Shown: piece after piece, positions 1 to 64,000 of the stretch
Position numbering within the stretch: the stretch's first letter is position 1
How the letters are laid out: each line of letters begins with the position of its first letter
Assembly: GCA_016187125.1 (NCBI GenBank)
Contig: JACPKF010000001.1
Span: 38,931-102,930 of the forward strand
DNA from: Candidatus Saccharimonadota bacterium
GTDB taxonomy: Bacteria; Patescibacteriota; Saccharimonadia; Saccharimonadales; UBA10212
Reading direction: 5' to 3'
DNA length: 64,000 nucleotides
The notes under the pieces: model-generated
The model's database searches: none
Seen by the model: the letters and a program-made list of their open reading frames with translations, nothing else
What the model was told of the DNA's origin: nothing
Position numbers and translations under genes: made by a program

Positions 1-883
1 AATTTTTGAGCAGCTTTGTCATCCAGCTGCAGTCCAGGGAATCTGCTTTTAGGATTTCTTGCCGCAGATTTCTACTTAGCCGTGCGGCGATAGCTGCCGG
101 AGCAGCCCCTTGATCTCGCAGTTTGTCTAAGATCTCTAAGACCTTTTTAGGTTGAGCAGCTCGAATTGCGTCAATCAATCCTAGGATTAAGGAGTTGGGC
201 GGAGATCCAATTAACTCACTGACAACCTTCTCAGTGATTTTTTGGGCGGTTGAGCTTAACTGGTCGAGCAGATTAATGCTATCCCTAAAGCTGCCGGCGC
301 CATATTCAGCCAGTAACTGAAGAGCTTGAGGTTCCACGGTTAATTTTTCTTTTTTGGCCAGTACCTCTAAATGTTTGGCGACTTTGGTTGGCTCGATTGG
401 CTTAAAACTAAAATGCTGAGTTCGACTAATGATAGTTTCTGGTAGCTTGTGGACTTCGGTGGTCGCTAAAATAAAAATGCAGTGAGCCGGTGGCTCTTCT
501 AAGGTTTTGAGCAGAGCATTAAAGGCCTCGCGGGTTAACATATGAACTTCGTCAATTATATAAACCTTATATTGCGCCGAGGTGGGAGAGATATTAATTT
601 TATCCCTCAATTCTCTGACTTCGTCAATTCGGCGATTACTAGCTCCGTCAATCTCGATAATGTCCAGGTGTATCGACTCGTCTTTATATGGCAAATTGTT
701 GACACGGTGGGCTAAGATTCGGGCAACCGTGGTCTTACCTACACCCCTAGGGCCAGAAAATAAGTAGGCATGACTAACTCCCCCACTCTTAATGGCCTTT
801 TGTAGAGTCTGGGTTATTGGTTCCTGACCGACAACTTCCGAGAATGTTTTCGATCGGTATTTACGATATAATGCCTGCCCCAT
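1..883 (-). CDS. dnaX: DNA polymerase III subunit gamma/tau, N-terminal part (gene continues past window start)
   Basis: Absent from the ORF track because it is truncated. Minus-strand translation from ATG at 883-881 reads MGQALYRKYRSKTFSEVVGQEPITQTLQKAIKSGGVSHAYLFSGPRGVGKTT, a clamp-loader N-terminus with a Walker A motif. Confidence 0.85.
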   Translation of the reverse strand, partial: MGQALYRKYRSKTFSEVVGQEPITQTLQKAIKSGGVSHAYLFSGPRGVGKTTVARILAHRVNNLPYKDESIHLDIIEIDGASNRRIDEVRELRDKINISPTSAQYKVYIIDEVHMLTREAFNALLKTLEEPPAHCIFILATTEVHKLPETIISRTQHFSFKPIEPTKVAKHLEVLAKKEKLTVEPQALQLLAEYGAGSFRDSINLLDQLSSTAQKITEKVVSELIGSPPNSLILGLIDAIRAAQPKKVLEILDKLRDQGAAPAAIAARLSRNLRQEILKADSLDCSWMTKLLKN

Positions 884-941
884 AGTAAAATCAGTATACT
901 GATTTTACTAGCTATTGGCTATTAGCTGAGAGCTGTTAGCT

Positions 942-1454
942 TTACAAAGCCGCTTCAAGCGCGGCCCATTCAGCATCAACCGTTTCGTCTTCTGGAATGT
1001 TAACGCTGACTTGATCACCGGGTTTGGCCTTAAAATAAGTAACGCTGGCTAACAAGACTCTGTACTGCTTATCACCAATATCTACAAAATAATGACCGTC
1101 TTTTTGATTCAAGACACCAACCACTTGTCTACGGGGAATCGGACCGATTTGTTTATATAAAAATGCGCCATCATCAGCAATAGTCAACTTCAAAATGTCG
1201 CCCTGCACTAGTTTGGACTTGCTGGCGTAGTTGGCCGGTACCGGGTAAGTCTTGCCGTCACTGCCGATCATATTTTGTCCATCAAAAACACCTTCAATTA
1301 TTTTACCGAGCGATTCATCTTTGACTTTATCAGCCAGCACCGGATCATCACCGACTAAGCTCACTAAAAGCTCCTTAGCGGCTGCTAGGCTCGTTTCTGC
1401 CTCATTAATCAATGAACGCAGGCGTTTGATTTGTTTTTCAGGTATGTCTGACAT
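942..1454 (-). CDS. hypothetical protein (170 aa)
   Basis: Intact ORF on the operon strand with no competing gene. I recognise no family. GGAG lies about 12 nt upstream of the ATG. Confidence 0.5.
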   Translation of the reverse strand: MSDIPEKQIKRLRSLINEAETSLAAAKELLVSLVGDDPVLADKVKDESLGKIIEGVFDGQNMIGSDGKTYPVPANYASKSKLVQGDILKLTIADDGAFLYKQIGPIPRRQVVGVLNQKDGHYFVDIGDKQYRVLLASVTYFKAKPGDQVSVNIPEDETVDAEWAALEAAL

Positions 1455-1844
1455 TTGTATTAATACTCCAACCTTTGTCTTTGTTTAGACGCGGACTGTC
1501 AACCCAAAATTAACATAGTTAGCAGGTCAAGTCAAAGTGTCAAGTCAATGCTTGTGGATAAATCTGGTTTAGATTCTCAGGTGCCTGGATGTTTGAACAT
1601 ATCAGTGATTCATTTTCCTAATTTTACACCTACCGGACCAAGTTTCTAAATATAGCAGTGATGCCATCAATCATAGATGAATATGTCCAGAAACTTTACT
1701 ATGGGGTAAATTATGTACTCGGAATATTGTAATGGTGTTGATATGAAAATTTTTGTGTAAAAAAATATCCGCGCAAAATAAGTCTCGGGACTAGCTTGAT
1801 GAGCTAGGATAGCTCAACAGTTGCCCATATTCGTCTGTGCTCAG

Positions 1845-1883
1845 GGCGCTATAGTTGAATTATGATAATTCAACTATAGCGCC
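1845..1883 (-). terminator. 39-nt perfect palindrome (19-nt arms) overlapping the rplL stop codon; putative operon-end hairpin without a U-tract
   Basis: GGCGCTATAGTTGAATTAT-G-ATAATTCAACTATAGCGCC. The left arm in mRNA sense is the last 7 codons plus the TAA of rplL. Confidence 0.4.
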
Positions 1884-2438
1884 AGCGGCTTCTAAAGTTT
1901 TTTTAGCTTCTTCGGCTTCGTCTTTGGATACTTTTTCTTTGACGAGCTTGGGCGCACTGTCAACGATTGCCTTGGCCTCGCCCAAACCTAAACCGGTAAT
2001 TTCCTTGACAGCCTTAATAATGGCTACTTTCTGAGCGCCAGGGTCCTTAAGAAGTACATCGTATTCGCTCTTTTGCTCGGCTGCCGGGGCAGCTTCGCTA
2101 TCTCCACTTGGTACAGCCGCCGCCGCGACTGCCGGCACAGCTGCGCTAACTCCCCAGTGGTCTTGAAGAAACTGAACGAATTTACTAATTTCTAGGGCCG
2201 TAAGCTTATCTAATTTATCTGCTAGATCCTTAAATTCTTTAGGAACTTTTAAGTCCTTTTTTTTCTCAAGTTTTGCCTCAGCCTGAGGCTTTACTTTTTC
2301 TTCTTTATTTTCATCTTTGGACTCGGGCTTAGGTACTGCCTCAACTTTGGTTTCAGCCTCTGATTGTTTTTGTTCCTCCTGTGTTTCCAAAGGCTGCTCT
2401 TCGGTCTTTTTTTCTACTGTTTGATCGTTATCTGCCAT
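1860..2438 (-). CDS. rplL: 50S ribosomal protein L7/L12 with about 70-aa Lys/Glu-rich N-terminal extension
   Basis: C-terminal [68 protein letters not shown] is the canonical L12 C-terminal domain. AAGGAG lies 7 nt before the ATG at 2438. Confidence 0.9.
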
Positions 2439-2553
2439 AATATTCTCCTTACTTGCCCGCCGAAGTTTCTTCCGAAAGCTTAGCTGGGTAAAATTATTTT
2501 AATTACTCACTAACTGTTTCAGCTCGAGATCTAAGTACACTAAGTACTCCTCG

Positions 2554-2647
2554 TACCCACGCACCAAAATCTTGAAGCTTCGTAATCTGCATGCCATGGC
2601 GACATGCCGTGGATTACAGACTACTTTGCTCAGGATTTGGTGCGGGG
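2554..2647 (+). repeat. partial, diverged copy of the 130-nt structured repeat (see 9477 and 48552)
   Basis: Shares TACCCACGCACCAAAA at the 5' end and TTTGGTGCGGGG at the 3' end. CGCACCAAAT pairs with ATTTGGTGCG, and an internal CATGGC/GCCGTG hairpin is present. Confidence 0.4.
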
Positions 2648-2658
2648 CAAGCATTACC

Positions 2659-3192
2659 TTAGCCATTACTCTCTGCCTTCGCACTTAGAATATTAAAAAA
2701 ACCTCTTAGGTTTCCTGAGAGTACATTTACAAAACCGCTAGCTGGCGCACTAATCGTGGCTACAAGTTGCGCGCGTAATTGATCTTTAGTTGGTAAGCTG
2801 GCAAGCTGTTTAACTTCTTCGACGCTTAACAAATTACCTTCTGCGTTCAGGGCAGCTACGAATTCAATGTGGGGGTTGCTGCGGGCGAATTGCGCTAAAT
2901 TTTGAGCTGGCGCGACTTCATCGTGACTGTTAAATGCATAGATGAGTTGACCCCTCAGAAGCTGACCCATTTCTACATCTTTAAGAGTTTCATTAGCGCT
3001 AAGCGCCTGCTTAAACAAACGGTTTTTTATAACTTTTAGCTCAGTATCACTGTCTCGGGCTTGGGTTCTCAAGCTTTGCATAGCCTTAACCGGCGTCCCT
3101 TGGTATTTAGCGATAACTGTCATTTTTGAGTTCTTCAAAAGAGTCTCAACTTGAGCCACTACTTCACGTTTCTTATCCTTACTAATAGCCAC
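2659..3192 (-). CDS. rplJ: 50S ribosomal protein L10
   Basis: 177 aa reading MAISKDKKREVVAQVETLLKNSKMTVIAKYQGTPVKAMQSLR, typical of L10. GTG start preceded by CGACTGGAAGGAG. Lies upstream of rplL. Confidence 0.9.
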   Translation of the reverse strand: MAISKDKKREVVAQVETLLKNSKMTVIAKYQGTPVKAMQSLRTQARDSDTELKVIKNRLFKQALSANETLKDVEMGQLLRGQLIYAFNSHDEVAPAQNLAQFARSNPHIEFVAALNAEGNLLSVEEVKQLASLPTKDQLRAQLVATISAPASGFVNVLSGNLRGFFNILSAKAESNG

Positions 3193-3506
3193 GAAACGCT
3201 CCTTCCAGTCGTAATATCTAAGTCCTAATTTTTAAATTCTCAACGTCTAGGGTTTCGATATTCGACATTAGTGCTTGCCGCTCCGTATAGAGCGGATTAT
3301 CGACCTTTTTTGCCAAAAAAATAATCCTTGGCTTTTTAGGTACCAAAGATCTCTCAAACTCACCGAATCCTTCGACTTCGCTCAGGACTTCACTTCGTTC
3401 AACCTCGGCGACATTATTATTACTCCGCTACAACGGACCGTCGCTGTCTTTGGCAACTTATATAGTAGTTTAGCATATTAAAATATCTCTCGCAACTCCC
3501 TGAGCG

Positions 3507-5573
3507 CTAAGATTTCTCGTCTGCCTTCCTGATTGTATTATTACGGCTTTTGCTCGGCTTTAAGGACCTGTTTTGATTGGCTGCAGAAGCGGCTTTTGTA
3601 CTGAATAGGAACTTGGTTAATTGTGGATGGACTTCAGCTATTTTTTCTAACAGAAGCTTCATAAAAGCGTAATGGGGGCTGGAAATATTTTTGGGGTTAT
3701 TGGCATAAGCTCGCCACGAGTTGGCAGAAGTGCTAAATTGCCAGCGTACTCTATGGCCTAAAAGAGTCGCATAGCCGGCCTGGAGTTCTTGCTTGGCAGC
3801 CTGCAACTGACTATAAAGTTCCAAACTTAAGTCGAAGCAATCCATAAACTTATCCTCCAAACCATAAAACTCAATTACATCGGGGACTTCATAACCGTAA
3901 CGGGGGGTAATTGTCTGTTGCTTGAGATCTTTAATGAGCCGGTTGCGAAGCATGTGGTGCAGCTTAAGCCGGTCAGTGGTTATATCCCAACGGTAATTAA
4001 CCTGCGCAATAAGACTTTCAGGCTTCTGGAAAATTGCCTGGGACAGGGCCTCGGCTTTTTGTTGATATGACCACTTATCTAACTCTGCGGCAATTTGATT
4101 TCTAGGCAGATTACTGTAGGGGTAGATGCTATCAGCCAGCAGGTCAAATTCGTTCCGGGGCCAAAATTCTAAAAGTTTCAAGGAGTCTGAACTACCAGAT
4201 AATGTCTGGGGCAATAGTGACTGCGCTAAATTTTTAATAATTTCTTCGATAGCCTGAGGTTTGGTTAATACGTCATTGTCATGAGAAAGCTGGCTTGCAT
4301 TATTGTTTTGACTTGAGGCTTTGCTTGCTAGGCGTTCAACTAGATCATCAACTTCGCGCAGTTTCGGGGAAGTATTTGATAATTTATCGATTATCGACTT
4401 TAGGCGTCTGGTATCAGTACTTATAAAAACCGTGCCAAAGGCCGAAAGAGGAACTACGGCGGTAATAACTTCGAGTAGTTCTGATCGCCGATCATTTTTT
4501 TTGGGTTTATCGGAATCATTGGCCGCTTGCTTCATTTTGATATAAAGTTCGGCAATTTGCCTGATAGTTTTTTTATAAGATTTTTTTAACTCACTAGGCA
4601 ACTCAGACGGAACATAGTAGTGACAATCATCCCCGGACTTAGCTCTGATCCAATTGACTTCCAAGCTAGCAGCAAATTCACTGGAGCTGACTAAAGAATT
4701 GGCTGCAAGTAAGCTAAGCTCGTTGGTCCTAAATTCAAAATTTATTGGGTTCAAAGATAGCGACGAGGTAGCAGATTTATTACGGATATTTGATGAAATG
4801 TGCTTCGGCATTACCATAGCAGCTTGATGTAAATTCAAAACAATGCTTTTAGCGCGATTAGGTGGGTCAGGTGGCAGCAGTGGCTTGATGGTTTCCCAAA
4901 TGTTATCGTTAATCTCGGCGATGCCTAGAATCTGATTGTGGCTAGTGCAGTCAATTTCTTTAAAATCTTTGGGGAATAATTTAGTCAGCAGGTCGTATGT
5001 GTCAGACGAACGCTCAAGATACTCAAGATTTTTTTCATGCTCATCACGTTGTTTGTTGGTATAGCTCCGAGCGGTTTTGTTAGCGATTAATCCATAGGAG
5101 ATTTTAGGCGGTACTTTTAGATAAATATTAAGCGTTGGTCTGGGAATGCCGAGGAGCTGGAACTCGAGACTTTCGGCCCAGACAAAAAAACCGCGCTGCT
5201 GACTCTCGGCACTAAATTTCGAGCCCTGGTGAGCCATATTGGATCCGACATAACGGTTAGCCAGAACAATCTTTCCTGCCTTTAGAGCTTGTCTAATCTG
5301 TGGCGCGGCTTCATAGCGGTCCAAAGCGTAAAACAGTGAAGCCGTATATGGGCTAAGTCTTGAAGCTTCGCCATACTCACCGTTTAAATAGCGTTTTACA
5401 AAATAACTGGACGGTAGTTCGTAGCGTGGAAAGTCAAATATGGCTACTTCGTAGCCGACGGCTTTAAGTCTCTCGGCCAAGAGCCGAAACTGGGTAGTTT
5501 TTCCGGAGCCGTCAGCTCCTTCTAAAACTATAAATAAGCCGTGGTGGTCTGGCATATATTTTTTATCCTGCAC
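3507..5573 (-). CDS. tmk: thymidylate kinase fused to two tandem degenerate ThyX-like (flavin-dependent thymidylate synthase fold) repeats
   Basis: N-terminal FIVLEGADGSGKTTQFRLLAERL is the dTMP-kinase P-loop. The C-terminal NYRWDI..MLRNRL..QQTITPRYGYEVP..YATLLGHRVRWQFSTSANSWRAY mirrors the ThyX pattern (F.F..RHR..S..RY..P...LP...t.N.R.l). A second weaker repeat lies at residues about 290-410. Confidence 0.7.
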   Translation of the reverse strand: MQDKKYMPDHHGLFIVLEGADGSGKTTQFRLLAERLKAVGYEVAIFDFPRYELPSSYFVKRYLNGEYGEASRLSPYTASLFYALDRYEAAPQIRQALKAGKIVLANRYVGSNMAHQGSKFSAESQQRGFFVWAESLEFQLLGIPRPTLNIYLKVPPKISYGLIANKTARSYTNKQRDEHEKNLEYLERSSDTYDLLTKLFPKDFKEIDCTSHNQILGIAEINDNIWETIKPLLPPDPPNRAKSIVLNLHQAAMVMPKHISSNIRNKSATSSLSLNPINFEFRTNELSLLAANSLVSSSEFAASLEVNWIRAKSGDDCHYYVPSELPSELKKSYKKTIRQIAELYIKMKQAANDSDKPKKNDRRSELLEVITAVVPLSAFGTVFISTDTRRLKSIIDKLSNTSPKLREVDDLVERLASKASSQNNNASQLSHDNDVLTKPQAIEEIIKNLAQSLLPQTLSGSSDSLKLLEFWPRNEFDLLADSIYPYSNLPRNQIAAELDKWSYQQKAEALSQAIFQKPESLIAQVNYRWDITTDRLKLHHMLRNRLIKDLKQQTITPRYGYEVPDVIEFYGLEDKFMDCFDLSLELYSQLQAAKQELQAGYATLLGHRVRWQFSTSANSWRAYANNPKNISSPHYAFMKLLLEKIAEVHPQLTKFLFSTKAASAANQNRSLKPSKSRNNTIRKADEKS

Positions 5574-5589
5574 ATATTAAGACCCACCA

Positions 5590-6303
5590 CTAAAGCGCCT
5601 TTAAGCCCTCAATTTTTGGTGGCAAAGTCCGCTTATCTTTATAAGCCTTTGGCAACATTTGATCAGGTGTCCATTTTTTGATCAAGGAATCAAAATTGCT
5701 GCCCTGTTGATATTTGCCGCTAAAGCCTTTATCCTGTCCGGTGCCATAGCTGCCTTCAACTGCACCAGTTTCATAAAAAACTGCTTGAGCAATACGCTCA
5801 CCAACTGGCAGCAAAACTATATCTTTTTGATTAAGATTATAAATTTCTAGCGTTAGCCGATTAATATATCCCGGGTCTACCCAGCCGGCGTCAAAGCAAA
5901 CAGCAATGCCGTTACGCCCCCAGCTAGAACGTGATTTTAATTCGAAAGCGCCGGGCGGCTTGATGCCGAAAAATTCATGCGTATGGGCTAAAATTCGCTC
6001 GTCTGGCTTGAGTGGTATGATTGGATGCTTTGGCGGGATACCTTTAAGAAGTTTGATACCATGAGCATTGCACCACTTCTCGTGAGGTACCGCACTGTGT
6101 GGGCCGTCAAAATAACGGGCCACGTCAGTTTCGTCAAAAGGATTATAAACTGTATGATCGCCGGATTTTTCAGTCCGGTAATAATAAAAACCAAGCGTGA
6201 CGTCTAAGCTAGCATGGGCCACATGCCTGGGATTGTAAGGCCGGCAAAGAATATGGCCTTCCTTGACAGCTTGGCGTATCTGTAGATTACTATAAACACT
6301 CAT
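5590..6303 (-). CDS. dcd: dCTP deaminase / dUTPase-superfamily protein
   Basis: 237 aa containing SLDVTLG, SSWGRNGIAV, DAGWVDPGYINRLTLEIYNLN and GERIAQAVF, which are the dCTP deaminase family motifs. AGGAGG lies 8 nt before the ATG. Confidence 0.8.
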   Translation of the reverse strand: MSVYSNLQIRQAVKEGHILCRPYNPRHVAHASLDVTLGFYYYRTEKSGDHTVYNPFDETDVARYFDGPHSAVPHEKWCNAHGIKLLKGIPPKHPIIPLKPDERILAHTHEFFGIKPPGAFELKSRSSWGRNGIAVCFDAGWVDPGYINRLTLEIYNLNQKDIVLLPVGERIAQAVFYETGAVEGSYGTGQDKGFSGKYQQGSNFDSLIKKWTPDQMLPKAYKDKRTLPPKIEGLKAL

Positions 6304-6426
6304 TAAGAGCTCCTCCTAGTCGCGAAGTATGAAGTAGGGAGTATGAAGTATGGAGTTTCTCTATTCTCCATTCTTCATTCTCCATTCTACTATCGCTCTA
6401 ATTTCTATTTTACAATTTATTAATAA
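6304..6426 (-). repeat. rplA-dcd spacer with an imperfect long hairpin built from GTATGAAG / CTTCATTC-type tandem motifs
   Basis: GAGTATGAAGTATGGAG pairs with CTCCATTCTTCATTCTC (15 of 17). It is followed directly by the dcd SD and has no U-tract. Confidence 0.6.
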
Positions 6427-7452
6427 TTAGAGTGATATTTTTATGCTAGGTCCCATAGTGGTAGTGATATAAAAAGATTTAATATAAGTACCTTTTAGGC
6501 TAGCCGGTTTAGCGGCTTTAATAGCATCTAGGACAACTCCGGCATTTTGGCTAATTTTTTCCGGCCCGAAGCTAACTTTACCTATAGCCAAATGAATAAT
6601 GCCGGCTGGATCAAGTCGATATTCTACCCTGCCGGCTCTAGCTTCTGTTACGGCATTAGGAATGTTAGTTGTGATAGAACCGCTCTTGGGGTTCGGCATT
6701 AAACCTTTGGGTCCAAGTAAGCGAGCATATTTTCCGAGTCTTGGCATAAGACTAGGCGTAGTTATTAGAATGTCGAAATCAATCTGTTCTTTATCCAGCT
6801 TTGCCAGAAAATCATCACCGCCAACTAGATCTGCCCCGGCAGTTTTGGCCTTGGCTGCTTCATCGCCTTCGGCAAAAACCGCAACTCTAATTTTTTTGCC
6901 AGCCCCAGCCGGTAAATTGACCATACCACGGATATTATGATCAGCTTGCTTGGGGTCGACACCCAAGTTGATGTGAAGTTCAACGCTGCTATCAAATTTG
7001 GTGGTGGCAGTCTTGATGGCCAGCTCCAAAGCTTCAGTCACGCTATAAGTTTTAGTTTTATCTACTAGCTTATAGGCCTCACGATATTTTTTGCCAGCTC
7101 GCTCAGATTTGGGCCGGGCTGGTTTTTTAGGAGTTTTCGGCCTGTCTTCACTAGCAATGATGTCTTTTTTGCGAGCCTCCTTGGCTGCTAGTTCCTGGGC
7201 CTCACGGATGGCTTTAGCACTGTGTTTTCCGGCCTTCGCTAAAGCTACGGCGGACTCTGACCCTGCCTTGGTTGTCGCCTTCGATTCGGGGACGTCTAGT
7301 AATTCGGAATTAGAAATTGGCTTTTCAGCCTCAATAATTTTTGGCTCTTCTTTTGCTGCCTTTGTTTTACTTTTTACTATTTTCTTATTGCTAGTTTCTA
7401 ATTTCTGCGCCTTCGGCGTTTTGGGTTTTAAACCCGTCTTTCTATCTACCAT
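6427..7452 (-). CDS. rplA: 50S ribosomal protein L1 with about 119-aa Lys/Ala/Glu-rich N-terminal extension
   Basis: From residue about 120, GKKYREAYKLVDKTKTYSVTEALEL...GPKGLMPNPKSGSIT is canonical L1. GAAGGAG lies 6 nt before the ATG at 7452. Confidence 0.9.
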   Translation of the reverse strand: MVDRKTGLKPKTPKAQKLETSNKKIVKSKTKAAKEEPKIIEAEKPISNSELLDVPESKATTKAGSESAVALAKAGKHSAKAIREAQELAAKEARKKDIIASEDRPKTPKKPARPKSERAGKKYREAYKLVDKTKTYSVTEALELAIKTATTKFDSSVELHINLGVDPKQADHNIRGMVNLPAGAGKKIRVAVFAEGDEAAKAKTAGADLVGGDDFLAKLDKEQIDFDILITTPSLMPRLGKYARLLGPKGLMPNPKSGSITTNIPNAVTEARAGRVEYRLDPAGIIHLAIGKVSFGPEKISQNAGVVLDAIKAAKPASLKGTYIKSFYITTTMGPSIKISL

Positions 7453-7522
7453 TTTCTGCTCCTTCGTGGTTCAAACCCCTGCCATAGCTTTAGCGTAGGA
7501 GGGTCCCACTTTTTATTAATAA

Positions 7523-7732
7523 CTAGGGTTTACTATTAGCCTCTATAAATTCTTGTGCCAATCTACTAGCTTCTTGATCAAGGGCAGTGTGGTCGATAGG
7601 CATAATGGTTTGTCTCATTCCGCCAAGCAATTGTAGGTTTGCAGCTATTATCTCTTCGGCAAGCTCTCTTCGTCGTTCTTCTAGGCTCGTATCAGGCCTG
7701 ATCCCGCCCGCATTAGTTTCCATTTGACTCAT
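7523..7732 (-). CDS. hypothetical 69-aa protein between rplK and rplA
   Basis: The ATG lies 3 nt after the rplK TAA, with GAAGGG 6 nt upstream. No family recognised. Confidence 0.4.
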   Translation of the reverse strand: MSQMETNAGGIRPDTSLEERRRELAEEIIAANLQLLGGMRQTIMPIDHTALDQEASRLAQEFIEANSKP

Positions 7733-7735
7733 AAT

Positions 7736-8167
7736 TTACCCTTCAATTTCTACACCCATACTACGGGCGGTGCCGGCCACCATTTTCTTGGCTGCATTAA
7801 TGTCTTGGGTATTCATATCTTCAGCCTTGGCCTCAGCAATTTGGGTAAGCTGTGAATTGCTCAACTTTTTATCAAGCTTGGTTTTATTAGGCTCGCCAGA
7901 ACCTTTGTCTATTTTCAAAGCGGCTAAGATAAGCTCATCGGTTGGCGTACCCACCACTCGCCAGTTCATTGTTCTGTCGTCGTAAATAGTGATGTGTACG
8001 CTAAGGTTTTGGCCCATCCGGTCTTTAGTTTGCTCGTTAAATGGATTGATGAAATCCATCATGTTTACACCGTACTGGCCCAGCGTTGAACCAACCGGTG
8101 GCGCGGCGCTGGCTTGGCCGCCGCGGATTTTCATCTTCAAGTTTGCTTTAATTTCTTTCGCCATCAA
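7736..8167 (-). CDS. rplK: 50S ribosomal protein L11
   Basis: IKANLKMKIRGGQASAAPPVGSTLGQYGVNMMDFINPFNEQT is the L11 N-terminal domain signature. Confidence 0.92.
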   Translation of the reverse strand: MMAKEIKANLKMKIRGGQASAAPPVGSTLGQYGVNMMDFINPFNEQTKDRMGQNLSVHITIYDDRTMNWRVVGTPTDELILAALKIDKGSGEPNKTKLDKKLSNSQLTQIAEAKAEDMNTQDINAAKKMVAGTARSMGVEIEG

Positions 8168-8267
8168 ATGCTCCCTTCAGTGGGTGAAACTAGCAAATAG
8201 AAATTAGAAACTAGTATTTTCGCTGATTGCTGATTGCTGATTGCTGATTGCTCAATGCGTAGCATTT
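8168..8267 (-). repeat. nusG-rplK spacer, family C (AACTAG/AAATAG heptads followed by four CTGATTG heptads)
   Basis: Plus strand reads GAAACTAGCAAATAGAAATTAGAAACTAG...GCTGATTGCTGATTGCTGATTGCTGATTGC. Confidence 0.7.
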
Positions 8268-8810
8268 TTATACTCTCTTCACCTGAAGGCCGTCGAGCTC
8301 CACCGGGGTTTCGCGGCCAAACATGTTAACCAGTACCTTAAGTTTACCCTTTTGGGCGTCAATCTCGTTAATTGCACCATCAAAACCCTTAAACGGTCCA
8401 TCTATTATATTAACAATTTCCCCGACGCGGTAGTCAAACTTGTGCTTGGGCTCTTCGCGGCCCATACGTTTCATGATCTTGGAAATCTCATCGAGTTCTA
8501 ATGGTGTGGGTTCGATACCGGTGCCGACAAAGCCGGTAACGTTCGGCGTATTCCGCACGATGTACCAGGCGTCTTCAGACAGCTTCATTTCTACAAGTAC
8601 GTAGCCCTGGAAGATTCGTTTTTCGACAATCTTGCGCTTACCGTTTTTAATCTCAATCATTTTTTCTTTGGGAACGAGTACCTGAAAAATCTTGTCCCCC
8701 ATATCAAGTGATTCCGCCCGTTGGCGAATAGATTCGGCCACTTTTTCTTCATAACCGGAGTAGGTATGGATAGCATACCACTGTTTAGTTGAATCGTACC
8801 GCTTAGCCAC
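8268..8810 (-). CDS. nusG: transcription termination/antitermination factor NusG
   Basis: KQWYAIHTYSGYEEKV (NGN domain) and a C-terminal KOW motif (GEIVNIIDGPFKGFDGAINEID). Start re-called to the GTG at 8810, with GGAGG 6 nt upstream. The track start at 8864 adds an implausible leader. Confidence 0.9.
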   Translation of the reverse strand: MAKRYDSTKQWYAIHTYSGYEEKVAESIRQRAESLDMGDKIFQVLVPKEKMIEIKNGKRKIVEKRIFQGYVLVEMKLSEDAWYIVRNTPNVTGFVGTGIEPTPLELDEISKIMKRMGREEPKHKFDYRVGEIVNIIDGPFKGFDGAINEIDAQKGKLKVLVNMFGRETPVELDGLQVKRV

Positions 8811-8915
8811 AGCCAACCTCCGGTTGCAGTAAAAAGTAAAAAGTAAAAAATGAAAAGCCAGCAACTACATTGATGATTCTTATTTCTTTATTGCATATTA
8901 CATTTTGCATATTGC
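8811..8915 (-). repeat. secE-nusG spacer, family D-like (GTAAAAA tandem / TTGCATATT arm)
   Basis: GTAAAAAGTAAAAAGTAAAAAATGAAAAG ... TTATTGCATATTACATTTTGCATATTGCC. Confidence 0.5.
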
Positions 8916-9293
8916 CTACTTGAGGATTACCTTTTTAAATACCTCGTCCAGGATTTTATCAACTCCGGCTACTAAAGAACCAAATACTATTGCAAAAATC
9001 AAAACTGCTAGAGTCAGACGCCTCGTTTCTATACGAGTCGGCCAAGTAACTTGTCTAACCTCACGCCAGGAATTAATAAAATATCGGGGTACAAGCCAGC
9101 TTAAAATCTTTTTAAGTGGCCAAAAAATAAAAACCAGGATTCTAATTACTCGAGACAAAAAACCTGCTTTGAGCAATCTTGATCCAAACTTGCTAAGCTT
9201 TGAGGATTTTTTGCGAACCTCGATCTTAGTTCTGGCAGTCTCTGCTTTCTCCCCAACGCTCAATGCCTTCCGGATTCTAGGCTTATTGGCCAT
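8916..9293 (-). CDS. secE: preprotein translocase subunit SecE (extended N-terminus)
   Basis: C-terminal REVRQVTWPTRIETRRLTLAVLIFAIVFGSLVAGVDKILD is the SecE transmembrane signature. Sits in the canonical position upstream of nusG. Confidence 0.75.
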   Translation of the reverse strand: MANKPRIRKALSVGEKAETARTKIEVRKKSSKLSKFGSRLLKAGFLSRVIRILVFIFWPLKKILSWLVPRYFINSWREVRQVTWPTRIETRRLTLAVLIFAIVFGSLVAGVDKILDEVFKKVILK

Positions 9294-9476
9294 CTTACTC
9301 CCTTTGCCCGCCTAAACTTCTCCTTTTCCGGATGAAGTTTGTGCGACCAAGCCCGCAATCCGCCTCAGGCGGACAGCAGGTAATTAAAATAGCCTACTGT
9401 TTATAGTAGGCCTTCACCTGTCAATAGTAGCAAATGGCATGAGGTTTATCAAGGCCCCCAACTAAGCCATGCTAAA

Positions 9477-9606
9477 TTACCCACGCACCGAAAAAGCCTC
9501 GAACTTTAATTCGGGGATGAAGGTCAGTCTGGCTTTTTAGTGCGGGGTTCCGCGCTCCAAAAGCCGAAGGGTTGAAGCCTCGGACTTTAGTTCGTGGAGC
9601 GCTTCA
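9477..9606 (+). repeat. 130-nt structured repeat, copy 1 (element sense is the plus strand, antisense to flanking genes)
   Basis: About 85% identical to the reverse complement of 48552-48680. Contains CTCGAA-CTTTAA-TTCGGG and CCTCGGAC-TTTA-GTTCGTGG hairpins plus a GCGCTCCA...TGGAGCGC closing helix. Confidence 0.75.
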
Positions 9607-10341
9607 CCAAGAAGGTTCTAAACGGGGCTTGTGTTCACGGAGTTGACGACGTTTTAATTTTGCACTAGGGACTAGTTCTTCCAACCGAGCCCAATAATCA
9701 GGGCTATGGTTAAGGAATTTAGTATGAACAAGCTCGTGCAGCATGACATATTTGATAAATTCGTCTGGCAATTGCACCAAGAAATAGCTCAAAGTGATGA
9801 TTTGATTACTAGAACAACTACCCCAACGTGAAGTTAGTTTACGTATGCGTAGCTCTTTATAGTTAAAGCCATTTTTTTCAGCCAGAGCCAGCAGCTGTGG
9901 TGGAAGACTAACTTTAGCTTCCTTTAGAAGAGCCCGTTCACAGGCATGGATGGCCCGACGTTGTACAAGCTCATTCTGAATTGGGTAAGAAGTGCTAATA
10001 ATAATTCTTTGACCAGCGATTCTTGTTGCTAGAACTATTGGCTCCAGCGCCTTGATTATCTGGAGATTATAGGTCTTACCGATTCTTGCGCCGTCTCTCA
10101 GTAGGATTTTTTGATTCTTCTGTTTGTGAGCAATGATCCAATCTTTACGTTTTTTGGCGAACGCCAGCGCCGAGCGATAAGGGACCCAACGGGGCATACT
10201 AATGCGGACTTGGCCATTAATATTGACACTTAATCTTAGACCTTTGGCACTTCTACGTTTTGCCAGAGTTATTTCGCCGATTTCATCCACCCAAGCCTTT
10301 TTGGACATTCGACTGGCCTGAGCTCGCTGGTGGTAAACCAT
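9604..10341 (-). CDS. YgjP/DUF45-like zinc metallohydrolase (HExxH)
   Basis: C-terminal region reads FIKYVMLHELVHTKFLNHSPDYWARLEELVP, an HELVH motif in the DUF45 context. Confidence 0.7.
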   Translation of the reverse strand: MVYHQRAQASRMSKKAWVDEIGEITLAKRRSAKGLRLSVNINGQVRISMPRWVPYRSALAFAKKRKDWIIAHKQKNQKILLRDGARIGKTYNLQIIKALEPIVLATRIAGQRIIISTSYPIQNELVQRRAIHACERALLKEAKVSLPPQLLALAEKNGFNYKELRIRKLTSRWGSCSSNQIITLSYFLVQLPDEFIKYVMLHELVHTKFLNHSPDYWARLEELVPSAKLKRRQLREHKPRLEPSW

Positions 10342-10994
10342 TAACTTACAGAGATGTTGCGATGACTCTGGTCTGTTGAAAAGGGTTGAGGAATTAGATT
10401 GATCAGACCCGGTTTGGTGATATTGTCCTGGACGGTTTCACTGCTAATAAGACTCATCTGGTATAAGCGGTTTACGATAGTGCTTTTTTGGGTTACAAAG
10501 GCGTGTTTACCGCTAATGACTAGATAATCTTCACCTTCCGGGTTTTGCATGTTGACGAGTTGTTGATTAAAAGTTTCACGGGTTTGAGGTTCGGCATTTT
10601 TGTCGTCGCTAGTGCGGCGATCACGCCGCTGGGTTCTGGCGTAGGCGCTCTCTAAATCGATTTGCAGCCAGACAAGCAAGTAAGCCGCTTTATTTTTAAT
10701 AGCCAGTTCGCGTAATTTTCGACGTCCAGCCGAGCGCAGGGCATTCATATCATAAATAACGCTAACGCCTGAATTTAAAAACTCTTCCGCCATATATTTC
10801 ATAAGGCGTGAGATAATAGCGTTTTCTTGATTGTCGTAACGGGGACTTGCAAAAAGTTCACTTCGAATCCGATCAGCGCTAACATTCGCCGCTTGAACAT
10901 GTTCTGTGAGATTACGCGCTAAGTAGCTTTTACCGGATCCGGGAAAGCCGTACAGGCAAATCAACACCGGCTTATTTAGAATTATCTTATTCAT
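10341..10994 (-). CDS. P-loop kinase-like ATPase (AAA_33 / zeta-toxin-like fold)
   Basis: Walker A motif LYGFPGSGKSYLARNL at the N-terminus, 217 aa. Its stop overlaps the start of the downstream gene at 10341. Confidence 0.6.
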   Translation of the reverse strand: MNKIILNKPVLICLYGFPGSGKSYLARNLTEHVQAANVSADRIRSELFASPRYDNQENAIISRLMKYMAEEFLNSGVSVIYDMNALRSAGRRKLRELAIKNKAAYLLVWLQIDLESAYARTQRRDRRTSDDKNAEPQTRETFNQQLVNMQNPEGEDYLVISGKHAFVTQKSTIVNRLYQMSLISSETVQDNITKPGLINLIPQPFSTDQSHRNISVS

Positions 10995-11126
10995 GTAGTT
11001 TTGATACTACCACCTATATTGTGCTTCATAAAGTGATTACGCTTACTAGTTCTTCGACTACGCTCGGGATCATTCGCCTGGCATGTGGTTTATCATGATT
11101 AATCCGCTAGCTGGCGGAGAATCGAA

Positions 11127-11201
11127 TGGCAGGGGCACGTGGAATCGAACCACGATCTAAGGTTTTGGAGACCTTTATACTAGCCGTTGTACTATGCCCC
11201 T
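11127..11201 (-). tRNA. tRNA-Trp (anticodon CCA), CCA-encoded
   Basis: Reverse complement AGGGGCATAGTACAACGGCTAGTATAAAGGTCTCCAAAACCTTAGATCGTGGTTCGATTCCACGTGCCCCTGCCA folds as a cloverleaf. Anticodon loop is CTCCAAA. Confidence 0.9.
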
Positions 11202-11351
11202 TCGTCGAAACCGACGGTCGGCTTCTACGGAACCGAAGTATTTGGTTCTGTTACAACCTTCAGTCGATTCCTCCTCTCAATTTTGCAAAAACCTGCACTG
11301 CGTATTTTCGCAAAAAATTGTGATAGCTACAGTATATCTTAAACTGGCTGG

Positions 11352-11552
11352 TTATTTACGAACTGGCACAACGTTGCGGCCAAGGTTTTTGTTTGTTTCG
11401 GTTTGCTTGGCAATTAGGCGTTTGACTGGGCAGTATTTTTTAAATTCGGTCTTATCGGGAGTGTTCATAGTATTCTTAGTCGTGTAATAATGACGCTGCC
11501 CGCAGGCCTCGCATACTAACCCAACAATTTTGCGCCTATCACTCTTAGCCAT
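11352..11552 (-). CDS. rpmG: 50S ribosomal protein L33
   Basis: [45 protein letters not shown]. Start re-called to the ATG at 11552, with GGAG 8 nt upstream. Confidence 0.85.
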
Positions 11553-11575
11553 TCGACTCACTCCGTTCGCTCATG

Positions 11576-11604
11576 ATTATAACCATAAAAAATAACCTTT
11601 CGAA
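11576..11604 (-). promoter_or_regulatory. candidate promoter for rpmG (TTCGAA-17-TATAAT)
   Basis: Minus strand carries TATAAT at 11581-11576 and a weak -35 element. Confidence 0.35.
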
Positions 11605-11675
11605 TTACCCAAATGCTAACAGATAACAGATGAATTTTCAATACTGGCTTGCCACGCTAGGCTTTTAGTAAAGTA

Positions 11676-11751
11676 TGGAGCCGACACCGAGAGTTGAACT
11701 CGGGACCCTTCCCTTACCATGGGAATGCTCTAGCCACTGAGCTATGTCGGC
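11676..11751 (-). tRNA. tRNA-Thr (anticodon GGT), CCA-encoded
   Basis: Reverse complement is GCCGACATAGCTCAGTGGCTAGAGCATTCCCATGGTAAGGGAAGGGTCCCGAGTTCAACTCTCGGTGTCGGCTCCA. Anticodon loop is ATGGTAA. Confidence 0.9.
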
Positions 11752-11794
11752 ACTTGCTCCCACTATTTTACTAAACAACTATGTGCCTACAAAA

Positions 11795-12835
11795 TCAGAC
11801 GGCTATAACAGATTTTATTTTATTGATGGCTTCTTTGAGGCTATTTGCTTGAACTCGGGCGCCAGCGGCTGCTTTGTGGCCTCCCCCGTCAAATTTAGCG
11901 GCGATCTTTGATACATCCCTCACGCCGTTTAATGATCTTATGGACAGTGAATATATATTTTCGCCTTCCACTGCGTCTTTATAAACTATGAATCCCCACT
12001 TTCGGTCCTCAACATTACGGATGTATCGGTTGACGAAGAAGCTGCAGCCTTTGTGCAAAGCGGCCGACGACTTACCTTTCTGTACCCATTCTCTCTCGAA
12101 TGTGTCGCTTATATAACTATAGCTGTAGGCTTGCTCATGAGTAATATTGGTAGCCAGTTCGCCGATGACTTTTATATGGTCTTGGCTGTAGCGGTTCAAC
12201 TTATTGCTCAATTCTTCCAAGTTGACGCCACCATCAACCAATTTAGCTACTAACTGAAACATCTCTAGCTGCCGCTTGGATGGATAAATAAAACCTCCTG
12301 AGTCCGAATAAATCCCGAGCATTGTCGTATTGCCAGCTCCATTCGGTTGCTGAAGTTTCAACTGATCGAAAAACAATTCATACAAATCCATGGCTACCGC
12401 CGGGCTACCATTATTTATGTATAGATCAGCCGGCTCAATCTGCTCCTTTTCATGGTGGTCAATCATTGCCAGTTTTGCGCCGCTGTTTTTAACGTAAGCC
12501 TTGGCTTGGTCAACTGATTGACGCGTACAACGTTCCAAATTCATAGCGTCAACAATAATAATTAGGTCTGGCTTGCCGTCCTGAAGCATGTTTGCTAAAG
12601 AACCAACTTTAAGTTGATTGTAGCCTTCCAGGAAATCAAGCCCTTCAGGTTGATCTTCAGATGAGGCAATGACTTGTTTGTCTGGATAATTTAGAGTAAG
12701 TGTGGTGGCGCTGAGCAAAACAGACGCAACGGCGTCCGGATCCGGCGAAACATGGGTAGTAATTAAAATCCTACTCGAGTTACTGACCAGTTGTTTAAAT
12801 TCTTCGACTTCTTCCACGCTGCTTTTACTATACAC
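11795..12835 (-). CDS. DHH-family phosphoesterase (NrnA-like oligoribonuclease / pAp phosphatase)
   Basis: Motifs ITTHVSPDPDAVAS, MIDHHEKE and a C-terminal GGGHKAAAG (DHHA1). Confidence 0.8.
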   Translation of the reverse strand: MYSKSSVEEVEEFKQLVSNSSRILITTHVSPDPDAVASVLLSATTLTLNYPDKQVIASSEDQPEGLDFLEGYNQLKVGSLANMLQDGKPDLIIIVDAMNLERCTRQSVDQAKAYVKNSGAKLAMIDHHEKEQIEPADLYINNGSPAVAMDLYELFFDQLKLQQPNGAGNTTMLGIYSDSGGFIYPSKRQLEMFQLVAKLVDGGVNLEELSNKLNRYSQDHIKVIGELATNITHEQAYSYSYISDTFEREWVQKGKSSAALHKGCSFFVNRYIRNVEDRKWGFIVYKDAVEGENIYSLSIRSLNGVRDVSKIAAKFDGGGHKAAAGARVQANSLKEAINKIKSVIAV

Positions 12836-12881
12836 TAACTCCTTGAGAAGCTATTTTCGTTCTGTTAAACTTAGCCATATT

Positions 12882-12956
12882 GCCACCTTAGCTCAGCGGT
12901 AGAGCAACACTTTTGTAAAGTGAAGGTCGTCGGTTCAAATCCGACAGGTGGCTCCA
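12882..12956 (+). tRNA. tRNA-Thr (anticodon TGT), CCA-encoded
   Basis: GCCACCTTAGCTCAGCGGTAGAGCAACACTTTTGTAAAGTGAAGGTCGTCGGTTCAAATCCGACAGGTGGCTCCA. Confidence 0.9.
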
Positions 12957-13133
12957 GTGGAGTTTTGAGAGGTGTTACAATAAACTCTGAGTCCCAAAAG
13001 TAAACAAAAATTGGGGCCCCCGCAAAAACATCGTGTTTTTGTGGGGAGAGGAGGAGCAGCGAAAAGCTGCAGACACGGAATAAGTTGAACTCAAATTATT
13101 ACGTTGTCGTAAGTTGACAGCTTGCTCCGACGA

Positions 13134-13220
13134 GCTGGGGTAGCGAAGCGGCCAAACGCATTTGACTGTAAATCAAACGGCTTTACGCCTTCGGGGGTTC
13201 GAATCCCTCCCCCAGCACCA
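13134..13220 (+). tRNA. tRNA-Tyr (anticodon GTA), long variable arm, CCA-encoded
   Basis: GCTGGGGTAGCGAAGCGGCCAAACGCATTTGACTGTAAATCAAACGGCTTTACGCCTTCGGGGGTTCGAATCCCTCCCCCAGCACCA. Confidence 0.9.
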
Positions 13221-13249
13221 TTGACTGACTATGATTATAGTTATATAAT
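13221..13249 (+). promoter_or_regulatory. near-consensus sigma-70-type promoter TTGACT-17-TATAAT, starting the base after tRNA-Tyr
   Basis: TTGACT at 13221-13226, a 17-nt spacer, and TATAAT at 13244-13249. The ATG at 13260 lies 10 nt after the -10 element, with no SD. Confidence 0.55.
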
Positions 13250-13259
13250 ATATCTATCA

Positions 13260-14012
13260 ATGAATAGACGAACTGCTCGAACACTCCACCAATCAGCAAA
13301 CATTACTTTTTGGATGGAAAATCCTGAGTGGGAGTCAGGCAATCCATACTTCGATCTATTATGTAGGGCAGCTCGAGCCTTGCCATTTAGCGTGCACGAA
13401 GCCCAGAAGCGGGCATTTTTTGACAGAGATATACTTATATCCGTTAATGCAGAGTCGGTCGTGGCTGTCAATGGACTGGCTAAAGTTGATAAGTTTATGT
13501 TTCGCTACCCTGACAAAATGTCATTAGAAACCTTTCGAGACCATGTTCAGCATGAGGTGGGTGCTGTACTATCGTCGCTGGGCACGGTGGCTTTGTCCAC
13601 AAGTGTTAGTATTAAGTCAGCATATATTTTCAGAAATCCTCAAACCTCTGTTCGGGCGGTAACTCAGACTCAACCGAGACTCAATCTAGATGTTAATGAA
13701 GTATTCAATTTGGAGACTGTTAAGGACGAAGCACCTTCGCCAAGACTAACCAGAACTTTAAGCGACTTGGAGAATTTAATTAGTGGGTCAGATTTACTCT
13801 CAGAGGAGTACGACTTTTACCCAGACATCGCAATGAGCTCAGGTAACCTGAGGAGGAGTTCGAAAGACGGTTCGGTTAGACTAATAGATGTTATGCCAGC
13901 TTACGGAAATGGAAGTAGGTTAATTGGCGACAGGCCTCCAGCAAGCTGGGTGCCGCACATTAAAGAGAATTTACAAATATATCAAGAATTTGTTGGTCGT
14001 TTTGGGGGTTAA
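13260..14012 (+). CDS. hypothetical protein (250 aa), probably a leaderless mRNA
   Basis: The track ORF 13122-14012 overlaps tRNA-Tyr. The first plausible start is the ATG at 13260 (MNRRTARTLHQ). No family recognised. Confidence 0.5.
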   Translation: MNRRTARTLHQSANITFWMENPEWESGNPYFDLLCRAARALPFSVHEAQKRAFFDRDILISVNAESVVAVNGLAKVDKFMFRYPDKMSLETFRDHVQHEVGAVLSSLGTVALSTSVSIKSAYIFRNPQTSVRAVTQTQPRLNLDVNEVFNLETVKDEAPSPRLTRTLSDLENLISGSDLLSEEYDFYPDIAMSSGNLRRSSKDGSVRLIDVMPAYGNGSRLIGDRPPASWVPHIKENLQIYQEFVGRFGG

Positions 14013-14436
14013 TTTATATAACAAACCACGGGAGCTCAGAGTCTTTCGGGATTCTGATGATAAACTTTAAGGAGTAGCGTCCTAGCCTCGGTAACCACGC
14101 TGCAACATCCTCCGTCGCAAAGTCCTTTATGGACTTAGCTATAGGATTTTTGTTTTGGGAGGGATGAGAACGGGTATGCCGGGGGCATACCCCGCCCGAA
14201 GCCACGATTTGGGGCTGTGACAAATCGGGGTCGCCTTGCTAAACTTAGCTTTAGTTTAGCGGCGAGGTCAGAATCCCTCCCCTTTTCGAGCCTGAGCCAA
14301 GTCGAAGGCCAGCACCAAGTCTTGTATTTATCCTTAGATTTAAGATGTGATTTGCATTATATTGGGGTTAAGCGATACCGACCTGCCCGTATGCTATGAT
14401 AAATTCATAAGCATAATATCTCTAGAGGAGGGAGCG

Positions 14437-15003
14437 ATGTTAAAAGAAATAATCAATGAAACTACAGATGCCGTGGTGGCGGCTGTCAAAGGGACAGACG
14501 ACATTTTTGGTGCCGTTACGGACACGGTTAAAAAACAAGTTATCAACGTACTAAAAAGTGGTGGTGAAATAACAGGCACTAGTGTTGACGTAGTCGCCTC
14601 TGTAGCTAGCGGCGCCATTAAGGGCACTGGGCAGGTAGGCGCCTCCCTCACCGACGTAATCTCGAGCACCATGAGTGGTGTGGTAAACGGTGTGAGTGAA
14701 GTAGGCGGCGATGTAATCTCTGCTGTACGGGATAGTACTAGAGGCATTGTACAAGCTACTGCCGAAACTAGTGGCGACGTTGGCACGGCAGCCGTGACAG
14801 CCGTAGAAGGGGCCATGAAATCAGCCGGCAGTGTGGGAGTTGACAGCGCGGAGGCTGCTAAGGCGGCTGTGGGTGGCGCAATGGATGCTGCGACCAGTAT
14901 CGGCGGCGATGCTAGCCAAAAAATTCGTGAGGCATTACTTTCGGCAGCGGCACTGCCGCGGGACGTAATTGAGTCTGCTCTTAAAGGTAGTGATAACAAG
15001 TAA
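14437..15003 (+). CDS. Gly/Ala/Val/Ser/Thr-rich protein built from about 14 consecutive 11-residue repeats
   Basis: GGAGGGAG lies 3 nt before the ATG at 14437 (MLKEIINETTD). The 11-mer register runs TDAVVAAVKGT, DDIFGAVTDTV, KKQVINVLKSG, GEITGTSVDVV and so on. The antisense ORF is a composition artefact. Confidence 0.55.
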   Translation: MLKEIINETTDAVVAAVKGTDDIFGAVTDTVKKQVINVLKSGGEITGTSVDVVASVASGAIKGTGQVGASLTDVISSTMSGVVNGVSEVGGDVISAVRDSTRGIVQATAETSGDVGTAAVTAVEGAMKSAGSVGVDSAEAAKAAVGGAMDAATSIGGDASQKIREALLSAAALPRDVIESALKGSDNK

Positions 15004-15102
15004 CTCAGTTTTAAAAACCGGAGTTTAAAATTTATAGCCAATTATTCTAGAGGCGAAGTATCCTAACTCTGGTTTCTGATCGCACCATGAGGAAGTGATT
15101 AC

Positions 15103-15756
15103 TTAAATAACAACTCGTTTGGGGCGCAGCAGGCGTTTAGAGCTCTTGGAAGGCAAGCTCGCTCTATTTAACTTCTTTTGAATTTTAGCGGCCTGGCTCT
15201 TCATGCCTCGTGACTCGTATGAATGGGCCAACAACCCATAAGTTTCGGTGTTGGGTTCCAGCTCAACCGCCCTTTCTAGCTCCTGAATCATTAGCTTGTC
15301 GTTGCCAAGTTTTTCCTGAACTTTAGCATAGGCAATATGTCGAGCCGCTAGAGCGTCTTCTAGTTTAATGGATTGCTCAAAAGCCATGGCTGCTTTATGA
15401 TAATTTTCGGTTTCGTAATATATGAGTCCGAGGTTATGCAGACTTGAAGCGCTCGGTTCAATGCTGCTGGCAATTTCAAAACAATCGATAGCATCCCTAT
15501 ATTCATGCTGCTTGGCGTACAAAATGCCCAGGCGATTATAGGCCGCGGCATTTTTTTCGTCGATTTTGAGGATGGTTAGCAAGGCTTTTTCGGCGCGCAA
15601 CAGACGGTTTTCACGCATACCATAGTGGGCTATCTCCCAAAGTTTAGTTAAGCGGCTACCAATATTTCTAGCGACATAGGAAATTTCGAGTTCAAGCTTA
15701 TGGCCATGATAAAAAACGATGTAGGCAAATATACAAATCAGTATTAACGAGTACAT
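15103..15756 (-). CDS. membrane-anchored TPR-repeat protein
   Basis: N-terminal hydrophobic helix, then TPR-like AAAYNRLGILYAKQHEYRDAIDCFEIASSIEP and LHNLGLIYYETENYHKAAMAFEQSIKLE. Confidence 0.7.
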   Translation of the reverse strand: MYSLILICIFAYIVFYHGHKLELEISYVARNIGSRLTKLWEIAHYGMRENRLLRAEKALLTILKIDEKNAAAYNRLGILYAKQHEYRDAIDCFEIASSIEPSASSLHNLGLIYYETENYHKAAMAFEQSIKLEDALAARHIAYAKVQEKLGNDKLMIQELERAVELEPNTETYGLLAHSYESRGMKSQAAKIQKKLNRASLPSKSSKRLLRPKRVVI

Positions 15757-15776
15757 GCCCGTCTATTATATCAACT

Positions 15777-16658
15777 CTACCTAACTAAATTAACTGCTAG
15801 CTTAAGCAGTATCAGACGTGGTGCGACATTGGCTTCTAAGGTTTCTTGCAACTCTTGAACTAGCTTTCGTGAATTTAACAATTTCTGGGCTTGGGCAGCG
15901 TTGTTTTTAGAGATAGCAACGATATACAAAGCCACTAGCAATCTGCTTAGTCCATCTAAAAAAGCCGCCAAACGTTTTTTGTCCTTAGCCAACTGCTCAA
16001 TTCCTAGTAGGCGCTGATATGTGTTTTGACGAAGAAATGCCTTAGACTCATTAATTGCTTGTTTCAATAGGTGGCCGCTGTCTTCGGTCAAAAGAGCCGT
16101 GAGAAGACCAATTCTGCCTTGAGCCAGTTGCCAAGCCGTATCCACTGTTTCTTTAGCAAACTGGTCTTGATAGTAACTTTGAGCCTGGCTGGCACTAATA
16201 GCCTTTACGTTGAGTTGCTGAGTCCGCGAAACTATAGTCGGTAGTAAATTGTGTTCAGAGCTAGTAGTTAAAATAAAAATAGTCTCGGCACTCGGTTCCT
16301 CCAAGATTTTTAGCATGGCATTGCTGCCTTCATCGTTTAAATCTTCAGCATCTTCGATGATGATTACTCGTCTAATATCGCGCCTTCCCGGAGTTTTTAG
16401 CTTTAGTTGTTTTATCAGTGCCCTTATCTGTTCAATGGCAATATTTTGCTTGTCCTTGGGTCTTTTGACATGAATAAAATAAGGATAATTGGCTAACTTA
16501 TCGCCTGACACTATTCCTAGAAGATTGATAGCTACTTCTTTGGCAAGTGTAAATTTGCCACTTCCGACTGGTCCGACTATCAAAAGCGCGTGAGAAGGGT
16601 GCTTAATGAAATTTTTAAGCTGCTTTTCGGTGTGAGGGTGTAGTAAAACTGATTTCAT
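15777..16658 (-). CDS. holB: DNA polymerase III delta-prime-like clamp-loader subunit
   Basis: HALLIVGPVGSGKFTLAKEVA P-loop, IIIEDAEDLNDEGSNAMLKILEEP, and SRTQ (sensor motif). Confidence 0.75.
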   Translation of the reverse strand: MKSVLLHPHTEKQLKNFIKHPSHALLIVGPVGSGKFTLAKEVAINLLGIVSGDKLANYPYFIHVKRPKDKQNIAIEQIRALIKQLKLKTPGRRDIRRVIIIEDAEDLNDEGSNAMLKILEEPSAETIFILTTSSEHNLLPTIVSRTQQLNVKAISASQAQSYYQDQFAKETVDTAWQLAQGRIGLLTALLTEDSGHLLKQAINESKAFLRQNTYQRLLGIEQLAKDKKRLAAFLDGLSRLLVALYIVAISKNNAAQAQKLLNSRKLVQELQETLEANVAPRLILLKLAVNLVR

Positions 16659-17533
16659 GAACCTATAAATTCCATAAATTTTTTTGGCGGGTTAGCTTCA
16701 AAAGGCTTTTTTATTCCGTTAGGCAATGTTAATTCCAGTGACTTTGCGTGTAGCATTAGCGGTCCGTTGCCTTTGCCATAAACTGGGTCGCCGACAATTG
16801 GATGACCAACGTACTTTAAATGAACACGCAGCTGATGGGTTCTACCGGTTTGGGGATTTAACTCGAGCAGTGAATAGTTCTTTTTACCTTTGGTAAAATT
16901 TTTTATAACTTTATATTTTGTTTGTGCTGACTTTCCTTGTGAACCGACTCTAAAGGTTTGAGGTTTTTTGGGGTTACGTTCGATCGGCGCGTCAATGATT
17001 GCTTCATTCGGACTTACTGGGCCCGTAACAACGGCTAAATAAGTTTTCTTAGCCTTTCGAGTCGAAAACTGTTTTTGCAGCCACTTCAGCGCCCTTTCGC
17101 TCTTGGCAGTAATTATCACGCCGCTGGTAGCCCGGTCCAATCTATGTACTATCCCTGCCCTGGTGCCGCCTAGCAGTGGATCATTGAGTTTGTTCTTTAT
17201 AAAACTAGCCACGGTGGCCTCAGTGTTTAAAGCCCCCTTACTATGAGTTAAAACTCCAGCTGGCTTATTGAGCACAAGAACATCGTCATCTTCATAAAGT
17301 AAAGGCAGCTCAATAGTCTCCGGTTCGGCCGATAAGCTAATGTCATCAATTTTGACCACGTCACCTGAGCGCAGTTTATAACTAGCTTTTGCTATTTTAT
17401 TATTTATCGTCACATACTCAGGAAAAAGTTTTTTTAATGACGAGCGACTATAGTTTTGCAGTTTTTGACTTACCAAAATATCAGCTCTGGTGCCTACATC
17501 CTTTTCTTTAACGACGAAGCTTTCCACGCCCAT
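16655..17533 (-). CDS. RluA-family 23S rRNA pseudouridine synthase (RluD-like, N-terminal S4 domain)
   Basis: Catalytic HRLDRATSGVIITAKS and GRTHQLRVHLKYVGHPIVGDPVYG. Confidence 0.85.
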   Translation of the reverse strand: MGVESFVVKEKDVGTRADILVSQKLQNYSRSSLKKLFPEYVTINNKIAKASYKLRSGDVVKIDDISLSAEPETIELPLLYEDDDVLVLNKPAGVLTHSKGALNTEATVASFIKNKLNDPLLGGTRAGIVHRLDRATSGVIITAKSERALKWLQKQFSTRKAKKTYLAVVTGPVSPNEAIIDAPIERNPKKPQTFRVGSQGKSAQTKYKVIKNFTKGKKNYSLLELNPQTGRTHQLRVHLKYVGHPIVGDPVYGKGNGPLMLHAKSLELTLPNGIKKPFEANPPKKFMEFIGS

Positions 17534-18571
17534 CTAGGCGGGCCTTAATCCCACCGCTTTTTGGACTTTGAGTAATGTCTTGTTGGCAGCTTTATTTATA
17601 GCAAGTTCATCGGCCTCCAGTTTTTGCATTAGCTTTGTCTCGTCAACTGTGGCTAATTTTGCTTGGAAGTCCGTCAAGAAGCTTTTTATAGCCTCGGCTA
17701 CAACCGATTTTAGCTCGCCGTAGCTATCCTTGCCTTCCCATTGTGAATTAACCTCTGACTGTGGCTTGCCAGACAGAAGAGCCAAAATTTGCAGAAGGTT
17801 GGCTACACCTGGCTGTTTTTCAAAATCGAAATTAATACTTCCTATAGAATCCGTGGTTGCTCGCTGAATTTTAGCGGCTGCTGCCTCGGGAGTATCGGTT
17901 AAGAAAATAACACCGTTGCCGTTTTCGCCGCTTTTGCTCATTTTTTTAGTTGGGTCAAGCAGATCGCGAATACGTAATCCCTGATCCTTCTTAAAAAACT
18001 TGTGTTGCTCGGTCACCGGCTTGGGAACGACGAACAACCGCTGCTTGAACTTACGGTTCATGTGCTCAGCAATGTCACGCATAAACTCTAAATGTTGCGT
18101 CTGATCATCGCCGACTGGCACATAAAGTACGTCATAAAGTAGCACATCAGATGCCATTAGGACCGGGTAATTGAACAGGCCGACATTGACCTTGTTCTGC
18201 CCGACTTTTTTTGACTTGTCTTTAAATTCCGTCATACGGCTAATTTGTCCCATGCCTGTAAAACAGTCTAAAATCCAAGCTAGTTCAGAGTGAGCGGGAA
18301 TATAGCTCTGGCGGAAAACCCGAATATTTGGATGATCAAGCGGCAGACCGGCTGCCACGAAAACTTTTAAGTTTTCCATGATTTGTGATTGCAGTTTCGA
18401 ATGGTCAATCGGCGTTGTAAAGCTATGTAGGTCGGCCACCATCAGATCAATCTCAAAGTCACTGGCGTGGTGGTTGGATATGTCAACAATTGCCAGCAAA
18501 GCACCAAAGTAATTACCAATATGCAAATCATTGTTAGCTCGAAGACCTGTGAAAATTACCTCTTTTGCCAT
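17534..18571 (-). CDS. trpS: tryptophan--tRNA ligase
   Basis: TGLRANNDLHIGNYFGAL (HIGH-type motif) and KKMSKSG (KMSKS motif), 345 aa. Confidence 0.9.
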   Translation of the reverse strand: MAKEVIFTGLRANNDLHIGNYFGALLAIVDISNHHASDFEIDLMVADLHSFTTPIDHSKLQSQIMENLKVFVAAGLPLDHPNIRVFRQSYIPAHSELAWILDCFTGMGQISRMTEFKDKSKKVGQNKVNVGLFNYPVLMASDVLLYDVLYVPVGDDQTQHLEFMRDIAEHMNRKFKQRLFVVPKPVTEQHKFFKKDQGLRIRDLLDPTKKMSKSGENGNGVIFLTDTPEAAAAKIQRATTDSIGSINFDFEKQPGVANLLQILALLSGKPQSEVNSQWEGKDSYGELKSVVAEAIKSFLTDFQAKLATVDETKLMQKLEADELAINKAANKTLLKVQKAVGLRPA

Positions 18572-18590
18572 TAGTTAAAATTATACCTTA

Positions 18591-18803
18591 CTAACAAAAA
18601 TTGTTTTGTTCTGTGAGTTTTATACGAACTGCTTCGTCGCGGGCATCAATATCAAAAACTACGCCCGTAAACAGACTGCCCAAGATTTCTTTCGGTTGAA
18701 CGACTTCAATAACAGGATCTTCGCGTCTCTCTTCAAAAGTATTTATCTCAGGTCCACTATTCTTTATATATAATTCCTTTCTTAAATTTGAAAAAACCGC
18801 CAT
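18591..18803 (-). CDS. hypothetical 70-aa protein
   Basis: ORF on the operon strand with no family recognised. Confidence 0.3.
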   Translation of the reverse strand: MAVFSNLRKELYIKNSGPEINTFEERREDPVIEVVQPKEILGSLFTGVVFDIDARDEAVRIKLTEQNNFC

Positions 18804-18889
18804 TCTGGCTGGTCCTTGTCAGCAATACCGCCACGAAAGGGTGGATTGACAATAGTAGAATTTATTGAATTTGCTACTCATGATTTTTC

Positions 18890-19132
18890 CTATGCAGTGA
18901 TTGCGACAAAATCCGTAGCGCCTCCCATTTCTCGGTAGGCTACAAAACCCATTAATTCGGGCACCGACAACTCACCAAATGCTTTAGGAACATCACCTTT
19001 TTTCATTAGTCGTTCTCTTGCCAGTAGCTCAGGCTCAGGCAGTGCGCCCAGTATACGCAGAGCGCCCACCTGCAACCGCCTATCGCTTAAACCTTGGTTT
19101 GGATGTTCCTTTCTTCCGAAAAATTTTGACAC
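18890..19132 (-). CDS. hypothetical 80-aa protein
   Basis: GTG start with AAGGAG 7 nt upstream. No family recognised. Confidence 0.4.
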   Translation of the reverse strand: MSKFFGRKEHPNQGLSDRRLQVGALRILGALPEPELLARERLMKKGDVPKAFGELSVPELMGFVAYREMGGATDFVAITA

Positions 19133-19151
19133 CTTTTACTCCTTCTAAACG

Positions 19152-19174
19152 AAAAAAACCGCCTGGTGGCGGTT
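19152..19174 (-). terminator. Rho-independent terminator
   Basis: In minus sense, AACCGCC-ACCA-GGCGGTT is followed by TTTTTTT. Confidence 0.65.
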
Positions 19175-19198
19175 ATCGTTTATTGCTTCTTTAGTTAT

Positions 19199-19273
19199 TT
19201 ATGAGTGCCAAGAACAAACCGCCAAGCGAGTTGGTGTAAACCAATATGCAAGAACAGCTAGTACCTTACTCAT
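19199..19273 (-). CDS. candidate 24-aa hydrophobic peptide (MSKVLAVLAYWFTPTRLAVCSWHS), or the body of a roughly 120-nt sRNA
   Basis: Lies between its own TTGACA-17-TATATT promoter and the terminator at 19152-19174. No SD, and the ATG is 8 nt after the -10 element. Confidence 0.25.
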   Translation of the reverse strand: MSKVLAVLAYWFTPTRLAVCSWHS

Positions 19274-19281
19274 TGCCGTTG

Positions 19282-19310
19282 AATATATAGATTGAGCCGT
19301 TTCCTGTCAA
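19282..19310 (-). promoter_or_regulatory. promoter TTGACA-17-TATATT (minus strand)
   Basis: Plus-strand TGTCAA at 19305-19310 and AATATA at 19282-19287, with a 17-nt spacer. Confidence 0.5.
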
Positions 19311-19312
19311 GC

Positions 19313-19358
19313 CGAAAAATATCCCCTATTAGCTCACGATCGTGAGCTAATAGGGGAT
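19313..19358 (-). terminator. 38-nt perfect palindrome plus U-tract; rplM-rpsI operon terminator
   Basis: ATCCCCTATTAGCTCACGA/TCGTGAGCTAATAGGGGAT, followed in minus sense by ATTTTTCGG. Confidence 0.65.
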
Positions 19359-19433
19359 CTGCATATAATTTTTTGTCGAGATGTGCCTTGAGTTATGCTG
19401 GTTAACAAGATTAGAAAAGTCGTTCGTCTTTGG

Positions 19434-19832
19434 CTAGCGTTTGGTGAATTGGCGTTGCTTGCGTGCCCCACGCAGGCCGAACTTTTTGCGTTCTTTTTCT
19501 CTGGGGTCACGTCCGAGTAATTCTGCTCGTTTTAGGGTGGCTTTATAATCTTCGTTTAGCTCCACCAAGGCCTTAGAAATACCTAGTCGTATAGCATCTA
19601 CTTGACTGGCATGGCCACCGCCGTTAACCTTAACGCTAATCATATATTTATCAGGGTCAATTTCCAAAATTGTGAACGGTTTGACTAGTTCATTATATAA
19701 ATATTTACTACCGGCAAAGTACTCGGTGACGGGCCTATCATTAACAATCAAAGCGCCTTTGCCGGTCGCAAGCCTGACACGGGCTGTAGCACTTTTGCGC
19801 CTTCCAAGGGCATAAAAATAACTAGATGCCAT
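19434..19832 (-). CDS. rpsI: 30S ribosomal protein S9
   Basis: MASSYFYALGRRKSATARVRL...RKQRQFTKR. Start re-called to the ATG at 19832, with AAGGGAG upstream. Confidence 0.9.
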   Translation of the reverse strand: MASSYFYALGRRKSATARVRLATGKGALIVNDRPVTEYFAGSKYLYNELVKPFTILEIDPDKYMISVKVNGGGHASQVDAIRLGISKALVELNEDYKATLKRAELLGRDPREKERKKFGLRGARKQRQFTKR

Positions 19833-19915
19833 AGGAAGCTCCCTTCGGTCGCTTAAATAACAATAAGCAATCAACAGTAAACATGTTTGTTATTTTTTTG
19901 CTTATTGCTTTTTGC
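19833..19915 (-). repeat. rplM-rpsI spacer, family D hairpin (AACAATAAGCAA / TTGCTTATTGCT around AAACATGTTT)
   Basis: Arms are complementary at 11 of 12 positions. The right arm runs into the rplM stop. Confidence 0.6.
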
Positions 19916-20374
19916 TTATTGCTCATTGTCTTTAGCCCTGCCTTTCTTTGGCTCAAACTTTTGAGGATTTTGAGCGTTGTGATGATGCTCATTACCGGCA
20001 TAGATTTTTAAACGATCCAAACGGGCTTTACGTAGTTTATTTACTGGCAGCATCCCTCTTACAGAATGCCTAATAACTTCTACGGAGTCTTTTTTAATGC
20101 TTTCTTCTAAGGTCCTCTTATATAAACCTCCGGGAAATCCGCTGTGACGGTAATATGTTTTCCCTCTCAGTTTATTACCAGTAGTAATTAGTGAATCAGC
20201 ATTTATTATAATTACGTAATCCCCAACATCAATGTGAGACGTTATAGTCGGTTTATCCTTACCGAGTAACAGGCGGGCGGCAATTGTAGAAAGACGGCCT
20301 AAAGGGGTCAAAGAAGCGTCCAGAATGTGCCAGACACGCGATACATCAGTTGGCTTGGCGCTATAAGTCTTCAC
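19916..20374 (-). CDS. rplM: 50S ribosomal protein L13
   Basis: MKTYSAKPTDVSRVWHILDASLTPLGRLSTIAARLLLGKDKP is typical L13. It carries a short basic C-terminal tail. Confidence 0.9.
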   Translation of the reverse strand: MKTYSAKPTDVSRVWHILDASLTPLGRLSTIAARLLLGKDKPTITSHIDVGDYVIIINADSLITTGNKLRGKTYYRHSGFPGGLYKRTLEESIKKDSVEVIRHSVRGMLPVNKLRKARLDRLKIYAGNEHHHNAQNPQKFEPKKGRAKDNEQ

Positions 20375-20492
20375 ACTACTCCTTCGGAGCCATTAACCAT
20401 TAGCCATTTACTATTTACCGCGCATTGACCATTAGCCATGAGCCATGGACTAACGGTGAATGGATAACGTATGGTGAACGGTGACGTAGTCA
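20375..20492 (-). repeat. rplQ-rplM spacer, family A (CCATTA/CCATTT arm and GGTGAA/GGTGAACGG arm)
   Basis: CCATTAACCATTAGCCATTTACTATTTACC...AACGGTGAATGGATAACGTATGGTGAACGGTGA. Confidence 0.7.
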
Positions 20493-21038
20493 TTACCTGT
20501 TGCCCCTTCTGCCGGTTCGCCGGGCGGCTTGGGTGACAGCAGTCTTAGCGCTGATCTTTTGCTTATCACTAAGGATTGTTGCTTGGGGCTTAGCTGTAGC
20601 CGATTTCTCGGTTTTAGTATGACTTTTAGTGGTCACTTTTTCCGCAGTTTTGAGTGTTTTATCGTCGCTTTTTATCGACAAGTCATCAACAAAACTGACT
20701 TTGGCCATTTGGGCGTTGTCACCGCGCCTGGATTCGGTTGAGGTCACCCTAAAGTAGCCACTGTTGCGGCCGACTAACCTGGGTGAAAGTTCATCAACTA
20801 ATTTGTGAGCTGCTTCGAGTGTAGCTAAGGAACTAATAACCTGACGTCGATTATGCAAATCGCCTTTTTTAGCCTTGGATATAAGTTTTTCCATATGCGA
20901 AACAACAGCTTTAGCTTTTGGCAGGGTTGTTTGGATTGAGCCTTGCAAAATCAGACTATCGGCTAGTGACTTCATAAGGGCTCGTCTTTGGTCGCGCTGC
21001 CTACCAAATTTCGCGCCTTTGTATCCATGTCTATGCAT
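20493..21038 (-). CDS. rplQ: 50S ribosomal protein L17 with about 60-aa C-terminal extension
   Basis: MHRHGYKGAKFGRQRDQRRALMKSLADSLI. Start re-called to the ATG at 21038, with GGAG upstream. Confidence 0.88.
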   Translation of the reverse strand: MHRHGYKGAKFGRQRDQRRALMKSLADSLILQGSIQTTLPKAKAVVSHMEKLISKAKKGDLHNRRQVISSLATLEAAHKLVDELSPRLVGRNSGYFRVTSTESRRGDNAQMAKVSFVDDLSIKSDDKTLKTAEKVTTKSHTKTEKSATAKPQATILSDKQKISAKTAVTQAARRTGRRGNR

Positions 21039-21146
21039 TAGCGAACTCCGTTCGCAGTAGTAAGTAGTAAGTAGTAAGTAGTAAGCCAGCCACAAAGCTG
21101 CTTTTTATTTGCCTATTGCTTACTACTTCTTGCTTTTTACGCATTT
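21039..21146 (-). repeat. rpoA-rplQ spacer, family D (four AGTAAGT repeats and a GCTTACTAC arm)
   Basis: AGTAGTAAGTAGTAAGTAGTAAGTAGTAAGC...GCTTACTACTTCTTGC. Confidence 0.65.
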
Positions 21147-22091
21147 TTAGAGTTCCAGCTCGGACATTTTCTCTTTAACTTCATCTAAAGCCTTGTTACC
21201 AAAACCTTTAAGATCACGCAGTTCGGCTTCACTCAGAGATAGCAAGTCTTTAATAGTTTGTATTTCATTATTAACTAGAGCGTTTGTGGTGCGGGCGCTT
21301 AAATTGAGATCCTCAATTGACGTCATGAGTTCGGCTGGTTCATCTGTCTCGGTTTGCGTAGAATCTACTTCGCTACCATTAAACAAGCTACCAGCTTCTA
21401 CCTTGGTCTGGCCGGCCAGAGCCGTGTATTGATTAACTAATATGGCTGAGGCTTCTTCAAAAGCGTCCCTAGGCGTAATTGAGCCGTCTGTGTCAACGGT
21501 CAGAAGCAATTTATCAAGATCAGTCATTTGGCCTACACGGGTGTTCTCGACTTTGTAGCGTACTCTAAGAACGGGCGTAAACAAGGCATCAAGCATGATC
21601 ATATCAGTAACTTTTTTGCTGAAGCCTTGTTCGTCTAGAGCCCTATAGCCTCTACCTGTCTCGACTAATATTTCCATCTCGAGCGAAGCCTTAGGGTCAT
21701 CAATCCTGCAAATAATCTGATCTGGGTTAACTACTTCCACGTCAGCGTTGAGTTGCAAGTCTTTAGCTTTGACTATACCCTTACCTTTTTTAGATAGTCG
21801 TAATTCTTGCGGCTCATCACTAAAAACTCGGAAGCGTATAGATTTAAGATTCAACATAATAGCTACAACATCTTCTTTAATACCTGAGATAGTTGTAAAT
21901 TCGTGGCTAATGCCTTGGACTCTAAAGCCAGTCACTGCGGCTCCGGCAATTGATGATAGCAGGACCCGTCTTAGACTATTACCAAGCGTCATGCCGTAAC
22001 CAGGATGCAGTGGTTCGATGGTGAATGTGGCGCTAGTCGGGTGATGGTCTATTACTGCGCCCAGGCTTGGTGTGTGAATAAGTTTACTCAT
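21147..22091 (-). CDS. rpoA: DNA-directed RNA polymerase subunit alpha
   Basis: 314 aa with N-terminal FTIEPLHPGYGMTLGNSLRRVLLSSI and a C-terminal alpha-CTD (LNLSARTTNALVNNEIQTIKDLL). Confidence 0.92.
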   Translation of the reverse strand: MSKLIHTPSLGAVIDHHPTSATFTIEPLHPGYGMTLGNSLRRVLLSSIAGAAVTGFRVQGISHEFTTISGIKEDVVAIMLNLKSIRFRVFSDEPQELRLSKKGKGIVKAKDLQLNADVEVVNPDQIICRIDDPKASLEMEILVETGRGYRALDEQGFSKKVTDMIMLDALFTPVLRVRYKVENTRVGQMTDLDKLLLTVDTDGSITPRDAFEEASAILVNQYTALAGQTKVEAGSLFNGSEVDSTQTETDEPAELMTSIEDLNLSARTTNALVNNEIQTIKDLLSLSEAELRDLKGFGNKALDEVKEKMSELEL

Positions 22092-22111
22092 AATGTTATC
22101 TACTTGCCTCC

Positions 22112-22732
22112 TTAACGCGAGTAGTACTCAATAATTAATTGTTCTTTAATATCAGATTCAGCATCATCTCTTGAAGGTAATCCATTAACGGATAGTTGTA
22201 CTTGCTTGCGGTCGACTTTGATCCAGGTCGGAGTGGATGGTGCCGGTGGGCTTAGCTCGTCAAGATGTTTAAAATATTCGTTCTTTTTGGCATGAGCATG
22301 TAAGGTAATCTTGTCGCCAACCTTAACTCGGATGGATGGAATATCTACTCGGCGGCCATTAAGCATGAAATGGCCATGTGTTACCAGCTGTCTGGCTGCT
22401 CGCCGACTTACGGCAAGGCCACTGCGGTAAATAACATTATCGAGTCGTCGTTCCAAAAATTCTAGCAGCATGGTCCCGGACTGACCTTTTCTACGGACCG
22501 CTTCCTCTAAAAGATTGGCGAATTGTTTTTCAAGTAAACCGTAAAGGCGTTTAACCTTTTGCTTTTCACGAAGCTGTAAACCGTATTGGCTAGATTTAGT
22601 GCGTCTGTAAGTCTGAGTTCCTTGCTGGCCTGGAGGTCCTACGCGCTTGACAAGAACTTTATGAGCTTTGGGGTGAAGTGCATAACTTTCACGACGAGAT
22701 TGCTTGACTATTGAGCTTAAATCTCTGGCCAT
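22112..22732 (-). CDS. rpsD: 30S ribosomal protein S4
   Basis: MARDLSSIVKQSRRESYALHPKAHK. S4 domain reads LDNVIYRSGLAVSRRAARQLVTHGHFMLNGRRVDIPS. Start re-called to 22732, with GGAGG upstream. Confidence 0.9.
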   Translation of the reverse strand: MARDLSSIVKQSRRESYALHPKAHKVLVKRVGPPGQQGTQTYRRTKSSQYGLQLREKQKVKRLYGLLEKQFANLLEEAVRRKGQSGTMLLEFLERRLDNVIYRSGLAVSRRAARQLVTHGHFMLNGRRVDIPSIRVKVGDKITLHAHAKKNEYFKHLDELSPPAPSTPTWIKVDRKQVQLSVNGLPSRDDAESDIKEQLIIEYYSR

Positions 22733-22892
22733 CAGGCAACCTCCGGTTGCAGCAATAAGCCCGCCTTTGCCATGGCTACGGCGGATAGACAATAAGCAAT
22801 AAGCCATAAGCCAGTCCGTTTAAGCGGACTGCTAAGTTGCAATCCTTTTTGCATTTTGCATTTTGCATTTTGCTGAAAAATGTTGAGCATTT
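22733..22892 (-). repeat. rpsK-rpsD spacer containing the 60-nt repeat copy (22748-22812), a GTCCGTTTAAGCGGAC hairpin and three GCATTTT repeats
   Basis: 22748-22812 is near-identical to 23875-23938. Confidence 0.75.
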
Positions 22893-23360
22893 TTAGTTCC
22901 TCTTCGCCTTCCGTGGCCTAACACCTCCATGTGGTGTGCCGGTAACATCTCTGATGTTATCCACGCTAATCTGTCTGGCAACCAAAGTCCTTATAGCCGC
23001 CTCGCGGCCCATGCCAATTCCATTGACAAACACATCTACTTTGCTGACGCCATAAGTTTTGGCAGTTTCTACAGCCTTTTCGGCGGCTATTTGGGCTGCG
23101 TAAGCTGTACCTTTTTTAGAACCACGGAAGCCGCAGCTACCAGCACTGGCAGCTGCGAGGGTATTTCCCTGGATATCCGTAACAGTAATTATAGTGTTAT
23201 TAAAAGTAGCCAAGACATGGACTTGTCCTTGGGTAACAGTCCGGCGATGCTTCTTTTTCTTAACAGTCTTTGGTCTTGTGTCTATAGACGTTTCTTCGGG
23301 TTGGTTACTTTTGCCAACTACTTCTTTTACTTCATCTACGGTAGCTATCTTATCTGCCAT
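22893..23360 (-). CDS. rpsK: 30S ribosomal protein S11 with about 30-aa N-terminal extension
   Basis: GQVHVLATFNNTIITVTDIQGNTLAAASAGSCGFRGSKKGTAYAAQ is the S11 core. Preceded by CGACTGGAAGGAG. Confidence 0.9.
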   Translation of the reverse strand: MADKIATVDEVKEVVGKSNQPEETSIDTRPKTVKKKKHRRTVTQGQVHVLATFNNTIITVTDIQGNTLAAASAGSCGFRGSKKGTAYAAQIAAEKAVETAKTYGVSKVDVFVNGIGMGREAAIRTLVARQISVDNIRDVTGTPHGGVRPRKAKRN

Positions 23361-23472
23361 AAGACACTCCTTCCAGTCGCTTTAGCTACTCGCTGAAAGC
23401 TATGAGCTGAGAGCCGAAATGCAGCGGCTAGGGGCACTAAGCTAGGGACTCTAAGCTGATGATTGTAGGCAA
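23361..23472 (-). repeat. rpsM-rpsK spacer, family B
   Basis: In mRNA sense it reads ATGATTGCCTACAATCATCAGCTTAGAGTCCCTAGCTTAG...TAGCTAAAGCGACTGGAAGGAG, homologous to 28406-28525 and 28922-29044. Confidence 0.7.
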
Positions 23473-23859
23473 TCATGTTTTGGCTGCTACCTTCTTAGCA
23501 GTACCGCCAACGGTAATTTTTTTACCTCGTTTTGTACGAGCATTAGTGCGGGTTCTTTGGCCCCTTGTAGGTAGATTGGCTTGATGCCGCAGTCCCCTAT
23601 AAGCCTTAATGTCTTTCAAGCGCTTAATATTACCGGTTACGACCCTCTGAAGTTCACCCTCCACAGTATAGTTATTGGTTATGATCTCCTGGAGTTTTGA
23701 CAGCTCAGAGTCAGTTAGATCTTTGACTCTAACTGTTTGCTCAACTTTAGCGCTTGACAGTATTCTACTGCTTAGCTGCGGCCCAATACCATATATATAA
23801 GTTAGCGCAATTTGCACTTGCTTGTTATCCGGGATATTTACACCAGCCAGTCTAGCCAC
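23473..23859 (-). CDS. rpsM: 30S ribosomal protein S13
   Basis: (M)ARLAGVNIPDNKQVQIALTYIYGIGPQLS. GTG start with GGAG 7 nt upstream. Confidence 0.92.
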   Translation of the reverse strand: MARLAGVNIPDNKQVQIALTYIYGIGPQLSSRILSSAKVEQTVRVKDLTDSELSKLQEIITNNYTVEGELQRVVTGNIKRLKDIKAYRGLRHQANLPTRGQRTRTNARTKRGKKITVGGTAKKVAAKT

Positions 23860-23985
23860 GTGCGAACTCCGTTCGCGGTAATAAGCCCGCCTTTGCCATG
23901 GCTACGGCGGATAGACAATAAGCCATAAGCCATAAGCCTTCTTGCTTTATGCTTCTTGCTCTACGCTTAAAAATGCTACGCATTT
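23860..23985 (-). repeat. rpmJ-rpsM spacer containing the second 60-nt repeat copy (23875-23938)
   Basis: TAATAAGCCCGCCTTTGCCATGGCTACGGCGGATAGACAATAAGCCATAAGCC. Confidence 0.75.
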
Positions 23986-24102
23986 TCAGCCTTGCCTCTG
24001 TTTATGCTTAGGTTTTTTCTTATTAATAATATATACTCGTCCCTTACGGCGGACGACTTTGTCATCCGGACTAATTTTTTTGACGCTAGCACGCACTTTC
24101 AT
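23986..24102 (-). CDS. rpmJ: 50S ribosomal protein L36 (Cys-less, zinc-independent type)
   Basis: Below the ORF-track size cut-off. My translation is [43 protein letters not shown] lies upstream. Confidence 0.85.
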
Positions 24103-24227
24103 CCCGTTAGACCTCCGCTCCGCGGCATCCCGTTAGAGGCAAGAATTGGGAAAATTCTGCCGGTTCGCTAATGCGAACCGGGCCTCTAACGGGATTAGGT
24201 CTAACGGGATGAACCCCGTTAGAAGCC
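24101..24227 (-). promoter_or_regulatory. nested inverted-repeat RNA structure overlapping the rpmJ SD/AUG (five copies of CCCGTTAGA/TCTAACGGG)
   Basis: Perfect pairings are 24101-24113 with 24198-24210, 24127-24140 with 24182-24195, and an alternative TCTAACGGG at 24200-24208 with CCCGTTAGA at 24215-24223. Inner hairpins span 24142-24158 and 24160-24181. Confidence 0.6.
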
Positions 24228-24371
24228 CAATTTGTTTGCAAATCGGCAAATATTCCGCTTCTAATCGGGGTCACGCTAATAGTTAGGTTGTTAGTCGTTG
24301 CACGCATTCTAATCCCCTTCTATGGATTTACTGCGGATCCGCTAAATTTATTAGCGAACACACTGCTTAAA

Positions 24372-24593
24372 TCAATTTTCGCGGTAAGTTATCCGACCCT
24401 TCGTCAGATCGTAAGGTGTCAATTCTACCTTAACGCGGTCTCCTGGCACGAGGCGAATATAGTGCTTACGCATCCTGCCGGCTATGTGAGCCATAATTAT
24501 ATGGCCGTTTTCGAGTTCAACTCGGAACTGGGTACCGGGTAGAGCCTCTACGACTGTACCAGCCAGTTCAATTACCTCTTTTTCACGGGCCAT
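24372..24593 (-). CDS. infA: translation initiation factor IF-1
   Basis: [71 protein letters not shown]. Confidence 0.93.
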
Positions 24594-24650
24594 AAATACA
24601 ACCCGAACATTTTAACAAAAACTTCATCTGTTGTAAAGAGGCTTTCAGAA

Positions 24651-26177
24651 TTACTTTTTAGGCCGTTTTAATTTGGGTAAAAAACGCAGGCGCCTGGCGC
24701 CAGTCGCCGCCAACCCTCCCTCGGCCGGTTCGTAGAAGTAATCGGGCTGTTCATATTGATCATAAGTAATCATTAAGGCTCTTGACTCGACCTGGCGCAG
24801 TGTTTCTAGTGACACCGAGACTAAAATTAAGATGCTAGTGCCACCGATCCCGAGGGCAATGTTTGGATCAATCCATCTTGAAGCAATAATTGGCATTACG
24901 GCCAAAAAACCGAGGGCTGTAGCGCCAAACAGTGTTAGTCTGTTCACAGTTTTGCGAAGATAATGCTCGGTTTGCTTGCCAGATCTGATGCCGGATAAAA
25001 AGCCGCCTTGCTTTTGCAAGTTTTCGGCAATTTCTTTGGAGTTAAAGGTTACACTAGTGTAAAAATAAGTAAATATAAATACTAAGAAAAAATAGGTCAA
25101 TGGATAAATCCATGGTTGCCAGCCCCCAACCGCAAAAGTTGCTGCAGTTGGGTTTTGGAACAATTGACTTAAGAGTACCCCAAATCTTTCCCAGCTTGTA
25201 TCAGCAGCAAGTGCTGTCCCTTGGCCTTGGGTTAGAAGTTGACCGGCAAAACCTGGAACAGCCAAAAAAGCCACAGCAAAGATAATTGGAATTACGCCGG
25301 CTGTAATAAGCTTAACCGGTAAAGTCGTAGTTACTCCGCCATAAGTTCTGTTGCCCTGCACTCTTTTGGCATAATTAACGGTTAGCCTGCGCGATGCCTC
25401 GTTGAGTTTTACGACTGCCCATATCACAAACAGCGTAGCTGCACTAATAATACTAACGAGGATCAGGCCGTGGCGGCTAAAATTATGATTTAGGATGGTT
25501 AGTTTATCACCGCTGTTCGTCGCTATCCAAGTGGTGCTACGAGCCAGCTGGGTGATAATGCTAGGCAAACTACTAACAATCCCGACCGTAATCAGAAGCG
25601 ATATGCCATTGCCAAGGGATCGCTCGGTGATTAATTCTCCAAGCCACATCAGTATCATAGAGCCACCGGTGAGAGCAGCGATCATCAGGGTCCATTGACC
25701 AATTGAAGTATTGGCAGTTATATCGCCCAGGCCGCCAAGACTGGAAGCCGTTTGACGAATCAAGTAGATCAAACCTACGGATTGAACGATAGCTAAAGGA
25801 AAAGTTAGCATGCGGGTAAATTGGTTGATTTTCTTACGTCCAAACTCGCCTTCCTTATTCATAGCTTCTAATTTCGGGATGGCTTTGGTAAGCAACTGCA
25901 TGATGATGCTGGCATTAATATAAGGCCCCAGTCCTACAAGCATGACTGAAAAATTACCGAGGGCTCCTCCTGATAGGACGTTCAAAAAGCCTAACAACTG
26001 ATTATTACTGGTCTGGGTAAAAAGATTTTCAAGGACTTGCTTTAAGGTACTCGGATCACTTAAAGGCACCGGAACATGAGCCAAAATTCGGAACACCAGC
26101 AGCATTCCAAGAACAGCCAAAATACGCTTTCGCATCTCACTGTGGCCAAGAGATTTAAGAATTATTCCCCAATTCAC
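24651..26177 (-). CDS. secY: preprotein translocase subunit SecY (long form, 508 aa)
   Basis: Multi-pass membrane protein in the canonical position after rplO. GTG start with GGAGGG upstream. Contains YINASIIMQLL and GGTSILILVSVSLETLRQVE. Confidence 0.9.
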   Translation of the reverse strand: MNWGIILKSLGHSEMRKRILAVLGMLLVFRILAHVPVPLSDPSTLKQVLENLFTQTSNNQLLGFLNVLSGGALGNFSVMLVGLGPYINASIIMQLLTKAIPKLEAMNKEGEFGRKKINQFTRMLTFPLAIVQSVGLIYLIRQTASSLGGLGDITANTSIGQWTLMIAALTGGSMILMWLGELITERSLGNGISLLITVGIVSSLPSIITQLARSTTWIATNSGDKLTILNHNFSRHGLILVSIISAATLFVIWAVVKLNEASRRLTVNYAKRVQGNRTYGGVTTTLPVKLITAGVIPIIFAVAFLAVPGFAGQLLTQGQGTALAADTSWERFGVLLSQLFQNPTAATFAVGGWQPWIYPLTYFFLVFIFTYFYTSVTFNSKEIAENLQKQGGFLSGIRSGKQTEHYLRKTVNRLTLFGATALGFLAVMPIIASRWIDPNIALGIGGTSILILVSVSLETLRQVESRALMITYDQYEQPDYFYEPAEGGLAATGARRLRFLPKLKRPKK

Positions 26178-26249
26178 AGAACGCCCTCCGGTCGTTCTAG
26201 CATAAAGTAAAAAGTAAAATGTAAAAAGCGATCAACCCGAAGTACTTCC
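26178..26249 (-). repeat. rplO-secY spacer, family D-like (AAAGTAAAAAGTAAAATGTAAAAAG / CTTATTGCTTATTACTTTTTGC)
   Basis: The two arms are partly complementary. Confidence 0.55.
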
Positions 26250-26729
26250 TTATTGCTTATTACTTTTTGCATCTTGCTTCTTTTGGCGTCCGACTTGATC
26301 TACACTTGTAAAACTGCCACCGGCTTTGGTTACCAGTTCTACTGCTGATTTGCTAGCTAATTGTAGTTTCACATCTTTTTTTGAGCTTAGCTCACCATTA
26401 ACAATAAGTTTGACTTTTACAAAAGGCGTTGAAGTTAAGCCGGCTTCAAAAATAGCCTGATTATCAATTACAGCTTTCTTGATAGTTCCCAACTGCCCGG
26501 TATAAACAACTTCAACAGCGGGGGCATGGCTCTTGAAGCCTCTAAGTTTTGGCAACCGCATATATAGTGGCATTTGTCCGCCTTCAAAGCCCGGTCTGAC
26601 GCCGCCGCTTTTGCGTGCACCCTGGCCTTTGGTTCCCCGTCCGGCCGTCTTGCCGCGACCAGCGGCTATACCTCGGCCAGGGCGCCGAGGTATAGCCTGT
26701 CTTGGTACTTCCAGATTGTTATATTTCAT
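26250..26729 (-). CDS. rplO: 50S ribosomal protein L15
   Basis: GRGIAAGRGKTAGRGTKGQGARKSGGVRPGFEGGQMPLYMRLPKLRGF. Confidence 0.9.
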   Translation of the reverse strand: MKYNNLEVPRQAIPRRPGRGIAAGRGKTAGRGTKGQGARKSGGVRPGFEGGQMPLYMRLPKLRGFKSHAPAVEVVYTGQLGTIKKAVIDNQAIFEAGLTSTPFVKVKLIVNGELSSKKDVKLQLASKSAVELVTKAGGSFTSVDQVGRQKKQDAKSNKQ

Positions 26730-26821
26730 AGACTACCTCTCTTCGAGTCTGAGCCTGAGGCTCATCCCTCAGAGTCGAACGACGAGTAGTAGTCTCTAGT
26801 CCAAAGTCTCCAGTTGACAAG

Positions 26822-27409
26822 CTATTCATTATTTTTTCCCTTCGGGGTGTGGTCCTTAATTTTTCTCTTGACTGATAACTGATGACTGTCGACTGTCGAC
26901 TGCGAAGCACTTTGCTTGACCCTAGTTACCCACTTGTCAGCTGAAACCATAGACTGTAGAGCTGCTAGCGTGGCGTAAGCAGTATTGATGCGATTAGATG
27001 AGCCGAATGATTTTGACAGGGCATTTTCGAAGCCACTGACTTCAAGTATTGTCCTGACAATACCGCCAGCGATAAGACCTGTTCCCGGAGCTGCAGGTAA
27101 GATTAAGATGTGCGCCCCACCGACTTTTGCCTCCACTTCGTGAGCTAAGGTGCCTTTATAAATAGGTAGCTTTGTAAGATGTTTTTTAGCTACACCAGTA
27201 GCTTTTGTAACGGCGGCTGAAACGTCCGCGCCCTTACTAACTCCTACGCCTACTTGCCCTTTATGGTCGCCAACCAGAACAAGTGCCTGGAACCTGAACC
27301 GACGACCACCTTTAACCACTCTGGCAACGCGATTAACATAAATAACTCGCTCATCAAAGGTTCTTTCTTCGGTCAATCCTATAGCTTTGTTGGAGGTATA
27401 AGCTGACAT
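26822..27409 (-). CDS. rpsE: 30S ribosomal protein S5 with about 30-aa C-terminal extension
   Basis: [42 protein letters not shown]. Confidence 0.9.
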
Positions 27410-27509
27410 CAGACATTCCTCCCAGTTGCGAGAACTAGTGAATAGTAACTAGGAATTAGTTTTTTCACCGCTTTCTGATGGCCATTTACTAATTGCTTAA
27501 GGAATAGCA
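27410..27509 (-). repeat. rplR-rpsE spacer, family C
   Basis: GAGAACTAGTGAATAGTAACTAGGAATTAG...CCATTTACTAATTGCTTAAGG. Confidence 0.6.
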
Positions 27510-27863
27510 TTAGAACTCTAATCCTTCTGTCCGCGCCGACTCAGCCAAGGCTTTAACACGGCCGTGGTATTTTTTACCGCCTCGGTCAAAGACAACTTTG
27601 TTGATCTTGGCTTTGGCCGCTTTTTTGGCTATTTGAATACCTATCCACGTAGCTTTTTCAGTCATAGTTCCTTGAATTTTTGATCCGGCGGTAGTGGCGT
27701 AAGCAAGAGTAAATCCCTGGTTATCATCTATTATTTGGGCAGTAATATGTAAATTACTTACTCGGACCGCCAGACGAGGTCTATCGGCTGTACCCGACAC
27801 TTTAGCTTTAACTCTATAAGCTCGACGCGCCTGATTGTGGCGTTTACCGGTTAACCTTTCCAT
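27510..27863 (-). CDS. rplR: 50S ribosomal protein L18
   Basis: RPRLAVRVSNLHITAQIIDDNQGFTLAYATT...VVFDRGGKKYHGRVKALAESARTEGLEF. Confidence 0.9.
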   Translation of the reverse strand: MERLTGKRHNQARRAYRVKAKVSGTADRPRLAVRVSNLHITAQIIDDNQGFTLAYATTAGSKIQGTMTEKATWIGIQIAKKAAKAKINKVVFDRGGKKYHGRVKALAESARTEGLEF

Positions 27864-28405
27864 TAGGTTGTCTCCTTGCCGCTTTTACCGCTTTTACGGA
27901 TAATTCTCTCATCCACGTACTTAATGCCCTTGCCTTTATAAGGCTCTGGTTTTTTTAAGGCTCTGATCTCAGCCGCTACCTGCCCAACTTGCTGTTTAGA
28001 GGCGCCACTGACACTGATAATATTTTGTTCCACAGATACCTGAATACCTTCAGGCACTTTGTAGGTAACATCGTGGGAAAAACCAAGGTTAAATTTAAGA
28101 TCGCTGCCAGTCTGCTGGACTCTGTAGCCAACCCCATTAATTTCCAACTTCTTGGTAAAGCCCTTGCTGACTCCCTCTATCATATTACTGATGAGAGAAC
28201 GCATAAGACCGTGCTTAGACTTTACGGATTTTTCTTCACTATTTCGCTCAACTACAACCCGGCCGTCTTCAATTGACACCGTGATTTCCGGCATTTGAAA
28301 TTGCTGGAGGTTACCCTTAAGCCCTTGAACAGATATGAAGTCTTTATCAACAGTTAGATTGACTCCACTAGGTATGTTGATTGGTAATTTTCCAATACGA
28401 CTCAT
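27863..28405 (-). CDS. rplF: 50S ribosomal protein L6
   Basis: MSRIGKLPINIPSGVNLTVDKDFISVQGLKGNL. Preceded by CGACTGCAAGGAG. Confidence 0.9.
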   Translation of the reverse strand: MSRIGKLPINIPSGVNLTVDKDFISVQGLKGNLQQFQMPEITVSIEDGRVVVERNSEEKSVKSKHGLMRSLISNMIEGVSKGFTKKLEINGVGYRVQQTGSDLKFNLGFSHDVTYKVPEGIQVSVEQNIISVSGASKQQVGQVAAEIRALKKPEPYKGKGIKYVDERIIRKSGKSGKETT

Positions 28406-28525
28406 AAAAAGCTCCTTGCAGTCGCTTTAGCTAACAGCTGATAGTCCTTGGCTGATAGCCTGAATGAAGCGGCTAAGAGCTGAGAGCTAAGAGCTAATGG
28501 CTCATGATGAATGTAATGATTCATT
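28406..28525 (-). repeat. rpsH-rplF spacer, family B
   Basis: In mRNA sense it reads ATGAATCATTACATTCATCATGAGCCATTAGCTCTTAGCTCTCAGCTCTTAGCCGCTTCATTCAGGC...GTTAGCTAAAGCGACTGCAAGGAG. Confidence 0.75.
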
Positions 28526-28921
28526 TTAGTAGACCTCGCAAATTAGTTCACCGCCAAGGTTTTTGGACTTGGCTTCCTGTCCGGTCATTAAACCCTTAGA
28601 GGTGGATATTATTATAATTCCACGCCCCCGCTTTACATAAGGTATTTTCTTGCTGTTTATGTAGGTCCGTCTCCCAGGACGACTTAAACGGCCTATTTCG
28701 GCGATAGATGAGGGGTAGTTAGAATCATTGATCGATATCACCAAATATTTACGGTTTTTTTCGGTAGTAGTCGTTATTTGCTGCAAAAAGCCGTTACTCT
28801 TTAAAATCTCCGCTACTCTCTCTTTTAAAATTGAGTGTGGCAAACGAATCTCGTCTTTGTTAACCATCATGGCGTTACGGATACGGCTCAACATATCGGC
28901 TATCGGATCAGTAGAAACCAT
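28526..28921 (-). CDS. rpsH: 30S ribosomal protein S8
   Basis: TDPIADMLSRIRNAMMVNKDEIRLPHSILKERVAEILKSNGF. Preceded by CGACTGAAAGGAG. Confidence 0.9.
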   Translation of the reverse strand: MVSTDPIADMLSRIRNAMMVNKDEIRLPHSILKERVAEILKSNGFLQQITTTTEKNRKYLVISINDSNYPSSIAEIGRLSRPGRRTYINSKKIPYVKRGRGIIIISTSKGLMTGQEAKSKNLGGELICEVY

Positions 28922-29044
28922 CAGACGCTCCTTTCAGTCGCTCCAGCTGTGAGCTGATGGCTGTTAGTAAAGAGCCGGATTGAAGCGGCTAAGGACTCTA
29001 AGCTAAGGACTCTAAGCTGATGATGAATGTAATGAATCATATTC
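28922..29044 (-). repeat. rpsN-rpsH spacer, family B
   Basis: In mRNA sense it reads ATGATTCATTACATTCATCATCAGCTTAGAGTCCTTAGCTTAGAGTCCTTAGCCGCTTCAATCCGGC...GGAGCGACTGAAAGGAG. Confidence 0.75.
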
Positions 29045-29314
29045 TTACCAACTCGCCTTAGTTACACCGGGGATTTCACCCTTGGAGGCATGTTCGCGAA
29101 AAGAAATGCGCGATAGGCCGAATTGCCTCATATAACCGCGAGGACGACCGGTTTCCGCACAACGGTTCTTGCGCCGACTCGGGCTGCTGTTTCGCGGTAG
29201 AAGAGCCAGACCTTCGCCGTCGCCGGCAGCCTTAAGCTCGGCCCGTTTAACAGCGTATTTATCAATCATTTTATGACGTTTAAGATCACGAGCAATCATC
29301 GATTTTTTAGCCAT
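29045..29314 (-). CDS. rpsN: 30S ribosomal protein S14 (89-aa long form)
   Basis: [29 protein letters not shown]...[34 protein letters not shown]. Confidence 0.88.
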
Positions 29315-29499
29315 CTAAACGCCTCCTTTCGTCGGTTCAGTTAACAGTTTCCTATTACCGATTACCTGTGAGTTATCTATTACCGGTGGCCAACTGTTAA
29401 ATGACAGATGTGAATTTAATAGTAAACCCGAAAAGGCCCCGTTGGGACCCTCGGGTCCCTTTACGGGATGGTAAATGGTAAATGGTAAATTGAGCAATT

Positions 29500-30093
29500 T
29501 CATTGCGACTTCTCCTTTTCGAATGGCATTCCCATTTTTTCAAGTAGGGCTTTGGAATGCTCTGGACTGATTGATTTAATTACAAACACAACTTGCAGGC
29601 CGTGAGGCGTGGCAGTGTCTTCAAAACTTAGTTCTGGAAAAACAGATTGATCCGTCAGTCCAAGACTATAGTTACCTTGCTTGTCAAATGACTTAAGACT
29701 GACACCGTGAAAATCACGCAACCTGGCCAAAACTAAATTTATCAAACGGTCTGCAAACTCATACATTGGCTGCCCGTTCAAGGTTACTTTAAGTCCAATC
29801 TTACTGCCTTCGCGCAGTTTAAAACTAGCAATCGATTGCTTAGCAGTAGTAGCTATCGGTTTTTGACCGGTGATTTTACTCAGAGTGTTGGCAGCCACAT
29901 CCAGTAACTTTTTCTCATCTTTAGCTTTACCAAGTCCGACATTGACAATAATTTTCTCTAGACGGGGCGCTTGATGTATGTTCTTAAGCTTCAACTCGGC
30001 TGTAAGCTGAGGCGCGTAATCGTTAATATACAAAGTCTTAAGTCGAGCCTGATAGCCAGAAGATTTAGTCGACGCGGATTTAATACCAGTCAT
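29500..30093 (-). CDS. rplE: 50S ribosomal protein L5
   Basis: RLKTLYINDYAPQLTAELKLKNIHQAPRLEKIIVNVGLG. Start re-called to the ATG at 30093, with GGAGG upstream. Confidence 0.9.
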   Translation of the reverse strand: MTGIKSASTKSSGYQARLKTLYINDYAPQLTAELKLKNIHQAPRLEKIIVNVGLGKAKDEKKLLDVAANTLSKITGQKPIATTAKQSIASFKLREGSKIGLKVTLNGQPMYEFADRLINLVLARLRDFHGVSLKSFDKQGNYSLGLTDQSVFPELSFEDTATPHGLQVVFVIKSISPEHSKALLEKMGMPFEKEKSQ

Positions 30094-30217
30094 TAGGGCA
30101 GCCTCCGACTTATAAAACAAACTACATGGTTTTTCCTATCGGATTTTTTGGGGTAAGTCCAAACTCCGCAGACAGCGGGATCGGTCCATGGTTTTTTCCT
30201 TAATTCCAAATATATCA
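30094..30217 (-). repeat. rplX-rplE spacer, family F (homologous to 34845-34937)
   Basis: GGTTTTTCCTATCGGATTTTTTGGGGTAAGTCCAAACTCCGCAGACAGCGGGATCGGTCCATGGTTTTTTCCTTAATTCCAA. Confidence 0.7.
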
Positions 30218-30604
30218 TTATTTAAGTTCCTTACCACTAGACTTCAAGATACGTCGTTTCGAGCCGTCGTTAAAAGATTTAAAACCGATTCTTGAAGGTT
30301 TTTTTGAACCAGAATCAAGTAGACCAACTTTGCTTACCCAGATCGGCTTGGTGATTTCAATAATTCCGCCTTGAGGTGATAGGCGAGCCGGTTTTTTGTG
30401 GCGTTTGACGATGTTAATACCTTCCACGGTAACTTTATTCAGAGCCGGATGAATTTGAAGTATTTTTCCGGTATGGGCTTTATACTTTCCGCTTCTAATC
30501 ATTACTTCGTCGCCTTTTTTCAACCGAATCTTATACACCTTTTTGGTTATCGCTTTTTGCCTGTCCACCGTAGCCTTGGCGAAGGCGGACTTTTTGCTTG
30601 TCAT
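30218..30604 (-). CDS. rplX: 50S ribosomal protein L24 (N- and C-terminally extended as called)
   Basis: [30 protein letters not shown] core. The ATG overlaps the rplN stop (ATGA). The first 25 codons contain the 32-nt repeat element, so the true start is uncertain (alternative GTG near 30529). Confidence 0.85.
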
Positions 30605-30972
30605 AGTACCTCCGGAGCCAGGGAAATTATACGCCCGTAGCCTTTTTCACGTAACTCTCTTGGAACCGGTCCAAAAACACGTGTTCCTTGAGGCGTCTTG
30701 TTATCTTCGGCTAAGACGACTGCCGCGTTATCATCAAACCTGATAGACGAGCCGTCTTTACGAACTATCGGACTGCGAGTTCTGACTATAACTGCTTTGA
30801 TGATAGATTTACGTTTGACTACGCCAGCCGGATTAGCCGTTTTGACGCTGGCTACAATAATATCGCCAACCCGAGCATAACGACGGCGGCTGCCACCTAG
30901 GACACGGATACACAGCAGTTGACGGGCGCCGCTGTTGTCTGTCGCTAGTAACCTGGTCTCCTGCTGAATCAT
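30601..30972 (-). CDS. rplN: 50S ribosomal protein L14
   Basis: [44 protein letters not shown]. Confidence 0.93.
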
Positions 30973-31162
30973 AGGGAAGCTCCTTGTCCTCGCGGCCTTC
31001 GACTGCCGCTCAGGCCGCCCTGAACATGTTGTCCTTCGACTATCCTCTCCTCGAGTCTGAGCGACCTCGGAGTCGAAGACAGGACGACCCTGAGCATCTG
31101 TCGAAAGGGTCGAATGGGCGCAGAATGGAGAATGGAGACTGGAGAATGGAAGGCTATCAACT

Positions 31163-31540
31163 TCATTTCTTTTTGTCCTTATCTTTGCTCTGTGTAATTT
31201 TTGCAGTTTCGAGTTTCTGATTACTTCGTAGTTCTTTTATCGCACCTTCAGGTGCTTCTTGTGGAACGTCGGCAATTGCATCCTGTTCTTCGAAACCGCC
31301 ACGAGCAGACTCCAAAATTCTGTCCAAAGTAAATCGCTTGCGGGCCGAAATCGGACGACTTTCTTTGATAATCACTAAGTCGCCAATTTTGGCCAGGTTT
31401 TTCTCGTCATGGGCCATGAATTTAGTATTAATAGTGTACTGTTTCTTATACAAAGGGTGTGTTTTACGGGTAGCTACTGTAATAACTATAGTTTTATCAG
31501 GTTTATCACTAGAAACTCTGCCAGTTAATAGCCTACTCAT
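31163..31540 (-). CDS. rpsQ: 30S ribosomal protein S17 with about 40-aa C-terminal extension
   Basis: [35 protein letters not shown]. Start re-called to 31540. Confidence 0.88.
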
Positions 31541-31673
31541 TACTGATCTCTCTTGCCAATCATAGCAACTAGCAAATAGCAACTAGGAAATAATACTTTC
31601 CCTAATTGCTTATTACCTGCCCGCCATAGCCTCGGCGAAGGAGGGCTAATTGTTAATTGCCTGAACCGCAGCA
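31541..31673 (-). repeat. rpmC-rpsQ spacer, family C, plus a diverged copy of the 32-nt element (31616-31645)
   Basis: CATAGCAACTAGCAAATAGCAACTAGGAAATAA...CTAATTGCTTATTACCTGCCCGCCATAGCCTCGGCGAAGGAGGGC. Confidence 0.6.
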
Positions 31674-31874
31674 TCATAGGCCCTCCTTGGCTAACTGTTC
31701 GCCTAGAACCGTTAAGACACGGGCTAAATCTTTACGCTTAGTTCGGATAATTCTAACATTCTGAGTCTCGCCACTATATAATCGGCGACGCAGCTCAATG
31801 ATTTCCTCACGCAGCTGTGAACTTTGAGTTGCCAGTTGAGCAGTAGGTAATTTACGGATATCAGCAATTTTCAT
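31674..31874 (-). CDS. rpmC: 50S ribosomal protein L29
   Basis: 66 aa reading MKIADIRKLPTAQLATQSSQLREEIIELRRRL. Lies between rplP and rpsQ. Confidence 0.85.
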   Translation of the reverse strand: MKIADIRKLPTAQLATQSSQLREEIIELRRRLYSGETQNVRIIRTKRKDLARVLTVLGEQLAKEGL

Positions 31875-31885
31875 AATCAGCTTCT

Positions 31886-32302
31886 TTATTGCTCGTCCTT
31901 CATGATAAAACCGCTGTTAAGCGGCAATTTATGACCTGCCAAACGTATAGCTTCACGAGCTATATCTTCACTTACACCATCCATTTCAAATATAACTGTG
32001 CCTGGCTTAACTTTAGCGACAAAAAATTCTGGGTTACCTTTACCGCTGCCCATTTTGGTGCCGAGCGGCTTGAGGCTTACAGGAATATGCGGGAAAACTC
32101 GAATCCATATTTGGCCACCACGTTTGATATACCGAGTCATAGCTTGGCGAGCTGCTTCTATTTGGCGACTGCTGATACGTTGGCTGTCCTTGGAGATAAG
32201 ACCATAATGGCCATAAGCCAATTCGGTCATAGAAGTAGCACTGCCGCCGTGAATGCGGCCTTTACGAACTTTACGGTACTTTGTGCGTGATGGCATTAAC
32301 AT
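31886..32302 (-). CDS. rplP: 50S ribosomal protein L16
   Basis: MLMPSRTKYRKVRKGRIHGG... Confidence 0.93.
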   Translation of the reverse strand: MLMPSRTKYRKVRKGRIHGGSATSMTELAYGHYGLISKDSQRISSRQIEAARQAMTRYIKRGGQIWIRVFPHIPVSLKPLGTKMGSGKGNPEFFVAKVKPGTVIFEMDGVSEDIAREAIRLAGHKLPLNSGFIMKDEQ

Positions 32303-32393
32303 GCTCTACCTCCGGTAAAGCCATTAACCATTAGCCATTTACTATTTACCATTGTGAACGGTGAACGGTGAACGGTGAATGGGAATGACGGAG
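32303..32393 (-). repeat. rpsC-rplP spacer, family A (three CACCGTT repeats pairing with AATGGTA-type repeats)
   Basis: In mRNA sense, CATTCACCGTTCACCGTTCACCGTTCAC-A-ATGGTAAATAGTAAATGGCTAATGGTTAATGG. ACCGTT/AATGGT pairs include a G.U wobble only on the transcribed strand. Confidence 0.7.
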
Positions 32394-33026
32394 TCATGTC
32401 GTTTCGCCTCGGTAAATCCAAACTTTAACTCCTATAACTCCGGCTCCGGGGTATGTGGCTGTGGCACTGGCAAAATCAATATCGGCTCTTAAGGTATGGA
32501 GTGGCACACTACCCTGAACTTCTTTTTCGCGCCGACTCATTTCATTACCGCCCAAACGACCGGCAATCTCAATTCTAACTCCTTTGGCTCCAGCGCGAAT
32601 AGTCGAAGATGCTGCCATTTTTATGGCTCTACGGAAAGCAATCCGTTTTTGCAGCTGGTGAGCTATGTTTTCTGCTACCAATTTAGCTTGCAGCTCAGGC
32701 CGTTTGATTTCCTCGATATTGACACGGACAGGCACACCATAAAGCTTCTCAACTTCATTCTTAAGCTCACTAGCACCAGTACCACCACGACCGATAACAA
32801 CACCGGCCTTAGCGGTCTGAATAGTAACTGTCACCAGATTAGGTGAACGCTCAATATCAACTTTGCTGACAGCCGCACGGTTACCAAGCTTAGCGATAAT
32901 TAGGCGGCGAGCAGCTAAATCTTGCATCAAATAGGTAGCGTAATCTTTTTTGTTAACAAACCATTTACTGCGCCAATCCTTATTAACTTGAAGTCGCATA
33001 CTTATTGGGTTGACTTTTTGACCCAT
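32394..33026 (-). CDS. rpsC: 30S ribosomal protein S3
   Basis: MGQKVNPISMRLQVNKDWRSKWF. Preceded by GCGACTGGAAGGAGCGACTG-ATG. Confidence 0.93.
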   Translation of the reverse strand: MGQKVNPISMRLQVNKDWRSKWFVNKKDYATYLMQDLAARRLIIAKLGNRAAVSKVDIERSPNLVTVTIQTAKAGVVIGRGGTGASELKNEVEKLYGVPVRVNIEEIKRPELQAKLVAENIAHQLQKRIAFRRAIKMAASSTIRAGAKGVRIEIAGRLGGNEMSRREKEVQGSVPLHTLRADIDFASATATYPGAGVIGVKVWIYRGETT

Positions 33027-33135
33027 CAGTCGCTCCTTCCAGTCGCTTGAGGAACTAGAAAATAGTAAATAGAAACTAGCCGACCGAATCCTACAGCTGT
33101 TTTTACTAATTTCTGATTACTAATTGCTAATTTCA
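33027..33135 (-). repeat. rplV-rpsC spacer, family C
   Basis: GAGGAACTAGAAAATAGTAAATAGAAACTAG...TACTAATTTCTGATTACTAATTGCTAATTTC. Confidence 0.65.
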
Positions 33136-33516
33136 CTACTCTGACTCCTTTTTGGTCACGAGCTCTCTTTTTTTACTGACTCTTTTCTCGCCATCGACGA
33201 TGACACGGATGTGGCTAGTTTTGCGGGCAAACCGCAGTGCGCGTCCACGGGCTGCGGATCTATACCTTTTGAGCCGTGATCCTGGAGTGACAGTAATTTC
33301 AGTGATGTTTAAAGAATCAGGCTTAAAATTGTGGTTATGCTCAGCGTTAGCTCGTGCGCTAATTACGGCCTGCTTGACTGCTTCCGCGGCTCGTCTGGGT
33401 GTATGATCAAGAATCACAATAGCATCAGCGACACTACGTCCACGCACCAAAGCTGCCACTACGCTAACTTTACGCGGGCTCATTCTAACACCTTTATAAA
33501 TAGCCTGGACTGTCAT
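33136..33516 (-). CDS. rplV: 50S ribosomal protein L22
   Basis: [37 protein letters not shown]. The ATG overlaps the rpsS stop. Confidence 0.9.
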
Positions 33517-33836
33517 TGCCGTTCTTCTGCCTCGGGCTTAGTAGTTGTATTATCTGCTCCCGCCTCTTGACTTTTTGCTAGTTTGCCACCATGAACTCGA
33601 AATTTACGGGTCGGCGAGAATTCACCAAGTTTGTGGCCAACCATATTTTCGGTAATAAACACCGGCACATGCACTTTGCCGTTGTGTACGGCAATGGTGC
33701 GCCCTACAAACTCTGGCGCAACAGTACAAGCTCTAGCCCACGTTTTAACTACGCTGCGATCATCAGCGCCAAGCTTGGCTATTTTCCTAGCCAACTTGGG
33801 ATCAACGTAAGGCCCCTTTTTTAACGAACGTGACAT
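33513..33836 (-). CDS. rpsS: 30S ribosomal protein S19 (short C-terminal tail)
   Basis: [19 protein letters not shown]...[29 protein letters not shown]. Start re-called to 33836, with GGGAGGAG upstream. Confidence 0.9.
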
Positions 33837-33943
33837 CGTTAACACTCCTCCCGTTCAGGTATAGGGTATGCCGTATAGGGTATAAAGTATGCAGCTTCAT
33901 TTTTATACCTAATACTTAATACCGAATACGAAATACTCACTAC
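33837..33943 (-). repeat. rplB-rpsS spacer with a TATAGGGTA / TACCTAATAC-type dyad
   Basis: GGTATAGGGTATGCCGTATAGGGTATAAAGTATG...TATACCTAATACTTAATACCGAATACGAAATAC. Confidence 0.55.
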
Positions 33944-34780
33944 TTATTTCCTCTTTCCTAAGTGGCGGCTTCTGATAATAAACTTGTTAGTTGCCTTACG
34001 CCGCCTGGTTTTATAACCCAGGGTTTTTTGGCCCCACGGAGTCGTTGGCGGACGGGCCATGCGGTGACGGCCACCATCGCCACCGCCGTGTGGGTGATCA
34101 GCCGCCGCCATAACGACACCTCGAACGGTTGGTCTGATACCCATACGACGTTTACGGCCGGCGCTGCCGATTTTAATATTCTGGTGTTGCTCATTGCCCA
34201 CCGGTCCGATTGAAGCCATGGAATTGATACCGACCAGTCTAATTTCTCCGCTTGGCAATCGGACTTGGGCAGAGATTTCATCTTTAGCAACTAATTGGGC
34301 GCTGGAACCGGCGGTCCGAGCCAGTTGCCCGCCGCGACCAGATTGAAGTTCAACCGCGTGGATAACGGTACCAACTGGAATGTTTTTTAGAGGCAAACGA
34401 TTACCAATTTTTATGGAGGCTTCTTCTTCAACACTGACTTTTCTGCCCGGTTTCATACCCTTAGCTGCCAGTACATAGTGACGGTGTCCATCTTGATCTT
34501 TAATAAGAGCTATACGAGCGCTGCGGTTAGGATCGTATTCTATTTGTTCGACAGTAGCCGTCGTCCCCGGCGCCAGAGCGAAGTTAAGCAAGCGGTAAAA
34601 ACGACGTACGCCACCGCCTCGGTGGCGGGTTGTGATTCGGCCTTGATTGTTGCGTCCCTCGGAGCCTTTTTTAATCATTGTTAAGCCGCGCAGCGGCTTT
34701 TTGGTGGTAACACTGTCAAAGTCCTGAGTGCTCATGCCTCTTCTGGCTGGAGATGTCGGCTTGTAATCACGAACAGCCAT
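33944..34780 (-). CDS. rplB: 50S ribosomal protein L2
   Basis: 278 aa containing GRNNQGRITTRHRGGG and MAAADHPHGGGDGG. Confidence 0.94.
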   Translation of the reverse strand: MAVRDYKPTSPARRGMSTQDFDSVTTKKPLRGLTMIKKGSEGRNNQGRITTRHRGGGVRRFYRLLNFALAPGTTATVEQIEYDPNRSARIALIKDQDGHRHYVLAAKGMKPGRKVSVEEEASIKIGNRLPLKNIPVGTVIHAVELQSGRGGQLARTAGSSAQLVAKDEISAQVRLPSGEIRLVGINSMASIGPVGNEQHQNIKIGSAGRKRRMGIRPTVRGVVMAAADHPHGGGDGGRHRMARPPTTPWGQKTLGYKTRRRKATNKFIIRSRHLGKRK

Positions 34781-34937
34781 TACTGCGCCTCCGGCTTATA
34801 GGACAAACCTACAGTACTATCACCCCGCAAAACTTGTTTTGCGGGGACCCCGGTTTTTCCTATCGGACCTTTTGGAATAAATCCAAATCCGCCTGGGCGG
34901 ACCGGTCCTTTCTTTTCCCTTAACTTCAAGAGGGACA
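34781..34937 (-). repeat. rplW-rplB spacer, family F (homologous to 30094-30217), plus a CCCCGCAAAAC..GTTTTGCGGGG hairpin
   Basis: GGTTTTTCCTATCGGACCTTTTGGAATAAATCCAAATCCGCCTGGGCGGACCGGTCCTTTCTTTTCCCTTAACTTCAA. Confidence 0.7.
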
Positions 34938-35264
34938 TTACTTCTTCTCCTTCTTGGAGGAATTATCAGAATCGGCAAAAAATGGCAGTTTATCTCCGTC
35001 TTTCAACGTGACATAGGCTTTATGGCTGGCTGGCCGGGCAGTTTTAACAAACTTGCCTCGCCTTTTATAGGATCTAAGCGGCTTGGGCGCGACTTGGTTC
35101 AAACGCACGGCTTGAACGCCTACTTTATATTGGGAAGTAACTGCCCTGGCAACTTCGAACTTATTGATACCAGCCGGCACGTCAAAAACATAGGTGTTTA
35201 GCGTTTCGCTGGCAGCATAGGCCTTTTCACTCAGCCTTGGCTTTAGCGCTATTAGCTTAAACAT
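34938..35264 (-). CDS. rplW: 50S ribosomal protein L23
   Basis: LKPRLSEKAYAASETLNTYVFDVPAGINKFEVARAV. Lies between rplD and rplB. Confidence 0.85.
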   Translation of the reverse strand: MFKLIALKPRLSEKAYAASETLNTYVFDVPAGINKFEVARAVTSQYKVGVQAVRLNQVAPKPLRSYKRRGKFVKTARPASHKAYVTLKDGDKLPFFADSDNSSKKEKK

Positions 35265-35405
35265 CTACAGCTCCTCCAGAGCCATTTAACGTTAGCCATT
35301 TACCGTTTTCCGTACATTTACCATTAGTCATTAACCATTTGTTAACGGTAAACGGATAACGCATGGTGAAGGCTGAACGGTGAAGGGTGAACGAGAAATG
35401 ACCTG
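35265..35405 (-). repeat. rplD-rplW spacer, family A
   Basis: About 90% identical to 36062-36160 over roughly 95 nt (CCATTTA.C.TTAGCCATTTACCGTTTT.CGTACATTTACCATTAGTCATTAACCATTTGTTAACGGT.AACG). Confidence 0.8.
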
Positions 35406-36044
35406 TCATTTCTTTTCCCCTAGCCATTCATGAATAATATCTAAAGCTTTTTTACTGATTACGATTTGATCGGCATTCAAAATATCTAAAACACTTAAAT
35501 AGTTAGTTTGTATGGCTTTGACCAGTGGTAAGTTGCGAGTTGCTCGTTCAACTAGATCATCTTTGAGACTTACAACTAGTAGCACGGAGCCTTGTGAGCC
35601 AATTTTGTTGAGTAGGTTGAGCGTTGGTTTTACTTTGCCGTCCTGGCATTCAAATGTTTCAATAATTTTGATTTTATCGGCTTGAGCCGCCAGACTAAGA
35701 GCCTGACGAAGAGCCAAACGTTTAGCAGAAGTTGTAATCTTGCGAGTGTAATTCTCATTTCCGGTTGGGCCAAAAGCCACACCACCGCCAGTCCAAATAG
35801 GATTTCTGGATGATCCAAAGCGGGCTCTGCCCGTACCTTTCTGACGCCAGGGTTTTTGGCCACCGCCACGAACCTGGCTTCGTTTTTTTGTCTGAGCTAA
35901 ATTTGGCCGGCTGTTGGCCAAATGAGCTAGGTAGACGTCCTTTAACAGTTGATGATTCTTTACATCAACATCGAAAATTGCCTTATCTAGCTTAGCAGGA
36001 GACGAGGCTTTGTTACCGGATTTCGTGAATGTAGTAACAGCCAT
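35406..36044 (-). CDS. rplD: 50S ribosomal protein L4
   Basis: MAVTTFTKSG...RGGGQKPWRQKGTGRARFGSSRNPIWTGGGVAFGP. Start re-called to 36044, with GAAGGAG upstream. Confidence 0.9.
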   Translation of the reverse strand: MAVTTFTKSGNKASSPAKLDKAIFDVDVKNHQLLKDVYLAHLANSRPNLAQTKKRSQVRGGGQKPWRQKGTGRARFGSSRNPIWTGGGVAFGPTGNENYTRKITTSAKRLALRQALSLAAQADKIKIIETFECQDGKVKPTLNLLNKIGSQGSVLLVVSLKDDLVERATRNLPLVKAIQTNYLSVLDILNADQIVISKKALDIIHEWLGEKK

Positions 36045-36186
36045 CACATTGCTCCTTCGGATCCATTTACCATTAGCCATTTACCGTTTTTCGTACATTT
36101 ACCATTAGTCATTAACCATTTGTTAACGGTGAACGAGTAACTCACGGTGAACTGTGAAGGGTAAAAGGTAAAAGATAACGATGTCA
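36045..36186 (-). repeat. rplC-rplD spacer, family A
   Basis: See 35265-35405. In mRNA sense, the arms TTCACCGTTAAC and GTTAATGAC... flank AAATG. Confidence 0.8.
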
Positions 36187-36804
36187 TTACTTTGCCCCTT
36201 TTAATAAAACCAGACCCTTTTTGGGGCCTGGTATTGCGCCTTCTACGCCTATGACACCGAGATCTGGGTTAATAATAGCGATGCGAAGGTTCTTGGTTGT
36301 GACGCGCACATGACCCATCTGACCGGCCATTTTTTTGCCTGGAAAAATGCGTTGGGGGAACATCGAGCCAATCGAACCTGGCCGACGATAACTGCGCCCG
36401 CCGTGCGTTTTACGTCCTCTATGGAAATTATGGCGGGCAATTGTGCCAGCAAATCCCTTGCCCTTTGTAATACCAGTGGCACTGACTTTATCGCCGACTT
36501 CAAAAATATCGGCGCTAAGTTGGTCGCCGATATTTAGCTGGTTTGGTTCGCTAGCTGTGCGGAATTCACGGGTGATCTTTGAGGTGGCTTTAGCCTTCTT
36601 GAGGTGTCCGGCCTGCGGCTTAGCCAGTTTTTTAGCTGTTTCAAAGCCGATCTGCAGGGCATCATAGCCATCAATTTCAGTCGTTTTAACCTGAGTAATA
36701 ACGTTCGGACTGGTTGCCAGCAAAGTCACAGCGGTAGCCACTCCATTGTCTTGGATAATGCTGGTCATACCTAATTTGCGTGTGATCAGTGCTTTCACTG
36801 ACAT
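36187..36804 (-). CDS. rplC: 50S ribosomal protein L3
   Basis: ITRKLGMTSIIQDNGVATAVTLL...TKGKGFAGTIARHNFHRGRKTHG. Confidence 0.93.
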   Translation of the reverse strand: MSVKALITRKLGMTSIIQDNGVATAVTLLATSPNVITQVKTTEIDGYDALQIGFETAKKLAKPQAGHLKKAKATSKITREFRTASEPNQLNIGDQLSADIFEVGDKVSATGITKGKGFAGTIARHNFHRGRKTHGGRSYRRPGSIGSMFPQRIFPGKKMAGQMGHVRVTTKNLRIAIINPDLGVIGVEGAIPGPKKGLVLLKGAK

Positions 36805-37021
36805 TTATTCCTTCTTCTTTAATGATTTTAAATATCAATTCCATTGATACCTTTTTTGATAAATTTAGATAGTCTAAAGTGCATGAGTTGTACAGTATCT
36901 ACTTCTGATAATTGATGTAGACTTGCACTAAAACAAAGCCACTCGGAGTCGCTATCCCTAACAGATTACCATAAACTGCTTGAAAGAGTCAATCCGCTGT
37001 AAATATCACATTAAATAGCAC

Positions 37022-37030
37022 TGCTATACT
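37022..37030 (+). promoter_or_regulatory. extended -10 element (TGC-TATACT), 11 nt upstream of the acyltransferase ATG
   Basis: TG at 37022-37023 and TATACT at 37025-37030. There is no SD before the ATG at 37042. Confidence 0.35.
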
Positions 37031-37041
37031 ACATCCTAAAC

Positions 37042-37830
37042 ATGATTACTCCGCAAGAAATGTTCTGGAAAATCGGTGATAACCCCAACAAACTTCCTTA
37101 TAACTCCCAGATTGAACACCCATTCAGCTACATATTAAATACCATAGTAGCTAATACAATTTGGGGTCTTCGCGGGAACGTTATGACGAGCGGCGTTGAA
37201 AATTTACCCAAAGATGGACCGTACGCTTTGATGCCTAAGCATAGTGATTTGCTGGATATACCGGTAGTCGGGAAAAGTCTTCTAGACTTTACGGGTAACA
37301 CCGCCGCCTTTTTATTCAAAAAAGAATTAAGCGAAGTGGAGTTTAAAAGTATCAGACTAGGACCAATTATCAAATGGTGGTTTGAGCGATGCGGCGCTAT
37401 CATGTATGATCGGCATGCAACCGTAGAACAACAGCCCGAAGTTGCTCAGAAAATAGGCAAGGTCATGCTTCGAGGCGGTATATTTATAAGCTTCATTGAA
37501 GGTACAAGAGTACGTGGTGGTGTATTGGGAAAAACAGATAAAGGAATCGCTATGCTGGCTGTGCAGCACGGCGTTATTCTAATTCCAACAGGAGTGAGTG
37601 GAACCGAAGAGCGCGAAGGTATTTATACCGTGCATTTTGGTGAAGGCTTAAACCAAGAGAGAGTTCAAATAGATCGCAGCTCAGATAACAGAGCCTTCGT
37701 AAAGGCAGCCCGTCGGATCGCCAACGGTATAGACCCCGGTATGCAGGACGCTTTAGAAAAAGCAAGGGCTCGCCGCGGCGAGGAACTAAAAAAACGCAAC
37801 CAACAACTGGTAGTAGTAGGTCGCCATTAA
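37042..37830 (+). CDS. plsC: lysophospholipid (1-acyl-sn-glycerol-3-phosphate) acyltransferase family protein
   Basis: HX4D motif PKHSDLLD and FIEGTR motif. It is a lone plus-strand gene between rpsJ and rplC. Confidence 0.72.
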   Translation: MITPQEMFWKIGDNPNKLPYNSQIEHPFSYILNTIVANTIWGLRGNVMTSGVENLPKDGPYALMPKHSDLLDIPVVGKSLLDFTGNTAAFLFKKELSEVEFKSIRLGPIIKWWFERCGAIMYDRHATVEQQPEVAQKIGKVMLRGGIFISFIEGTRVRGGVLGKTDKGIAMLAVQHGVILIPTGVSGTEEREGIYTVHFGEGLNQERVQIDRSSDNRAFVKAARRIANGIDPGMQDALEKARARRGEELKKRNQQLVVVGRH

Positions 37831-37918
37831 AAAATAGATTATTGTGGTTTCGGCGCTTGCCCCGCAGGTTTACATTTTTATCTCAGTCCATTCGACAAGC
37901 TCAGGACTTCGATCAGGA

Positions 37919-38323
37919 TTACATCTTGATCTCAGCGTCGCAGCCAGCGGGCAAAGATAGATTCATGAGTGAATCAACGGTTTTAGGTGTGGGATCAGTA
38001 ATGTCTATAAGACGCTTATGAACCCGCATTTCAAACTGTTCGCGACCTTTTTTATAAACGTGGGGGCTTTTGACAACTGTGTAGGTGCTGCGCCGCGTAG
38101 GCAAAGGTATCGGACCGGAAATATTAGCACCAGTTCGCAGAGCCGTTTCGACAATTTGCTTAGCCGATTGGTCAATGACTTTATGATCATAGGCTTTTAA
38201 GCGAATTCGTATCCTTTGTTTGGGCTCATCAGATGATTGCCGTTCTTTAGAAGTAGAAACCTTTGGCTTCACTACCGAGCTTTGTTTGACTTCCGTTCCG
38301 GTTTTTTTATTCTCAGCTTTCAA
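37919..38323 (-). CDS. rpsJ: 30S ribosomal protein S10 with about 30-aa N-terminal extension
   Basis: [41 protein letters not shown]. The TTG start overlaps the upstream stop (TTGA), with AGGAG 8 nt upstream. Confidence 0.88.
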
Positions 38324-38682
38324 TGATTGCGCTCCTGAATGAACCGTCCTAGAACGCCAACTACATATGACTTCGAATCAGACTCACTCGCAATTTCTTC
38401 AATAGCGTCCACTCGAGATTTAACAGGATTGTTAAATCCGGTATTATATTCTAAATCATCATTAGGCAGCACATCCACGAATGTGTATGGTCTACCATTG
38501 GGATAAATCCTTAATCCCATGCGACCTCTATACAATGCTGATGCGGGCTCAGTTGGCATTAACCACTCTCCGCCACTGCCAAAGCCGGGGCCAGAAAACT
38601 TAAATTCTATAGCTTCGAAGTTGCGCCCCCATACATCAGTCTCGCCGAATGTCGGTTCAGATAGTCTTACATCGAGTGGCAT
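38320..38682 (-). CDS. hypothetical 120-aa protein between tuf and rpsJ
   Basis: The ATG lies 4 nt after the tuf TAA, and the stop overlaps the rpsJ start. No family recognised. Confidence 0.45.
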
Positions 38683-38686
38683 TGTC

Positions 38687-39868
38687 TTACTTTACGATCT
38701 TGGTGACGACGCCGGCGCCAACGGTACGGCCGCCTTCGCGGATGGCGAAGCGCAGGCCTTGTTCCATGGCGATTGGCGATTGCAGTTTGACTTTGAAAGT
38801 CACGGTATCGCCGGGCATGACCATTTCTTTATCGGCTGGCAGTTCAACCTCGCCAGTTACATCTGTTGTACGGAAATAAAACTGCGGTTTGTAGCCCTTA
38901 AAGAATGGCGTGTGACGGCCGCCTTCTTCTTTAGTCAAAATGTAAACTTCGCTGTCAAATTCGGTGTGCGGTGTGATAGTTCCGGGCTTGGCCAAAACCT
39001 GGCCGCGTTCGATGTCATCGCGCTCAATACCGCGCAGAAGAATTCCGACATTATCGCCGGCTTGGCCTTGGTCCAGGTTTTTTTTGAACATTTCAACACC
39101 GGTGACTACCACTTTTTTGGTAGGTCGGATACCAACGATTTCTACTTCTTCGTTGACTTTAACTACGCCAGTCTCGACACGACCGGTGGCCACAGTGCCA
39201 CGGCCTTTGATGGAGAACACGTCTTCGATAGCCATCATGAACGGCTTATCAAGATCGCGCTTAGGCTCGGGAATGTATTCGTCCATAGCTTTGACCAGTT
39301 CCATAATGGCCTCTTCGCTGGGCCCGTCGCCGGCCAGGGCTTTAGTAGCCGAGCCCTTGATGATGGGCGCTTCACGGTCGAATTCGTACTTAGCAAGAAG
39401 ATCTCGCACGTCTTCCTCCACAAGTTCAACTAGCTCGGGATCAGCTAGGTCCATTTTATTTAGAAATACCATAATTGAAGGCACTCCCACCTGCTTAGCC
39501 AGCAACACATGCTCACGGGTTTGCGGCATAGGGCCATCGGCCGCCGAGACTACTAAAATGGCACCGTCAATTTGAGCGGCACCAGTAATCATATTTTTTA
39601 TGTAGTCAGCGTGACCGGGCATGTCGACGTGGGCGTAGTGGCGCTTTTCGGTCTCGTATTCCTGGTGAGAAGTAGCAATGGTAATACCGCGAGCTTTTTC
39701 TTCCGGGGCATTGTCAATCTGGTCGTAAGAAACTGGTTTATTAATGTCGCTCGGTAGTTTTTTTGCCAAAACGTGGGTAATAGCCGCCGTCAGTGTAGTT
39801 TTTCCATGGTCAACGTGCCCCATAGTGCCGACATTAAGATGTGGTTTGCTGCGATCAAAATCTGCCAT
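38687..39868 (-). CDS. tuf: elongation factor Tu
   Basis: 393 aa containing [23 protein letters not shown] and NKMD. Confidence 0.96.
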
Positions 39869-40062
39869 TCTTAAATTTCTCCTTTGTAGAAATTATTTAT
39901 CATTTTTCAATTCACAATTTTCATTGATTTGTCAATTTACATTTTTCATTGTTCGGAAATGATCAATGGTCAATGTGAAATTAATGTTAAATGCCTAATG
40001 TGAAATGTTAAATATTGCTATGCGGGCATAGCAATAGATATGCCCCATGCGATTACCCGTGT
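39869..40062 (-). repeat. tuf 5' leader with a TTCAATT/TTTCATTG-type arm, a CAATGTGAAAT-type arm, and overlapping ATTGCTATGC/GCATAGCAAT and GGGCATA/TATGCCC hairpins
   Basis: CAATTCACAATTTTCATTGATTTGTCAATTTACATTTTTCATTG...CAATGGTCAATGTGAAATTAATGTTAAATGCCTAATGTGAAATG. Confidence 0.55.
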
Positions 40063-40092
40063 ATTATAAGTTAAACTTTGCCTTTTTGTAAA
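40063..40092 (-). promoter_or_regulatory. candidate tuf promoter TTTACA-18-TATAAT
   Basis: Minus strand carries TTTACA at 40092-40087 and TATAAT at 40068-40063, directly after the fabD stop. Confidence 0.4.
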
Positions 40093-40099
40093 GAAGTTA

Positions 40100-41053
40100 T
40101 TAAGTCTCTGAGGACAGATATTGTTCCACTGGTATTATATGGACTAAGTTTCTAAAGTCCCTACGTAATAATTTAGTCAAGGTAGTACCATAACCCACCT
40201 CAACAACATTTTTTGCGCCCTCCTGGATCATTAGACTGACGCCCTTATACCACAGGACGCTTTTAGTGAGTTGAGCGGCTAGGTGTTGACGTATTAACTC
40301 TGGGTCTGTAAGCCTCTGGGCTTGGTTAGAGTAGAATGCGATGTCGACATTAGGTTTCTTGAAATCAAAGTATGGCAGAACGTCTTTATTCATTCTTTGA
40401 CGTGCTTTTTTCATTAGTCTTGAGTGCGCCGCAAGTGGAATATTCAATACAGAAGCATCGATACCGCGAATCTCCAGTCCTTTAACATAACTAACGGCAG
40501 CATCAATATTATCCTTAATACCAGATATTACAACTTGTTTTGGGCTATTTATGTTCGCGACTTGGGTTTCAAAAATTCTTGCGACATCTCTAGCCTTACG
40601 CTGGCTCATTCCTAAAAGGGCGGCCATCCCTCCGCTTGCCTCATGTCCCACCTCATCCATGGCAAGACCTCTTTCTATTACAACTTCAAGATTGTTTTCG
40701 AAGTCGAGTACCCCGGCAGCGTTCAGTGCAGCGAATTCTCCAACACTGTGGCCAGCTACTTTTTTAGGCTTTATTCCTCGTCTTTTCAAAACCTCATGTG
40801 CGGCTGAGGAGGCTACGAAAACAGATGGTTGTATCCAAATAGTCTGATCTAAAGTATCCTGTGGACCATAAAAACTAACTTCTGATACTTTCCTACCAAG
40901 TCTCCTTAAAGTGACCTCATCGGCCCGGTCGTACATTTCACGCACTACTGGGTTAATCTCATACTGCCCACGAAACATTCCAATTTTTTGGCCGCCCTGA
41001 CCCGGAAATACAAAGGTGTCAGGGATAACAAGTTCATAATCCGTAGAAGCCAT
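40100..41053 (-). CDS. fabD: malonyl-CoA:ACP transacylase family protein
   Basis: FVFPGQGGQ, AGHSVGEFAAL (active-site GHSxG), NSPKQVVISG, LAAHSRLMK and VEVGYGTTLTKL align along the whole length with the FabD pattern. Confidence 0.8.
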   Translation of the reverse strand: MASTDYELVIPDTFVFPGQGGQKIGMFRGQYEINPVVREMYDRADEVTLRRLGRKVSEVSFYGPQDTLDQTIWIQPSVFVASSAAHEVLKRRGIKPKKVAGHSVGEFAALNAAGVLDFENNLEVVIERGLAMDEVGHEASGGMAALLGMSQRKARDVARIFETQVANINSPKQVVISGIKDNIDAAVSYVKGLEIRGIDASVLNIPLAAHSRLMKKARQRMNKDVLPYFDFKKPNVDIAFYSNQAQRLTDPELIRQHLAAQLTKSVLWYKGVSLMIQEGAKNVVEVGYGTTLTKLLRRDFRNLVHIIPVEQYLSSET

Positions 41054-41071
41054 AGTTATAATATTTACTCC

Positions 41072-43159
41072 TTATTTTCCGGATTTGGCAATAATGCCTT
41101 CCGCAACATTGTTCGGGACGTCGGCGTAATGATCAAGTTCCATGCTACTGCTGGCCCTACCCTGCGTAGAGCTGCGCAAAGATGTGGTGTAGCCAAACAT
41201 TTCGCCAAGTGGGACAAAGGCGGTAATTTCTTTAATGCCCGAAGATAGATCTTCCATTGATTCCACCCGGCCACGCTTGGAATTAAGATCGCCGATTACG
41301 TCTCCCATAAAGGCTTCGGGCACCACCACGACGATTTTCATGATTGGCTCAAGAAGCACCGGAGCAGACTTTTTAAAAGCATCTTGAAAGGCCATAGACC
41401 CGGCAATTTTAAAGGCTATTTCGCTACTGTCCACGTCGTGGTAGCTGCCGTCATACAGTTCAACTTTGACGTCTACGACTGGGTAGCCAGCAATAACACC
41501 GTTAGCCATAGCTTCTTCGATGCCGGCTTTGACAGCCGGAATGAATTCGCTAGGAATTGCCCCTCCCTTAATAGCGTTTATAAATTCAAAGCCCTTGCCA
41601 GCTTCATTCTGGGACAGTCGGACGACCGTATGGCCGTACTGTCCGCGACCGCCAGTCTGGCGAATGTATTTGCCTTCGGCTTCAACGCCGTCTTTACGGA
41701 TAGTTTCGCGGTAGGCAACCTGCGGTTGGCCGACGCTGCCCTCGACGGCGAACTCACGCTTCATGCGATCGACAATAATTTCTAGATGCAACTCGCCCAT
41801 GCCGGAGATAATAGTCTGGCCAGTTTCATGATCCACCTTGATGCGGAACGTCGGATCTTCTTCAGCCAGCCGCTGCAAGGCCATACTCATTTTTTCTTGG
41901 TCGGCTTTGGTTTTAGGCTCAATGGCAATACTGACTGGCGGCTCCGGAAAGGTAATGCTTTCTAAAACTATCGGGTGGGCCAGGTCGCACAGAGTGTGCC
42001 CGGTAGTGGTGCCTTTCAGGCCAACGATTGCGGCGATATCGCCGGCTTCTACCTCGGTTACGTCTTCACGTTTGTCGGCGTGCATCCGAACAATTCGTCC
42101 GACTCGTTCTTTTTCACCCGTCGAGCTATTCAAAATGTAACTTCCGGCTACGGCTTTGCCCGAATAAACTCTAAAAAAAGCCAGTTTACCAACAAATACG
42201 TCGGTGGCAATCTTAAACGCCAAAGCGGCCAGCGGTTGGTTAGAATCAGGTGTTCTCTCAATTTCATCGCCGGTTTTTGGGCTAATGCCCCAAGTTGATC
42301 CTCTGTCCAGAGGCGAAGGTAAATAGTCTGTTATAGCGTCTAGCAGTTTCTCGACAATCACGCCCCGACCATCGCCGCCCGAAACCACGAAAAATTTGCC
42401 TGTCAAAACAGCTGAACGGATGGCTTGCTTAACTTCTTGTTCAGTCAAACCGTCTTCGCCAACTTCAAAATACTTCTCAAGGGTTTTTTCGTCCTCGGCG
42501 ACAGCGTTTTCGACAAGCAGTGAGCGATATTTTTTGACTTTCTCCATCATATCGCCCGGAATTTCGGTTTCGGTAAGGTTCTTGTCGGCATAGTCTTTAT
42601 AGGTATAGGCCTTCATTGATATCAGATCCACGATGCCGCTATTCGATTGCTCAAAACCGATCGGCAAATGGATTGGGAAAGTCCGCTTGGAAAGACGGTG
42701 GTGAATAGAGTCCAAACTTTTGTAAAAATCGCCGCCGGTTTGGTTGATTTTATTGATAAAACAGATACGAGGCACATTGTATTTATCGGCCTGGCGCCAG
42801 ACAGTTTCGGATTGTGATTCGACGCCCATCTTGCCGTCAAAAACTACCACCGCGCCGTCAAGCACCCGCAAGCTGCGCTCCACCTCAACCGTGAAGTCAA
42901 TGTGGCCAGGCGTGTCGATAATATTAATCTTGTGATCTTTCCAAAAACAGGTAACGGCGGCGGCCGTTATAGTAATACCGCGTTCTTTTTCCTGGGCCAT
43001 CCAGTCGGTGGTGGTATCGCCTTCGTGGACTTCGCCGATTTTGTGCTTCAAACCGGTCCGGTAAAGAATCGCCTCGGTAGTTGTGGTTTTACCGGCGTCA
43101 ATGTGAGCAATAATGCCGATGTTTCTTACCTGTTTTAGATCGTATTTTTTGTCTGCCAT
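41072..43159 (-). CDS. fusA: elongation factor G
   Basis: 695 aa containing [17 protein letters not shown] and DTPGHIDF. Confidence 0.96.
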
Positions 43160-43232
43160 AATTTAGCTCTTAGCTTTGAGCTGATAGCTATTAGCTCAAA
43201 GGGGTTGTCAGTTCTATTAATTTTTACTGTCA

Positions 43233-43514
43233 TCAAAACGTTGCGATCCCTTCCTTGAGTTGCATAATATTAGTTTCGATTTGCTCGCGAGTTAGCGTAC
43301 AGCCGAGAGACCTGAGATCGTATTCAGCAACGTTTCGAGTTTGTTCAATCCTTAATTTTGCCACATCCAGACCTGTTAATGGATCTTCTTCTGGGAACTT
43401 CATAGCTTCCAAAGCAGAGACCACTGTTACTTCTGTTCTGCAAGCTACGCGAAATATACTATTGCATTCTTCAGAACATAGAAGACATCTCTGAATTTCT
43501 TCTTGCGCTGACAT
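43233..43514 (-). CDS. hypothetical 93-aa protein between rpsG and fusA
   Basis: The ATG lies 1 nt after the rpsG TAG, with GAGGA 6 nt upstream (MSAQEEIQRCLLCSEECNS...). No family recognised. Confidence 0.4.
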   Translation of the reverse strand: MSAQEEIQRCLLCSEECNSIFRVACRTEVTVVSALEAMKFPEEDPLTGLDVAKLRIEQTRNVAEYDLRSLGCTLTREQIETNIMQLKEGIATF

Positions 43515-43515
43515 A

Positions 43516-43995
43516 CTAGGTCCTCGCAAAGTGGGCGAAAGCCCGGTTGGCTTCGGCCATTTTATGGACGTCTTCTTTTTTCTTGACGGCTCCGCCGGCA
43601 GTGTTATAAGCGTCTATCAGCTCCTGAGCTATTCGGTCTTCCATGCTCATACCCTTACGGCCTCGCGCGGCCTCGACAAACCACATTACGGACAAGTGCT
43701 GTTGGCGCTGGCCTTTAACTTCGAACGGTATCTGGTAATTGGCTCCGCCAACCCGGCGCGAGCGAGTTTCCAGATGCGGCTGGATGTTTTTCATGGCTTG
43801 TTCAAAAACTTCCAGCGGGTTTTTAACTTTAAGCTTATCGGCAGCCTTTTGCATACCGTTGTAAACCAGCCGTTCGGCTAGCTGTTTTTTACCATCCAGC
43901 ATCACCCGATTGATAAGCTTAGCAACTTGGGTGCTGTTATATAATCGGTCGGGCTCAACTGGGCGTACCAGAGATTTTGTTGTCTTACGCGGCAC
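43516..43995 (-). CDS. rpsG: 30S ribosomal protein S7
   Basis: MPRKTTKSLVRPVEPDRLYNSTQVAKLINRVMLDGKKQLAERLVY. Confidence 0.93.
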   Translation of the reverse strand: MPRKTTKSLVRPVEPDRLYNSTQVAKLINRVMLDGKKQLAERLVYNGMQKAADKLKVKNPLEVFEQAMKNIQPHLETRSRRVGGANYQIPFEVKGQRQQHLSVMWFVEAARGRKGMSMEDRIAQELIDAYNTAGGAVKKKEDVHKMAEANRAFAHFART

Positions 43996-44100
43996 GACGA
44001 GCTCCGGTCGTAGAAATTAGAAAGTAGAAACTAGGAACTAGCTTTGCTGCGCTTAATTGCTTATTGCTAATTGCTAATTGCTTAAAAATGCTTTGCATTT
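43996..44100 (-). repeat. rpsL-rpsG spacer, family C
   Basis: GTAGAAATTAGAAAGTAGAAACTAGGAACTAG...CTTAATTGCTTATTGCTAATTGCTAATTGC. Confidence 0.65.
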
Positions 44101-44511
44101 TTATTTTCCTTTTTTAGCTCCATACTTTGAGCGGCCTTTCTTACGGTCTTGGACTCCTTGCAAATCCAGGTTACCACGCACAATGTGGTAGCGCACACCA
44201 GGCAAGTCTTTTACTCGTCCACCCCTGACTAGTACTACTGCGTGTTCTTGTAAATTGTGTCCCTCGCCGCCAATGTAGGCCCAGACTTCGTGACCATTAG
44301 TTAGGCGGACACGGGCAACCTTACGCAAGGCCGAGTTAGGTTTCTTGGGAGTCTTGGTGGTTACACGAATGCATACCCCGCGCTTAAACGGCGCCGGCTT
44401 GTCATAGCTTTTAGTTTGCAGGTTATTAACAATGCGCTGAAGGGCTGGAGACTTAGTTTTAGTGCCCGCTAACTTACGTGGCTTACGAATTAGTTGATTT
44501 ACTGTCGGCAT
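44101..44511 (-). CDS. rpsL: 30S ribosomal protein S12
   Basis: [13 protein letters not shown]...[19 protein letters not shown]. Start re-called to 44511, with CGACGAAAGGAG upstream. Confidence 0.94.
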
Positions 44512-44665
44512 TAGGTAGCTCCTTTCGTCGCTACAACTACCATTTGCCATTTATCACTAGCCAAATTATTTTCCATTTGCCATTTATCCAGAGTTTTTGT
44601 AAATGCTAAATGGTACCTAATTGGTAAATGCGAATTGGTAATTGGTAAATTTCTTGTTGAGTCTA
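44512..44665 (-). repeat. rpoC-rpsL spacer, family A variant (CCATTTGCCATTTATC twice / AATTGGTAAATG arm)
   Basis: CCATTTGCCATTTATCAC...CCATTTGCCATTTATCC...AAATGGTACCTAATTGGTAAATGCGAATTGGTAATTGGTAAAT. Confidence 0.6.
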
Positions 44666-47600
44666 TCACTGTTTTACCTCTGTTGCAAGATCCGCTGCTG
44701 CAGTTTCTTTGTCGTCATCTTTTTGAGCACCGGTACCTACAGGGATGAGCCGGCCGAGGATTACATTTTCTTTAAGACCGTAAAGCCGGTCGACTTTACC
44801 ACTAGTAGCCGCCGCAATCAAAACTCTAGTGGTATCCTGGAATGAGGCAGCAGAAAGGAAGGAGTCCGTACTGAGTGAGGCTTTAGTTATTCCCAAAAGC
44901 AGTTGATTATATTTTACAACGCGTTTCTTAGCTTTTACGAGCTTTTCATTAGCTTCTACGACTGCTAACTTACTGACGATATCGCCAGTGATAAATTGAC
45001 TGTCGCCGGAGTCTTCTATCTGCACGCGGCTAAACATCTGACGGATGATAACCTCCAGGTGTTTGTCGGCAATTGTTTGACCTTGGCTAGCAAAAATGTA
45101 TAGAATTTCATTCATTATGTAGCACTGAGTCGCTTCGATGCCCTGCAGCCGCATTAACTCATGCAAATTGATTGAACCATTTGTTAAGCGTTGGCCAGCC
45201 ACAACCGAGTCGCCATCGGCTACCAGCAATTGTTTAAAGCCAGGGATTTCATAATTGATAGTACTTTTAGCGGTAGGGGTAATGGTTACTCCGTTCTTAT
45301 CCACACTAACCTTCCCGACCATGGTGGCATGAATGGGTTCGCTACCGTCCTCGTTGGCGGCTATAACATCACCAAGATTAACTTCGTCGCCGGTTTTGAT
45401 ACTGGGATGACGATCGCCAATCGAAATCTCCACTGGTTTTTGCTTTTTGGCCGTCACTTGTACTATGTAGTGGTCGCCTTCCTCCCAGGTGTTAACAACA
45501 CCCGTGATATCTGTCAAAAAAGCTTGACCCTTAGGCGTGCGGACTTCTAAAAGTTCTTCCACTCGGGTTAGACCTTGGGTGACGTCATCGCGGGCAGTAA
45601 CTGCGCCGGCTCGGTGTTTGGAATCAAGTGAAAGCTGAGTGCCAGGTTCACCGATTGACTGAGCAGCAATGACACCAATCGGGTAATCATTGGCAACCAG
45701 TCGTCCGGTAGCAAGGTCAAGACCATATGATTCCTGGCTAACACCACGGACACTAGCACAAGATAAAACACTCATAATGCGGACTGTCTTAACCGTCTCA
45801 TCTTCCTCAATAGCCTTAGCAATCTCCGGAGTAATCATAGCGCCAGCTTTGACATATCTTTTAACATTTTCGGCCGCAAAACGGCCAATCAGCCTGCCGC
45901 CAAAAGCAATATTGATGGCTTCCGATTCAGATCTGTGAACCGGGAAACCGGGGTCTTCACAATCTTGCTTGACCGTAAAGACGTCTTGGGCAACATCTAC
46001 CAGCCGCCGAGTTAAGTAACCAGAGTCGGCTGTACGAAGAGCAATATCGATTAGTGACTTTCGAGTGCCTCGGGTAGCTGTAAAATATTCAAGCGGCGAC
46101 AGCCCGTATTTGTAGTTGCTTCTTACGGGTAGCTCGATGGCCCGACCAGTAGCATCGGCAAACATACCAAGCATACCGACACTCTTTTTCATCTGACTGA
46201 TGTTGCCACGGGCGCCGGAGGCTATGGCAATCGACATGGTATTGTCCTCAGTGGCAAACTGTTCGGCCAAGGCTTGTTCCACTTTAGTGTCGACATCAGT
46301 CCAGGTCTCAACAGTCAGACGATAACGTTCATCGTCAGTAATAAAACCAGCACCGTATTGTTTGGATATTTCAGTCGCTCTGGCTTCGCCTTCTTCAACG
46401 ATTTTGGGAAGCTCCGTAAGATCCGAAAAATCGTTCATACTAATAGATAAGCCCGAGTAAGTGGCGTAGCTAAAGCCCAGATCTTTAAGATCATCAGCAA
46501 TTAAAGCTGTTGCGTCTTGGCCATATTTTTGGTATGTCATTGTCATAACCAAGTCCAGCTTTTTATTAGTCATGGCCACGTTTTGGAAAGGAAAATCCTC
46601 GGGAAATATTTCGTTGAACAAAAGTCTGCCAACTGTAGTATCCCGGACTTCACCGCGAAACGGAATATTGACTCGATTCTGTAAATTAATTAAACCATCA
46701 TCTAGGGCCAGTAGTGCTTCTTCCAAACTAGCGAAGTCGACTGGCTTTTCATTTTCGGTGCCTGGGCGTTGATATGTTAGATAGTAGCAACCTAGCACAA
46801 TATCTTGTTCGACATGCAAAATAGGTGAACCGTCGGCCGGCTTTAGCAAGTTTTTATTGGAAGCCATGATGTTGCTGGCTTCGGCCTGGGCTTTTTCACC
46901 AAGTGGTAAGTGGACAGCCATCTGGTCACCGTCGAAGTCAGCGTTAAAACCTTTACAAACCAGCGGGTGAAGCTGGATAGCTTTACCTTCGATCAGCACT
47001 GGCTGAAAAGCCTGAATACTCAGACGATGTAGGCTAGGCGCACGGTTAAGCAGCACATATTTGTTTTTAATAACCTCATCAAGGGCGTCCCAGACAACAC
47101 TGTCACCGGTTTCCAACATCCGCGTAGCGCTGCGGATATTATGTGCCAGCTCTTGGTCAATTAAACGACCGATAACAAAGGGCTTAAAGAGCTCCAGAGC
47201 CATTGTCTTTGGCAAACCACACTGATACATTTTCAGCTCTGGTCCAGCAACAATTACACTGCGACCTGAGTAATCTACGCGCTTACCAAGAAGGTTCTGG
47301 CGAAAGCGGCCTTGTTTGCCTTTGAGCATGTCTGACAAGCTCTTGAGACGGCGACGCTGGCCGGTAGCAGCTACAGCCCGACCAGACCGGGCATTGTTGT
47401 TATCAATCAGAGCATCCACAGCTTCCTGTAACATTCGTTGCTCATTACGACGAATAACTTCCGGAGCATTAAGTTCCATTAATTTTTTAAGCCGGTTATT
47501 ACGATTAATCACCCGACGGTATAAATCATTTAAGTCGCTGGTTGCAAAACGCCCACCGGTTAATTGCACCATTGGGCGAAGATCCGGTGGGATTACCGGC

Positions 47601-48505
47601 AGTACCGTTACGCACATGCTTGACGGTTTAATGCCAGCACGCTCCATACTCTCGAGCAGGCGCAGTCGCTTCATAATTTTCTTCTTGCGCTGGCCTTTGG
47701 CTTCATCAGCTTCTTTATTTAAATCTTTAATTAGCTTACTAAGGTCAACTTCATCCAACAGCTCTTTAATGGCTGCGCCGCCCATACCGACCTTAATCAA
47801 TGATTGTAGATTATCTGGCAAGCTTCGGTAGTCTGTCTCACTCAGCAGATTAAACTTGGCAAGCACCGAAATCACATTTTTAAATTGCTCTGCTTTAGCC
47901 GCCAGCTCTTCAAGTTCACGAGCTTGGGTTTGAGCTAACTCCTTAACATTCGCTCCACCGGTTGGTAGCTTCTTTTCGGCCTCGGCTTTATACTTGGCTT
48001 TAATAGCAGACTCGGTGGCAGTGAAGCTGGCTTGCTTATCGGCTATGATTTTATCTAGGGCAGCGGTGTTAACATTTTTAATAATGTAACTAGCAAAGTA
48101 AGCAATACGTTCTAGATTTTTGACAGTCATGCCCAGAAGCAAGCCAATCGCACTGGGTGTGCCACGCAAAAACCAAATATGTGCTGCAGGACAAGCCAGA
48201 GTGACGTGACCCATTCGTTCGCGCCGGACAATACTGCGAGTAACCAATTCACCGTTTTTATCAACCGCTGCTTCACGGCTGCGAACCCCTTTGTATTTAG
48301 CATCGTGTGGGTTGATATCCTTAACAGGGCCAAAAATACGTTCACAGAACAAACCATCACGTTCCGGTTTCTGGGTTCGATAATTTATAGTTTCAGGTTT
48401 GGTGACTTCCCCATAACTCCAATCCAATATGTCGTCTGGGCTGGCGATGGCTAGTCGAACAGCGTCAAAATCGGCAATATTGGTTCCAGGGTTATAATTT
48501 CTCAC
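44666..48505 (-). CDS. rpoC: DNA-directed RNA polymerase subunit beta-prime
   Basis: 1279 aa containing NADFDGDQMAVH (catalytic Mg site). Preceded by CGACTGAAAGGAG. Confidence 0.96.
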   Translation of the reverse strand: MRNYNPGTNIADFDAVRLAIASPDDILDWSYGEVTKPETINYRTQKPERDGLFCERIFGPVKDINPHDAKYKGVRSREAAVDKNGELVTRSIVRRERMGHVTLACPAAHIWFLRGTPSAIGLLLGMTVKNLERIAYFASYIIKNVNTAALDKIIADKQASFTATESAIKAKYKAEAEKKLPTGGANVKELAQTQARELEELAAKAEQFKNVISVLAKFNLLSETDYRSLPDNLQSLIKVGMGGAAIKELLDEVDLSKLIKDLNKEADEAKGQRKKKIMKRLRLLESMERAGIKPSSMCVTVLPVIPPDLRPMVQLTGGRFATSDLNDLYRRVINRNNRLKKLMELNAPEVIRRNEQRMLQEAVDALIDNNNARSGRAVAATGQRRRLKSLSDMLKGKQGRFRQNLLGKRVDYSGRSVIVAGPELKMYQCGLPKTMALELFKPFVIGRLIDQELAHNIRSATRMLETGDSVVWDALDEVIKNKYVLLNRAPSLHRLSIQAFQPVLIEGKAIQLHPLVCKGFNADFDGDQMAVHLPLGEKAQAEASNIMASNKNLLKPADGSPILHVEQDIVLGCYYLTYQRPGTENEKPVDFASLEEALLALDDGLINLQNRVNIPFRGEVRDTTVGRLLFNEIFPEDFPFQNVAMTNKKLDLVMTMTYQKYGQDATALIADDLKDLGFSYATYSGLSISMNDFSDLTELPKIVEEGEARATEISKQYGAGFITDDERYRLTVETWTDVDTKVEQALAEQFATEDNTMSIAIASGARGNISQMKKSVGMLGMFADATGRAIELPVRSNYKYGLSPLEYFTATRGTRKSLIDIALRTADSGYLTRRLVDVAQDVFTVKQDCEDPGFPVHRSESEAINIAFGGRLIGRFAAENVKRYVKAGAMITPEIAKAIEEDETVKTVRIMSVLSCASVRGVSQESYGLDLATGRLVANDYPIGVIAAQSIGEPGTQLSLDSKHRAGAVTARDDVTQGLTRVEELLEVRTPKGQAFLTDITGVVNTWEEGDHYIVQVTAKKQKPVEISIGDRHPSIKTGDEVNLGDVIAANEDGSEPIHATMVGKVSVDKNGVTITPTAKSTINYEIPGFKQLLVADGDSVVAGQRLTNGSINLHELMRLQGIEATQCYIMNEILYIFASQGQTIADKHLEVIIRQMFSRVQIEDSGDSQFITGDIVSKLAVVEANEKLVKAKKRVVKYNQLLLGITKASLSTDSFLSAASFQDTTRVLIAAATSGKVDRLYGLKENVILGRLIPVGTGAQKDDDKETAAADLATEVKQ

Positions 48506-48551
48506 ATGCAGCTCCTTTCAGTCGCTTAGGTAAAATATGAAATGCTAGATG

Positions 48552-48680
48552 TGAAGCGCTCCACGGACTAAAGTCCATGGCTTCAGGCTTGCGGCTTTCG
48601 GAGCGTGGAACCCCGCACCGAAAGCCAGAACTGGCATTCAGCCCCGAACTAAAGTTCGAGGCTTTCTGGTGCGTGGGTAA
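48552..48680 (-). repeat. 130-nt structured repeat, copy 2 (element sense is the minus strand, i.e. mRNA sense, in the rpoB-rpoC spacer)
   Basis: Its reverse complement aligns with 9477-9606 at about 85% identity, with indels. Hairpins are CCTCGAAC-TTTA-GTTCGGGG and CCATGGAC-TTTA-GTCCGTGG. Confidence 0.75.
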
Positions 48681-48769
48681 GAAGCTAGCTGCGATGAATG
48701 TTCGTATCTGATTATTGCTTATTACTATTTGCCTGTCCACCGTAGCCTTGGCGAAGGCGGGCTTATTGC

Positions 48770-51700
48770 TCATGAGGCGGCCTCTTCGCTAGTTTCATCG
48801 TCACTACTACCATTGACCGTTATGCCAGCAGCTAGACCATTATCGTCGATATCAACAGTTGTGGTGTCGTCAAGATGCGCGCTGCTAAATTGATCTGCCA
48901 CGTTGTTATCGGTTACACCGACGTCACCGATTATGCCTACAGGAGGGGTAATCTTAGGCGCATGAGCGGCTTCGTCTTTAATATTGCGGGCCAGAACTTC
49001 TTCGGCGTCAATAATCTTATTGTCACTGGTAAGCAAATCAACTTTAAGCCCAAGGCCCTGAAGTTCTTTGACAAGTACATTGAAGCTTTCCGGTACTTTC
49101 GGTCCTTGGATCGGTGTACTTTTAATAATGCTTTCATAAGCTTTAGCCCGACCATAAACGTCATCAGATTTAATGGTTAGCATTTCCTGAAGGGTATGAG
49201 CCGCCCCATAAGCTTCCAAGGCCCAGACTTCCATTTCGCCAAAGCGTTGGCCGCCGTTTTGGGCTTTACCGCCAAGAGGCTGCTGGGTGACCATAGTATA
49301 TGGTCCCGTAGAGCGAGCATGAATTTTGTCGCTAACCATATGATTAAGTTTAATAATGTACATACTGCCGACTGTTGTACGTTCGGAGAATGCCTGACCA
49401 GTGCGTCCATCATAAAGTTGCTGCTTACCATCGGTAGGCAGTCCTGCCTCCTTTAAGAGGCTTTGGATCTTATCATTTGGTACGCCGTTAAAGGACGGGC
49501 TGGCTACTTTTATGCCGAGTGCTTGGGCGGCCATCCCTAGATGAGTTTCAAATAATTGGCCAATATTCATGCGTGATGGGACACCCAGTGGGTTAAGAAT
49601 GATATCAATCGGCGTGCCACCTTCGTTAAATGGCATATCTTCTATAGGTAGGATTCTAGCAATAACACCTTTGTTACCGTGCCGTCCGCCGAGTTTATCG
49701 CCAACGCTGATTTTGCGCATTTGGGCTACAAAAACCTGAATCTGCATGATAACGCCGGCTTTCAGCTCATGCCCGGAAGCCCGTGAGAAAACTTTAACGC
49801 CAACGACTTTGCCATGCCGGCCGGTGCTCATGCGCTGAGAAGTATCACGAACTTCTTTGGCTTTTTCGCCAAAAATTGCTCGCAGCAAGCGTTCTTCACT
49901 GGAAAGTTCTTGCTCGCCTTTTGGCGTAATTTTGCCCACCAAAATGTCGCTGGGATGAACTTCGGCGCCGATGCGCACAATGCCATCTTCGTCAAGGTGT
50001 CTGAGTGACTCTTCGGAGACGTTAGGAATATCGCGGGTAACAATTTCTGGACCTAACTTGGTTTCGCGAACTTCGGTCATGTAGTCCACGATATGGATCG
50101 AGGTTAGAGTGTCATCTTCAACTAGTCGCCGCGAAATAATAATTGCATCTTCGAAGTTATAACCGGACCAGGGCATAAAAGCTACTAGCAGATCTTTACC
50201 TAGAGCTAGTTCACCATTTTGGGTACTCATACCTTCAATTATCGGCTGCCCGGCTTTGACTCTGTCGCCACTATCTACAACTACGATTTGATTAATGCAA
50301 CTGCCTTCGTTACTGCGCATAAAGTGCACGGGATTGTAGGTAACTTTTTTGCCGGTTTTGTATTTGACGACTACTTCATCAGCCGTAGCTTTTAAGACTT
50401 CACCATCAGCCTCAGCGGTAATTAATTGGCCAGTATTGGCAGCTACTACTTCCTCAAAGCCAGTGCCTACAACCGGACTCTTCGGCTGAATGAGCGGTAC
50501 AGCTTGTCGCTGCTGGTTAGAGCCCATTAAGGACCGAAGCACGTAGTTTTTTTCTATGAATGGCACTAACCCAGCACTACTACCAATGGTTTGGGCGCGG
50601 CTGGCGTCCATATGAGTAATTTCATTAGCGTCAACCTCACCTGGCTCCAAACGATTGCGGACACTTATGCGAGCATCAATAAAGTAGCCGTCTTTGTCGA
50701 TTTCGTTACCGGCGCCGGCAATTACAGCTTGCAATTCCTCCGACGCATCTAGATAAATTATTTGATTGGTAACCTTGGCTTTAACAGGCCAAGTCTTTCT
50801 AGATTTAACCGCTGCTAGCCTCTTGGCAGCAGCGACTGTTATGAGCGCGCCGGCTTTAACAATAGTGGTACCTTTTTCGTTTTCAAGATTAACCGCCGCA
50901 ATATGACCAGGAGCTTCTTTAGGCGTAACAGAATTAATAACTTTTCTATAAGGGGTTTCGATAAAGCCATATTCATTAATACGAGCATAGCTGGCCAAGT
51001 TGAGTACCAGACCGATATTAGCCCCTTCCGGAGTTTCCACCGGACAGATGCGGCCATAATGGGTGGCATGGGCGTCGCGAACTTCAAAGCCGGCCCGTTC
51101 ACGTGATAAGCCGCCTGGCCCCATAGACGAAAGACGGCGTTTGTGTGCTAGTTCGGATAGCGGATTAATCTGGTCCATAAACTGTGACAGCTGAGAACTG
51201 GCAAAGAATTCGCGAACGGCGGCCACAACCGGACGGGCATTTATAAGCTGCGCCGGCGTGACTGTTTCTATATCGGACATCGACATGCGATCTTTAGCGT
51301 TACGCTCCATTCTAAGCAGGCCGATTCGGAACTGACGCTGAACCAGCTCGCCAACTAGTTTGACTCGGCGGTTGGCTAAGCTGTCAATTTCATCACCCGG
51401 TTCCTGAGTGTTATTGAGGCGAATAATTTCGGCAATGATAGCGACGAGATCTTCGATCCGCATTACTCGGTTTGCGGAATTATTAGGCACCTCCAAGTTC
51501 AAGCGTTTATTGAGTTTGTAACGACCGACTTTACCAAAATCGAAGCGCTTAAAGTTGTAAAGCATGTTTTCTATGAGACTCCGGGCATTTTCAACAGTCG
51601 CCAAATCGCCCGGCCGCAGCCGTCTATAGACTTCAATCAAAGCTTCGTTAGTACTGTGCGCCGGGTCCTTTTCTAGCGTTGCATCTACATAACTGTGCTC

Positions 51701-52342
51701 TCCGCCCTCGACGTGTTGAAAAGCGTTTTTGATTTGCTGCTCGCTTAGCCCGAGCGCCTTTAGCAGGGTGGTAACTGGAATTTTACGCTTGCGATCAATT
51801 TTAACGTGCAAGGAACCATTGGCAGCGGTTTCGAATTCCAGCCAGGCACCGCGAACTGGTATAACTTTAGCTCCGTAAAGATTCGTGGTGCCGTGCGGAT
51901 CAGCCGTAAAGAAAACACCGCTACTGCGGATGAGTTGGCTGACAACCACCCTCTCTGCCCCATTAATAACAAAAGTACCCCTGGTGGTCATCCAGGGGTA
52001 ATCGCCTAAGTATATTTCTTGATCTTTGATCTCACCGGTTACCTTGTTGGTAAGCTCAATAACGGCCTTGAGAGGCGCCTCGTAACTGACATTGTTTTCC
52101 CGGGCTTCGGCTTCAGTTAGTTTTGGTACCTCAAAGTGGTATTTTTTAAAACGGACACTCAGTTTAGTGCCGGTATAATCATCAATCGGGCTGACTTCCT
52201 CAAGTAACTCACCAAGGCCTTCTTTGACAAACCAATCAAAGGAGGTATTCTGGTGATCTACCAGATTTGGTGGACTCAAAATGTCGTCAGATTTTGTAAA
52301 GTACTGGCGAGTCAATGTCGCCTGAGATTTTTTGGCCGTCAA
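48770..52342 (-). CDS. rpoB: DNA-directed RNA polymerase subunit beta
   Basis: 1190 aa containing [24 protein letters not shown]. TTG start as called by the track. Confidence 0.96.
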   Translation of the reverse strand: [1190 protein letters not shown]

Positions 52343-52386
52343 AAAAATTCGCTCCCCTACCAGGTTCTTAGTTTGCCGCGCACGGA

Positions 52387-52459
52387 CCCGGTAGTGAGCC
52401 TTCGAGACCAGTTGCTTGTGGCAACTGCTAACAAAGTTGCTCGAAGGTCTACTACCGGG
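52387..52459 (-). promoter_or_regulatory. structured element in the rpoB 5' leader (long closing helix with mutually exclusive inner hairpins)
   Basis: CCCGGTAGT...CCTTCGAG pairs with CTCGAAGG...ACTACCGGG (9 + 8 bp). Inner GCAACTG pairs either with CAGTTGC upstream or with AGTTGC downstream. Confidence 0.5.
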
Positions 52460-52668
52460 CGAAGCCCACTACATTTAGACGTGCTAATTGATTTTAGATA
52501 TCAGCAGCCGCCAAAGTACACTACTTCTTGAATACTAGAATACGCAATTAACAATAAACAATCAAGCCCGACTTTAACGGGGAGCTCAGTCCTTGTAAAA
52601 AGCAAACCATTTTTTAGTAAAAATCATAAGATTTTACATCCCTTTTTACAGGGACTGACCTCTAGCAG

Positions 52669-53268
52669 CTAGCGGTGAGCAATAACTTTATCAACCAGTC
52701 CGTATTTCTTGGCCGCCTCGGCACTCATCCAGAGGTCTCGCTCTATGTCGTTTTCTATTTTTTTTAAAGTCTGGCCGGTATTTTTAGCCATGATTTCGTT
52801 TAAAAGCTGCTTCATTCTTAGGCCTTCTTTAAGATCGATTTCCACATCAGAAACTCTACCTTTGGTACCAGCGGTTGGTTGGTGGATCATAACCGTGGCG
52901 TGTGGCAGTAGCAGGCGTTTACCCTTTGTGCCGGAGCTTAGCAAAAAGGCCGCGGCGCTGGCTTGGACGCCTACTCCAACCGTCTGGATATCGGACTTGA
53001 CGTATTGCATAGTGTCGTAAATGGCAAAAGCGTCATAAACACTGCCACCAGGACTGTTTATGTAAAAGATAATATCTTTGTTGGCATCTTGGTTTTCCAA
53101 AAACAGCATTTGAGCCACAATTAAGTTGGCGCTATGTTGATTCACTTCGTCGCCTAAAAATATAACTCTGTCTCGCAGTAGTCGGCTATAAATATCGTAA
53201 GCCCGCTCAAAACGGCCTTCTTGTTCAATGACAGTCGGAATTAAAATCTGTGAAGACATTTTACTCAT
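52669..53268 (-). CDS. clpP: ATP-dependent Clp protease proteolytic subunit
   Basis: [23 protein letters not shown] and [20 protein letters not shown]. The Ser/His/Asp context is present. Confidence 0.92.
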
Positions 53269-53351
53269 TTACATAAATTATATCGAAATTAATTAGCACT
53301 CGTCAAGTGAGAGTGCCAAATTGGCCTTAAGCTACTAGCTGGTAGCCTAGG

Positions 53352-53597
53352 CTATTGCATCCTTTGTCGTAAACCTTCAGCCGTATTATAAATAGCTAAA
53401 ATGGCAGTTCTACCAACACAGCCCCCAAACGCCTTACAAAACTCCCATTGACTACCTAGAACCCCTTTGTCCGCAATTCGTCTATTTTCAGTCTTCCATC
53501 TTGCAACTTCTGCAGTATATCGGGAATATGACTCGTCCATGCGCGCAAAACCATCCCCGGCCCGTCGTCGTCTTTCTTCTAAACCTTCAAGCCCCAT
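53352..53597 (-). CDS. hypothetical 81-aa protein
   Basis: The ATG overlaps the stop of the upstream 35-codon ORF (TAATG), with GGGAGGG 6 nt upstream. Confidence 0.35.
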   Translation of the reverse strand: MGLEGLEERRRRAGDGFARMDESYSRYTAEVARWKTENRRIADKGVLGSQWEFCKAFGGCVGRTAILAIYNTAEGLRQRMQ

Positions 53598-53704
53598 TAT
53601 GACCCTCCCGAGTGTTCGCCTTTAGTCATACTTTCTTGTGAGTCAAATAATGTTTGGCCTACAACTTCTAGATAATTTGGTGCCTGCTCTTTAGGTTCTG
53701 CCAT
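53597..53704 (-). CDS. hypothetical 35-aa peptide (MAEPKEQAPNYLEVVGQTLFDSQESMTKGEHSGGS)
   Basis: Below the track cut-off; my own translation. AGGAG lies 4 nt before the ATG. Confidence 0.3.
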   Translation of the reverse strand: MAEPKEQAPNYLEVVGQTLFDSQESMTKGEHSGGS

Positions 53705-53837
53705 AAAACTCCTATGAAAGTCATTAAACTCTTAATTTGCAAAATTTGCAAGTAGGGGCTGTTTGGTAAAAATGCCTAACAAGTCAAGTATCCCTGTTTT
53801 GGGATTGGGTATTTCGCTAGTTACTAATTGCTAATTA

Positions 53838-55151
53838 CTATTTACTGCTAGTTGCATATACAACTAGCTTAGCGACGGTTTTCTCGGTCATTAGCTGGGA
53901 TGCTACTTGGCGCTGATTTTCTGACTTATCCAGTTCAGCTTGCATCTGCGGATCTTGGTACCTGCCTCTTAATTCGTGCAGGCGAATGTCCAGTTCTTCT
54001 TGGGTGATCGATATATTTTCTTGCTCGGCGATCTCACTAAGCACCAGTCCGGCTTGAACCCGTCGCTCTGCCTCAGGGCGTTTTCTTTCACGATGCTCTT
54101 GCTCAGTTACGCCTTCTTCGTTTAGATGATCTTGCCAGGACTGGCCGCGATAAGCCAGATTCCGTTTTTCGTCTTCTTCGCCTCTGTCCAGTTGTTCTTC
54201 TACCAGCGATTTTGGTACATCAACTTCAGATTGATCGCTAATCTTATTAATAAGTTCGTTCTCATATTGCTGCTTGGCCTGCTGCTGTTTTTCTATTTGG
54301 AGCTGCTTTTTAATATCGGCCTTTAACTCAGCAAGAGTTTTAAATGGGCCAACTTTGGCTGCAAACTCGCTATCTACTTTTGGTTCGAATACCTCGCTGA
54401 CTTTTTTAACCTCAACGCTAAAAGTCACCGGCTTATTTTGAAGAGTGGCGACCCCGTAATCTTGAGGAAAAGTGATGGTAAATTCTTTTTTGTCGCCGGG
54501 CTTCACACCAATTAAGTTTTCTTCGAAACCTGGGATAAAATTGCCATTGCCGGGTACCGTCTGGTACTCGGCGCTGCCAAGCTGTAGCGGGTAATCCTTG
54601 CCTTCGACTCCGGCGATTGTTTTACCATCCTTGTCACTACCCAAAAAATCAATTACAACTTCGTCGCTATCTTTGGCCGGACGCTCGACTGGCTGGCGCT
54701 CAGCCAACCGCCGCTGCAGTGATTTAATAACGCCGTTAACATCCGCCGTTGTAACTTCAACTGGTTTTTTGGCCAGCTTTATTTTTTTATAATCTGGCAA
54801 TTTTATCGGGCCGATGACATCTAGCTGTGCCTCAAACTCCAGATCGGTAAAAGGCACAAACTTTTTTAGTTGAACTTCCGGTTTAGCAGCCGGGCGCAGT
54901 TTTTCCTGGTCTATAGCTTTGCCGTAAAGCTGGTTAAGAGCGTGCTCTATAAACTCATCCGACAGTGCCCGCTGATCAACATGTTTTTCAACTAAGGCGG
55001 CTGGCGCGGTGCCTTCTCTAAAGCCCGGGACTTTAACCTTATCGGCAAAATGTCCGAGCACATGATTTTTAATAGGTGTTAAATCATACTGATCAGCCGA
55101 GATTATAAGGTTGACATGAGTAGACGATTTGTCAGTTCTAGTTACCTGCAT
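53838..55151 (-). CDS. tig: trigger factor
   Basis: 437 aa with an FKBP-like middle region (VVIDFLGSDKDGKTIAGVEGKDYPLQLGS). Lies in the tig-clpP neighbourhood. Confidence 0.88.
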   Translation of the reverse strand: MQVTRTDKSSTHVNLIISADQYDLTPIKNHVLGHFADKVKVPGFREGTAPAALVEKHVDQRALSDEFIEHALNQLYGKAIDQEKLRPAAKPEVQLKKFVPFTDLEFEAQLDVIGPIKLPDYKKIKLAKKPVEVTTADVNGVIKSLQRRLAERQPVERPAKDSDEVVIDFLGSDKDGKTIAGVEGKDYPLQLGSAEYQTVPGNGNFIPGFEENLIGVKPGDKKEFTITFPQDYGVATLQNKPVTFSVEVKKVSEVFEPKVDSEFAAKVGPFKTLAELKADIKKQLQIEKQQQAKQQYENELINKISDQSEVDVPKSLVEEQLDRGEEDEKRNLAYRGQSWQDHLNEEGVTEQEHRERKRPEAERRVQAGLVLSEIAEQENISITQEELDIRLHELRGRYQDPQMQAELDKSENQRQVASQLMTEKTVAKLVVYATSSK

Positions 55152-55262
55152 GGACTAAATTATACCCTACGAATAATTCCCGAACTCCCATATATCAGCC
55201 TAGTAGTAAGCTGATATGAAGCTCTGAGTTTGGGATGGCTGCTAGGACAATCTGGTTTGATC

Positions 55263-56510
55263 TTACTTCTCGGGCTTAAGATTTTTTACGATTTCATCGC
55301 CAGCTATCTCAAGTTCTTGGCCAGTTTCCAAATTTTTAAGTTTGTATTTGCCCGTCGCAAGTTCTTGCTCACCAATAAATAAGGCGTATTTAATGCCACC
55401 TTTAGCGGCACTTTTAATTTTAGCGTCCAAATTCCGGTTTGTACTATCAACAGCTACATTGAGGCCTTGGCTGCGAAGCTCTGACATAACTTTCTGAGCC
55501 GGTTCGTAGACATCGCCAATTAGAATTGCTACAACGTTGGTTTCGGGCTCAAGTTTAGGAATGAGCTTGTTCGCCTCCAGAAAGTTCTGCAGCGTAACGT
55601 CTCCCATACCGAAGCCTACGGTCGGTACTGGCTCAACACCAAAAGCACCGACTAAACCGTCATAGCGACCGCCGCCAAACATCGAACGGTTGTTCTCGGC
55701 ACTGTTGTCATAGACTTCAAAAACAATGTCCGTGTAATAGTCAAAGCCGCGCACAATTTCCGGATCAAAAACAGCGTTTGTAATTTGTTCTTTTTCTAAG
55801 AGTTTCAACAATTTAGCAATGTTTTCAGGTGGTTTTTCTTCAGTCCAATATTTTCGCAAACTTGCAGCGACTTTTTCACCAACTGCATTATCAAGTGCTT
55901 CATTAAACTCATCTTCGCTGATTTTTGAACGTTTATCGAGTAGCTTACTAACAATCACATGCTGCTCATTATTTAATTTCAAATCTTTATAGACCGATGC
56001 GGCTGCTTTTAGACTGTTGACCCGGATTTTATAGTTATCTGGCTTGGCTCCAAAAACTTTTAGAATCGAATCGGCAACTTGGATTATTTCAAAGTCGGCT
56101 TCTATGTCTTCTACCCCGAATATGTCAACGTTTAACTGCCAATGTTCGCGCAGCCGGCCGCGTTGTGGACGTTCGTAGCGCCACAAATTTGGAATACTAT
56201 ACCAGCGCAGCGGATAAGCCAGTTCCTGGCGCCTGGCAGCTACCATGCGACTGACACTTGGTGTCATTTCCGGACGGATAGCTACTTTGCGGCCGCCTCG
56301 GTCTTCAAAGCTGTATAGTTGCTGATTTACGATTTCATCGCCAGTTTTTGCGGCGTATATCTCAAATGGCTCGATTAGCGGCGCGTCATACTCATGATAA
56401 CCAAAACTCTCAACTACATCACGAAGAACGCCAAACATATACTTTTGTTTGCGCTTATCTTCCGGATAAAAATCCCGAGTCCCTTTATATGGTTGTGTAT
56501 TCAAACTCAT
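55263..56510 (-). CDS. hisS: histidine--tRNA ligase
   Basis: KGTRDFYPED, RYERPQRGRLREHWQ (motif 2), GGGRYDGL (motif 3), and a C-terminal anticodon-binding domain. Confidence 0.9.
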   Translation of the reverse strand: MSLNTQPYKGTRDFYPEDKRKQKYMFGVLRDVVESFGYHEYDAPLIEPFEIYAAKTGDEIVNQQLYSFEDRGGRKVAIRPEMTPSVSRMVAARRQELAYPLRWYSIPNLWRYERPQRGRLREHWQLNVDIFGVEDIEADFEIIQVADSILKVFGAKPDNYKIRVNSLKAAASVYKDLKLNNEQHVIVSKLLDKRSKISEDEFNEALDNAVGEKVAASLRKYWTEEKPPENIAKLLKLLEKEQITNAVFDPEIVRGFDYYTDIVFEVYDNSAENNRSMFGGGRYDGLVGAFGVEPVPTVGFGMGDVTLQNFLEANKLIPKLEPETNVVAILIGDVYEPAQKVMSELRSQGLNVAVDSTNRNLDAKIKSAAKGGIKYALFIGEQELATGKYKLKNLETGQELEIAGDEIVKNLKPEK

Positions 56511-57167
56511 GATTTGCCTCCATTATAGCCTAAGGTATCTGGAACGTCTCGCCATACATCTATAGCCTTATAGACCATCCCTAAATATATAGATTCGCAA
56601 TCCATAACTACGCCGTAACCCCAATCTTTCAAGGTATTGCCACTGACGGTAATGTCATACATGGTGTCAGCTCTACCACTGTCAACCATAAATTCAACAG
56701 CACTAGACACTTGAATAGCTACATTTAAGGCTAGACTCCTTGACACTTTGGCAAGACTTACTGGATATTTGGTTGCTACGCTAATAGCATTAAGACAGAA
56801 TTTATCATATAGTTTATCTTTAAATTGACAGATTTCCTCCTGGGGTGCTGCTATCACAAATCGCCCGATTGGGTCATTTAATATTTGCTCAAAATTGACC
56901 GATAAACCCAAAGGGGTGTATTCAACTTCATCGTAAAAATCTGATCCTAAAAAACCTATGTCAGCCGCTTCAGTGTTTATGTTTTCTAAAACAATATCAT
57001 CTCTTACAAGATAGAATTTTCGGCCTTCGGCTTTGATGAACCGACCTCTTATAAAACTCAGGCGCGTTAACTCCTTGTTGCCGGAGCCAATTGATAGAAT
57101 TATCTCTATTTTTGCCTTTTGGTATTAGAATTATGCCAGCATTTCTGGCAATCTCTGGTGCTTTCAC
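56507..57167 (-). pseudogene. hisG: short-form ATP phosphoribosyltransferase (HisG-like) interrupted by a +1 frame change in a T4 run
   Basis: From the GTG at 57167 (AAGGAG upstream) the sequence reads (M)KAPEIARNAGIILIPKGKNRDNSINWLRQQGVNAPEF, then stops at 56997. The +1 frame continues IRGRFIKAEGRKFYLVRDDIVLENINTEAADIGFLGSDFYDE...ATKYP...GRADTMYDITVSGNTLK. The shift is near 57048-57059. The stop overlaps the hisS ATG. Confidence 0.55.
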
Positions 57168-57201
57168 AGTCGTTCTCCTTTAACTTAGATTGGTTTGAAT
57201 T

Positions 57202-57229
57202 AAAAAAAACGCCGGGCAAACCCGGCGTT
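57202..57229 (-). terminator. Rho-independent terminator downstream of tRNA-Leu
   Basis: In minus sense, AACGCCGGG-TTTG-CCCGGCGTT is followed by TTTTTTTT. Confidence 0.7.
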
Positions 57230-57350
57230 AGGTAACTTTAGACAAAGAAATAACTAACCGAGTCGCTCCGGCGGAATATGTAGATGGAGTTGGTTAATTA
57301 TTTCGCACATACTTAATATCATATTAATTTTCTCTAATTTGTCAACGAGG

Positions 57351-57408
57351 GGATGAAAGGACAGCGCTCTGGTCCGCCGACTGGCGGACGCTGGGTTAAC
57401 CTTCATCC
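57351..57408 (-). other. composite hairpin 11 nt downstream of tRNA-Leu containing the GTCCGCC-GACT-GGCGGAC motif
   Basis: GGATGAA(A)GG...CCTTCATCC is the outer stem, CAGC/GCTG the middle, and GTCCGCC/GGCGGAC the inner. Confidence 0.5.
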
Positions 57409-57418
57409 ATTTGTGATC

Positions 57419-57503
57419 TGGTGCCGGGAAGAGGACTCGAACCTCCACAGATTGCTCCGCTAGGTCCTAAACCTAGTGCGTCTACCAATTTCGCCATCCC
57501 GGC
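57419..57503 (-). tRNA. tRNA-Leu (anticodon TAG), long variable arm, CCA-encoded
   Basis: Reverse complement is GCCGGGATGGCGAAATTGGTAGACGCACTAGGTTTAGGACCTAGCGGAGCAATCTGTGGAGGTTCGAGTCCTCTTCCCGGCACCA. Confidence 0.9.
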
Positions 57504-57650
57504 ACATTAAAAGTATACCAACCTGCCCCGTACCAATTCCTGAACGCAGAAGAGGTTGAATATCCGCCAGCTGGCGGACTATTTCGAATTATCAAGAATT
57601 GGTGTGGGGTTTCACCACATCCCCGAAATGAATCTTGCAACAGGGGTATT

Positions 57651-58187
57651 TTACTTGATTTTACGATAAAAGACTAGTTGGCTGTCGCCATAATTTTTAT
57701 TCGTCACGACTTTCATTCTCTCAAAGTCTGGTGTATTAGTATGGCCGGGATAGGACAACACAGCTAAACCGCCTTTTTCGATATGACGGTTCATTAATTT
57801 TTGCAGTATCTCAGTTTTGATCTGATCGTATGGCGGATCCAGTAGTACAACATCAAATTTTACTTCCATGTTATGGATGCTCCAGCCGCCGACATTGGCT
57901 TTGACCGCCTGCATCTGTTTTTGCAATCTCAGTATTCTAATATTCTTAAGAATATTAGAATGGGCTTTTTTGTCGATTTCTACTGCCACCACGCTCTTGG
58001 CGCCGCGGCTAATGGCTTCAAAGGCCAGTGCGCCGCTGCCGGTAAAAGCATCTAAGAAAGTCAGTCCCTCGATATCACCAAGTGTATTAAACAGCGCACC
58101 TCGAACTTTCTCACTCATGGGATGAGTTTTATGCCCATGCGGCTCGTGGAATATTCTGCCCTTGAGACTGCCTGCGATGATCCTCAT
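57651..58187 (-). CDS. rsmD: 16S rRNA (guanine966-N2)-methyltransferase RsmD
   Basis: MRIIAGSLKGRIF, HPMSEKVRGALFNTL, LDAFTGSGALAFEAISRGA and LLDPPY. Confidence 0.85.
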   Translation of the reverse strand: MRIIAGSLKGRIFHEPHGHKTHPMSEKVRGALFNTLGDIEGLTFLDAFTGSGALAFEAISRGAKSVVAVEIDKKAHSNILKNIRILRLQKQMQAVKANVGGWSIHNMEVKFDVVLLDPPYDQIKTEILQKLMNRHIEKGGLAVLSYPGHTNTPDFERMKVVTNKNYGDSQLVFYRKIK

Positions 58188-58250
58188 TATCTCTATATAT
58201 AGAATAGCAGGCTAGATACTACACAACTTTTACCGTATAAAATATCTAAA

Positions 58251-58811
58251 ATGGAGATGACACCGGAAAAGAAGCTCAGATTTACTGACATAACTGATTT
58301 CATGTTCCTGCATTCAATGTGGCTGAGTCTTGCTAAACCAGAAAACTGTGCAGGCATAATGCAGATTCAAGAGTTTTTAAATGAAAAATTAGGTGAAGAA
58401 ACTTATTCAGGGCCGATCTCTCAAGTTGAGTTAGCAAAAATACTAAGCGAGCAGTCAAAATCTTACTTAGAGTCTTTAGGCATGTATGTTCCCTCTGAGC
58501 CAATGTTGAGATGGTTAAACGCCAGCCAAGCAGAAGTAACTTATGTCCTAGAGCCAAAATGGCTGCCTGCAGTATTCGTAGAAGCATCTCATCATTTCCT
58601 TTCCGAAGAAGAACGGCGGGATAACTTATTCCGGCTTATGATTGATGGCCAATCTCAAGATGAGATAGAAGGGGCAATAAGTGAAGGCTGGATTGATCCT
58701 TCCGGTGCATATGACGTAGATGTGATGATGGCTCAAGATAGCTATGACCTATCAAGACGAGCAGGAGAAATCCTGTTGACTTTAGCGAAAGGTGTTAATT
58801 TAAGTTCGTAA
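58251..58811 (+). CDS. hypothetical 186-aa protein
   Basis: Plus-strand ORF whose 3' end overlaps the recG 3' end by 17 nt. No family recognised. Confidence 0.4.
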   Translation: MEMTPEKKLRFTDITDFMFLHSMWLSLAKPENCAGIMQIQEFLNEKLGEETYSGPISQVELAKILSEQSKSYLESLGMYVPSEPMLRWLNASQAEVTYVLEPKWLPAVFVEASHHFLSEEERRDNLFRLMIDGQSQDEIEGAISEGWIDPSGAYDVDVMMAQDSYDLSRRAGEILLTLAKGVNLSS

Positions 58812-60834
58812 TTGCTTGCAGAGCGGAAACTTTTTCAGCGAGGTGGGGGTATTTCTTGAGGTTTTCATTTTTGTCGATGAACTCCTGGGCAGCGTTGCGG
58901 GCGGTAGCAATCAGTTTTGTATCTGTTAATTTGGCAACTCGCAGATCCAGGGCGCCGTGTTGCATAGTGCCGTAAATAGCGCCCGGGCCACGCAGTTGCA
59001 GATCTAGTTCGGCTAGCTTGAAGCCGTCAGTTGTATTTTCTAGTGCCCGTAATCGCTGGCTGGGCGATTTACTGTCGCTGAGCATCAAAAAACAGTAGCT
59101 TTGATGAGCGCTACGGCCTACCCGTCCGCGCAGCTGATGGATTTGGGCCAAGCCAAAACGTTCGGCGCCTTCAACAAACATAATAGTAGCGTTGGGCACG
59201 TCCACGCCAACCTCTATGACAGTCGTGCTGACCAAAATATCGTATCCGCGGTTTAAGAACGCCTGCATGACTTTATCTTTGTCGACCGATTTCATCTTGC
59301 CGTGCAGTAGTGCGACTCTGCGGTTTTTGAAATCTTTTTTGCTAACTCGCTCAAAAACTTCTTCGACCGACAACCCTTGGCTTAAGCCGGTATCGCTAAT
59401 TAGCGGGCAGACGATAAACATTTGCCGGCCAGCCTCCAGCTGTTTGTCAATTTCCTTGTTCAGCTGAGTCCTTGAGTTGGGCGAACAGATTTTGGTTTGG
59501 ATCTCCTTGCGCCCCGGCGGCATTGTGTCCAGTATCGAAATGTCTAGCTCGCCATATAGAGTCAGGGCAATGCTGCGCGGAATTGGCGTGGCGCTCATGT
59601 GCAAGACGTGCGGCATATGGCCGGCTTTGGCTTGGAGCTTTTTGCGCTGGTCAACGCCGAAGCGATGCTGTTCGTCGACGATGATGAGACCTAGTTTATG
59701 CATATCTACTTTTTCGCTAATCAACGCATGCGTACCAATGATTAACCGTACCTCGCCACTTTTTATTTTTTGGTGCATCAAGCTTTTAGCTTTTGGTTTT
59801 AAGCTACCGACCAGCAGTCCAACCTGGCCGCCAAAGCCTACGAAGTCAAGCAATTTGTAGACCGTGTCGGCATGTTGACGGGCTAAAATTTCGGTCGGCG
59901 CCATCAGAGCCGTTTGATAATCTTGCTCCATGGCCATAAGTGCCGCCATGGTTGCCACAACCGTTTTGCCGGAACCGACATCGCCCTCTAATAAGCGGTT
60001 CATGGGTTGGGTTTTTTCCAGATCTTGATAGATACGCCAGATGGCTTTTCTCTGGGCGTCGGTGAGTTGAAATGGCAGTTTAGCTACAAAATTTTTGGCC
60101 AGTTTTTGGTTGAACGGAATGGCCAATCCTTTTTCGCGCGTCAGTTCCTGTTTGTTGAGCAGGGCGGCCAAGGTCAGCTGAAAAACTTCCTCAAAACCGA
60201 GACGGCGTTGAGCTTTTTCCAGTTCTTCAGCCGAGGAAGGAAAGTGCATCTCCAGCGCCGCAGTTTGGAAGTCCATTAGTCTTTGCTCTTTAAGCAGCCA
60301 CTGCGGCAAGTGTTCGGGCATTTTTTGGACAATTGCCGAAGTCTCACGCACCAGTTTTCTAATTTGGAAGGACTTTAGGCCTTTTGTTTCGCGGTAAATA
60401 GGGATAATACGGGCCGTATTAACTGGGAAATTACTGACCAGTTCGACAGATGGGTTGCTAAGGCTAAAGCGACCGCGGCGCAGTGCGTATTCGCCGGAAA
60501 TATAGTAGGGCTGATCGGCCTTAATGCCCCCGGCACGGTAGGGTTGATTGAACCAAACTAATCTAGCGCTGCCAGTGCTATCACTGGCAAGCGCCTCAGT
60601 AATATGGAGGCCTCTGCGTGCATATCGGCCATTTACTCCACTGATCTTAGCTTCAAGGGTTACAATACCCGGACGAATCTTGTCTATAGAAGTAATGTTG
60701 GAGTAATCTTGATAGCGCCGTGGATAATTTTCTATCAGATCGCCAATGGTTTTAACACCAAGCACCGCTAGCTTTTTAGCCAGCTCATCGCCAACTCCCT
60801 TCAAATCATTTATTTTGTCAGATAAAGTCATCAA
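58795..60834 (-). CDS. recG: ATP-dependent DNA helicase RecG
   Basis: LEGDVGSGKTVVA, IVDEQHRFG and QLRGRVGRS, with an N-terminal wedge domain. 679 aa. Confidence 0.92.
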   Translation of the reverse strand: MMTLSDKINDLKGVGDELAKKLAVLGVKTIGDLIENYPRRYQDYSNITSIDKIRPGIVTLEAKISGVNGRYARRGLHITEALASDSTGSARLVWFNQPYRAGGIKADQPYYISGEYALRRGRFSLSNPSVELVSNFPVNTARIIPIYRETKGLKSFQIRKLVRETSAIVQKMPEHLPQWLLKEQRLMDFQTAALEMHFPSSAEELEKAQRRLGFEEVFQLTLAALLNKQELTREKGLAIPFNQKLAKNFVAKLPFQLTDAQRKAIWRIYQDLEKTQPMNRLLEGDVGSGKTVVATMAALMAMEQDYQTALMAPTEILARQHADTVYKLLDFVGFGGQVGLLVGSLKPKAKSLMHQKIKSGEVRLIIGTHALISEKVDMHKLGLIIVDEQHRFGVDQRKKLQAKAGHMPHVLHMSATPIPRSIALTLYGELDISILDTMPPGRKEIQTKICSPNSRTQLNKEIDKQLEAGRQMFIVCPLISDTGLSQGLSVEEVFERVSKKDFKNRRVALLHGKMKSVDKDKVMQAFLNRGYDILVSTTVIEVGVDVPNATIMFVEGAERFGLAQIHQLRGRVGRSAHQSYCFLMLSDSKSPSQRLRALENTTDGFKLAELDLQLRGPGAIYGTMQHGALDLRVAKLTDTKLIATARNAAQEFIDKNENLKKYPHLAEKVSALQAITNLN

Positions 60835-60894
60835 TCACAGTATACCTTCAGAAATAAACTGAGAAATATTCAAACATTGTTGCACTAAATACAT

Positions 60895-60924
60895 TATTCT
60901 AATGTTCTGCAGAACATTAGAATA
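60895..60924. promoter_or_regulatory. 30-bp perfect palindrome, about 60-90 nt upstream of recG and downstream of the methyltransferase gene
   Basis: TATTCTAATGTTCTG/CAGAACATTAGAATA. Confidence 0.4.
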
Positions 60925-60972
60925 AAAGTTTTAGCTTATCTTTTTTTATTTTAACTGTTCTCATGTCTAAAG

Positions 60973-61719
60973 TTACTTTTTGCGGAGGCGGAGCCAGACG
61001 CTGGGGCCAAAATAAAGTGGTGCCAGCATCGGCTGAAGAACTCTTTCCAGTCCCAGCATAATATTCTTTCCTAGAACTTTTTTTAGTCTGGGGGAACGTA
61101 AATTAGAGCCGGATAAGATCGTTTCTACGTCAAAACCAGCATCATGCAAAAGTCTGATTATTGTCTTGGGGTGGTGGCTATAGGGAGCTTGTTGAGCGTT
61201 GGTTGTACGGGGGACTTTTTTACCCCTGACTCCATAGCGTAGGCGATTAAGAAAATGAGCGTCATTGGCAAATTCTAAAATAAAGGTTCCGCCTGGCGTA
61301 AGGACGCGGGCAATTTCACCAAATTCCGGTTTGGGGTCCGAAAGACGGTGCAAAACCCGCACTATTAACACTAGGTCAACCGAGCTGTTAGGCATTTTTA
61401 GATCGGCAGCTTGGAGCATTTTACGCTCCACCTGAGGCACATCTTTCAGATAAATTTTAGCGATGTCCAATTGTTGCTGACTAGGCTCGACCAAGGTGAC
61501 TTTGTCTGCAAATTTGGTTAAAAATTTACTGAGTCGGCCATAGCCGCCGCCGACATCAATAGCATGCTTGAACGTTTGACCTTTTAAAAGGCGCTTAATG
61601 GCCATTTCTTCGGCTGCATGTTCATACTCCCGTCCTACCCAAAAGTCTTGATAGTTAAATTCAGAATTCTCAGTTTGGATAGTCTTGCGAACTAATTGCC
61701 TAGTTTTGACCTTAGCCAT
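60973..61719 (-). CDS. class I SAM-dependent methyltransferase
   Basis: AIDVGGGYGRLSKFL (motif I) and LTPGGTFILEF. The start overlaps the tyrS stop. Confidence 0.75.
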   Translation of the reverse strand: MAKVKTRQLVRKTIQTENSEFNYQDFWVGREYEHAAEEMAIKRLLKGQTFKHAIDVGGGYGRLSKFLTKFADKVTLVEPSQQQLDIAKIYLKDVPQVERKMLQAADLKMPNSSVDLVLIVRVLHRLSDPKPEFGEIARVLTPGGTFILEFANDAHFLNRLRYGVRGKKVPRTTNAQQAPYSHHPKTIIRLLHDAGFDVETILSGSNLRSPRLKKVLGKNIMLGLERVLQPMLAPLYFGPSVWLRLRKK

Positions 61720-62978
61720 TATTCAAGCTCTATAAGTGCTGAATCTTTATAGGCTTTACCGCGGCGCAGCAGCAAGCGACCGTTTTCAAAATCTCTGGGC
61801 TCAAAACTATCACGCGTTACGGTTTTACCATTTATATATACGCCTTTGTTGGAAAGTATTGTCCTAGCTATAGAATTCGAAACGACCAAGCCGGTTTTCA
61901 CTAAAGCATCGATGATACTGCTGACGTCTCGGACTCGAATTGACGGAATCTCTTTTCTTATCTCGGTAATATCTTCTTGGCTAGCCTCTCCGATAGATGC
62001 TTTACTTGTTAGGTATTTTGTGACGCTTGTGGCTAAGCCGCTTTGATCGTCACCATGCACAATTTTAGTTACTTCTTCGGCAAGTACTTTTTGGGCTCTG
62101 CGAGCAGCAGCATCGGATTGATTCTCGCTCATCACTTCCTCTATTTTCTCTCTCGACAGAAATGTAAAGACTTTTAAGTAATTCTCGACATCTCCGTCGT
62201 CGACATTGATCCAGAACTGATAAAATTGCGTAGGACTGGTTTTTGCCGGATCTAGCCACACTGCCCCACCTTCGCTTTTACCAAACTTGGTGCCCGTTAT
62301 CTTATTGACCACTAAAGGCATACTAAGAGCCTGGACATCTGCGCCTTCCTTTTTACGGATCAAGGAGACGCCGGAGAGCATATTGCCCCACTGATCCGAG
62401 CCGCCAATTTGCAGGACTGCCTTGTGATTTTTAAATAACTGCCAGTAATCATAACCCTGAACCAGCGAGTAGCTAAATTCGGCGTAACTGATACCGCTGC
62501 CTCCCTCTCCCATGCGTTCACGTACAAAGTCGCGCTGCATTAGTTCGGTCATGGAATAGTTTTTGCCAACTTCGCGTAGAAAATCTAAATAACCAACGTC
62601 TTTGAACCAGTCATAGTTGTCGACTGGTGTAAACTGTTTGCCGGCCAATAACTTGTTGATCTGCTGCTTGATAGCGGCAACATTTTTTTCGATTTCGACA
62701 CGAGGTTTTAACTCGCGTTCCTCGATTTTGCCTCCAGGATCGCCAATTAGACTGGTCGCTCCCCCCGCTAAAATTACTGCTTTCCAGCCTCCGTCAATCA
62801 ATCGGCGAGCCATAATCATCGCCGCTAAGTTACCAATCGTCAGGCTGTCACTAGACGCATCAACACCGTGGTAAAAAACCTTGGGCCTATCTAGCCATGC
62901 AAGCTTGGAAAATGTCTTATCTTTTATTAGCCCCCGCCAAGCTAAATCTTCACTAAGCTTCATCCCATTAGACTCCAC
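61719..62978 (-). CDS. tyrS: tyrosine--tRNA ligase (C-terminal S4 domain)
   Basis: YHGVDASSDSLTIGNLAAM (HIGH-type), KFGKSEGGAVWL (KMSKS-type), and an S4-like tail. The start is either the GTG at 62978 or the ATG at 62963. Confidence 0.9.
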   Translation of the reverse strand: MESNGMKLSEDLAWRGLIKDKTFSKLAWLDRPKVFYHGVDASSDSLTIGNLAAMIMARRLIDGGWKAVILAGGATSLIGDPGGKIEERELKPRVEIEKNVAAIKQQINKLLAGKQFTPVDNYDWFKDVGYLDFLREVGKNYSMTELMQRDFVRERMGEGGSGISYAEFSYSLVQGYDYWQLFKNHKAVLQIGGSDQWGNMLSGVSLIRKKEGADVQALSMPLVVNKITGTKFGKSEGGAVWLDPAKTSPTQFYQFWINVDDGDVENYLKVFTFLSREKIEEVMSENQSDAAARRAQKVLAEEVTKIVHGDDQSGLATSVTKYLTSKASIGEASQEDITEIRKEIPSIRVRDVSSIIDALVKTGLVVSNSIARTILSNKGVYINGKTVTRDSFEPRDFENGRLLLRRGKAYKDSALIELE

Positions 62979-63361
62979 TTAACTGTCTCTTGTTATTTAA
63001 TGTTTGAAAAACTGAAACAAGATTCAATCGCTGTAATACTTCTGATTGTCTTTTGGAGTCAAATGGGACAAGTAAACAGCTTCTCCGATTATTTCTCATA
63101 CTTAAATATAGTATATCGTATGAGCTTATGAAGCCATTTCACATCTCCACTCCAGCTTCGGAATCTTTATGCGGCCTACAACAAGCATACTGTTCGTCAC
63201 CATACCTTACAGGTATGCTTCCTCACCTGATGCTTGTTTTGACTGCGCCTAAAGCTGCCTCACTTAACAGACTGGAGATGTGAAATTGGCTCCATCTGAA
63301 ACTTCACGAATTTAATCGGTTTTTCGATACTTGATTTGCTCAGCAGTTAGCCCAGTGGGTT

Positions 63362-63370
63362 TGTTATAAT
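63362..63370 (+). promoter_or_regulatory. extended -10 promoter element TGT-TATAAT upstream of the PBP gene
   Basis: TG at 63362-63363 and TATAAT at 63365-63370. AGGAAG SD at 63387-63392. Confidence 0.4.
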
Positions 63371-63397
63371 AGTTACTAACGATGGGTAGGAAGTAAC

Positions 63398-64000
63398 GTG
63401 GTTAAATTCGGCCCAATCCGTCCTCGCCGGAGTTCTAGTCGCTATATAAAAACACGTAGCGGCAGAGTTTTGAAAATTAATCGTAGTTTAGGTGAGCGGT
63501 GGACGGCTCTTAAGGAATCCAAAGCCCGGCGGAAAGTTGATCGCCTGCGGGGTCTACCCAAGTCCAGGCTTAAAAGATTAATTTGGCGTCTAAATCCTCG
63601 ACGTTTGGCCGAGTTCTGGTTCAGCCGCGATGGCGCTATAATGGCGCTCAAAATAACCGGTATAGTTATTTTATTCTTTTTTATCTTTACGCTCGGGGTC
63701 TTCGCCTATTTCCGAAAAGATTTGCCTGACATCAGTGTCTCCGGCACTAAGCTGGGCGGTAGCATTAGTTATTACGACCGAACTGGCCAAACCTTGCTCT
63801 GGCAAGACTACGATGCGATCAAACGAGTACCGGTAGCTAGCAGTGATATTTCACAATTTATAAAAGACGCAACTATAGTTGTTGAAGACAAAGACTTTTA
63901 CAAGCACCGCGGTTTTGATATTAGAGGTATCACAAGGGCCGCCTTTAACGACATTTTCCGCAAGGGTGGTAAGCAAGGCGGTTCAACGATTACCCAGCAG
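63398..64000 (+). CDS. class A penicillin-binding protein (GT51 transglycosylase domain), N-terminal part; runs off the window end
   Basis: Absent from the track because it is truncated. Translation from the GTG at 63398 gives a basic N-terminus, a transmembrane helix (ALKITGIVILFFFIFTLGVFAYF), then VVEDKDFYKHRGFDIRGITRAAFNDIFRKGGKQGGSTITQQ. Confidence 0.85.
   Translation, partial: MVKFGPIRPRRSSSRYIKTRSGRVLKINRSLGERWTALKESKARRKVDRLRGLPKSRLKRLIWRLNPRRLAEFWFSRDGAIMALKITGIVILFFFIFTLGVFAYFRKDLPDISVSGTKLGGSISYYDRTGQTLLWQDYDAIKRVPVASSDISQFIKDATIVVEDKDFYKHRGFDIRGITRAAFNDIFRKGGKQGGSTITQQ

Follow-up and report, generated by a model that had tools for sequence, protein, structure and literature searches.

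Why the genes of an essential operon in Candidatus Saccharibacteria should be held apart by long repetitive spacers is the question raised by this locus. Genomes of the CPR are small and tightly packed, and it is therefore unexpected that about 25 of the 31 junctions in a block of ribosomal-protein and rpo genes are filled by repeat elements of about 60-260 nt. The stretch of DNA analysed here (64 kb, the window) belongs to Candidatus Saccharibacteria: the S8 protein encoded at 28526-28921 is a 100% match to the NCBI entry of that name, and the closest other S8 is 74% identical to it. Within the block, a first-pass annotation had singled out three look-alike spacers (rpsN-rpsH, rpsH-rplF and rpsM-rpsK; Family B) and had read their common ends as the mark of a modular element rather than of drift.

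Homologous spacers in the ribosomal-protein block

The neighbourhood of Family B, on the minus strand, is the S10-spc-alpha ribosomal-protein cluster, with rpsL-rpsG and rpoB-rpoC upstream of the cluster. Its features are:

19434-52342, minus strand: ribosomal-protein/rpoA/rpoBC block, with 27 spacers of 57-269 nt (3510 nt in total) made of 7- or 14-nt repeats
28526-28921, minus strand: rpsH (S8, 131 aa), between copies B1 and B2
28921-29040, minus strand: copy B1 (rpsN-rpsH junction), 39-codon bridging ORF, MIHYIHHQLRVLSLESLAASIRLFTNSHQLTAGATERSV and stop
29020-29040, minus strand: B1 head ATGATTCATTACATTCATCAT, which holds the ORF start; its 24-nt extension (…CAG) matches the heads of two copies in other genomes (L010 and L012, below)
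about 28990-29018, minus strand: B1 5' arm, 14-nt unit CTTAGAGTCCTTAG repeated 2.2 times
28973-28989, minus strand: B1 central GC-rich stem-loop GCCGCTTCAATCCGGCT, the hairpin tip
about 28943-28972, minus strand: B1 3' arm, xxxCAGC heptads
28928-28942, minus strand: B1 tail AGCGACTGAAAGGAG, with the Shine-Dalgarno sequence AAGGAG at 28928-28933, 6 nt upstream of the rpsH ATG
28402-28524, minus strand: copy B2 (rpsH-rplF junction), 40-codon bridging ORF, MNHYIHHEPLALSSQLLAASFRLSAKDYQLLAKATARSFL and stop; head 28504-28524, centre 28457-28473, tail 28412-28426
23345-23476, minus strand: copy B3 (rpsM-rpsK junction, spacer 23361-23472), 43-codon bridging ORF; head 23459-23476, centre 23412-23428, tail 23367-23381
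33027-33135, minus strand: element of the rplV-rpsC spacer, of another body family, with a Family B 3' half and tail (33027-33086)

Alignment with MAFFT indicates that the three spacers, all of them on the minus strand where the first-pass annotation had placed them, are homologous from end to end, with a mean column identity of 78% and a sole indel of 3 nt. When the 64-kb window is searched with a profile HMM of six copies, three full-length matches and no more are obtained (E 1e-28 to 1e-32), plus one 3' half at 33027-33086 in the rplV-rpsC spacer. The head ATGATTCATTACATTCATCAT occurs at 29020-29040 without mismatch and at 28504-28524 with one mismatch, B3 having a shortened variant, ATGATTGCCTACAATCAT (23459-23476); the tail TAGCTAAAGCGACTGNAAGGAG occurs in all three spacers and at a fourth, partial site (33033-33054); and for both motifs, as for the centre given below, zero occurrences are expected by chance from shuffles of the window. 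The tail GCGACYGRARGGAG is common to Family B and to elements of other body families. The shared head, centre and tail described in the annotation are thereby recovered, with the centre as GCCGCT.CA.T..GGCT at 28973-28989, 28457-28473 and 23412-23428 and the head of B3 shortened; the AGCT-rich repeats described with them are likewise present and constitute the two arms of a hairpin, a point that had been missed.

Five contigs, each assembled separately from a different sequencing run, match the window at 100% identity along stretches of 1.6-6.2 kb that include B1 and B2. The Family B region is therefore no assembly artefact; being identical, these contigs are uninformative on population polymorphism. 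Family B is one subfamily of a class of elements that fills nearly every junction in the operon block. Repeat units are also joined in frame to the coding sequence of L24 and S5 in this window.

Open frames across the spacers

Each Family B copy is bridged by a single open frame of 39-43 codons, and its tail supplies the AAGGAG of the next gene; the remaining two frames in each spacer contain three or four stop codons each. The ATG of B1 lies 4 nt past the rpsN stop codon (7 nt when counted from first base to first base) and its TGA shares 1 nt with the rpsH ATG (TGATG); the ATG of B2 lies 1 nt past the rpsH stop and its TGA overlaps the rplF ATG (ATGA); the ATG of B3 overlaps the rpsM TGA (ATGA) and its stop lies 13 nt inside rpsK. 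Counted between first bases, the three frames start at -1 to +7 nt relative to the upstream stop and end between 2 nt before and 13 nt after the downstream start. The rplV-rpsC spacer is similarly bridged, by an ORF of 36 codons in which GTG overlaps TAG and TGA overlaps ATG. That each element is an open frame abutting genes at both ends escaped the first-pass annotation and adds to its description of a modular element.

The same arrangement extends throughout the block. Among the 27 spacers of at least 57 nt from rpoB to rpsI, 24 have a stop-free sense frame versus 4 in antisense, and dinucleotide shuffles (n = 1000) have an open sense frame in 7.6 ± 1.9 of the 27 spacers (maximum 14). Two of the remaining three spacers (rplB-rpsS and rplE-rpsN) are also bridged, their ORFs ending 3-5 nt before the next start; one of the 27, infA-rpmJ, is only partly bridged, by an ORF that begins 67 nt past the stop. 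Block-wide, starts are mostly at -1 to +7 nt from the first base of the upstream stop, and stops lie within a range of 7 nt upstream to 13 nt downstream of the first base of the next start codon. All 18 element spacers of relatives (contigs L006, L007, L010, L012, L015 and L016) are bridged with the same geometry, compared with an open antisense frame in 1 of 18 and a shuffle value of 6.2 ± 1.8. A start codon inside a palindrome of the head was considered as a general rule and set aside as unconvincing (13 of 23 bridging starts versus 13 of 33 ordinary gene starts).

Heptad-repeat spacers are also present at apparent operon boundaries (39869-40099, after tuf, and 6304-6426), and these contain stops in all frames. 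Thus, the open frame tracks operon-internal position and not the repeat sequence itself, and it looks selected, not intrinsic to the repeats.

Hairpin bodies and distribution among relatives

Periods of 7 and 14 nt dominate the spacers (TRF). The consensus fold of the six copies (RNAalifold) consists of four short helices, AGNN/NNCU, at a spacing of 7 nt with internal loops between them; AG and CU are invariant in the hairpin, NN co-varies (CU:AG, GG:CC, GU:AC), and 9 of the 20 pairs are changed on both sides. The proportion of cells paired on the hairpin is 88.3%, versus 74.8 ± 2.9% after shuffling (0 of 500), and the covariation score is 0.413 versus 0.176 (0 of 500), in a set of six sequences from which the structure itself was derived and in which heptads inside one copy evolve in concert, so that changes in them are not independent events. 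With the register of the hairpin slid, 28-53% of cells are paired. The multiple alignment and structure prediction that the annotation had proposed as checks have accordingly yielded homology and a common fold with compensatory changes.

Sense-strand stability z of the three window copies is -0.67, -1.39 and +0.64, not significant against shuffles, and the class mean is -2.0 in sense and -2.2 in antisense; thermodynamic stability alone thus gives no support for a structured RNA, and the support comes from covariation. Since z is weak and alike on both strands, and since G·U and A·C cells in the hairpin are about equally frequent (7 versus 6), pairing at the RNA level and at the DNA level are indistinguishable, and the hairpin could have its effect in DNA or result from the way in which the arrays arise. 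A closing helix is predicted in the three window copies between CAUCAG of the head and a downstream CUGAUG, UUUAUG or CUUAUG that contains the start codon. Rfam has no match in the copies, either at gathering score over the whole window (in which five tRNAs are found) or at E ≤ 1 over 23300-29100; a match to mir-9243 in the infA-rpmJ hairpin was dismissed as spurious. No promoter- or terminator-like consensus sites were found in the Family B copies, counts being at the level of shuffles.

The relatives compared are contigs with an S8 63-74% identical to that of the window. Two of them (L009 and L013) have 0-4 nt between nearly all ribosomal-protein genes, and four (L006, L007, L015 and L016) have elements of 97-138 nt at a few junctions; the relatives show that compact junctions are the ancestral state. 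The rpsN-rpsH-rplF junctions are empty (1-4 nt) in L009 and L013, and in L007 they measure 4 nt and 1 nt; the same junctions are filled in the window, L006, L015 and L016. At the rpsH-rplF junction, four genomes have four different head/body types:

window: Family B
L006: MLRINQS head, CAATCAG heptads
L015: MRSIFK head
L016: MTKPFQ head, AATTCAA heptads

Family B itself recurs in L007, where the orthologous junction of rpsM and rpsK carries a copy. Public collections were scanned with a degenerate head-gap-tail pattern to which every known copy conforms. In GTDB genomes, among which that of the window is evidently not included, it detects one further locus, between pilB and pilT of Saccharibacteria RIFCSPHIGHO2_12_FULL_47_16b, a MAG from Rifle groundwater (MGCU01000027.1, L010); in JGI metagenomes it detects two matches, the same pilB-pilT contig and Ga0209515_10074321 (L012), after rpsN; and in viral contigs there are no head-gap-tail matches. 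Because the elements of L010 sit in a type IV pilus operon (pilM to pilC), the class is not limited to translation genes. Elements of this class also cause chimeric metagenome assemblies, of which L012 is an example.

B1, L010 and L012 have exactly the same 24-nt head, ATGATTCATTACATTCATCATCAG, at non-orthologous junctions, and the bodies behind it are completely different: AGCT-type heptads in B1, GGGTCAA...nnnACCC in L010 and GGTTACR...nnAACC in L012. An identical head on different bodies, together with a tail that is common to other body families, bears out the earlier reading of a modular element; the variable middle attributed to that element is found across genomes, where bodies differ, but not among the three window copies, where the middle is homologous. 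With further copies, a common fold, and a likeness of heads and tails far beyond what stop-codon and Shine-Dalgarno context provides, none of the outcomes that the annotation had named as fatal to its reading was found.

All window copies and those of L007, L010 and L012 lie between same-strand genes in sense orientation. By alignment, the tail is not the head in inverted form; no terminal inverted repeats were found; upstream and downstream junctions match exactly in only about 3 of 22 cases, no more than start/stop overlaps impose, and show no consistent duplication of a target site; and a scan of 10 ORFs in the 64-kb window detected no transposase domain. In view of these results on inverted termini, duplication and transposase, it is the distribution that suggests a mobile element, which would have spread by copying to many junctions.

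Candidate explanations and known systems

With a probability of roughly 0.6, Family B belongs as a subfamily to an intercistronic repeat element of one Candidatus Saccharibacteria lineage, with a relay ORF that preserves translational coupling. Each copy fits exactly between the stop of one cistron and the start of the next. Its head supplies an ATG at or beside the upstream stop codon and is followed by a 5' heptanucleotide array, a short GC-rich stem-loop, and a 3' array that pairs with the 5' array at about four of seven positions to give a weak 'beaded' hairpin; the tail supplies a consensus Shine-Dalgarno sequence, AAGGAG, and a stop overlapping or abutting the next start, a single frame being open from head to tail. 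A ribosome finishing the upstream gene would re-initiate on the ATG of the head and read through the element, melting the hairpin, whose closing helix in several copies also pairs CAUCAG of the head with a downstream CUGAUG; a strong Shine-Dalgarno sequence would follow, and the ribosome would terminate on the next start codon. Coupling and continuous ribosome cover of the mRNA would survive an insertion of 110-125 nt in this way, the peptide made from the relay ORF would have no function of its own, and, thanks to the relay, operons that are essential and highly expressed would tolerate the element. The homology, position and orientation of the copies, their open-frame statistics and hairpin covariation, and their patchy distribution with empty sites are observed; translation of the frame, its part in coupling and the mobility of the element are inferred.

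If the peptide itself were the object of selection, Family B would encode a genuine small protein, about 40 aa long and one of a paralogous family of microproteins produced along with the ribosomal proteins, and selection on the peptide would account for the likeness of the DNA; we regard this as improbable. The six Family B copies of four genomes (B1-B3, L007, L010 and L012) measure 117-123 nt from the ATG to the stop at the end of the tail, with B3 running to 132 nt; the frame is open in all six, with a well-placed ATG and stop, and every indel in their alignment is a multiple of 3, leaving no column out of frame. The L007 head differs from that of B1 at five positions, all of them third codon positions with MIHYIH kept, a pattern in the sequence that hints at some constraint on the first codons, and RLSAK.Y.L.AKAT is common to B2 and L007 with several synonymous differences. 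However, two of the five changes in the L007 head are the same change in a 9-nt repeat unit, and hence not independent; the synonymous-looking changes of L007 are in part concerted change of 9- and 14-nt DNA repeat units. Throughout the family, the differences are distributed evenly among the three codon positions in every one of the 15 pairs (12/12/9 and 10/10/6, for instance), Pfam has no family at E ≤ 1 for the peptides, and a six-peptide profile finds no protein at E ≤ 10 among 5.8 billion sequences, indicating that the frame is kept by selection and the amino-acid sequence is not. Swapping of the heptad body puts unrelated middles (QGQGSRVEGLD, VTGYRLRVTAA and LRVLSLESLAA) behind an identical head, and the same behaviour is seen in about 40 further bridging ORFs, whose low-complexity sequences are unrelated. 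Because there is no third-position excess, a functional microprotein is rejected as the main reading. Scarcely credible, and refuted by the results, is the proposal that there is no element, only ordinary diverged intergenic DNA made similar by stop and Shine-Dalgarno context and low complexity, with frames open by chance: the heptads are indeed low in complexity, some heptamers are stop-free in every phase, and overlaps such as ATGA, TAATG and TGATG are common in compact operons, but the copies align over their full length at 78% with profile E of 1e-28 to 1e-32, three genomes share a 24-nt head without a single difference, and relatives lack an element at the orthologous junctions. Moreover, open frames number 24 of 27 (about 7 in shuffles, 4 in antisense) and 18 of 18 (about 6 in shuffles, 1 in antisense).

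The conserved structure admits another interpretation, in which the element acts mainly as a structured RNA for cis-regulation or processing, or as a heptad array to which protein binds, the downstream cistron being controlled in its stability, processing or translation and the open frame being secondary. The beaded hairpin is conserved with compensatory changes across genomes, AG...CU is invariant at a spacing of 7 nt in both arms, the tail places the Shine-Dalgarno sequence in or beside a small hairpin, and the closing helix CAUCAG/CUGAUG is predicted in the window copies; furthermore, a role in translational regulation has been proposed for the heptamer arrays that lie just upstream of starts, also in ribosomal-protein operons, in Beggiatoaceae (PMC4679880). 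We nevertheless consider such a role unlikely as the main one: thermodynamic stability is weak and equal on both strands, no Rfam family matches, and the same element is followed by unrelated genes (rpsH, rplF, rpsK and pilT) and is therefore no specific autoregulatory site. A role at the RNA level only would also leave the frame-specific absence of stops and the strict multiple-of-3 lengths unexplained. As an extra layer, an RNA role is compatible with the relay ORF. A more far-reaching version of the relay-ORF explanation is possible but speculative: the elements might be a class, not described before, of self-propagating 'relay cassettes' specific to a Saccharibacteria lineage, homing to cistron junctions with their own start, Shine-Dalgarno sequence and stop, whose hairpin bodies evolve by concerted replacement of complementary heptads. 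In a reduced genome, operons for translation, transcription and pili may have co-opted them, either for strict ribosome hand-over or to fix the stoichiometry of subunits.

The frame-specific absence of stops in about 40 independent elements amounts to a natural experiment, which argues that ribosomes have to translate across long intercistronic gaps for operons to work. If the relay-ORF explanation is confirmed, the principle known from mycobacterial interspersed repeats of the MIRU type, by which a repeat pays for its insertion with a coupled ORF, would hold in a phylum far from the mycobacteria and for elements built in another way; natural cassettes for termination and reinitiation could be studied or put to use in engineering; and those annotating Saccharibacteria genomes would know to treat such 'hypothetical small ORFs' and long spacers as repeat elements.

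Several known classes of intergenic repeat invite comparison. REP/BIME, ERIC, Correia, RUP/BOX and Rickettsia palindromic elements are small non-autonomous hairpin repeats co-transcribed with their neighbours. Some of these (RPE, RUP and others) are tolerated by staying in frame with coding sequence, as may be compared with the units fused to L24 and S5 here; unlike in the elements described here, neither heptad arrays nor an ORF coupled to both neighbouring cistrons is a defining trait of the REP/ERIC type. MITE-like bacterial intergenic repeats have been surveyed (PMC3184786); in contrast to REP and MITE elements, no terminal inverted repeats, target-site duplication, or transposase or RAYT was seen here.

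The 7-nt periodicity recalls a second group. Cyanobacterial STRR heptamers are intergenic heptanucleotide repeats. Repeats of the heptamer TAACTGA occur in the intergenic DNA of Beggiatoaceae, Cyanobacteria and Bacteroidetes (PMC4679880). Both resemble the present elements in being tandem 7-nt intergenic repeats, often just upstream of starts, also in ribosomal-protein operons, and patchy in phylogeny. TAACTGA arrays are plain direct repeats with no predicted structure, and their forward orientation contains stop codons (PMC4679880), so that they are not bridged by an ORF, whereas in the present elements the heptamer varies between elements, complementary arrays pair and one frame is stop-free. 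Assignment to direct-repeat arrays of the TAACTGA/STRR type was rejected on these grounds, although a period of 7 or 14 is present. The open-access literature yielded no description of such elements in Saccharibacteria or other CPR.

The closest parallel in logic is provided by MIRUs, mobile repeats of polycistronic intergenic regions that insert at start codons and whose internal ORF couples to the gene (PMC12548453; PMC3184786); their ends overlap the adjacent genes, and both empty and filled sites are seen (PMC12548453; PMC3184786, both citing Supply et al. 1997). Like MIRUs, the elements in Saccharibacteria are short repeats between operon cistrons, co-oriented with the genes and located in polycistronic mRNA, with a small ORF whose ends overlap the flanking stop and start, an insertion that would have little effect on expression, and empty and filled sites among relatives; MIRUs, too, have internal GC-rich inverted repeats. 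The functional attributes of the MIRU type (sense position between co-oriented cistrons, an ORF coupled to both neighbours, and sites filled in some relatives but empty in others) were all found here. The hosts belong to unrelated phyla, Actinobacteria for MIRUs versus CPR/Saccharibacteria for the elements described here, and sequence homology is not to be expected; MIRUs are units of 40-100 bp, often in tandem, whereas here a single element of 100-260 nt occupies each junction and consists internally of 7-nt repeats in a two-armed beaded hairpin; tetranucleotide direct repeats at filled MIRU sites have no consistent counterpart here; and the density is extreme, with about 25 of 31 ribosomal-protein/rpo junctions occupied. 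By membership, therefore, the elements are not MIRUs, since host and architecture are other, tandem arrays of whole units are absent and flanking repeats are not consistent. They are best described as sharing the logic of MIRUs, with a sequence, an architecture and a host that are new.

Repeat elements at the rpo junctions and their heads and tails

Two junctions between genes of the rpo region are likewise occupied by repeat elements with bridging ORFs:

44512-44665: rpoC-rpsL junction, 154 nt, repeat element with a 52-codon bridging ORF
48506-48769: rpoB-rpoC junction, 264 nt, repeat element with a 93-codon bridging ORF

The separation of rpoB from rpoC by a 264-nt spacer that is translated, according to the predicted bridging ORF, is unusual. 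Features of the element ends recur in the window and in two related Saccharibacteria contigs, L010 (a type IV pilus operon) and L015:

window 22733-22892, 23860-23985 and 21039-21146; L010 7353-7455; L015 477-573: elements with a tail Shine-Dalgarno hairpin or a recurring head

The heads are of a few recurrent palindromic types with the ATG inside (ATGACnnnGTCAT, AAAATGCnnnGCATTTT), and several elements have a tail with a small, perfectly paired hairpin whose loop contains the Shine-Dalgarno GGAG (GCGAAC-GGA-GTTCGC, GCAACC-GGA-GGTTGC, GAAACC-GGA-GGTTTC).

Repeats within ribosomal protein genes

Two kinds of repeat extend into coding sequence, the first in one of its copies:

30540-30598, 31596-31654 and 48712-48770, minus strand: GTCCGCCTTCGCCAAGGCTACGGTGGAC hairpin repeat family, distinct from Family B
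26884-26902: repeats of period 7 (sense-strand GACAGTC) in the coding region at the 3' end of rpsE

The GTCCGCCTTCGCCAAGGCTACGGTGGAC hairpin repeats share, as translated, an 11-residue peptide string. One copy lies immediately 3' of the rplN stop codon and continues in frame into rplX; read in this frame, it gives L24 an N-terminal extension of 24 residues. L24 of the related contig L012 is likewise fused to a heptad-coded extension (22 residues given). The C-terminal extension of S5, partly made of the GACAGTC repeats, is missing in the orthologue on contig L007, which suggests that flanking genes can take up repeat arrays.

A contig probably joined across Family B

L012 2216-2414 (metagenome contig Ga0209515_10074321): Family B junction

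The gene order of L012 is rpsQ-rplN-rplX-rplE-rpsN-[Family B]-pilT; rpsH is expected 3' of the element, but pilT is found there instead. The head of this element also stands before pilT in L010. L012 is probably a chimeric assembly joined across the Family B repeat, and its source genome would therefore contain at least two Family B copies.

Junctions of other character

24103-24371, minus strand: infA-rpmJ spacer, 269 nt
36805-37918: rplC-rpsJ gap, 1.1 kb
38320-38559 (79 aa) and L016 2517-2946 (79 and 65 aa): small tuf-rpsJ ORFs
L013 4066-4398: non-repetitive 110-codon ORF, rplV-rpsC junction

The infA-rpmJ spacer, unlike the other spacers in kind, shows very strong secondary structure (MFE -125 kcal/mol, z ~ -11 on both strands), contains several copies of CTAACGGGAT/ATCCCGTTAG, and is only partially covered by a 66-codon ORF starting 67 nt past the infA stop codon. 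Its sole Rfam match, mir-9243, is below threshold and surely spurious. On the operon strand, the rplC-rpsJ gap lacks a long ORF; it contains only short, broken-up ORFs on either strand and is possibly a decayed gene within the S10 operon region. The small tuf-rpsJ ORFs of the window and of the related contig L016, unlike the repeats in sequence and without a Pfam match, are possibly conserved small genes. The 110-codon ORF, likewise without a Pfam match, overlaps both rplV and rpsC at TAATG in the otherwise compact contig L013; it is a bridging gene, quite unlike the repeat elements in character.

Follow-up and report, generated by a model that had tools for sequence, protein, structure and literature searches.

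A conserved box around the Shine-Dalgarno sequence as a candidate restart cassette of palindromic inserts in the ribosomal protein operons of a Saccharibacteria group

Described repeats and coupled junctions compared with the inserts

Rickettsia palindromic elements (RPEs) are palindromic repeats of ~100-150 bp that survive in essential genes through their translatability (PMC10969869). The inserts that we describe here resemble them in being short, translatable palindromic repeats in a host-dependent bacterium with a reduced genome. No sequence relationship between the two is expected, however: RPEs lie in frame within genes of the host, whose proteins then include them, whereas in the present case the stop codons of the host genes precede the elements, which form separate mini-ORFs between cistrons and bring with them their own Shine-Dalgarno (SD) cassette, overlapping start and stop codons, a 7-nt periodicity and unrelated arms. 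Repeats of the MITE, Correia, ERIC and REP-BIME types are also multi-copy, non-autonomous, hairpin-forming and co-transcribed with their neighbours, and can alter expression. Those repeats are untranslated, though, with defined TIRs or a REP consensus, while the inserts maintain an ORF and occur at cistron junctions only, in a single orientation. Of what defines a MITE, near-identical copies at unrelated sites without an internal transposase are present and evident TIRs are not; as regards REP/BIME elements, which are untranslated and RAYT-associated, the sense frames of the inserts are open and there is no RAYT/Y1 gene in the window (that is, the whole 64-kb stretch of DNA analysed). A third analogy is given by coupled junctions such as rplK-rplA, rpmI-rplT and MS2 coat-lysis, with ATGA/TGATG overlaps, an SD inside the upstream ORF and an RBS structure that is opened by the ribosome (PMC12548453). 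Stop and start codons that overlap or lie a few nt apart are found here as well, but the upstream ORF is a dispensable, fast-evolving insert and not a real gene, and many junctions share one RBS structure in the form of a conserved sequence module.

The closest analogues are the Rickettsia palindromic elements, followed by the MITE/REP-type repeats and the coupled junctions, and each of them departs from the inserts in at least one defining feature. The TIGR-Tas arrays of Patescibacteria, reportedly built of ~36-nt units, were judged unrelated in view of the 7-nt period and the location in ribosomal protein operons. Our literature searches found no account of the inserts or of the box. The reading that we favour, to which we give a probability of roughly 55% from sequence comparison, is that the box is a conserved 3' "restart cassette", combining a structured SD with translational coupling, of repeated palindromic inserts in the ribosomal protein and RNA polymerase operons of one Saccharibacteria group.

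The box constitutes the 3' module of inserts of 85-160 nt located at the junctions from rpoB to rpsI, and also at nusG>rplK (Table 1). In Saccharibacteria relatives, L208-L210 with their 85-87% identical S3 included, the inserts are missing, and at these empty sites the genes abut or overlap, with the SD inside the upstream gene. The box-bearing MAGs comprise, besides the genome of the window, GCA_016176605.1, GCA_041643115.1 and GCA_964356865.1, and GCA_035717985.1 and GCA_013815775.1 are relatives with empty sites; such organisms are present in samples of, for instance, the SRR12113383-85 and SRR12113430 series. Spacers are present in L005, L007, L016 and L205-L207, often at other junctions, and tend to finish in GCGAC[TC]G[AG]A[AG]GGAG even where the remainder is unrelated. 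Comparison of filled with empty sites shows that the insert follows the upstream stop and precedes the ATG of the next gene, and that the original ATG is kept at the 5' end of the insert, as can be seen from TAAGAATATG, which occurs both in the window and in the L209 empty site. As regards a target-site duplication like that of MITEs, having the old ATG at the 5' end and a new one at the 3' end amounts to <=3 nt, indistinguishable from chance or selection.

Inserts at different junctions of a single genome reach an identity of 97%, L016 having six copies; within L016 and within L205, the copies share 90-97% identity, and these elements, of ~100 nt, carry no transposase inside. One same family occupies different junctions in different genomes (rplV>rpsC in L205 and rpsS>rplV in L206, 91% over 97 nt), and in the window the rpsM>rpsK mini-ORF is paralogous (75-80% identity) to the rpsH>rplF and rpsN>rpsH elements. 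The inserts are imperfect palindromes, with a mean whole-element MFE z-score of -1.9 and 43% of them below -2. They have a periodicity of 7 nt (identity of 0.434 for lag 7, 0.379 for lag 14 and ~0.25 elsewhere), with no codon signal at lag 3. The distribution of copies and empty sites is what a family of copy-and-paste elements leaves behind, and the mini-ORFs are apparently mobile. Promoter-like and terminator-like sites were not enriched across 19.8-36.9 kb; this is consistent with co-transcription, and an explanation of the spacers as promoter or terminator sites was discarded.

The box and the tail of the 16S rRNA

The preliminary description of this DNA had reported an exact CGACTG-N-AAGGAG before six starts and close variants before five other genes. 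In the 64-kb window, CGACTGNAAGGAG has 6 exact matches, all of them on the minus (coding) strand, where 0.01 are expected by chance and 0/100 dinucleotide-preserving shuffles reach 6. The minus strand carries nearly all the genes of the window, which belongs, by its S3 protein, to a MAG of Candidatus Saccharibacteria / Saccharimonadales (TM7, CPR). In the 6/6 exact boxes (rplJ, rpsK, rplF, rpsH, rpsC and rpoC, gene identities being checked with Pfam), 6 nt separate the end of GGAG from the start codon. The close variants before rpsI, rpsL (GCGACGAAAGGAGC), rpsN, dcd and rpsE were all found too (Table 1). The statement that a further CGACTG fills the spacer between SD and start was right for rpsC; the label "hisG-like" of the other gene found no support, and the gene next to it is a histidyl-tRNA synthetase. 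AACGACT precedes a 56-aa ORF at 56997-57167. The conserved unit is longer than had been given, at ~25 nt: RAG-CGAC-Y-GNA-R-GGAG-C-GTCTG-ATG. It should be noted that the specificity for start regions belongs to the composite box and not to bare CGACTG, which is about 2-fold enriched (39 observed, 18 expected) on both strands. The box is lineage- and/or operon-restricted, because a scan of 800 kb of rRNA-flanking Saccharibacteria loci gave one chance-like match.

Table 1. Location in the window of the boxes, their variants and the mini-ORFs at gene junctions ("core", exact match to CGACTGNAAGGAG).
Feature	Coordinates	Strand	Remarks
Box before rplF, GCGACTGCAAGGAGC	28411..28425	-	Core 28412-28424; 15-nt mini-hairpin with SD inside; originally reported site
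Box before rpsH, GCGACTGAAAGGAGC	28927..28941	-	Core 28928-28940; then GTC TGA-TG, mini-ORF stop overlapping rpsH ATG
Box before rpsK, GCGACTGGAAGGAGT	23366..23380	-	Core 23367-23379; G.U at positions 1-15
Box before rpsC, GCGACTGGAAGGAGC	33032..33046	-	Core 33033-33045; then GAC TGA-TG
Box before rpoC, GCGACTGAAAGGAGC	48511..48525	-	Core 48512-48524; within 93-codon rpoB>rpoC mini-ORF
Box before rplJ, ACGACTGGAAGGAGC	3198..3212	-	Core 3199-3211; in 314-nt leader
Variant box before rpsI, GCGACCGAAGGGAGC	19838..19852	-	C6-G10 replaces U6-A10
Variant box before dcd, GCGACTAGGAGGAGC	6309..6323	-	
14-nt variant before rpsL, GCGAC-GAAA-GGAGC	44518..44531	-	Stem unchanged, GNRA tetraloop
14-nt variant before rpsN, CCGAC-GAAA-GGAGG	29322..29335	-	Outer pair switched to C-G
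rpsH>rplF, 40 codons	28402..28524	-	ATG 1 nt past rpsH stop; TGA overlaps rplF ATG (ATGA); box
rpsN>rpsH, 39 codons	28921..29040	-	ATG at rpsH ATG position in L209 empty site; stop TGATG; box
rpsM>rpsK, 43 codons	23345..23476	-	ATGA overlap with rpsM stop; box
rplV>rpsC, 36 codons	33026..33136	-	GTG start; stop TGATG; box
rpoB>rpoC, 93 codons	48492..48773	-	ATGA overlap with rpoB stop; box
rpoC>rpsL, 21 codons	44511..44576	-	Whole gap open, late first ATG; stop TGATG; 14-nt variant
rplE>rpsN, 62 codons	29315..29503	-	Variant CCGACGAAAGGAGG
rplM>rpsI, 34 codons	19822..19926	-	Variant GCGACCGAAGGGAGC
rpsL>rpsG, 37 codons	43985..44098	-	3' module ACGAC-CGGAGCUC-GUCGU, SD in loop
rplC>rplD, 47 codons	36044..36187	-	TTCACCG / AATGGTA heptamer family
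rplD>rplW, 50 codons	35257..35409	-	TTCACCG / AATGGTA heptamer family
rplW>rplB, 52 codons	34780..34938	-	
rplB>rpsS, 33 codons	33839..33940	-	GTG start
rpsC>rplP, 33 codons	32296..32397	-	3' module a perfect SD hairpin, CUUUACC-GGA-GGUAGAG
rplX>rplE, 41 codons	30093..30218	-	
rplR>rpsE, 33 codons	27409..27510	-	3' module GCAACTGGGAGG
rpsE>rplO, 36 codons	26719..26829	-	Element family also at infA>rpsM in L205
rpsK>rpsD, 52 codons	22732..22890	-	3' module GCAACC-GGAG-GUUGC
rpoA>rplQ, 37 codons	21031..21144	-	3' module GCGAAC-GGAG-UUCGC
rplQ>rplM, 40 codons	20371..20493	-	3' module GGCUCC-GAA-GGAGU
nusG>rplK, 33 codons	8164..8265	-	

For the 3' ends of the 16S rRNA, metagenome contigs were scanned with a TM7-specific 16S signature, and 78 loci reached the end of the gene, one of them confirmed as a full-length bacterial SSU rRNA. 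The gene ended in CCUCCUUU (equivalent to CCTCCTTT) in 78/78 cases; 71 of the 78 had the CCUCCUUUCU tail, and 65 extended to GGAUUACCUCCUUUCUAGGGAG (GGATTACCTCCTTTCTAGGGAG; with the continuation AGGGAG, CUAGGGAG) before a variable ITS. When the box is numbered from its first G (see below), the bases G7-N-A-A-G-G-A-G14 are complementary to the Saccharibacteria 16S tail 3'-CUUUCCUC-5'. This agrees with the earlier proposal that (G)AAAGGAG is an extended SD, with G-N-AAGGAG pairing to the CCUCCUUUCU of the TM7-type ends, a tail that Bacillus subtilis has as well. The pairing covers positions 7-14 only, and the tail in question is that of the 78 TM7-type metagenome ends, not of the 16S of this genome. 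With an 8-bp SD:anti-SD duplex between GAAAGGAG and CCUCCUUUC (8 bp if N = A) at normal spacing, the box resembles the extended SD of the AGAAAGGAGG type, which is Firmicutes-like; it differs in that its 5-6 upstream bases (GCGACU) are conserved and yet unable to pair with the rRNA.

Opposite the 16S tail, U6 faces U and C5 faces A (U.U and C.A mismatches), and CGACU is complementary neither to the tail nor to the sequence that follows it, where CAGTCG was found in 0/78 TM7-type ends. The anti-SD leaves CGACTG unexplained, as had already been stated. A longer or different 16S 3' tail would allow CGACUG to lengthen the SD:anti-SD helix, an idea that we find scarcely credible and rejected: all of the 78 readable TM7-type ends read CCUCCUUU, CAGUCG is present in none and none is complementary to CGACU. 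A tail complementary to CGACUG, which the preliminary description regarded as the observation that would speak against it, did not appear in these 78 TM7-type ends, which are not this genome's own; the form contradicting our explanation would be a 16S ending in ...CCUCCUUUCAGUCG. That the box is the tail of the elements and contains an extended SD is held with high confidence.

A proposed mini-hairpin that includes the Shine-Dalgarno sequence

The box was numbered G1 C2 G3 A4 C5 Y6 G7 N8 A9 R10 G11 G12 A13 G14 C15. Its first part, G1C2G3A4C5Y6, is self-complementary to R10G11G12A13G14C15, and the proposed structure has the pairs 1-15, 2-14, 5-11 and 6-10, the tandem G3.A13 / A4.G12 as a symmetric 2x2 internal loop flanked by C-G pairs, and G-N-A as a triloop. 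The position first described as "N" is variable because it is the free middle base of this triloop. Instances were chosen independently of the tested pairs, as GAC-N4/5-GGAG followed by a start codon, and 41 of them, drawn from 9 genomes, lie at true gene starts, with 4-8 nt from SD to start, inside the usual SD position of 4-10 nt; 36 of them have the 15-nt form. In these 36, the pair at 6/10 is U-A 18 times, C-G 13 times and U.G once, with 4 mismatches. At 1/15, G-C occurs 26 times, G.U 3 times, and A-U and C-G once each. Opposite G14, all 36 aligned instances have C or U at position 2. The stem is preserved in the 14-nt variants GCGAC-GAAA-GGAGC and CCGAC-GAAA/ACAA-GGAGG, which have a tetraloop, the outer pair being swapped in the latter.

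The MFE structure given by RNAfold was ((..((...))..)) for all three box variants, and RNAalifold returned the same structure, unaided, from the alignment of the 36 instances from 9 genomes. Paired cells amounted to 93.8%, against 87.4% after shuffling, and the covariation score was 0.314 against 0.193; for each of the two, 0/500 shuffles were as high. Shifted registers were 26-60% paired. At the orthologous rpsC site, CUGGAAGG in the window corresponds to CCGGAGGG in L206 and L005, which is a compensatory double change. The local structure about the SD was significantly stronger where an insert precedes it (-3.8 kcal/mol) than where the junction is tight (-1.9 kcal/mol; p = 5e-7). A cruder thermodynamic test, with the sequence cut 2 nt past the SD, gave no signal of pairing between the SD and its upstream sequence; that test was uninformative, and it was superseded by one retaining the sequence up to the start codon. 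Some elements end in a 3' module that is a fully Watson-Crick version of the SD hairpin, among them GCCUCC-GAA-GGAGGC at -10.6 kcal/mol and those at rpsC>rplP, rpoA>rplQ and rpsK>rpsD (Table 1).

The hairpin of the box itself is weak, at -1.3 to -3.0 kcal/mol, and its regulatory effect could be small, since the SD:anti-SD duplex would readily displace it. The covariation comes mostly from the single pair 6-10, and could stem from two old subfamilies and not from repeated compensation. Moreover, selection specific for RNA is not demonstrated, because departures of the G.U type (7) are no commoner than those of the A.C type (about 5-6). A lengthening of the mini-hairpin by an outer stem (RGA / UCU, with a bulged G) was rejected as not general, being ~50% paired.

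Among the roles offered before for CGACTG, the base of the spacer hairpins came closest but is not right. CGAC does not form the base of the long hairpin; it makes up the 5' side of a distinct mini-hairpin of 15 nt, with the SD as the 3' side. The complementary CAGTCG that was to be looked for at the 5' ends of the spacers is absent from all spacer sequences, and with it the notion of a long spacer hairpin with CGACTG at its base was dropped. Folds of the spacers, for both strands, were only moderately stable, and a long hairpin closing over the downstream start was discarded, since pairing of the 5' end with the start region is no better than in shuffles. Another candidate, an origin by direct repeat (GGAGCGACTG-AAA-GGAGCGTCTG-ATG, in which 13 nt of the start region are duplicated), was rejected as it leaves the 6/10 and 1/15 covariation unexplained. 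This direct repeat fits rpsH and rpsC and may account for the emergence of the box. The best reading of CGAC, with moderate confidence, is that it supplies the 5' half of a conserved mini-hairpin around the SD; our confidence that hairpin and coupling have a function is likewise moderate.

An invariant G3 A4 ... G12 A13 arrangement is a classic protein-binding RNA motif. The likeness of the box to it suggests another explanation, in which a protein would bind the hairpin with the tandem G.A, or an RNase would cut it, yielding stable monocistronic mRNAs with a protective 5' hairpin. The long imperfect hairpins upstream could be substrates of RNase III, as Correia elements are (PMC10969869). We regard this as improbable: the 3-nt bulge of a kink-turn is absent from the box hairpin, a scan of the whole window at Rfam gathering scores matched only 5 tRNAs and no leader RNA of ribosomal proteins, no cleavage site is marked in the sequence, and open mini-ORFs would be needless if the spacers were merely cut out.

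The same hairpin could also act as DNA. The box and the 5' hairpins (of the ATGAC-TNC-GTCAT type) would then be subterminal single-stranded hairpins recognised by a copying enzyme, such as an HUH/Y1 protein of the IS200/IS605 kind or a RAYT, with the SD as a passenger that lets the insertions survive. The copy-and-paste distribution over filled and empty sites is in line with this, as are the small conserved hairpins at both ends of elements with unrelated arms; the covariation and the tandem G.A fit a DNA hairpin of the sense strand equally well, and the lack of preference for G.U-type over A.C-type departures points in the same direction. All copies share one orientation, although selection on translation would also leave only one. 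However, no transposase was found in the 64-kb window or in the loci retrieved from relatives, the small hairpins of the two ends differ from each other, with no terminal inverted repeat at the 5' ends of the inserts complementary to the box, the rplJ box has no element, and the fixed distance of 6-8 nt to the start codon and the overlap of stop and start are translational features. On balance, we consider a DNA signal unlikely.

Proposed reading through the inserts and restart at the next gene

The "spacers" with their boxes are apparently not untranslated: they are mini-ORFs that overlap the neighbouring genes by their start and stop codons, with the box as their shared 3' end. The window and L205-L207 together have 67 gaps with a length of 70-230 nt. 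A frame without stops was present in the sense direction in 56/67 of them and in the antisense direction in 10/67, as compared with 20.6±3.3 (maximum 33) in 300 dinucleotide shuffles. The gaps that are not open are leader or promoter regions before tuf, rplC, rplJ and rplL. The mini-ORFs have a median length of 36 codons, and their ATG overlaps or abuts the upstream stop, as ATGA, as TAATG or 1-5 nt beyond it. In the 60 spanning ORFs, the ATG, counted from where the upstream stop ends, was at -4 (ATGA) in 19, +2 in 11 and -1 (TAATG) in 8, and within -11..+6 in 51/60. At the other end, 26 ORFs have a stop that begins at -2 from the next start (TGATG) and 15 have one at +1 (ATGA), together 41/60. 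In the rpsC>rplP arm, irregular 7/8-nt spacing and periodic mismatches appear to keep stops out of the frame that is read. We hold with fairly high confidence, from these reading frames, that the mini-ORFs are translated. The exact box before rplJ is the sole one outside a spanning mini-ORF, and its location in a leader is an observation against a relay.

The peptides of the mini-ORFs matched no Pfam family; some of them are already annotated by gene callers as "hypothetical proteins" without Pfam. The box might be kept for the C-terminal peptide of the mini-ORFs, Ala-Thr-Glu-Arg-Ser-Val-stop, in favour of which 28 of the 41 instances share a frame that reads A-T-x-R/G-S. The same nucleotides are nevertheless read in the other two frames in the remaining 13 (8 and 5 instances), which counts strongly against conservation of a peptide, and the change of A10 to G turns Arg into Gly while it restores the base pair; codon periodicity is also absent. 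A peptide as the cause of the box is very improbable and was rejected. Since each of the three frames is used, the signal in the box lies in the nucleotides and not in a peptide. We infer that the inserts are relay mini-ORFs, in which selection would act on translation through the insert and not on the peptide.

In the box, a strong SD of 8 bp comes together with a sequence of the same molecule that pairs with it weakly and with a stop that overlaps the next start, an architecture that is expected for coupling by RNA unfolding and/or reinitiation (PMC12548453). Under the restart-cassette reading, a ribosome that has finished the upstream gene would restart on the mini-ORF and read across the palindrome, melt the weak SD hairpin and terminate at the UGA overlapping the next AUG; the 8-bp SD:anti-SD helix would retain the terminating ribosome and lead to reinitiation on the next gene. 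In this manner, translational coupling could survive an insertion of 100 nt. When no upstream ribosome arrives, the CGAC strand would occupy or insulate the SD, as in the "RNA unfolding" form of coupling. We see an even chance that these inserts make up an undescribed class of selfish palindromic heptamer repeats, which spread in the most essential operons and are tolerated as self-contained translational relays ending in the box.

Few loci of bacteria are as conserved and compact as the ribosomal protein operons, and the genomes of CPR/Saccharibacteria are strongly reduced; repeated inserts of ~100 nt that vary between close relatives are unexpected in such operons. If the relay is true, repeats can invade tightly coupled essential operons with stoichiometric expression unbroken, and the box would be a natural, portable coupling cassette of ~25 nt, testable in synthetic operons, as well as a system to separate the two models of translational coupling. 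The inserts also yield dozens of spurious "hypothetical proteins" and misplaced starts in Saccharibacteria annotations, and may disturb the marker-gene alignments and the assemblies behind the CPR phylogeny.

Repeat structure and 5' modules of the inserts

The inter-cistron inserts, that is the repeated palindromic spacers between operon genes, presented a repeat period of 7 nt, with an identity of 0.434 at lag 7 vs ~0.25. This periodicity was observed in the window and in the Saccharibacteria loci L005, L007, L016, L205, L206 and L207, and the heptamers themselves vary from insert to insert (TTCACCG/AATGGTA, AGCAATT/CTAGTTT, GCAAAAT and AGCTTAG, among others). The 5' ends of the inserts carry two conserved modules, (G)TCATGAC-TNC-GTCAT-TCCC and AAATGC-NNN-GCATTTTTAAGC, which are also found in relatives. 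Each of them forms a small hairpin that includes the AUG of the mini-ORF, and this AUG was base-paired in the MFE structure of 22 of the 51 elements.

Coordinates of the features described in the window and in related loci
Feature	Location	Strand	Remark
Heptamer-period inserts	window 19800-36900; 43900-48800	-	
Insert 5' modules	window 32380-32397; 36170-36187; 20476-20493; 44080-44100; 8245-8267		
Insert 5' modules, relatives	L205 10640, 14315; L207 8360, 11150		
Direct repeat	window 28921-28945	-	GGAGCGACTG-AAA-GGAGCGTCTG-ATG
Direct repeat	window 33026-33050	-	AGCGACTG-GAAGG-AGCGACTG-ATG
rpmJ (L36), putative	window 23990-24106	-	between infA and rpsM
rpmG (L33), putative	window 11360-11561	-	adjoins tRNA-Trp/Thr cluster
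rpsE-rplO gap	window 26730-26821		
Ribosomal protein L1	window 6427-7452	-	341 aa
688-aa protein	window 3507-5573	-	
PF05635 family gene	L206 18375-18770		
Box-like site	L208 3052-3066		

Ribosomal protein genes and other coding regions

Two small ribosomal protein genes, rpmJ and rpmG, appear to lie within supposed spacers of the window, where the gene model of the stretch had left them as 'spacer'; both putative assignments come from inspection of the sequence. The infA-rpsM region with the putative rpmJ is common to the window and its relatives, and a called L36 gene (PF00444) occupies this position in L205 and L207-L210. In the relative L206, the ribosomal protein operon houses, between infA and rpsM, a member of the '23S rRNA intervening sequence protein' family.

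As regards rpmD (L30), the gene is absent between rpsE and rplO in the window, and a mini-ORF insert is found in its place. This absence fits the loss of uL30 known in CPR bacteria (PMC9297842).

In ribosomal protein L1, the Pfam L1 domain covers residues 146-335 only, and the first 145 residues represent either an N-terminal extension or a mis-set start. The thymidylate-kinase domain of the 688-aa protein is confined to its first ~210 residues, beyond which there was no Pfam match.

Possible origin of the box, and related sequences

The region of the CGACTG-N-AAGGAG box that precedes start codons admits an alternative reading at two sites, where it repeats the start region directly over 13 nt. 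This reading hints at an origin of the box by tandem duplication of a unit composed of Shine-Dalgarno (SD), spacer and ATG.

With both strands of the window counted, the plus strand was also ~2-fold enriched in bare CGACTG (20 copies). These copies are located in coding sequence and read CAGTCG in the mRNA sense; a likely candidate cause of the excess is biased use of codons or dipeptides.

In L208, a locus of a spacer-poor relative, the box-like ACGACCGTATGGAGC-GTCGG is located ahead of a glycosyltransferase gene, and its CGAC could pair with the downstream GTCG, leaving the SD in the loop. Because this site precedes a glycosyltransferase gene, ribosomal protein operons are not the sole setting of such predicted SD hairpins.

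What the first reader, a model, noticed from the sequence alone, without database searches (positions are those of the whole stretch)
35265..36186. Family A: the two spacers flanking rplD are about 90% identical over roughly 95 nt
35282-35375 and 36062-36155 share CCATTTA.C.TTAGCCATTTACCGTTTT.CGTACATTTACCATTAGTCATTAACCATTTGTTAACGGT.AACG..TAAC.CA.GGTGAA. Looser relatives lie at 20375-20492 and 32303-32393, with an arm-only version at 44512-44665.

In mRNA sense the element starts just after the upstream stop codon. It ends with GGTAAATGG repeats that abut the SD of the next gene (TCCGAAGGAG / TCTGGAGGAG).

Such high identity between neighbouring non-coding spacers, while the flanking genes are unrelated, implies recent duplication, gene conversion or strong selection.
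Basis: seen in the sequence. Interest (0 to 1): 0.6.

Follow-up and report, generated by a model that had tools for sequence, protein, structure and literature searches.

The report
Conserved repeat cassettes between ribosomal genes
The two look-alike spacers on either side of the ribosomal protein L4 gene are copies of a small non-coding repeat element that has spread between ribosomal protein genes in one group of tiny Saccharibacteria, and it changes more slowly than the genes around it, so it probably has a function.

Summary
The rplC-rplD spacer (36045-36186) and the rplD-rplW spacer (35265-35405) align without gaps at 108/128 positions (84%), and at 90% over 92 nt. Shuffled controls score far lower.

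The window comes from a Candidatus Saccharibacteria genome. Both spacers are copies of a 90-160-nt modular element, "family A". From 5' to 3' it has:
- a palindromic stop module (TAG-TCA-TGA-CTA / ATGAC-nnn-GTCAT)
- CCGTTCA-type 7-nt repeats
- a palindromic 6-nt centre
- GGTAAAT-type 7-nt repeats
- a small hairpin holding the ribosome-binding site (SD), 5-9 nt before the start codon.

I found about 16 distinct copies in four Saccharimonadales genomes and in metagenomes. All lie in sense orientation, and every copy whose upstream end I read starts at or just after the stop codon of a translation or transcription gene. All but one (downstream of EF-G in L004) end 3-9 nt before a ribosomal-protein start codon. 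Two relatives have abutting genes at these junctions, and one junction can hold different families in different genomes, so the elements move or get replaced.

Orthologous copies are 79-84% identical while synonymous sites are saturated (30-35%). The rplD pair's identity is therefore near the family norm. Only its centre and 3' arm (94%) suggest local conversion.

The RNA-level role (looping out the insert, gating the SD) is inferred, not shown. This is a new variant of the heptamer-repeat / REP / MITE kind.

The parts
36045..36186 (-). Family A element, copy c2, filling the rplC-rplD spacer (142 nt). Its 5' arm is degenerate (TTTTACC units) and its predicted hairpin is weak.
   Evidence: nhmmer 126 bits in sense against 28 bits in antisense. 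MFE -30.9 kcal/mol, z about -1.
35265..35405 (-). Family A element, copy c1, filling the rplD-rplW spacer (141 nt). The rplD stop codon TGA (35406-35408) is part of its 5' mini-palindrome TGAC-AG-GTCA.
   Evidence: nhmmer 134 bits in sense against 35 bits in antisense. MFE -39.2 kcal/mol, z -2.2 to -2.5; the base of the hairpin pairs nt 1-10 with nt 119-129.
35347..35395 (-). c1 5' arm: CCGTTCA / CCTTCAC-type 7-nt units (mRNA sense). The matching arm in c2 is 36128-36182.
   Evidence: TRF period 7/14 at 35365-35393. Lag-7 autocorrelation 0.49 against 0.245 in coding DNA. 72% identical between c1 and c2.
35341..35346 (.). Palindromic hexamer GTTAAC at the centre of dyad symmetry in c1 (in c2: 36122-36127). 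Other family members have TGATCA or AAGCTT at the same place.
   Evidence: Read directly.
35279..35340 (-). c1 3' arm: GGTAAAT / GGTTAAT / GGCTAAT-type 7-nt units (in c2: 36060-36121). Together with the centre, this is the part that is 94% identical between c1 and c2.
35269..35280 (-). SD module of c1 (CTCTGGAGGAGC), 5 nt upstream of the rplW ATG (35262-35264). In c2 it is TCCGAAGGAGC at about 36050-36060, upstream of the rplD ATG (36042-36044).
   Evidence: Related copies fold this module into an anti-SD / triloop / SD mini-hairpin.
32303..32393 (-). Family A element in the rpsC(S3)-rplP(L16) spacer. It is orthologous to copies in L004, L126, L131, L136 and L139. The S3 stop codon TGA lies inside the element's ATGAC-TCC-GTCAT hairpin, and the SD sits in an 8-bp hairpin GCTTTACC-GGA-GGTAGAGC.
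   Evidence: (E = 1e-18).
20375..20492 (-). Family A element in the rplQ(L17)-rplM(L13) spacer.
   Evidence: (E = 2e-31).
44551..44665 (-). Related but distinct heptamer hairpin in the rpoC-rpsL spacer (arms TTTACCA / AAATGGC). Not a family A member by the HMM.
35406..36044 (-). rplD (ribosomal protein L4, 212 aa). 100% identical to an NCBI Candidatus Saccharibacteria protein.
36187..36804 (-). rplC (ribosomal protein L3).
34938..35264 (-). rplW (ribosomal protein L23).

Best explanation
The two rplD-flanking spacers are two copies of 'family A'. This is a non-coding, modular, orientation-specific element of about 90-160 nt that sits between cistrons in a clade of Saccharimonadales (Candidatus Saccharibacteria, CPR).

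SHOWN
- Each copy begins at or just after the stop codon of the upstream gene with a palindromic stop module: TAG-TCA-TGA-CTA overlapping ATGAC-nnn-GTCAT. The TGA sometimes serves as the gene's stop codon.
- It continues with an array of CCGTTCA-type 7-nt units, a palindromic hexamer centre (GTTAAC, TGATCA or AAGCTT), and an array of GGTAAAT-type units. The second array pairs with the first at 5-6 of 7 positions.
- All but one copy (downstream of EF-G in L004, which has no clear SD) end with a strong SD, usually inside a 4-8-bp mini-hairpin, 3-9 nt before the next start codon.
- Copies occupy different junctions of the ribosomal-protein and rpoA operons in different genomes. Some relatives have abutting or overlapping genes at the same junctions, and other heptamer families can occupy the same junction.
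- The element sequence changes more slowly than synonymous sites.

INFERRED
1. The elements spread by some form of transposition or illegitimate recombination. A trans-acting factor that recognises their sequence is likely, but none was identified.
2. In the polycistronic mRNA the long imperfect hairpin loops the insert out, which puts the upstream stop codon next to the downstream SD.
3. The cassette supplies its own stop and its own structure-gated SD, replacing the ancestral stop/start overlap (TAATG). That makes the insertion tolerable, and the element now tunes or insulates translation of the downstream ribosomal protein. It may also protect or mark the mRNA for processing.
4. The especially high identity of the centre and 3' arm of the two rplD copies reflects local conversion or a shared subfamily origin.
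For: Family and anatomy
- Ungapped 84% alignment of the two rplD copies.
- A family-A HMM finds 11 full-length copies in the window, L004, L126 and L128. All are in sense and score far better in sense than in antisense.
- The 5'-terminus pattern found 9 more copies in metagenomes, all in sense. These sit at L35-L20, rpoA-L17, S3-L16, L18-S5 and S11-S4.
- Shared ends, centre and SD module are visible directly.
- A three-part fold recurs: 5' mini-hairpin, long hairpin, SD mini-hairpin. z-scores range from -1 to -8.
- The SD hairpin stem covaries among S3-L16 orthologues: GCTTTACC/GGTAGAGC against GCACC/GGTGC.

Turnover
- The junction matrix of six genomes shows L001 and L127 compact (-8 to +3 nt at most junctions). 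The window, L004, L126 and L128 carry 62-220-nt spacers, most of them 7-nt-periodic, at different subsets of junctions.
- S8-L6 holds family A in L004 and L128, family C in the window, and nothing in three genomes. L18-S5 holds family B in the window and L004, and family A in L126 and L132.

Constraint
- Four-fold sites are 33-39% identical between the six genomes.
- Orthologous elements: 131/157 identical with no indels against 58% at four-fold sites. 74/88 = 84% with no indels against 34%, and 79-82% against 30-35%.
- Substitutions between orthologues disrupt the hairpin less than random ones do (fraction of null at least as good 0.005-0.06 in sense).

Specificity
- 18 of 33 spacers in translation-gene clusters are 7-nt-periodic, against 0 of 23 elsewhere (Fisher p = 5.5e-6).

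Not explained by known signals
- No Rfam match even at E <= 1.
- No promoter or terminator signal in these spacers.
Against: - No transposase, RAYT or reverse transcriptase is encoded in the 64-kb window. No target-site duplication was seen at filled versus empty sites. The mobility mechanism is unknown, and differential loss plus replacement cannot be fully excluded with six genomes.
- Folding energy does not favour the mRNA strand: -590.7 kcal/mol in sense against -610.3 in antisense, summed over 23 spacers.
- RNAalifold finds no covariation in the long hairpin.
- The palindromic hexamer at the centre points to DNA-level dyad symmetry. The RNA-level role is therefore not demonstrated.
- Copy c2 has a weak hairpin (z about -1), and its differences from c1 are no kinder to the structure than random changes.
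- The source genome outside the window could not be searched.
Confidence: 0.6

Rival explanations
1. The similarity of the two rplD spacers is only the trace of a recent local duplication or gene conversion between neighbouring spacers. The sequence itself has no function.
For: The centre plus 3' arm are 65/69 = 94% identical between c1 and c2, more than between c1 and any copy in another genome. The copies lie only 781 nt apart and are almost the same length.
Against: The 5' arms are only 72% identical, less than c1 shares with several copies in other genomes. Whole-element identity to a copy at another junction in another genome is the same (82.9% against 84.4%). Orthologous copies are conserved well above synonymous sites, so high identity does not need a recent event. 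The flanking genes are unrelated, so conversion would have to be limited to the element.
Confidence: 0.25
2. The elements act at the DNA level, like REP/BIME elements of enterobacteria. They would be imperfect palindromes in highly transcribed operons that bind gyrase or a nucleoid protein, or extrude as cruciforms. The SD at the end would be only a requirement for tolerated insertion.
For: Folding potential is the same on both strands. The centre of symmetry is a perfect palindromic hexamer with no loop. The periodic mismatch every 7 nt would keep a long palindrome stable in DNA. The elements are enriched in the most highly expressed gene clusters. Substitutions between orthologues spare the dyad symmetry on both strands.
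Against: All of about 16 distinct copies lie in the same orientation relative to transcription. Their ends coincide with the stop codon and, in all but one, the SD, including a covarying SD mini-hairpin. A purely DNA-level site would not require this. No binding protein is known.
Confidence: 0.2
3. They are neutral products of replication slippage, meaning simple heptanucleotide repeats (STRR / LSSR type) that have expanded in spacers. They might act as hypermutable contingency loci.
For: Tandem 7-nt units are the dominant feature: about 70 TRF rows, most of them period 7 or 14. Arrays of the same units (GGTTAAT, ATTAACC) occur in Bacteroidota, Cyanobacteriota, Chloroflexota and Acidobacteriota. 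Heptamers are the commonest long simple repeat in bacteria (Mrazek 2007, as summarised in PMC4679880).
Against: Orthologous copies have identical length and no indels despite 42-66% change at synonymous sites. Non-periodic ends and centre are conserved across genomes. The two arms keep different unit types in a fixed order. The flanking genes are essential ribosomal-protein genes.
Confidence: 0.07
4. The two spacers are operators for autoregulation by ribosomal protein L4, analogous to the S10-leader control in E. coli.
For: Both copies flank rplD.
Against: The same family lies at S3-L16, L17-L13, S8-L6, L18-S5, rpoA-L17, L35-L20 and S11-S4. In L001 and L127 both rplD junctions are empty. In L004 and L126 the L4-L23 junction is empty, and L3-L4 holds a different family. 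No Rfam ribosomal-protein leader matches.
Confidence: 0.02

Closest known systems
STRR (short tandemly repeated repetitive) sequences of heterocystous cyanobacteria and, more generally, long heptanucleotide simple-sequence repeats (Mazel 1990 from my own knowledge; Mrazek 2007 as summarised in PMC4679880)
   Same: Tandem 7-nt units, several unit families per genome, intergenic location, unknown function. Some unit sequences are the same ones found in cyanobacterial and Bacteroidota arrays.
   Different: The host is a CPR bacterium. Two different arrays sit in a fixed order as an imperfect palindrome, with conserved non-periodic ends, a palindromic centre and an SD module. Whole-element homology is conserved across genomes, and the location is strictly between stop and start.
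TAACTGA heptamer repeats of marine Beggiatoaceae, some Cyanobacteria and Bacteroidetes (MacGregor 2015, PMC4679880)
   Same: Heptamer arrays immediately upstream of start codons. They are over-represented at translation genes and lie inside ribosomal-protein operons. A translational role and horizontal spread are suspected.
   Different: Those are almost only direct repeats of one unit, and most lack a canonical ribosome-binding site. Here the arrays are inverted and carry a strong SD. Presence/absence and purifying selection are documented here.
REP / BIME / REPIN elements (Enterobacteria, Pseudomonas; REPIN paper PMC3116915; the rest from my own knowledge)
   Same: Extragenic imperfect palindromes inside operons, just after stop codons. 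They are co-transcribed and form hairpins. They occur as families with conserved sequence, thought to be moved in trans.
   Different: REPs are 20-40 nt, lack 7-nt periodicity, occur in both orientations, carry no SD and are tied to a RAYT transposase. No RAYT was seen here, though only 64 kb could be checked.
Bacterial MITEs such as Correia (Neisseria), ERIC/IRU, RUP/BOX and Nezha (my own knowledge)
   Same: Size of about 100-150 nt, inverted arms, non-coding, multi-copy. Filled and empty sites exist between related genomes. They are co-transcribed with neighbouring genes and can supply expression signals.
   Different: No target-site duplication and no parent insertion sequence were found. 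The arms are heptamer arrays. Insertion is confined to stop/start junctions of translation operons in one orientation.
Small dispersed repeats (SDR) of Nostoc (Elhai et al. 2008, my own knowledge; the paper was not held)
   Same: Very small hairpin repeats nested inside heptamer arrays. Compare the 30-nt and 72-nt GC-rich hairpins nested in the arrays here.
   Different: This concerns the nested inserts, not family A itself. The phylum differs.

Membership tests
STRR / heptanucleotide simple-sequence repeats | Tandem repeats of a 7-nt unit | tested here: met
   TRF period 7/14 in both rplD spacers. Lag-7 autocorrelation 0.49-0.50 against 0.245 +/- 0.045 in coding DNA.
STRR / heptanucleotide simple-sequence repeats | Intergenic location with many loci per genome | tested here: met
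   Eighteen of the 33 spacers in the window's translation-gene clusters are 7-nt-periodic (one more lies next to nusG), and all such spacers are intergenic.
STRR / heptanucleotide simple-sequence repeats | Host is a heterocystous cyanobacterium (the original definition of STRR) | tested here: not met
   The L4 protein is 100% identical to a Candidatus Saccharibacteria protein, and all close relatives are Saccharimonadales or Patescibacteria.
STRR / heptanucleotide simple-sequence repeats | A simple repeat, with no element-level homology beyond the unit | tested here: not met
   Conserved non-periodic ends, centre and SD module. Full-length HMM hits occur only in Saccharimonadales.
MITE | Small (50-500 nt), non-coding, multi-copy | tested here: met
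   88-160 nt without nested inserts (220 nt with one), with about 16 distinct copies. No ORF is required.
MITE | Terminal inverted repeats | tested here: inconclusive
   The arms are complementary at only 5-6 of 7 positions per unit. The outermost ends (stop module and SD module) are not inverted copies of each other.
MITE | Target-site duplication | tested here: not met
   No duplication is visible when filled and empty junctions are compared. The sites are old and diverged, so this is a weak negative.
MITE | A related autonomous element supplying transposase | not testable with these tools
   There is none in the 64-kb window. The rest of the genome could not be read.
MITE | Filled versus empty orthologous sites | tested here: met
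   Junction matrix and site comparisons.
REP / REPIN | Short (20-40 nt) imperfect palindrome, often in inverted pairs, extragenic | tested here: not met
   It is extragenic and palindromic, but 90-160 nt long and 7-nt-periodic.
REP / REPIN | Associated RAYT (IS200/IS605-like) gene in the genome | not testable with these tools
   None in the window. The whole genome is not available.
Ribosomal-protein leader / autoregulatory RNA (for example the S10 leader) | Conserved structured RNA at a fixed operon position across relatives, matching an Rfam family | tested here: not met
   No Rfam hit at E <= 1. The position varies between genomes.
Intrinsic terminator | GC-rich hairpin followed by a run of T | tested here: not met
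   No terminator-like site in the family-A spacers.

The most novel reading that the evidence does not exclude
A previously undescribed class of self-contained 'intercistronic cassettes' in CPR bacteria. These would be mobile, orientation-locked, non-coding elements that insert exactly at the stop/start overlap of translationally coupled ribosomal-protein genes. They bring their own tandem stop codons, a loop-out hairpin made of heptamer arrays, and a structure-gated SD. They would be kept under purifying selection because a still unknown trans-acting factor reads the heptamer arrays. Because the same units recur in arrays across distant phyla, that factor or mechanism could be shared widely. 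It could finally explain the long-unexplained STRR / heptamer repeats of cyanobacteria, Bacteroidota and Beggiatoaceae.
Probability: 0.3. Interest if true: 0.8.

Novelty: new variant of a known kind. Interest (0 to 1): 0.62.

Why it matters
CPR / Saccharibacteria genomes are regarded as extremely streamlined, and ribosomal-protein operons as the most tightly packed and conserved gene arrays in bacteria.

Here, about 100-nt repeat cassettes separate most ribosomal-protein genes in some lineages and none in sister lineages. The cassettes are more conserved than the coding DNA beside them. That points to one of two things:
- an unrecognised layer of post-transcriptional control of ribosome synthesis in these organisms
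- an unusually well-adapted selfish element that has learnt to live at stop/start junctions.

It also offers a tractable comparative system: many filled and empty sites, and several families sharing one architecture. This could be used to attack the 35-year-old question of what heptanucleotide (STRR-type) repeats do.

On the practical side, gene callers place spurious small ORFs in these spacers and extend neighbouring genes through them.

Tried and rejected
- Rfam at gathering threshold over the whole window, and at E <= 1 over 31.5-37.1 kb, found only tRNAs.
- Looking up the source contig by exact protein failed twice.
It showed cross-phylum recurrence of the units but no further family-A copies.
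- Two viral-contig scans (5' terminus and 3' arm) found nothing.
- Compensatory-change tests between the arms found none in c1 against c2. RNAalifold on 7 copies gave a covariation term of +0.19. Heptamer register ambiguity makes such alignments unreliable.
- A strand-asymmetry test of folding (G-U pairs) found no preference for the mRNA strand.
- A promoter / terminator scan found nothing in the spacers.
- Pfam scans of 40 of the window's ORFs (ribosomal and non-ribosomal) found no transposase, RAYT or reverse transcriptase.
- I considered and rejected an L4 operator, an intrinsic terminator, an integron attC site (no cassette context) and a chance low-complexity match.
- Literature searches found nothing describing such elements in Saccharibacteria or Patescibacteria. 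Elhai 2008 is not held in the library.
Full report
**1. The observation**

The genes here lie on the minus strand: rplC (36187-36804), rplD (35406-36044) and rplW (34938-35264). The spacers are 36045-36186 (142 nt) and 35265-35405 (141 nt).

- They align without gaps over 128 nt at 108/128 = 84%.
- The longest stretch at 90% or more is 35279-35370.
- Shuffled controls reach an alignment score of 23 at most, against 156 observed.

**2. Where the window comes from**

The L4 protein is 100% identical to an NCBI 'Candidatus Saccharibacteria bacterium' protein on a 397-kb contig. The next relatives are only 77-79% identical, and all are Saccharimonadales or Patescibacteria. The rest of the window holds the usual translation and transcription clusters: L11-L1-L10-L12, rpoBC, str, S10-spc-alpha and L13. 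It also has housekeeping genes and no mobile-element genes.

**3. What the spacers are made of**

Tandem Repeats Finder reports about 70 arrays in the window, most of them period 7 or 14. Of 33 spacers of at least 40 nt in the translation-gene clusters, 18 have a lag-7 autocorrelation of 0.40-0.59. Coding DNA gives 0.245 +/- 0.045 with a maximum of 0.39. None of 23 spacers elsewhere in the window reaches 0.40 (Fisher p = 5.5e-6).

Each such spacer carries one heptamer array after the stop codon and a second, partly complementary array before the SD. Together they form a long imperfect hairpin. Several families exist:
- Family A: GTTCACC / GGTAAAT
- Family B: AGCAATT / CTAGTTT
- Family C: AGCTCTT-type
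- others.

**4. Family A is a defined element, not just a repeat**

I compared the S10-spc-alpha region in five relatives: L001, L004, L126, L127 and L128. Family A copies share these features:
- a 5' end of (TAG)TCATGACTnCGTCATTCC. TAGTCATGACTA is a perfect palindrome with two in-frame stops, and ATGAC-nnn-GTCAT is a mini-hairpin.
- CCGTTCA-type units
- the stretch CACyATGyGTTATCCGTTyACCGTTA
- a palindromic hexamer centre (GTTAAC, TGATCA or AAGCTT)
- GGTTAAT / GGCTAAT / GGTAAAT units, including GGTAAATGTAyGG
- a 3' end of AATGGCTAATGGTTAATGGC
- an SD inside a mini-hairpin such as CTCC-GAA-GGAG, GGCC-GGA-GGCC or GCTTTACC-GGA-GGTAGAGC, present in all but one copy and lying 3-9 nt before the start codon. 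The copy downstream of EF-G in L004 has no clear SD.

An HMM of the family finds 11 full-length copies in the window, L004, L126 and L128. All are in sense orientation, for example 134 bits in sense against 35 in antisense. Loci from other phyla match only the 3'-arm units.

A metagenome scan with the 5' terminus returned 11 loci. Nine are full family A elements, all in sense and all directly after a stop codon. They sit at L35-L20, rpoA-L17 (three loci), S3-L16 (three), L18-S5 and S11-S4.

Well-preserved copies fold into three parts: the 5' mini-hairpin, a long hairpin, and the SD mini-hairpin. z-scores range from -1 to -8.

**5. Turnover**

The junction matrix shows L001 and L127 almost fully compact, with genes overlapping by 1-8 nt or a few nt apart. 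The window, L004, L126 and L128 have 62-220-nt spacers, most of them 7-nt-periodic, at different subsets of junctions. In L004 many spacers cluster at 100-103 nt.

| Junction | Window | Other genomes |
|---|---|---|
| L3-L4 | family A | another family in L004 and L126; empty in L001 and L127 |
| L4-L23 | family A | a different element in L128; empty in four genomes |
| S8-L6 | family C | family A in L004 and L128; empty in three |
| L18-S5 | family B | family B in L004; family A in L126 and L132 |

L001, the closest relative of element-rich L126 (84% amino-acid identity), is compact. Elements are therefore gained, lost or replaced on a timescale shorter than the divergence of these genomes. 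Nested GC-rich hairpins inside family A in L004 and L132 add to the mobile-DNA picture.

I saw no target-site duplication and no transposase, so the mechanism of movement is unknown.

**6. Constraint**

Four-fold degenerate sites in 19 ribosomal-protein genes are only 33-39% identical between any two of the six genomes, which means they are saturated. Orthologous elements are much more conserved:

| Pair | Junction | Element identity | Indels | Four-fold sites |
|---|---|---|---|---|
| L130 / L138 | rpoA-L17 | 131/157 = 83% | none | 58% |
| L126 / L139 | S3-L16 | 74/88 = 84% | none | 34% |
| window / L126 or L139 | S3-L16 | 79-82% | 3 gap columns | 30-35% |

For the two window comparisons and for L126/L139, total coding identity in the flanks is 73-77%. 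The elements are thus more conserved than the adjacent ribosomal-protein coding DNA. Substitutions between orthologues also disrupt the hairpin less than random substitutions do.

This rules out neutral slippage junk and hypermutable contingency repeats. It implies that something reads the sequence.

**7. Back to the two rplD copies**

Their whole-element identity (84.4%) is no higher than that between the rplD-rplW copy and L004's S3-L16 copy (82.9%). The pair is mosaic, however:
- The 5' arm is 72% identical, and c2's arm has decayed to TTTTACC units.
- The centre plus 3' arm is 94% identical, higher than to any foreign copy.

A shared subfamily origin, or local conversion of that half, is plausible. 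No compensatory changes separate the two. c2 folds poorly (z about -1).

**8. How it probably works**

The evidence establishes the anatomy, the orientation, the position at stop/start junctions, the turnover and the constraint. The rest of this section is inferred.

- In mRNA the long hairpin loops out the roughly 100-nt insert, so the upstream stop codon and the downstream SD lie next to each other. In c1, nt 1-10 pair with nt 119-129, directly abutting the UGA and the GGAGGAG.
- The cassette replaces the ancestral TAATG-type coupling with its own stops and its own partly sequestered SD. That makes the insertion tolerable. It may now tune or insulate translation, or stabilise or mark the polycistronic mRNA.

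Three results count against a purely RNA reading. Folding is equally good on the antisense strand. There is no covariation in the long stem. The centre is a loop-less palindromic hexamer. A DNA-level role like that of REP/BIME elements, in highly transcribed operons, remains a serious rival.

An L4 operator is excluded by the distribution of copies. The spacers match neither terminator nor sigma-70 promoter consensus, and no Rfam family matches.

**9. Comparison with what is known**

The closest known things are:
- cyanobacterial STRR and other heptanucleotide repeats
- the TAACTGA repeats of Beggiatoaceae, which also sit before start codons inside ribosomal-protein operons (PMC4679880)
- REP / REPIN elements (PMC3116915)
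- MITEs.

The same 7-nt units (GGTTAAT / ATTAACC), often as inverted arrays, occur in Bacteroidota, Cyanobacteriota, Chloroflexota, Acidobacteriota and one Levyibacteriota genome. Full-length family A is confined to Saccharimonadales in the data I could reach.

I found no description of such elements in CPR bacteria.

I file it as a new variant of a known kind. It shares heptamer arrays with STRR and hairpin-forming intercistronic repeats with REP and MITE elements. It differs in its cassette architecture (stop module, two arrays, SD hairpin), its strict orientation and junction specificity, its host, and its documented purifying selection.

**10. Verdict**

The interest does not lie in rplD. 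It lies in a conserved, apparently mobile family of intercistronic cassettes in the ribosomal-protein operons of a streamlined CPR lineage. I score interest at 0.62.

Noticed in passing
window 8168-8267, 27410-27509, 31583-31673, 33027-33135, 43996-44100: Family B elements: 5' mini-hairpin AAATGCnnnGCATTTTTAAGC, AGCAATT units, then CTAGTTT units, then the SD module AGCGACTGnAAGGAGCGTCT. The first 23 nt of the S12-S7 copy are identical to the start of the L2-S19 spacer of L128, a different genome and junction.
   Followed up: partly
window 23397-23472, 28406-28525, 28922-29044: Family C elements (AGCTCTT / AGCTTAG units, 5' hairpin ATGAAT-CATTAC-ATTCAT). The neighbouring S14-S8 and S8-L6 spacers are 73% identical over 125 nt. 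This is a second pair of look-alike neighbouring spacers.
   Followed up: partly
window 34781-34937 and 30121-30217; L001 L23-L2 spacer: Two spacers without 7-nt periodicity share GGACCG...CCGATAGGAAAAACC. The L23-L2 spacer is also present and similar (…GATAGGAAAAACC…TAGGTTTGTCCTATAAGGCGGAG) in the otherwise compact relative L001. It may be a genuine conserved leader RNA upstream of rplB. No Rfam match.
   Followed up: partly
window 30540-30598, 31596-31654, 48712-48770; also 22736-22812 and 23862-23938: A GC-rich hairpin of about 30 nt (CCTGyCCrCCGTAGCCTTGGCGAAGGCGGrC) is nested inside heptamer arrays. A 77-nt pair is 91% identical. This resembles the small dispersed repeats nested in Nostoc heptamer arrays.
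   Followed up: no
L004 13812-14032 (S3-L16) and L132 (L18-S5): A 72-nt hairpin (CCCCGCACTAAATC...GATTTAGTGTCGGGG) is inserted at the same point of family A, after GGTAAATGTAT(G/T)G, in two different genomes and at two different junctions.
   Followed up: partly
window 30218-30604 (L24 ORF) and 48492-48773 (ORF between rpoB and rpoC): The first ~21 residues of the longest L24 ORF are absent from the tblastn matches in three of five relatives and overlap a repeat element. The 93-aa ORF between rpoB and rpoC also overlaps one. These are probably spacers read as coding sequence. In relatives, gene callers place small ORFs with no recorded Pfam hit between several ribosomal-protein genes.
   Followed up: partly
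window 38320-38682: A 120-aa ORF lies between tuf and rpsJ. A small ORF with no recorded Pfam hit (70-113 aa) sits at the same position in L004, L126 and L127, but I did not compare the sequences.
   Followed up: no
window 36805-37918 (S10-L3 junction): An acyltransferase gene (37042-37830, + strand) interrupts the S10-L3 junction. L004 has an M29 peptidase there and L126 has two small reverse-strand ORFs. The junction seems to be a hot spot for gene insertion.
   Followed up: no
window 39869-40099: The 231-nt spacer upstream of tuf holds 25-nt and 7-nt repeats (AATGTTA / ATTTGTCAATTCACAATTTTCATTG). It also has the best sigma-70-like promoter match of the region (TTTACA-18-TATAAT, minus strand, 40092-40063).
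   Followed up: no
L012, L023, L028, L030, L031, L066, L082 and others: Inverted arrays (TAATGGT)n ... (ACCATTA)n occur in intergenic DNA of Bacteroidota, Acidobacteriota, Chloroflexota and Cyanobacteriota. The same heptamer units and hairpin layout recur across distant phyla.
   Followed up: partly
window 6427-7452 and 1860-2438: The longest ORFs for L1 (341 aa, Pfam domain starting at residue 146) and L7/L12 (192 aa, domains starting at residue 71) have long N-terminal extensions. These are either real extensions or mis-set starts running through upstream spacers.
   Followed up: no
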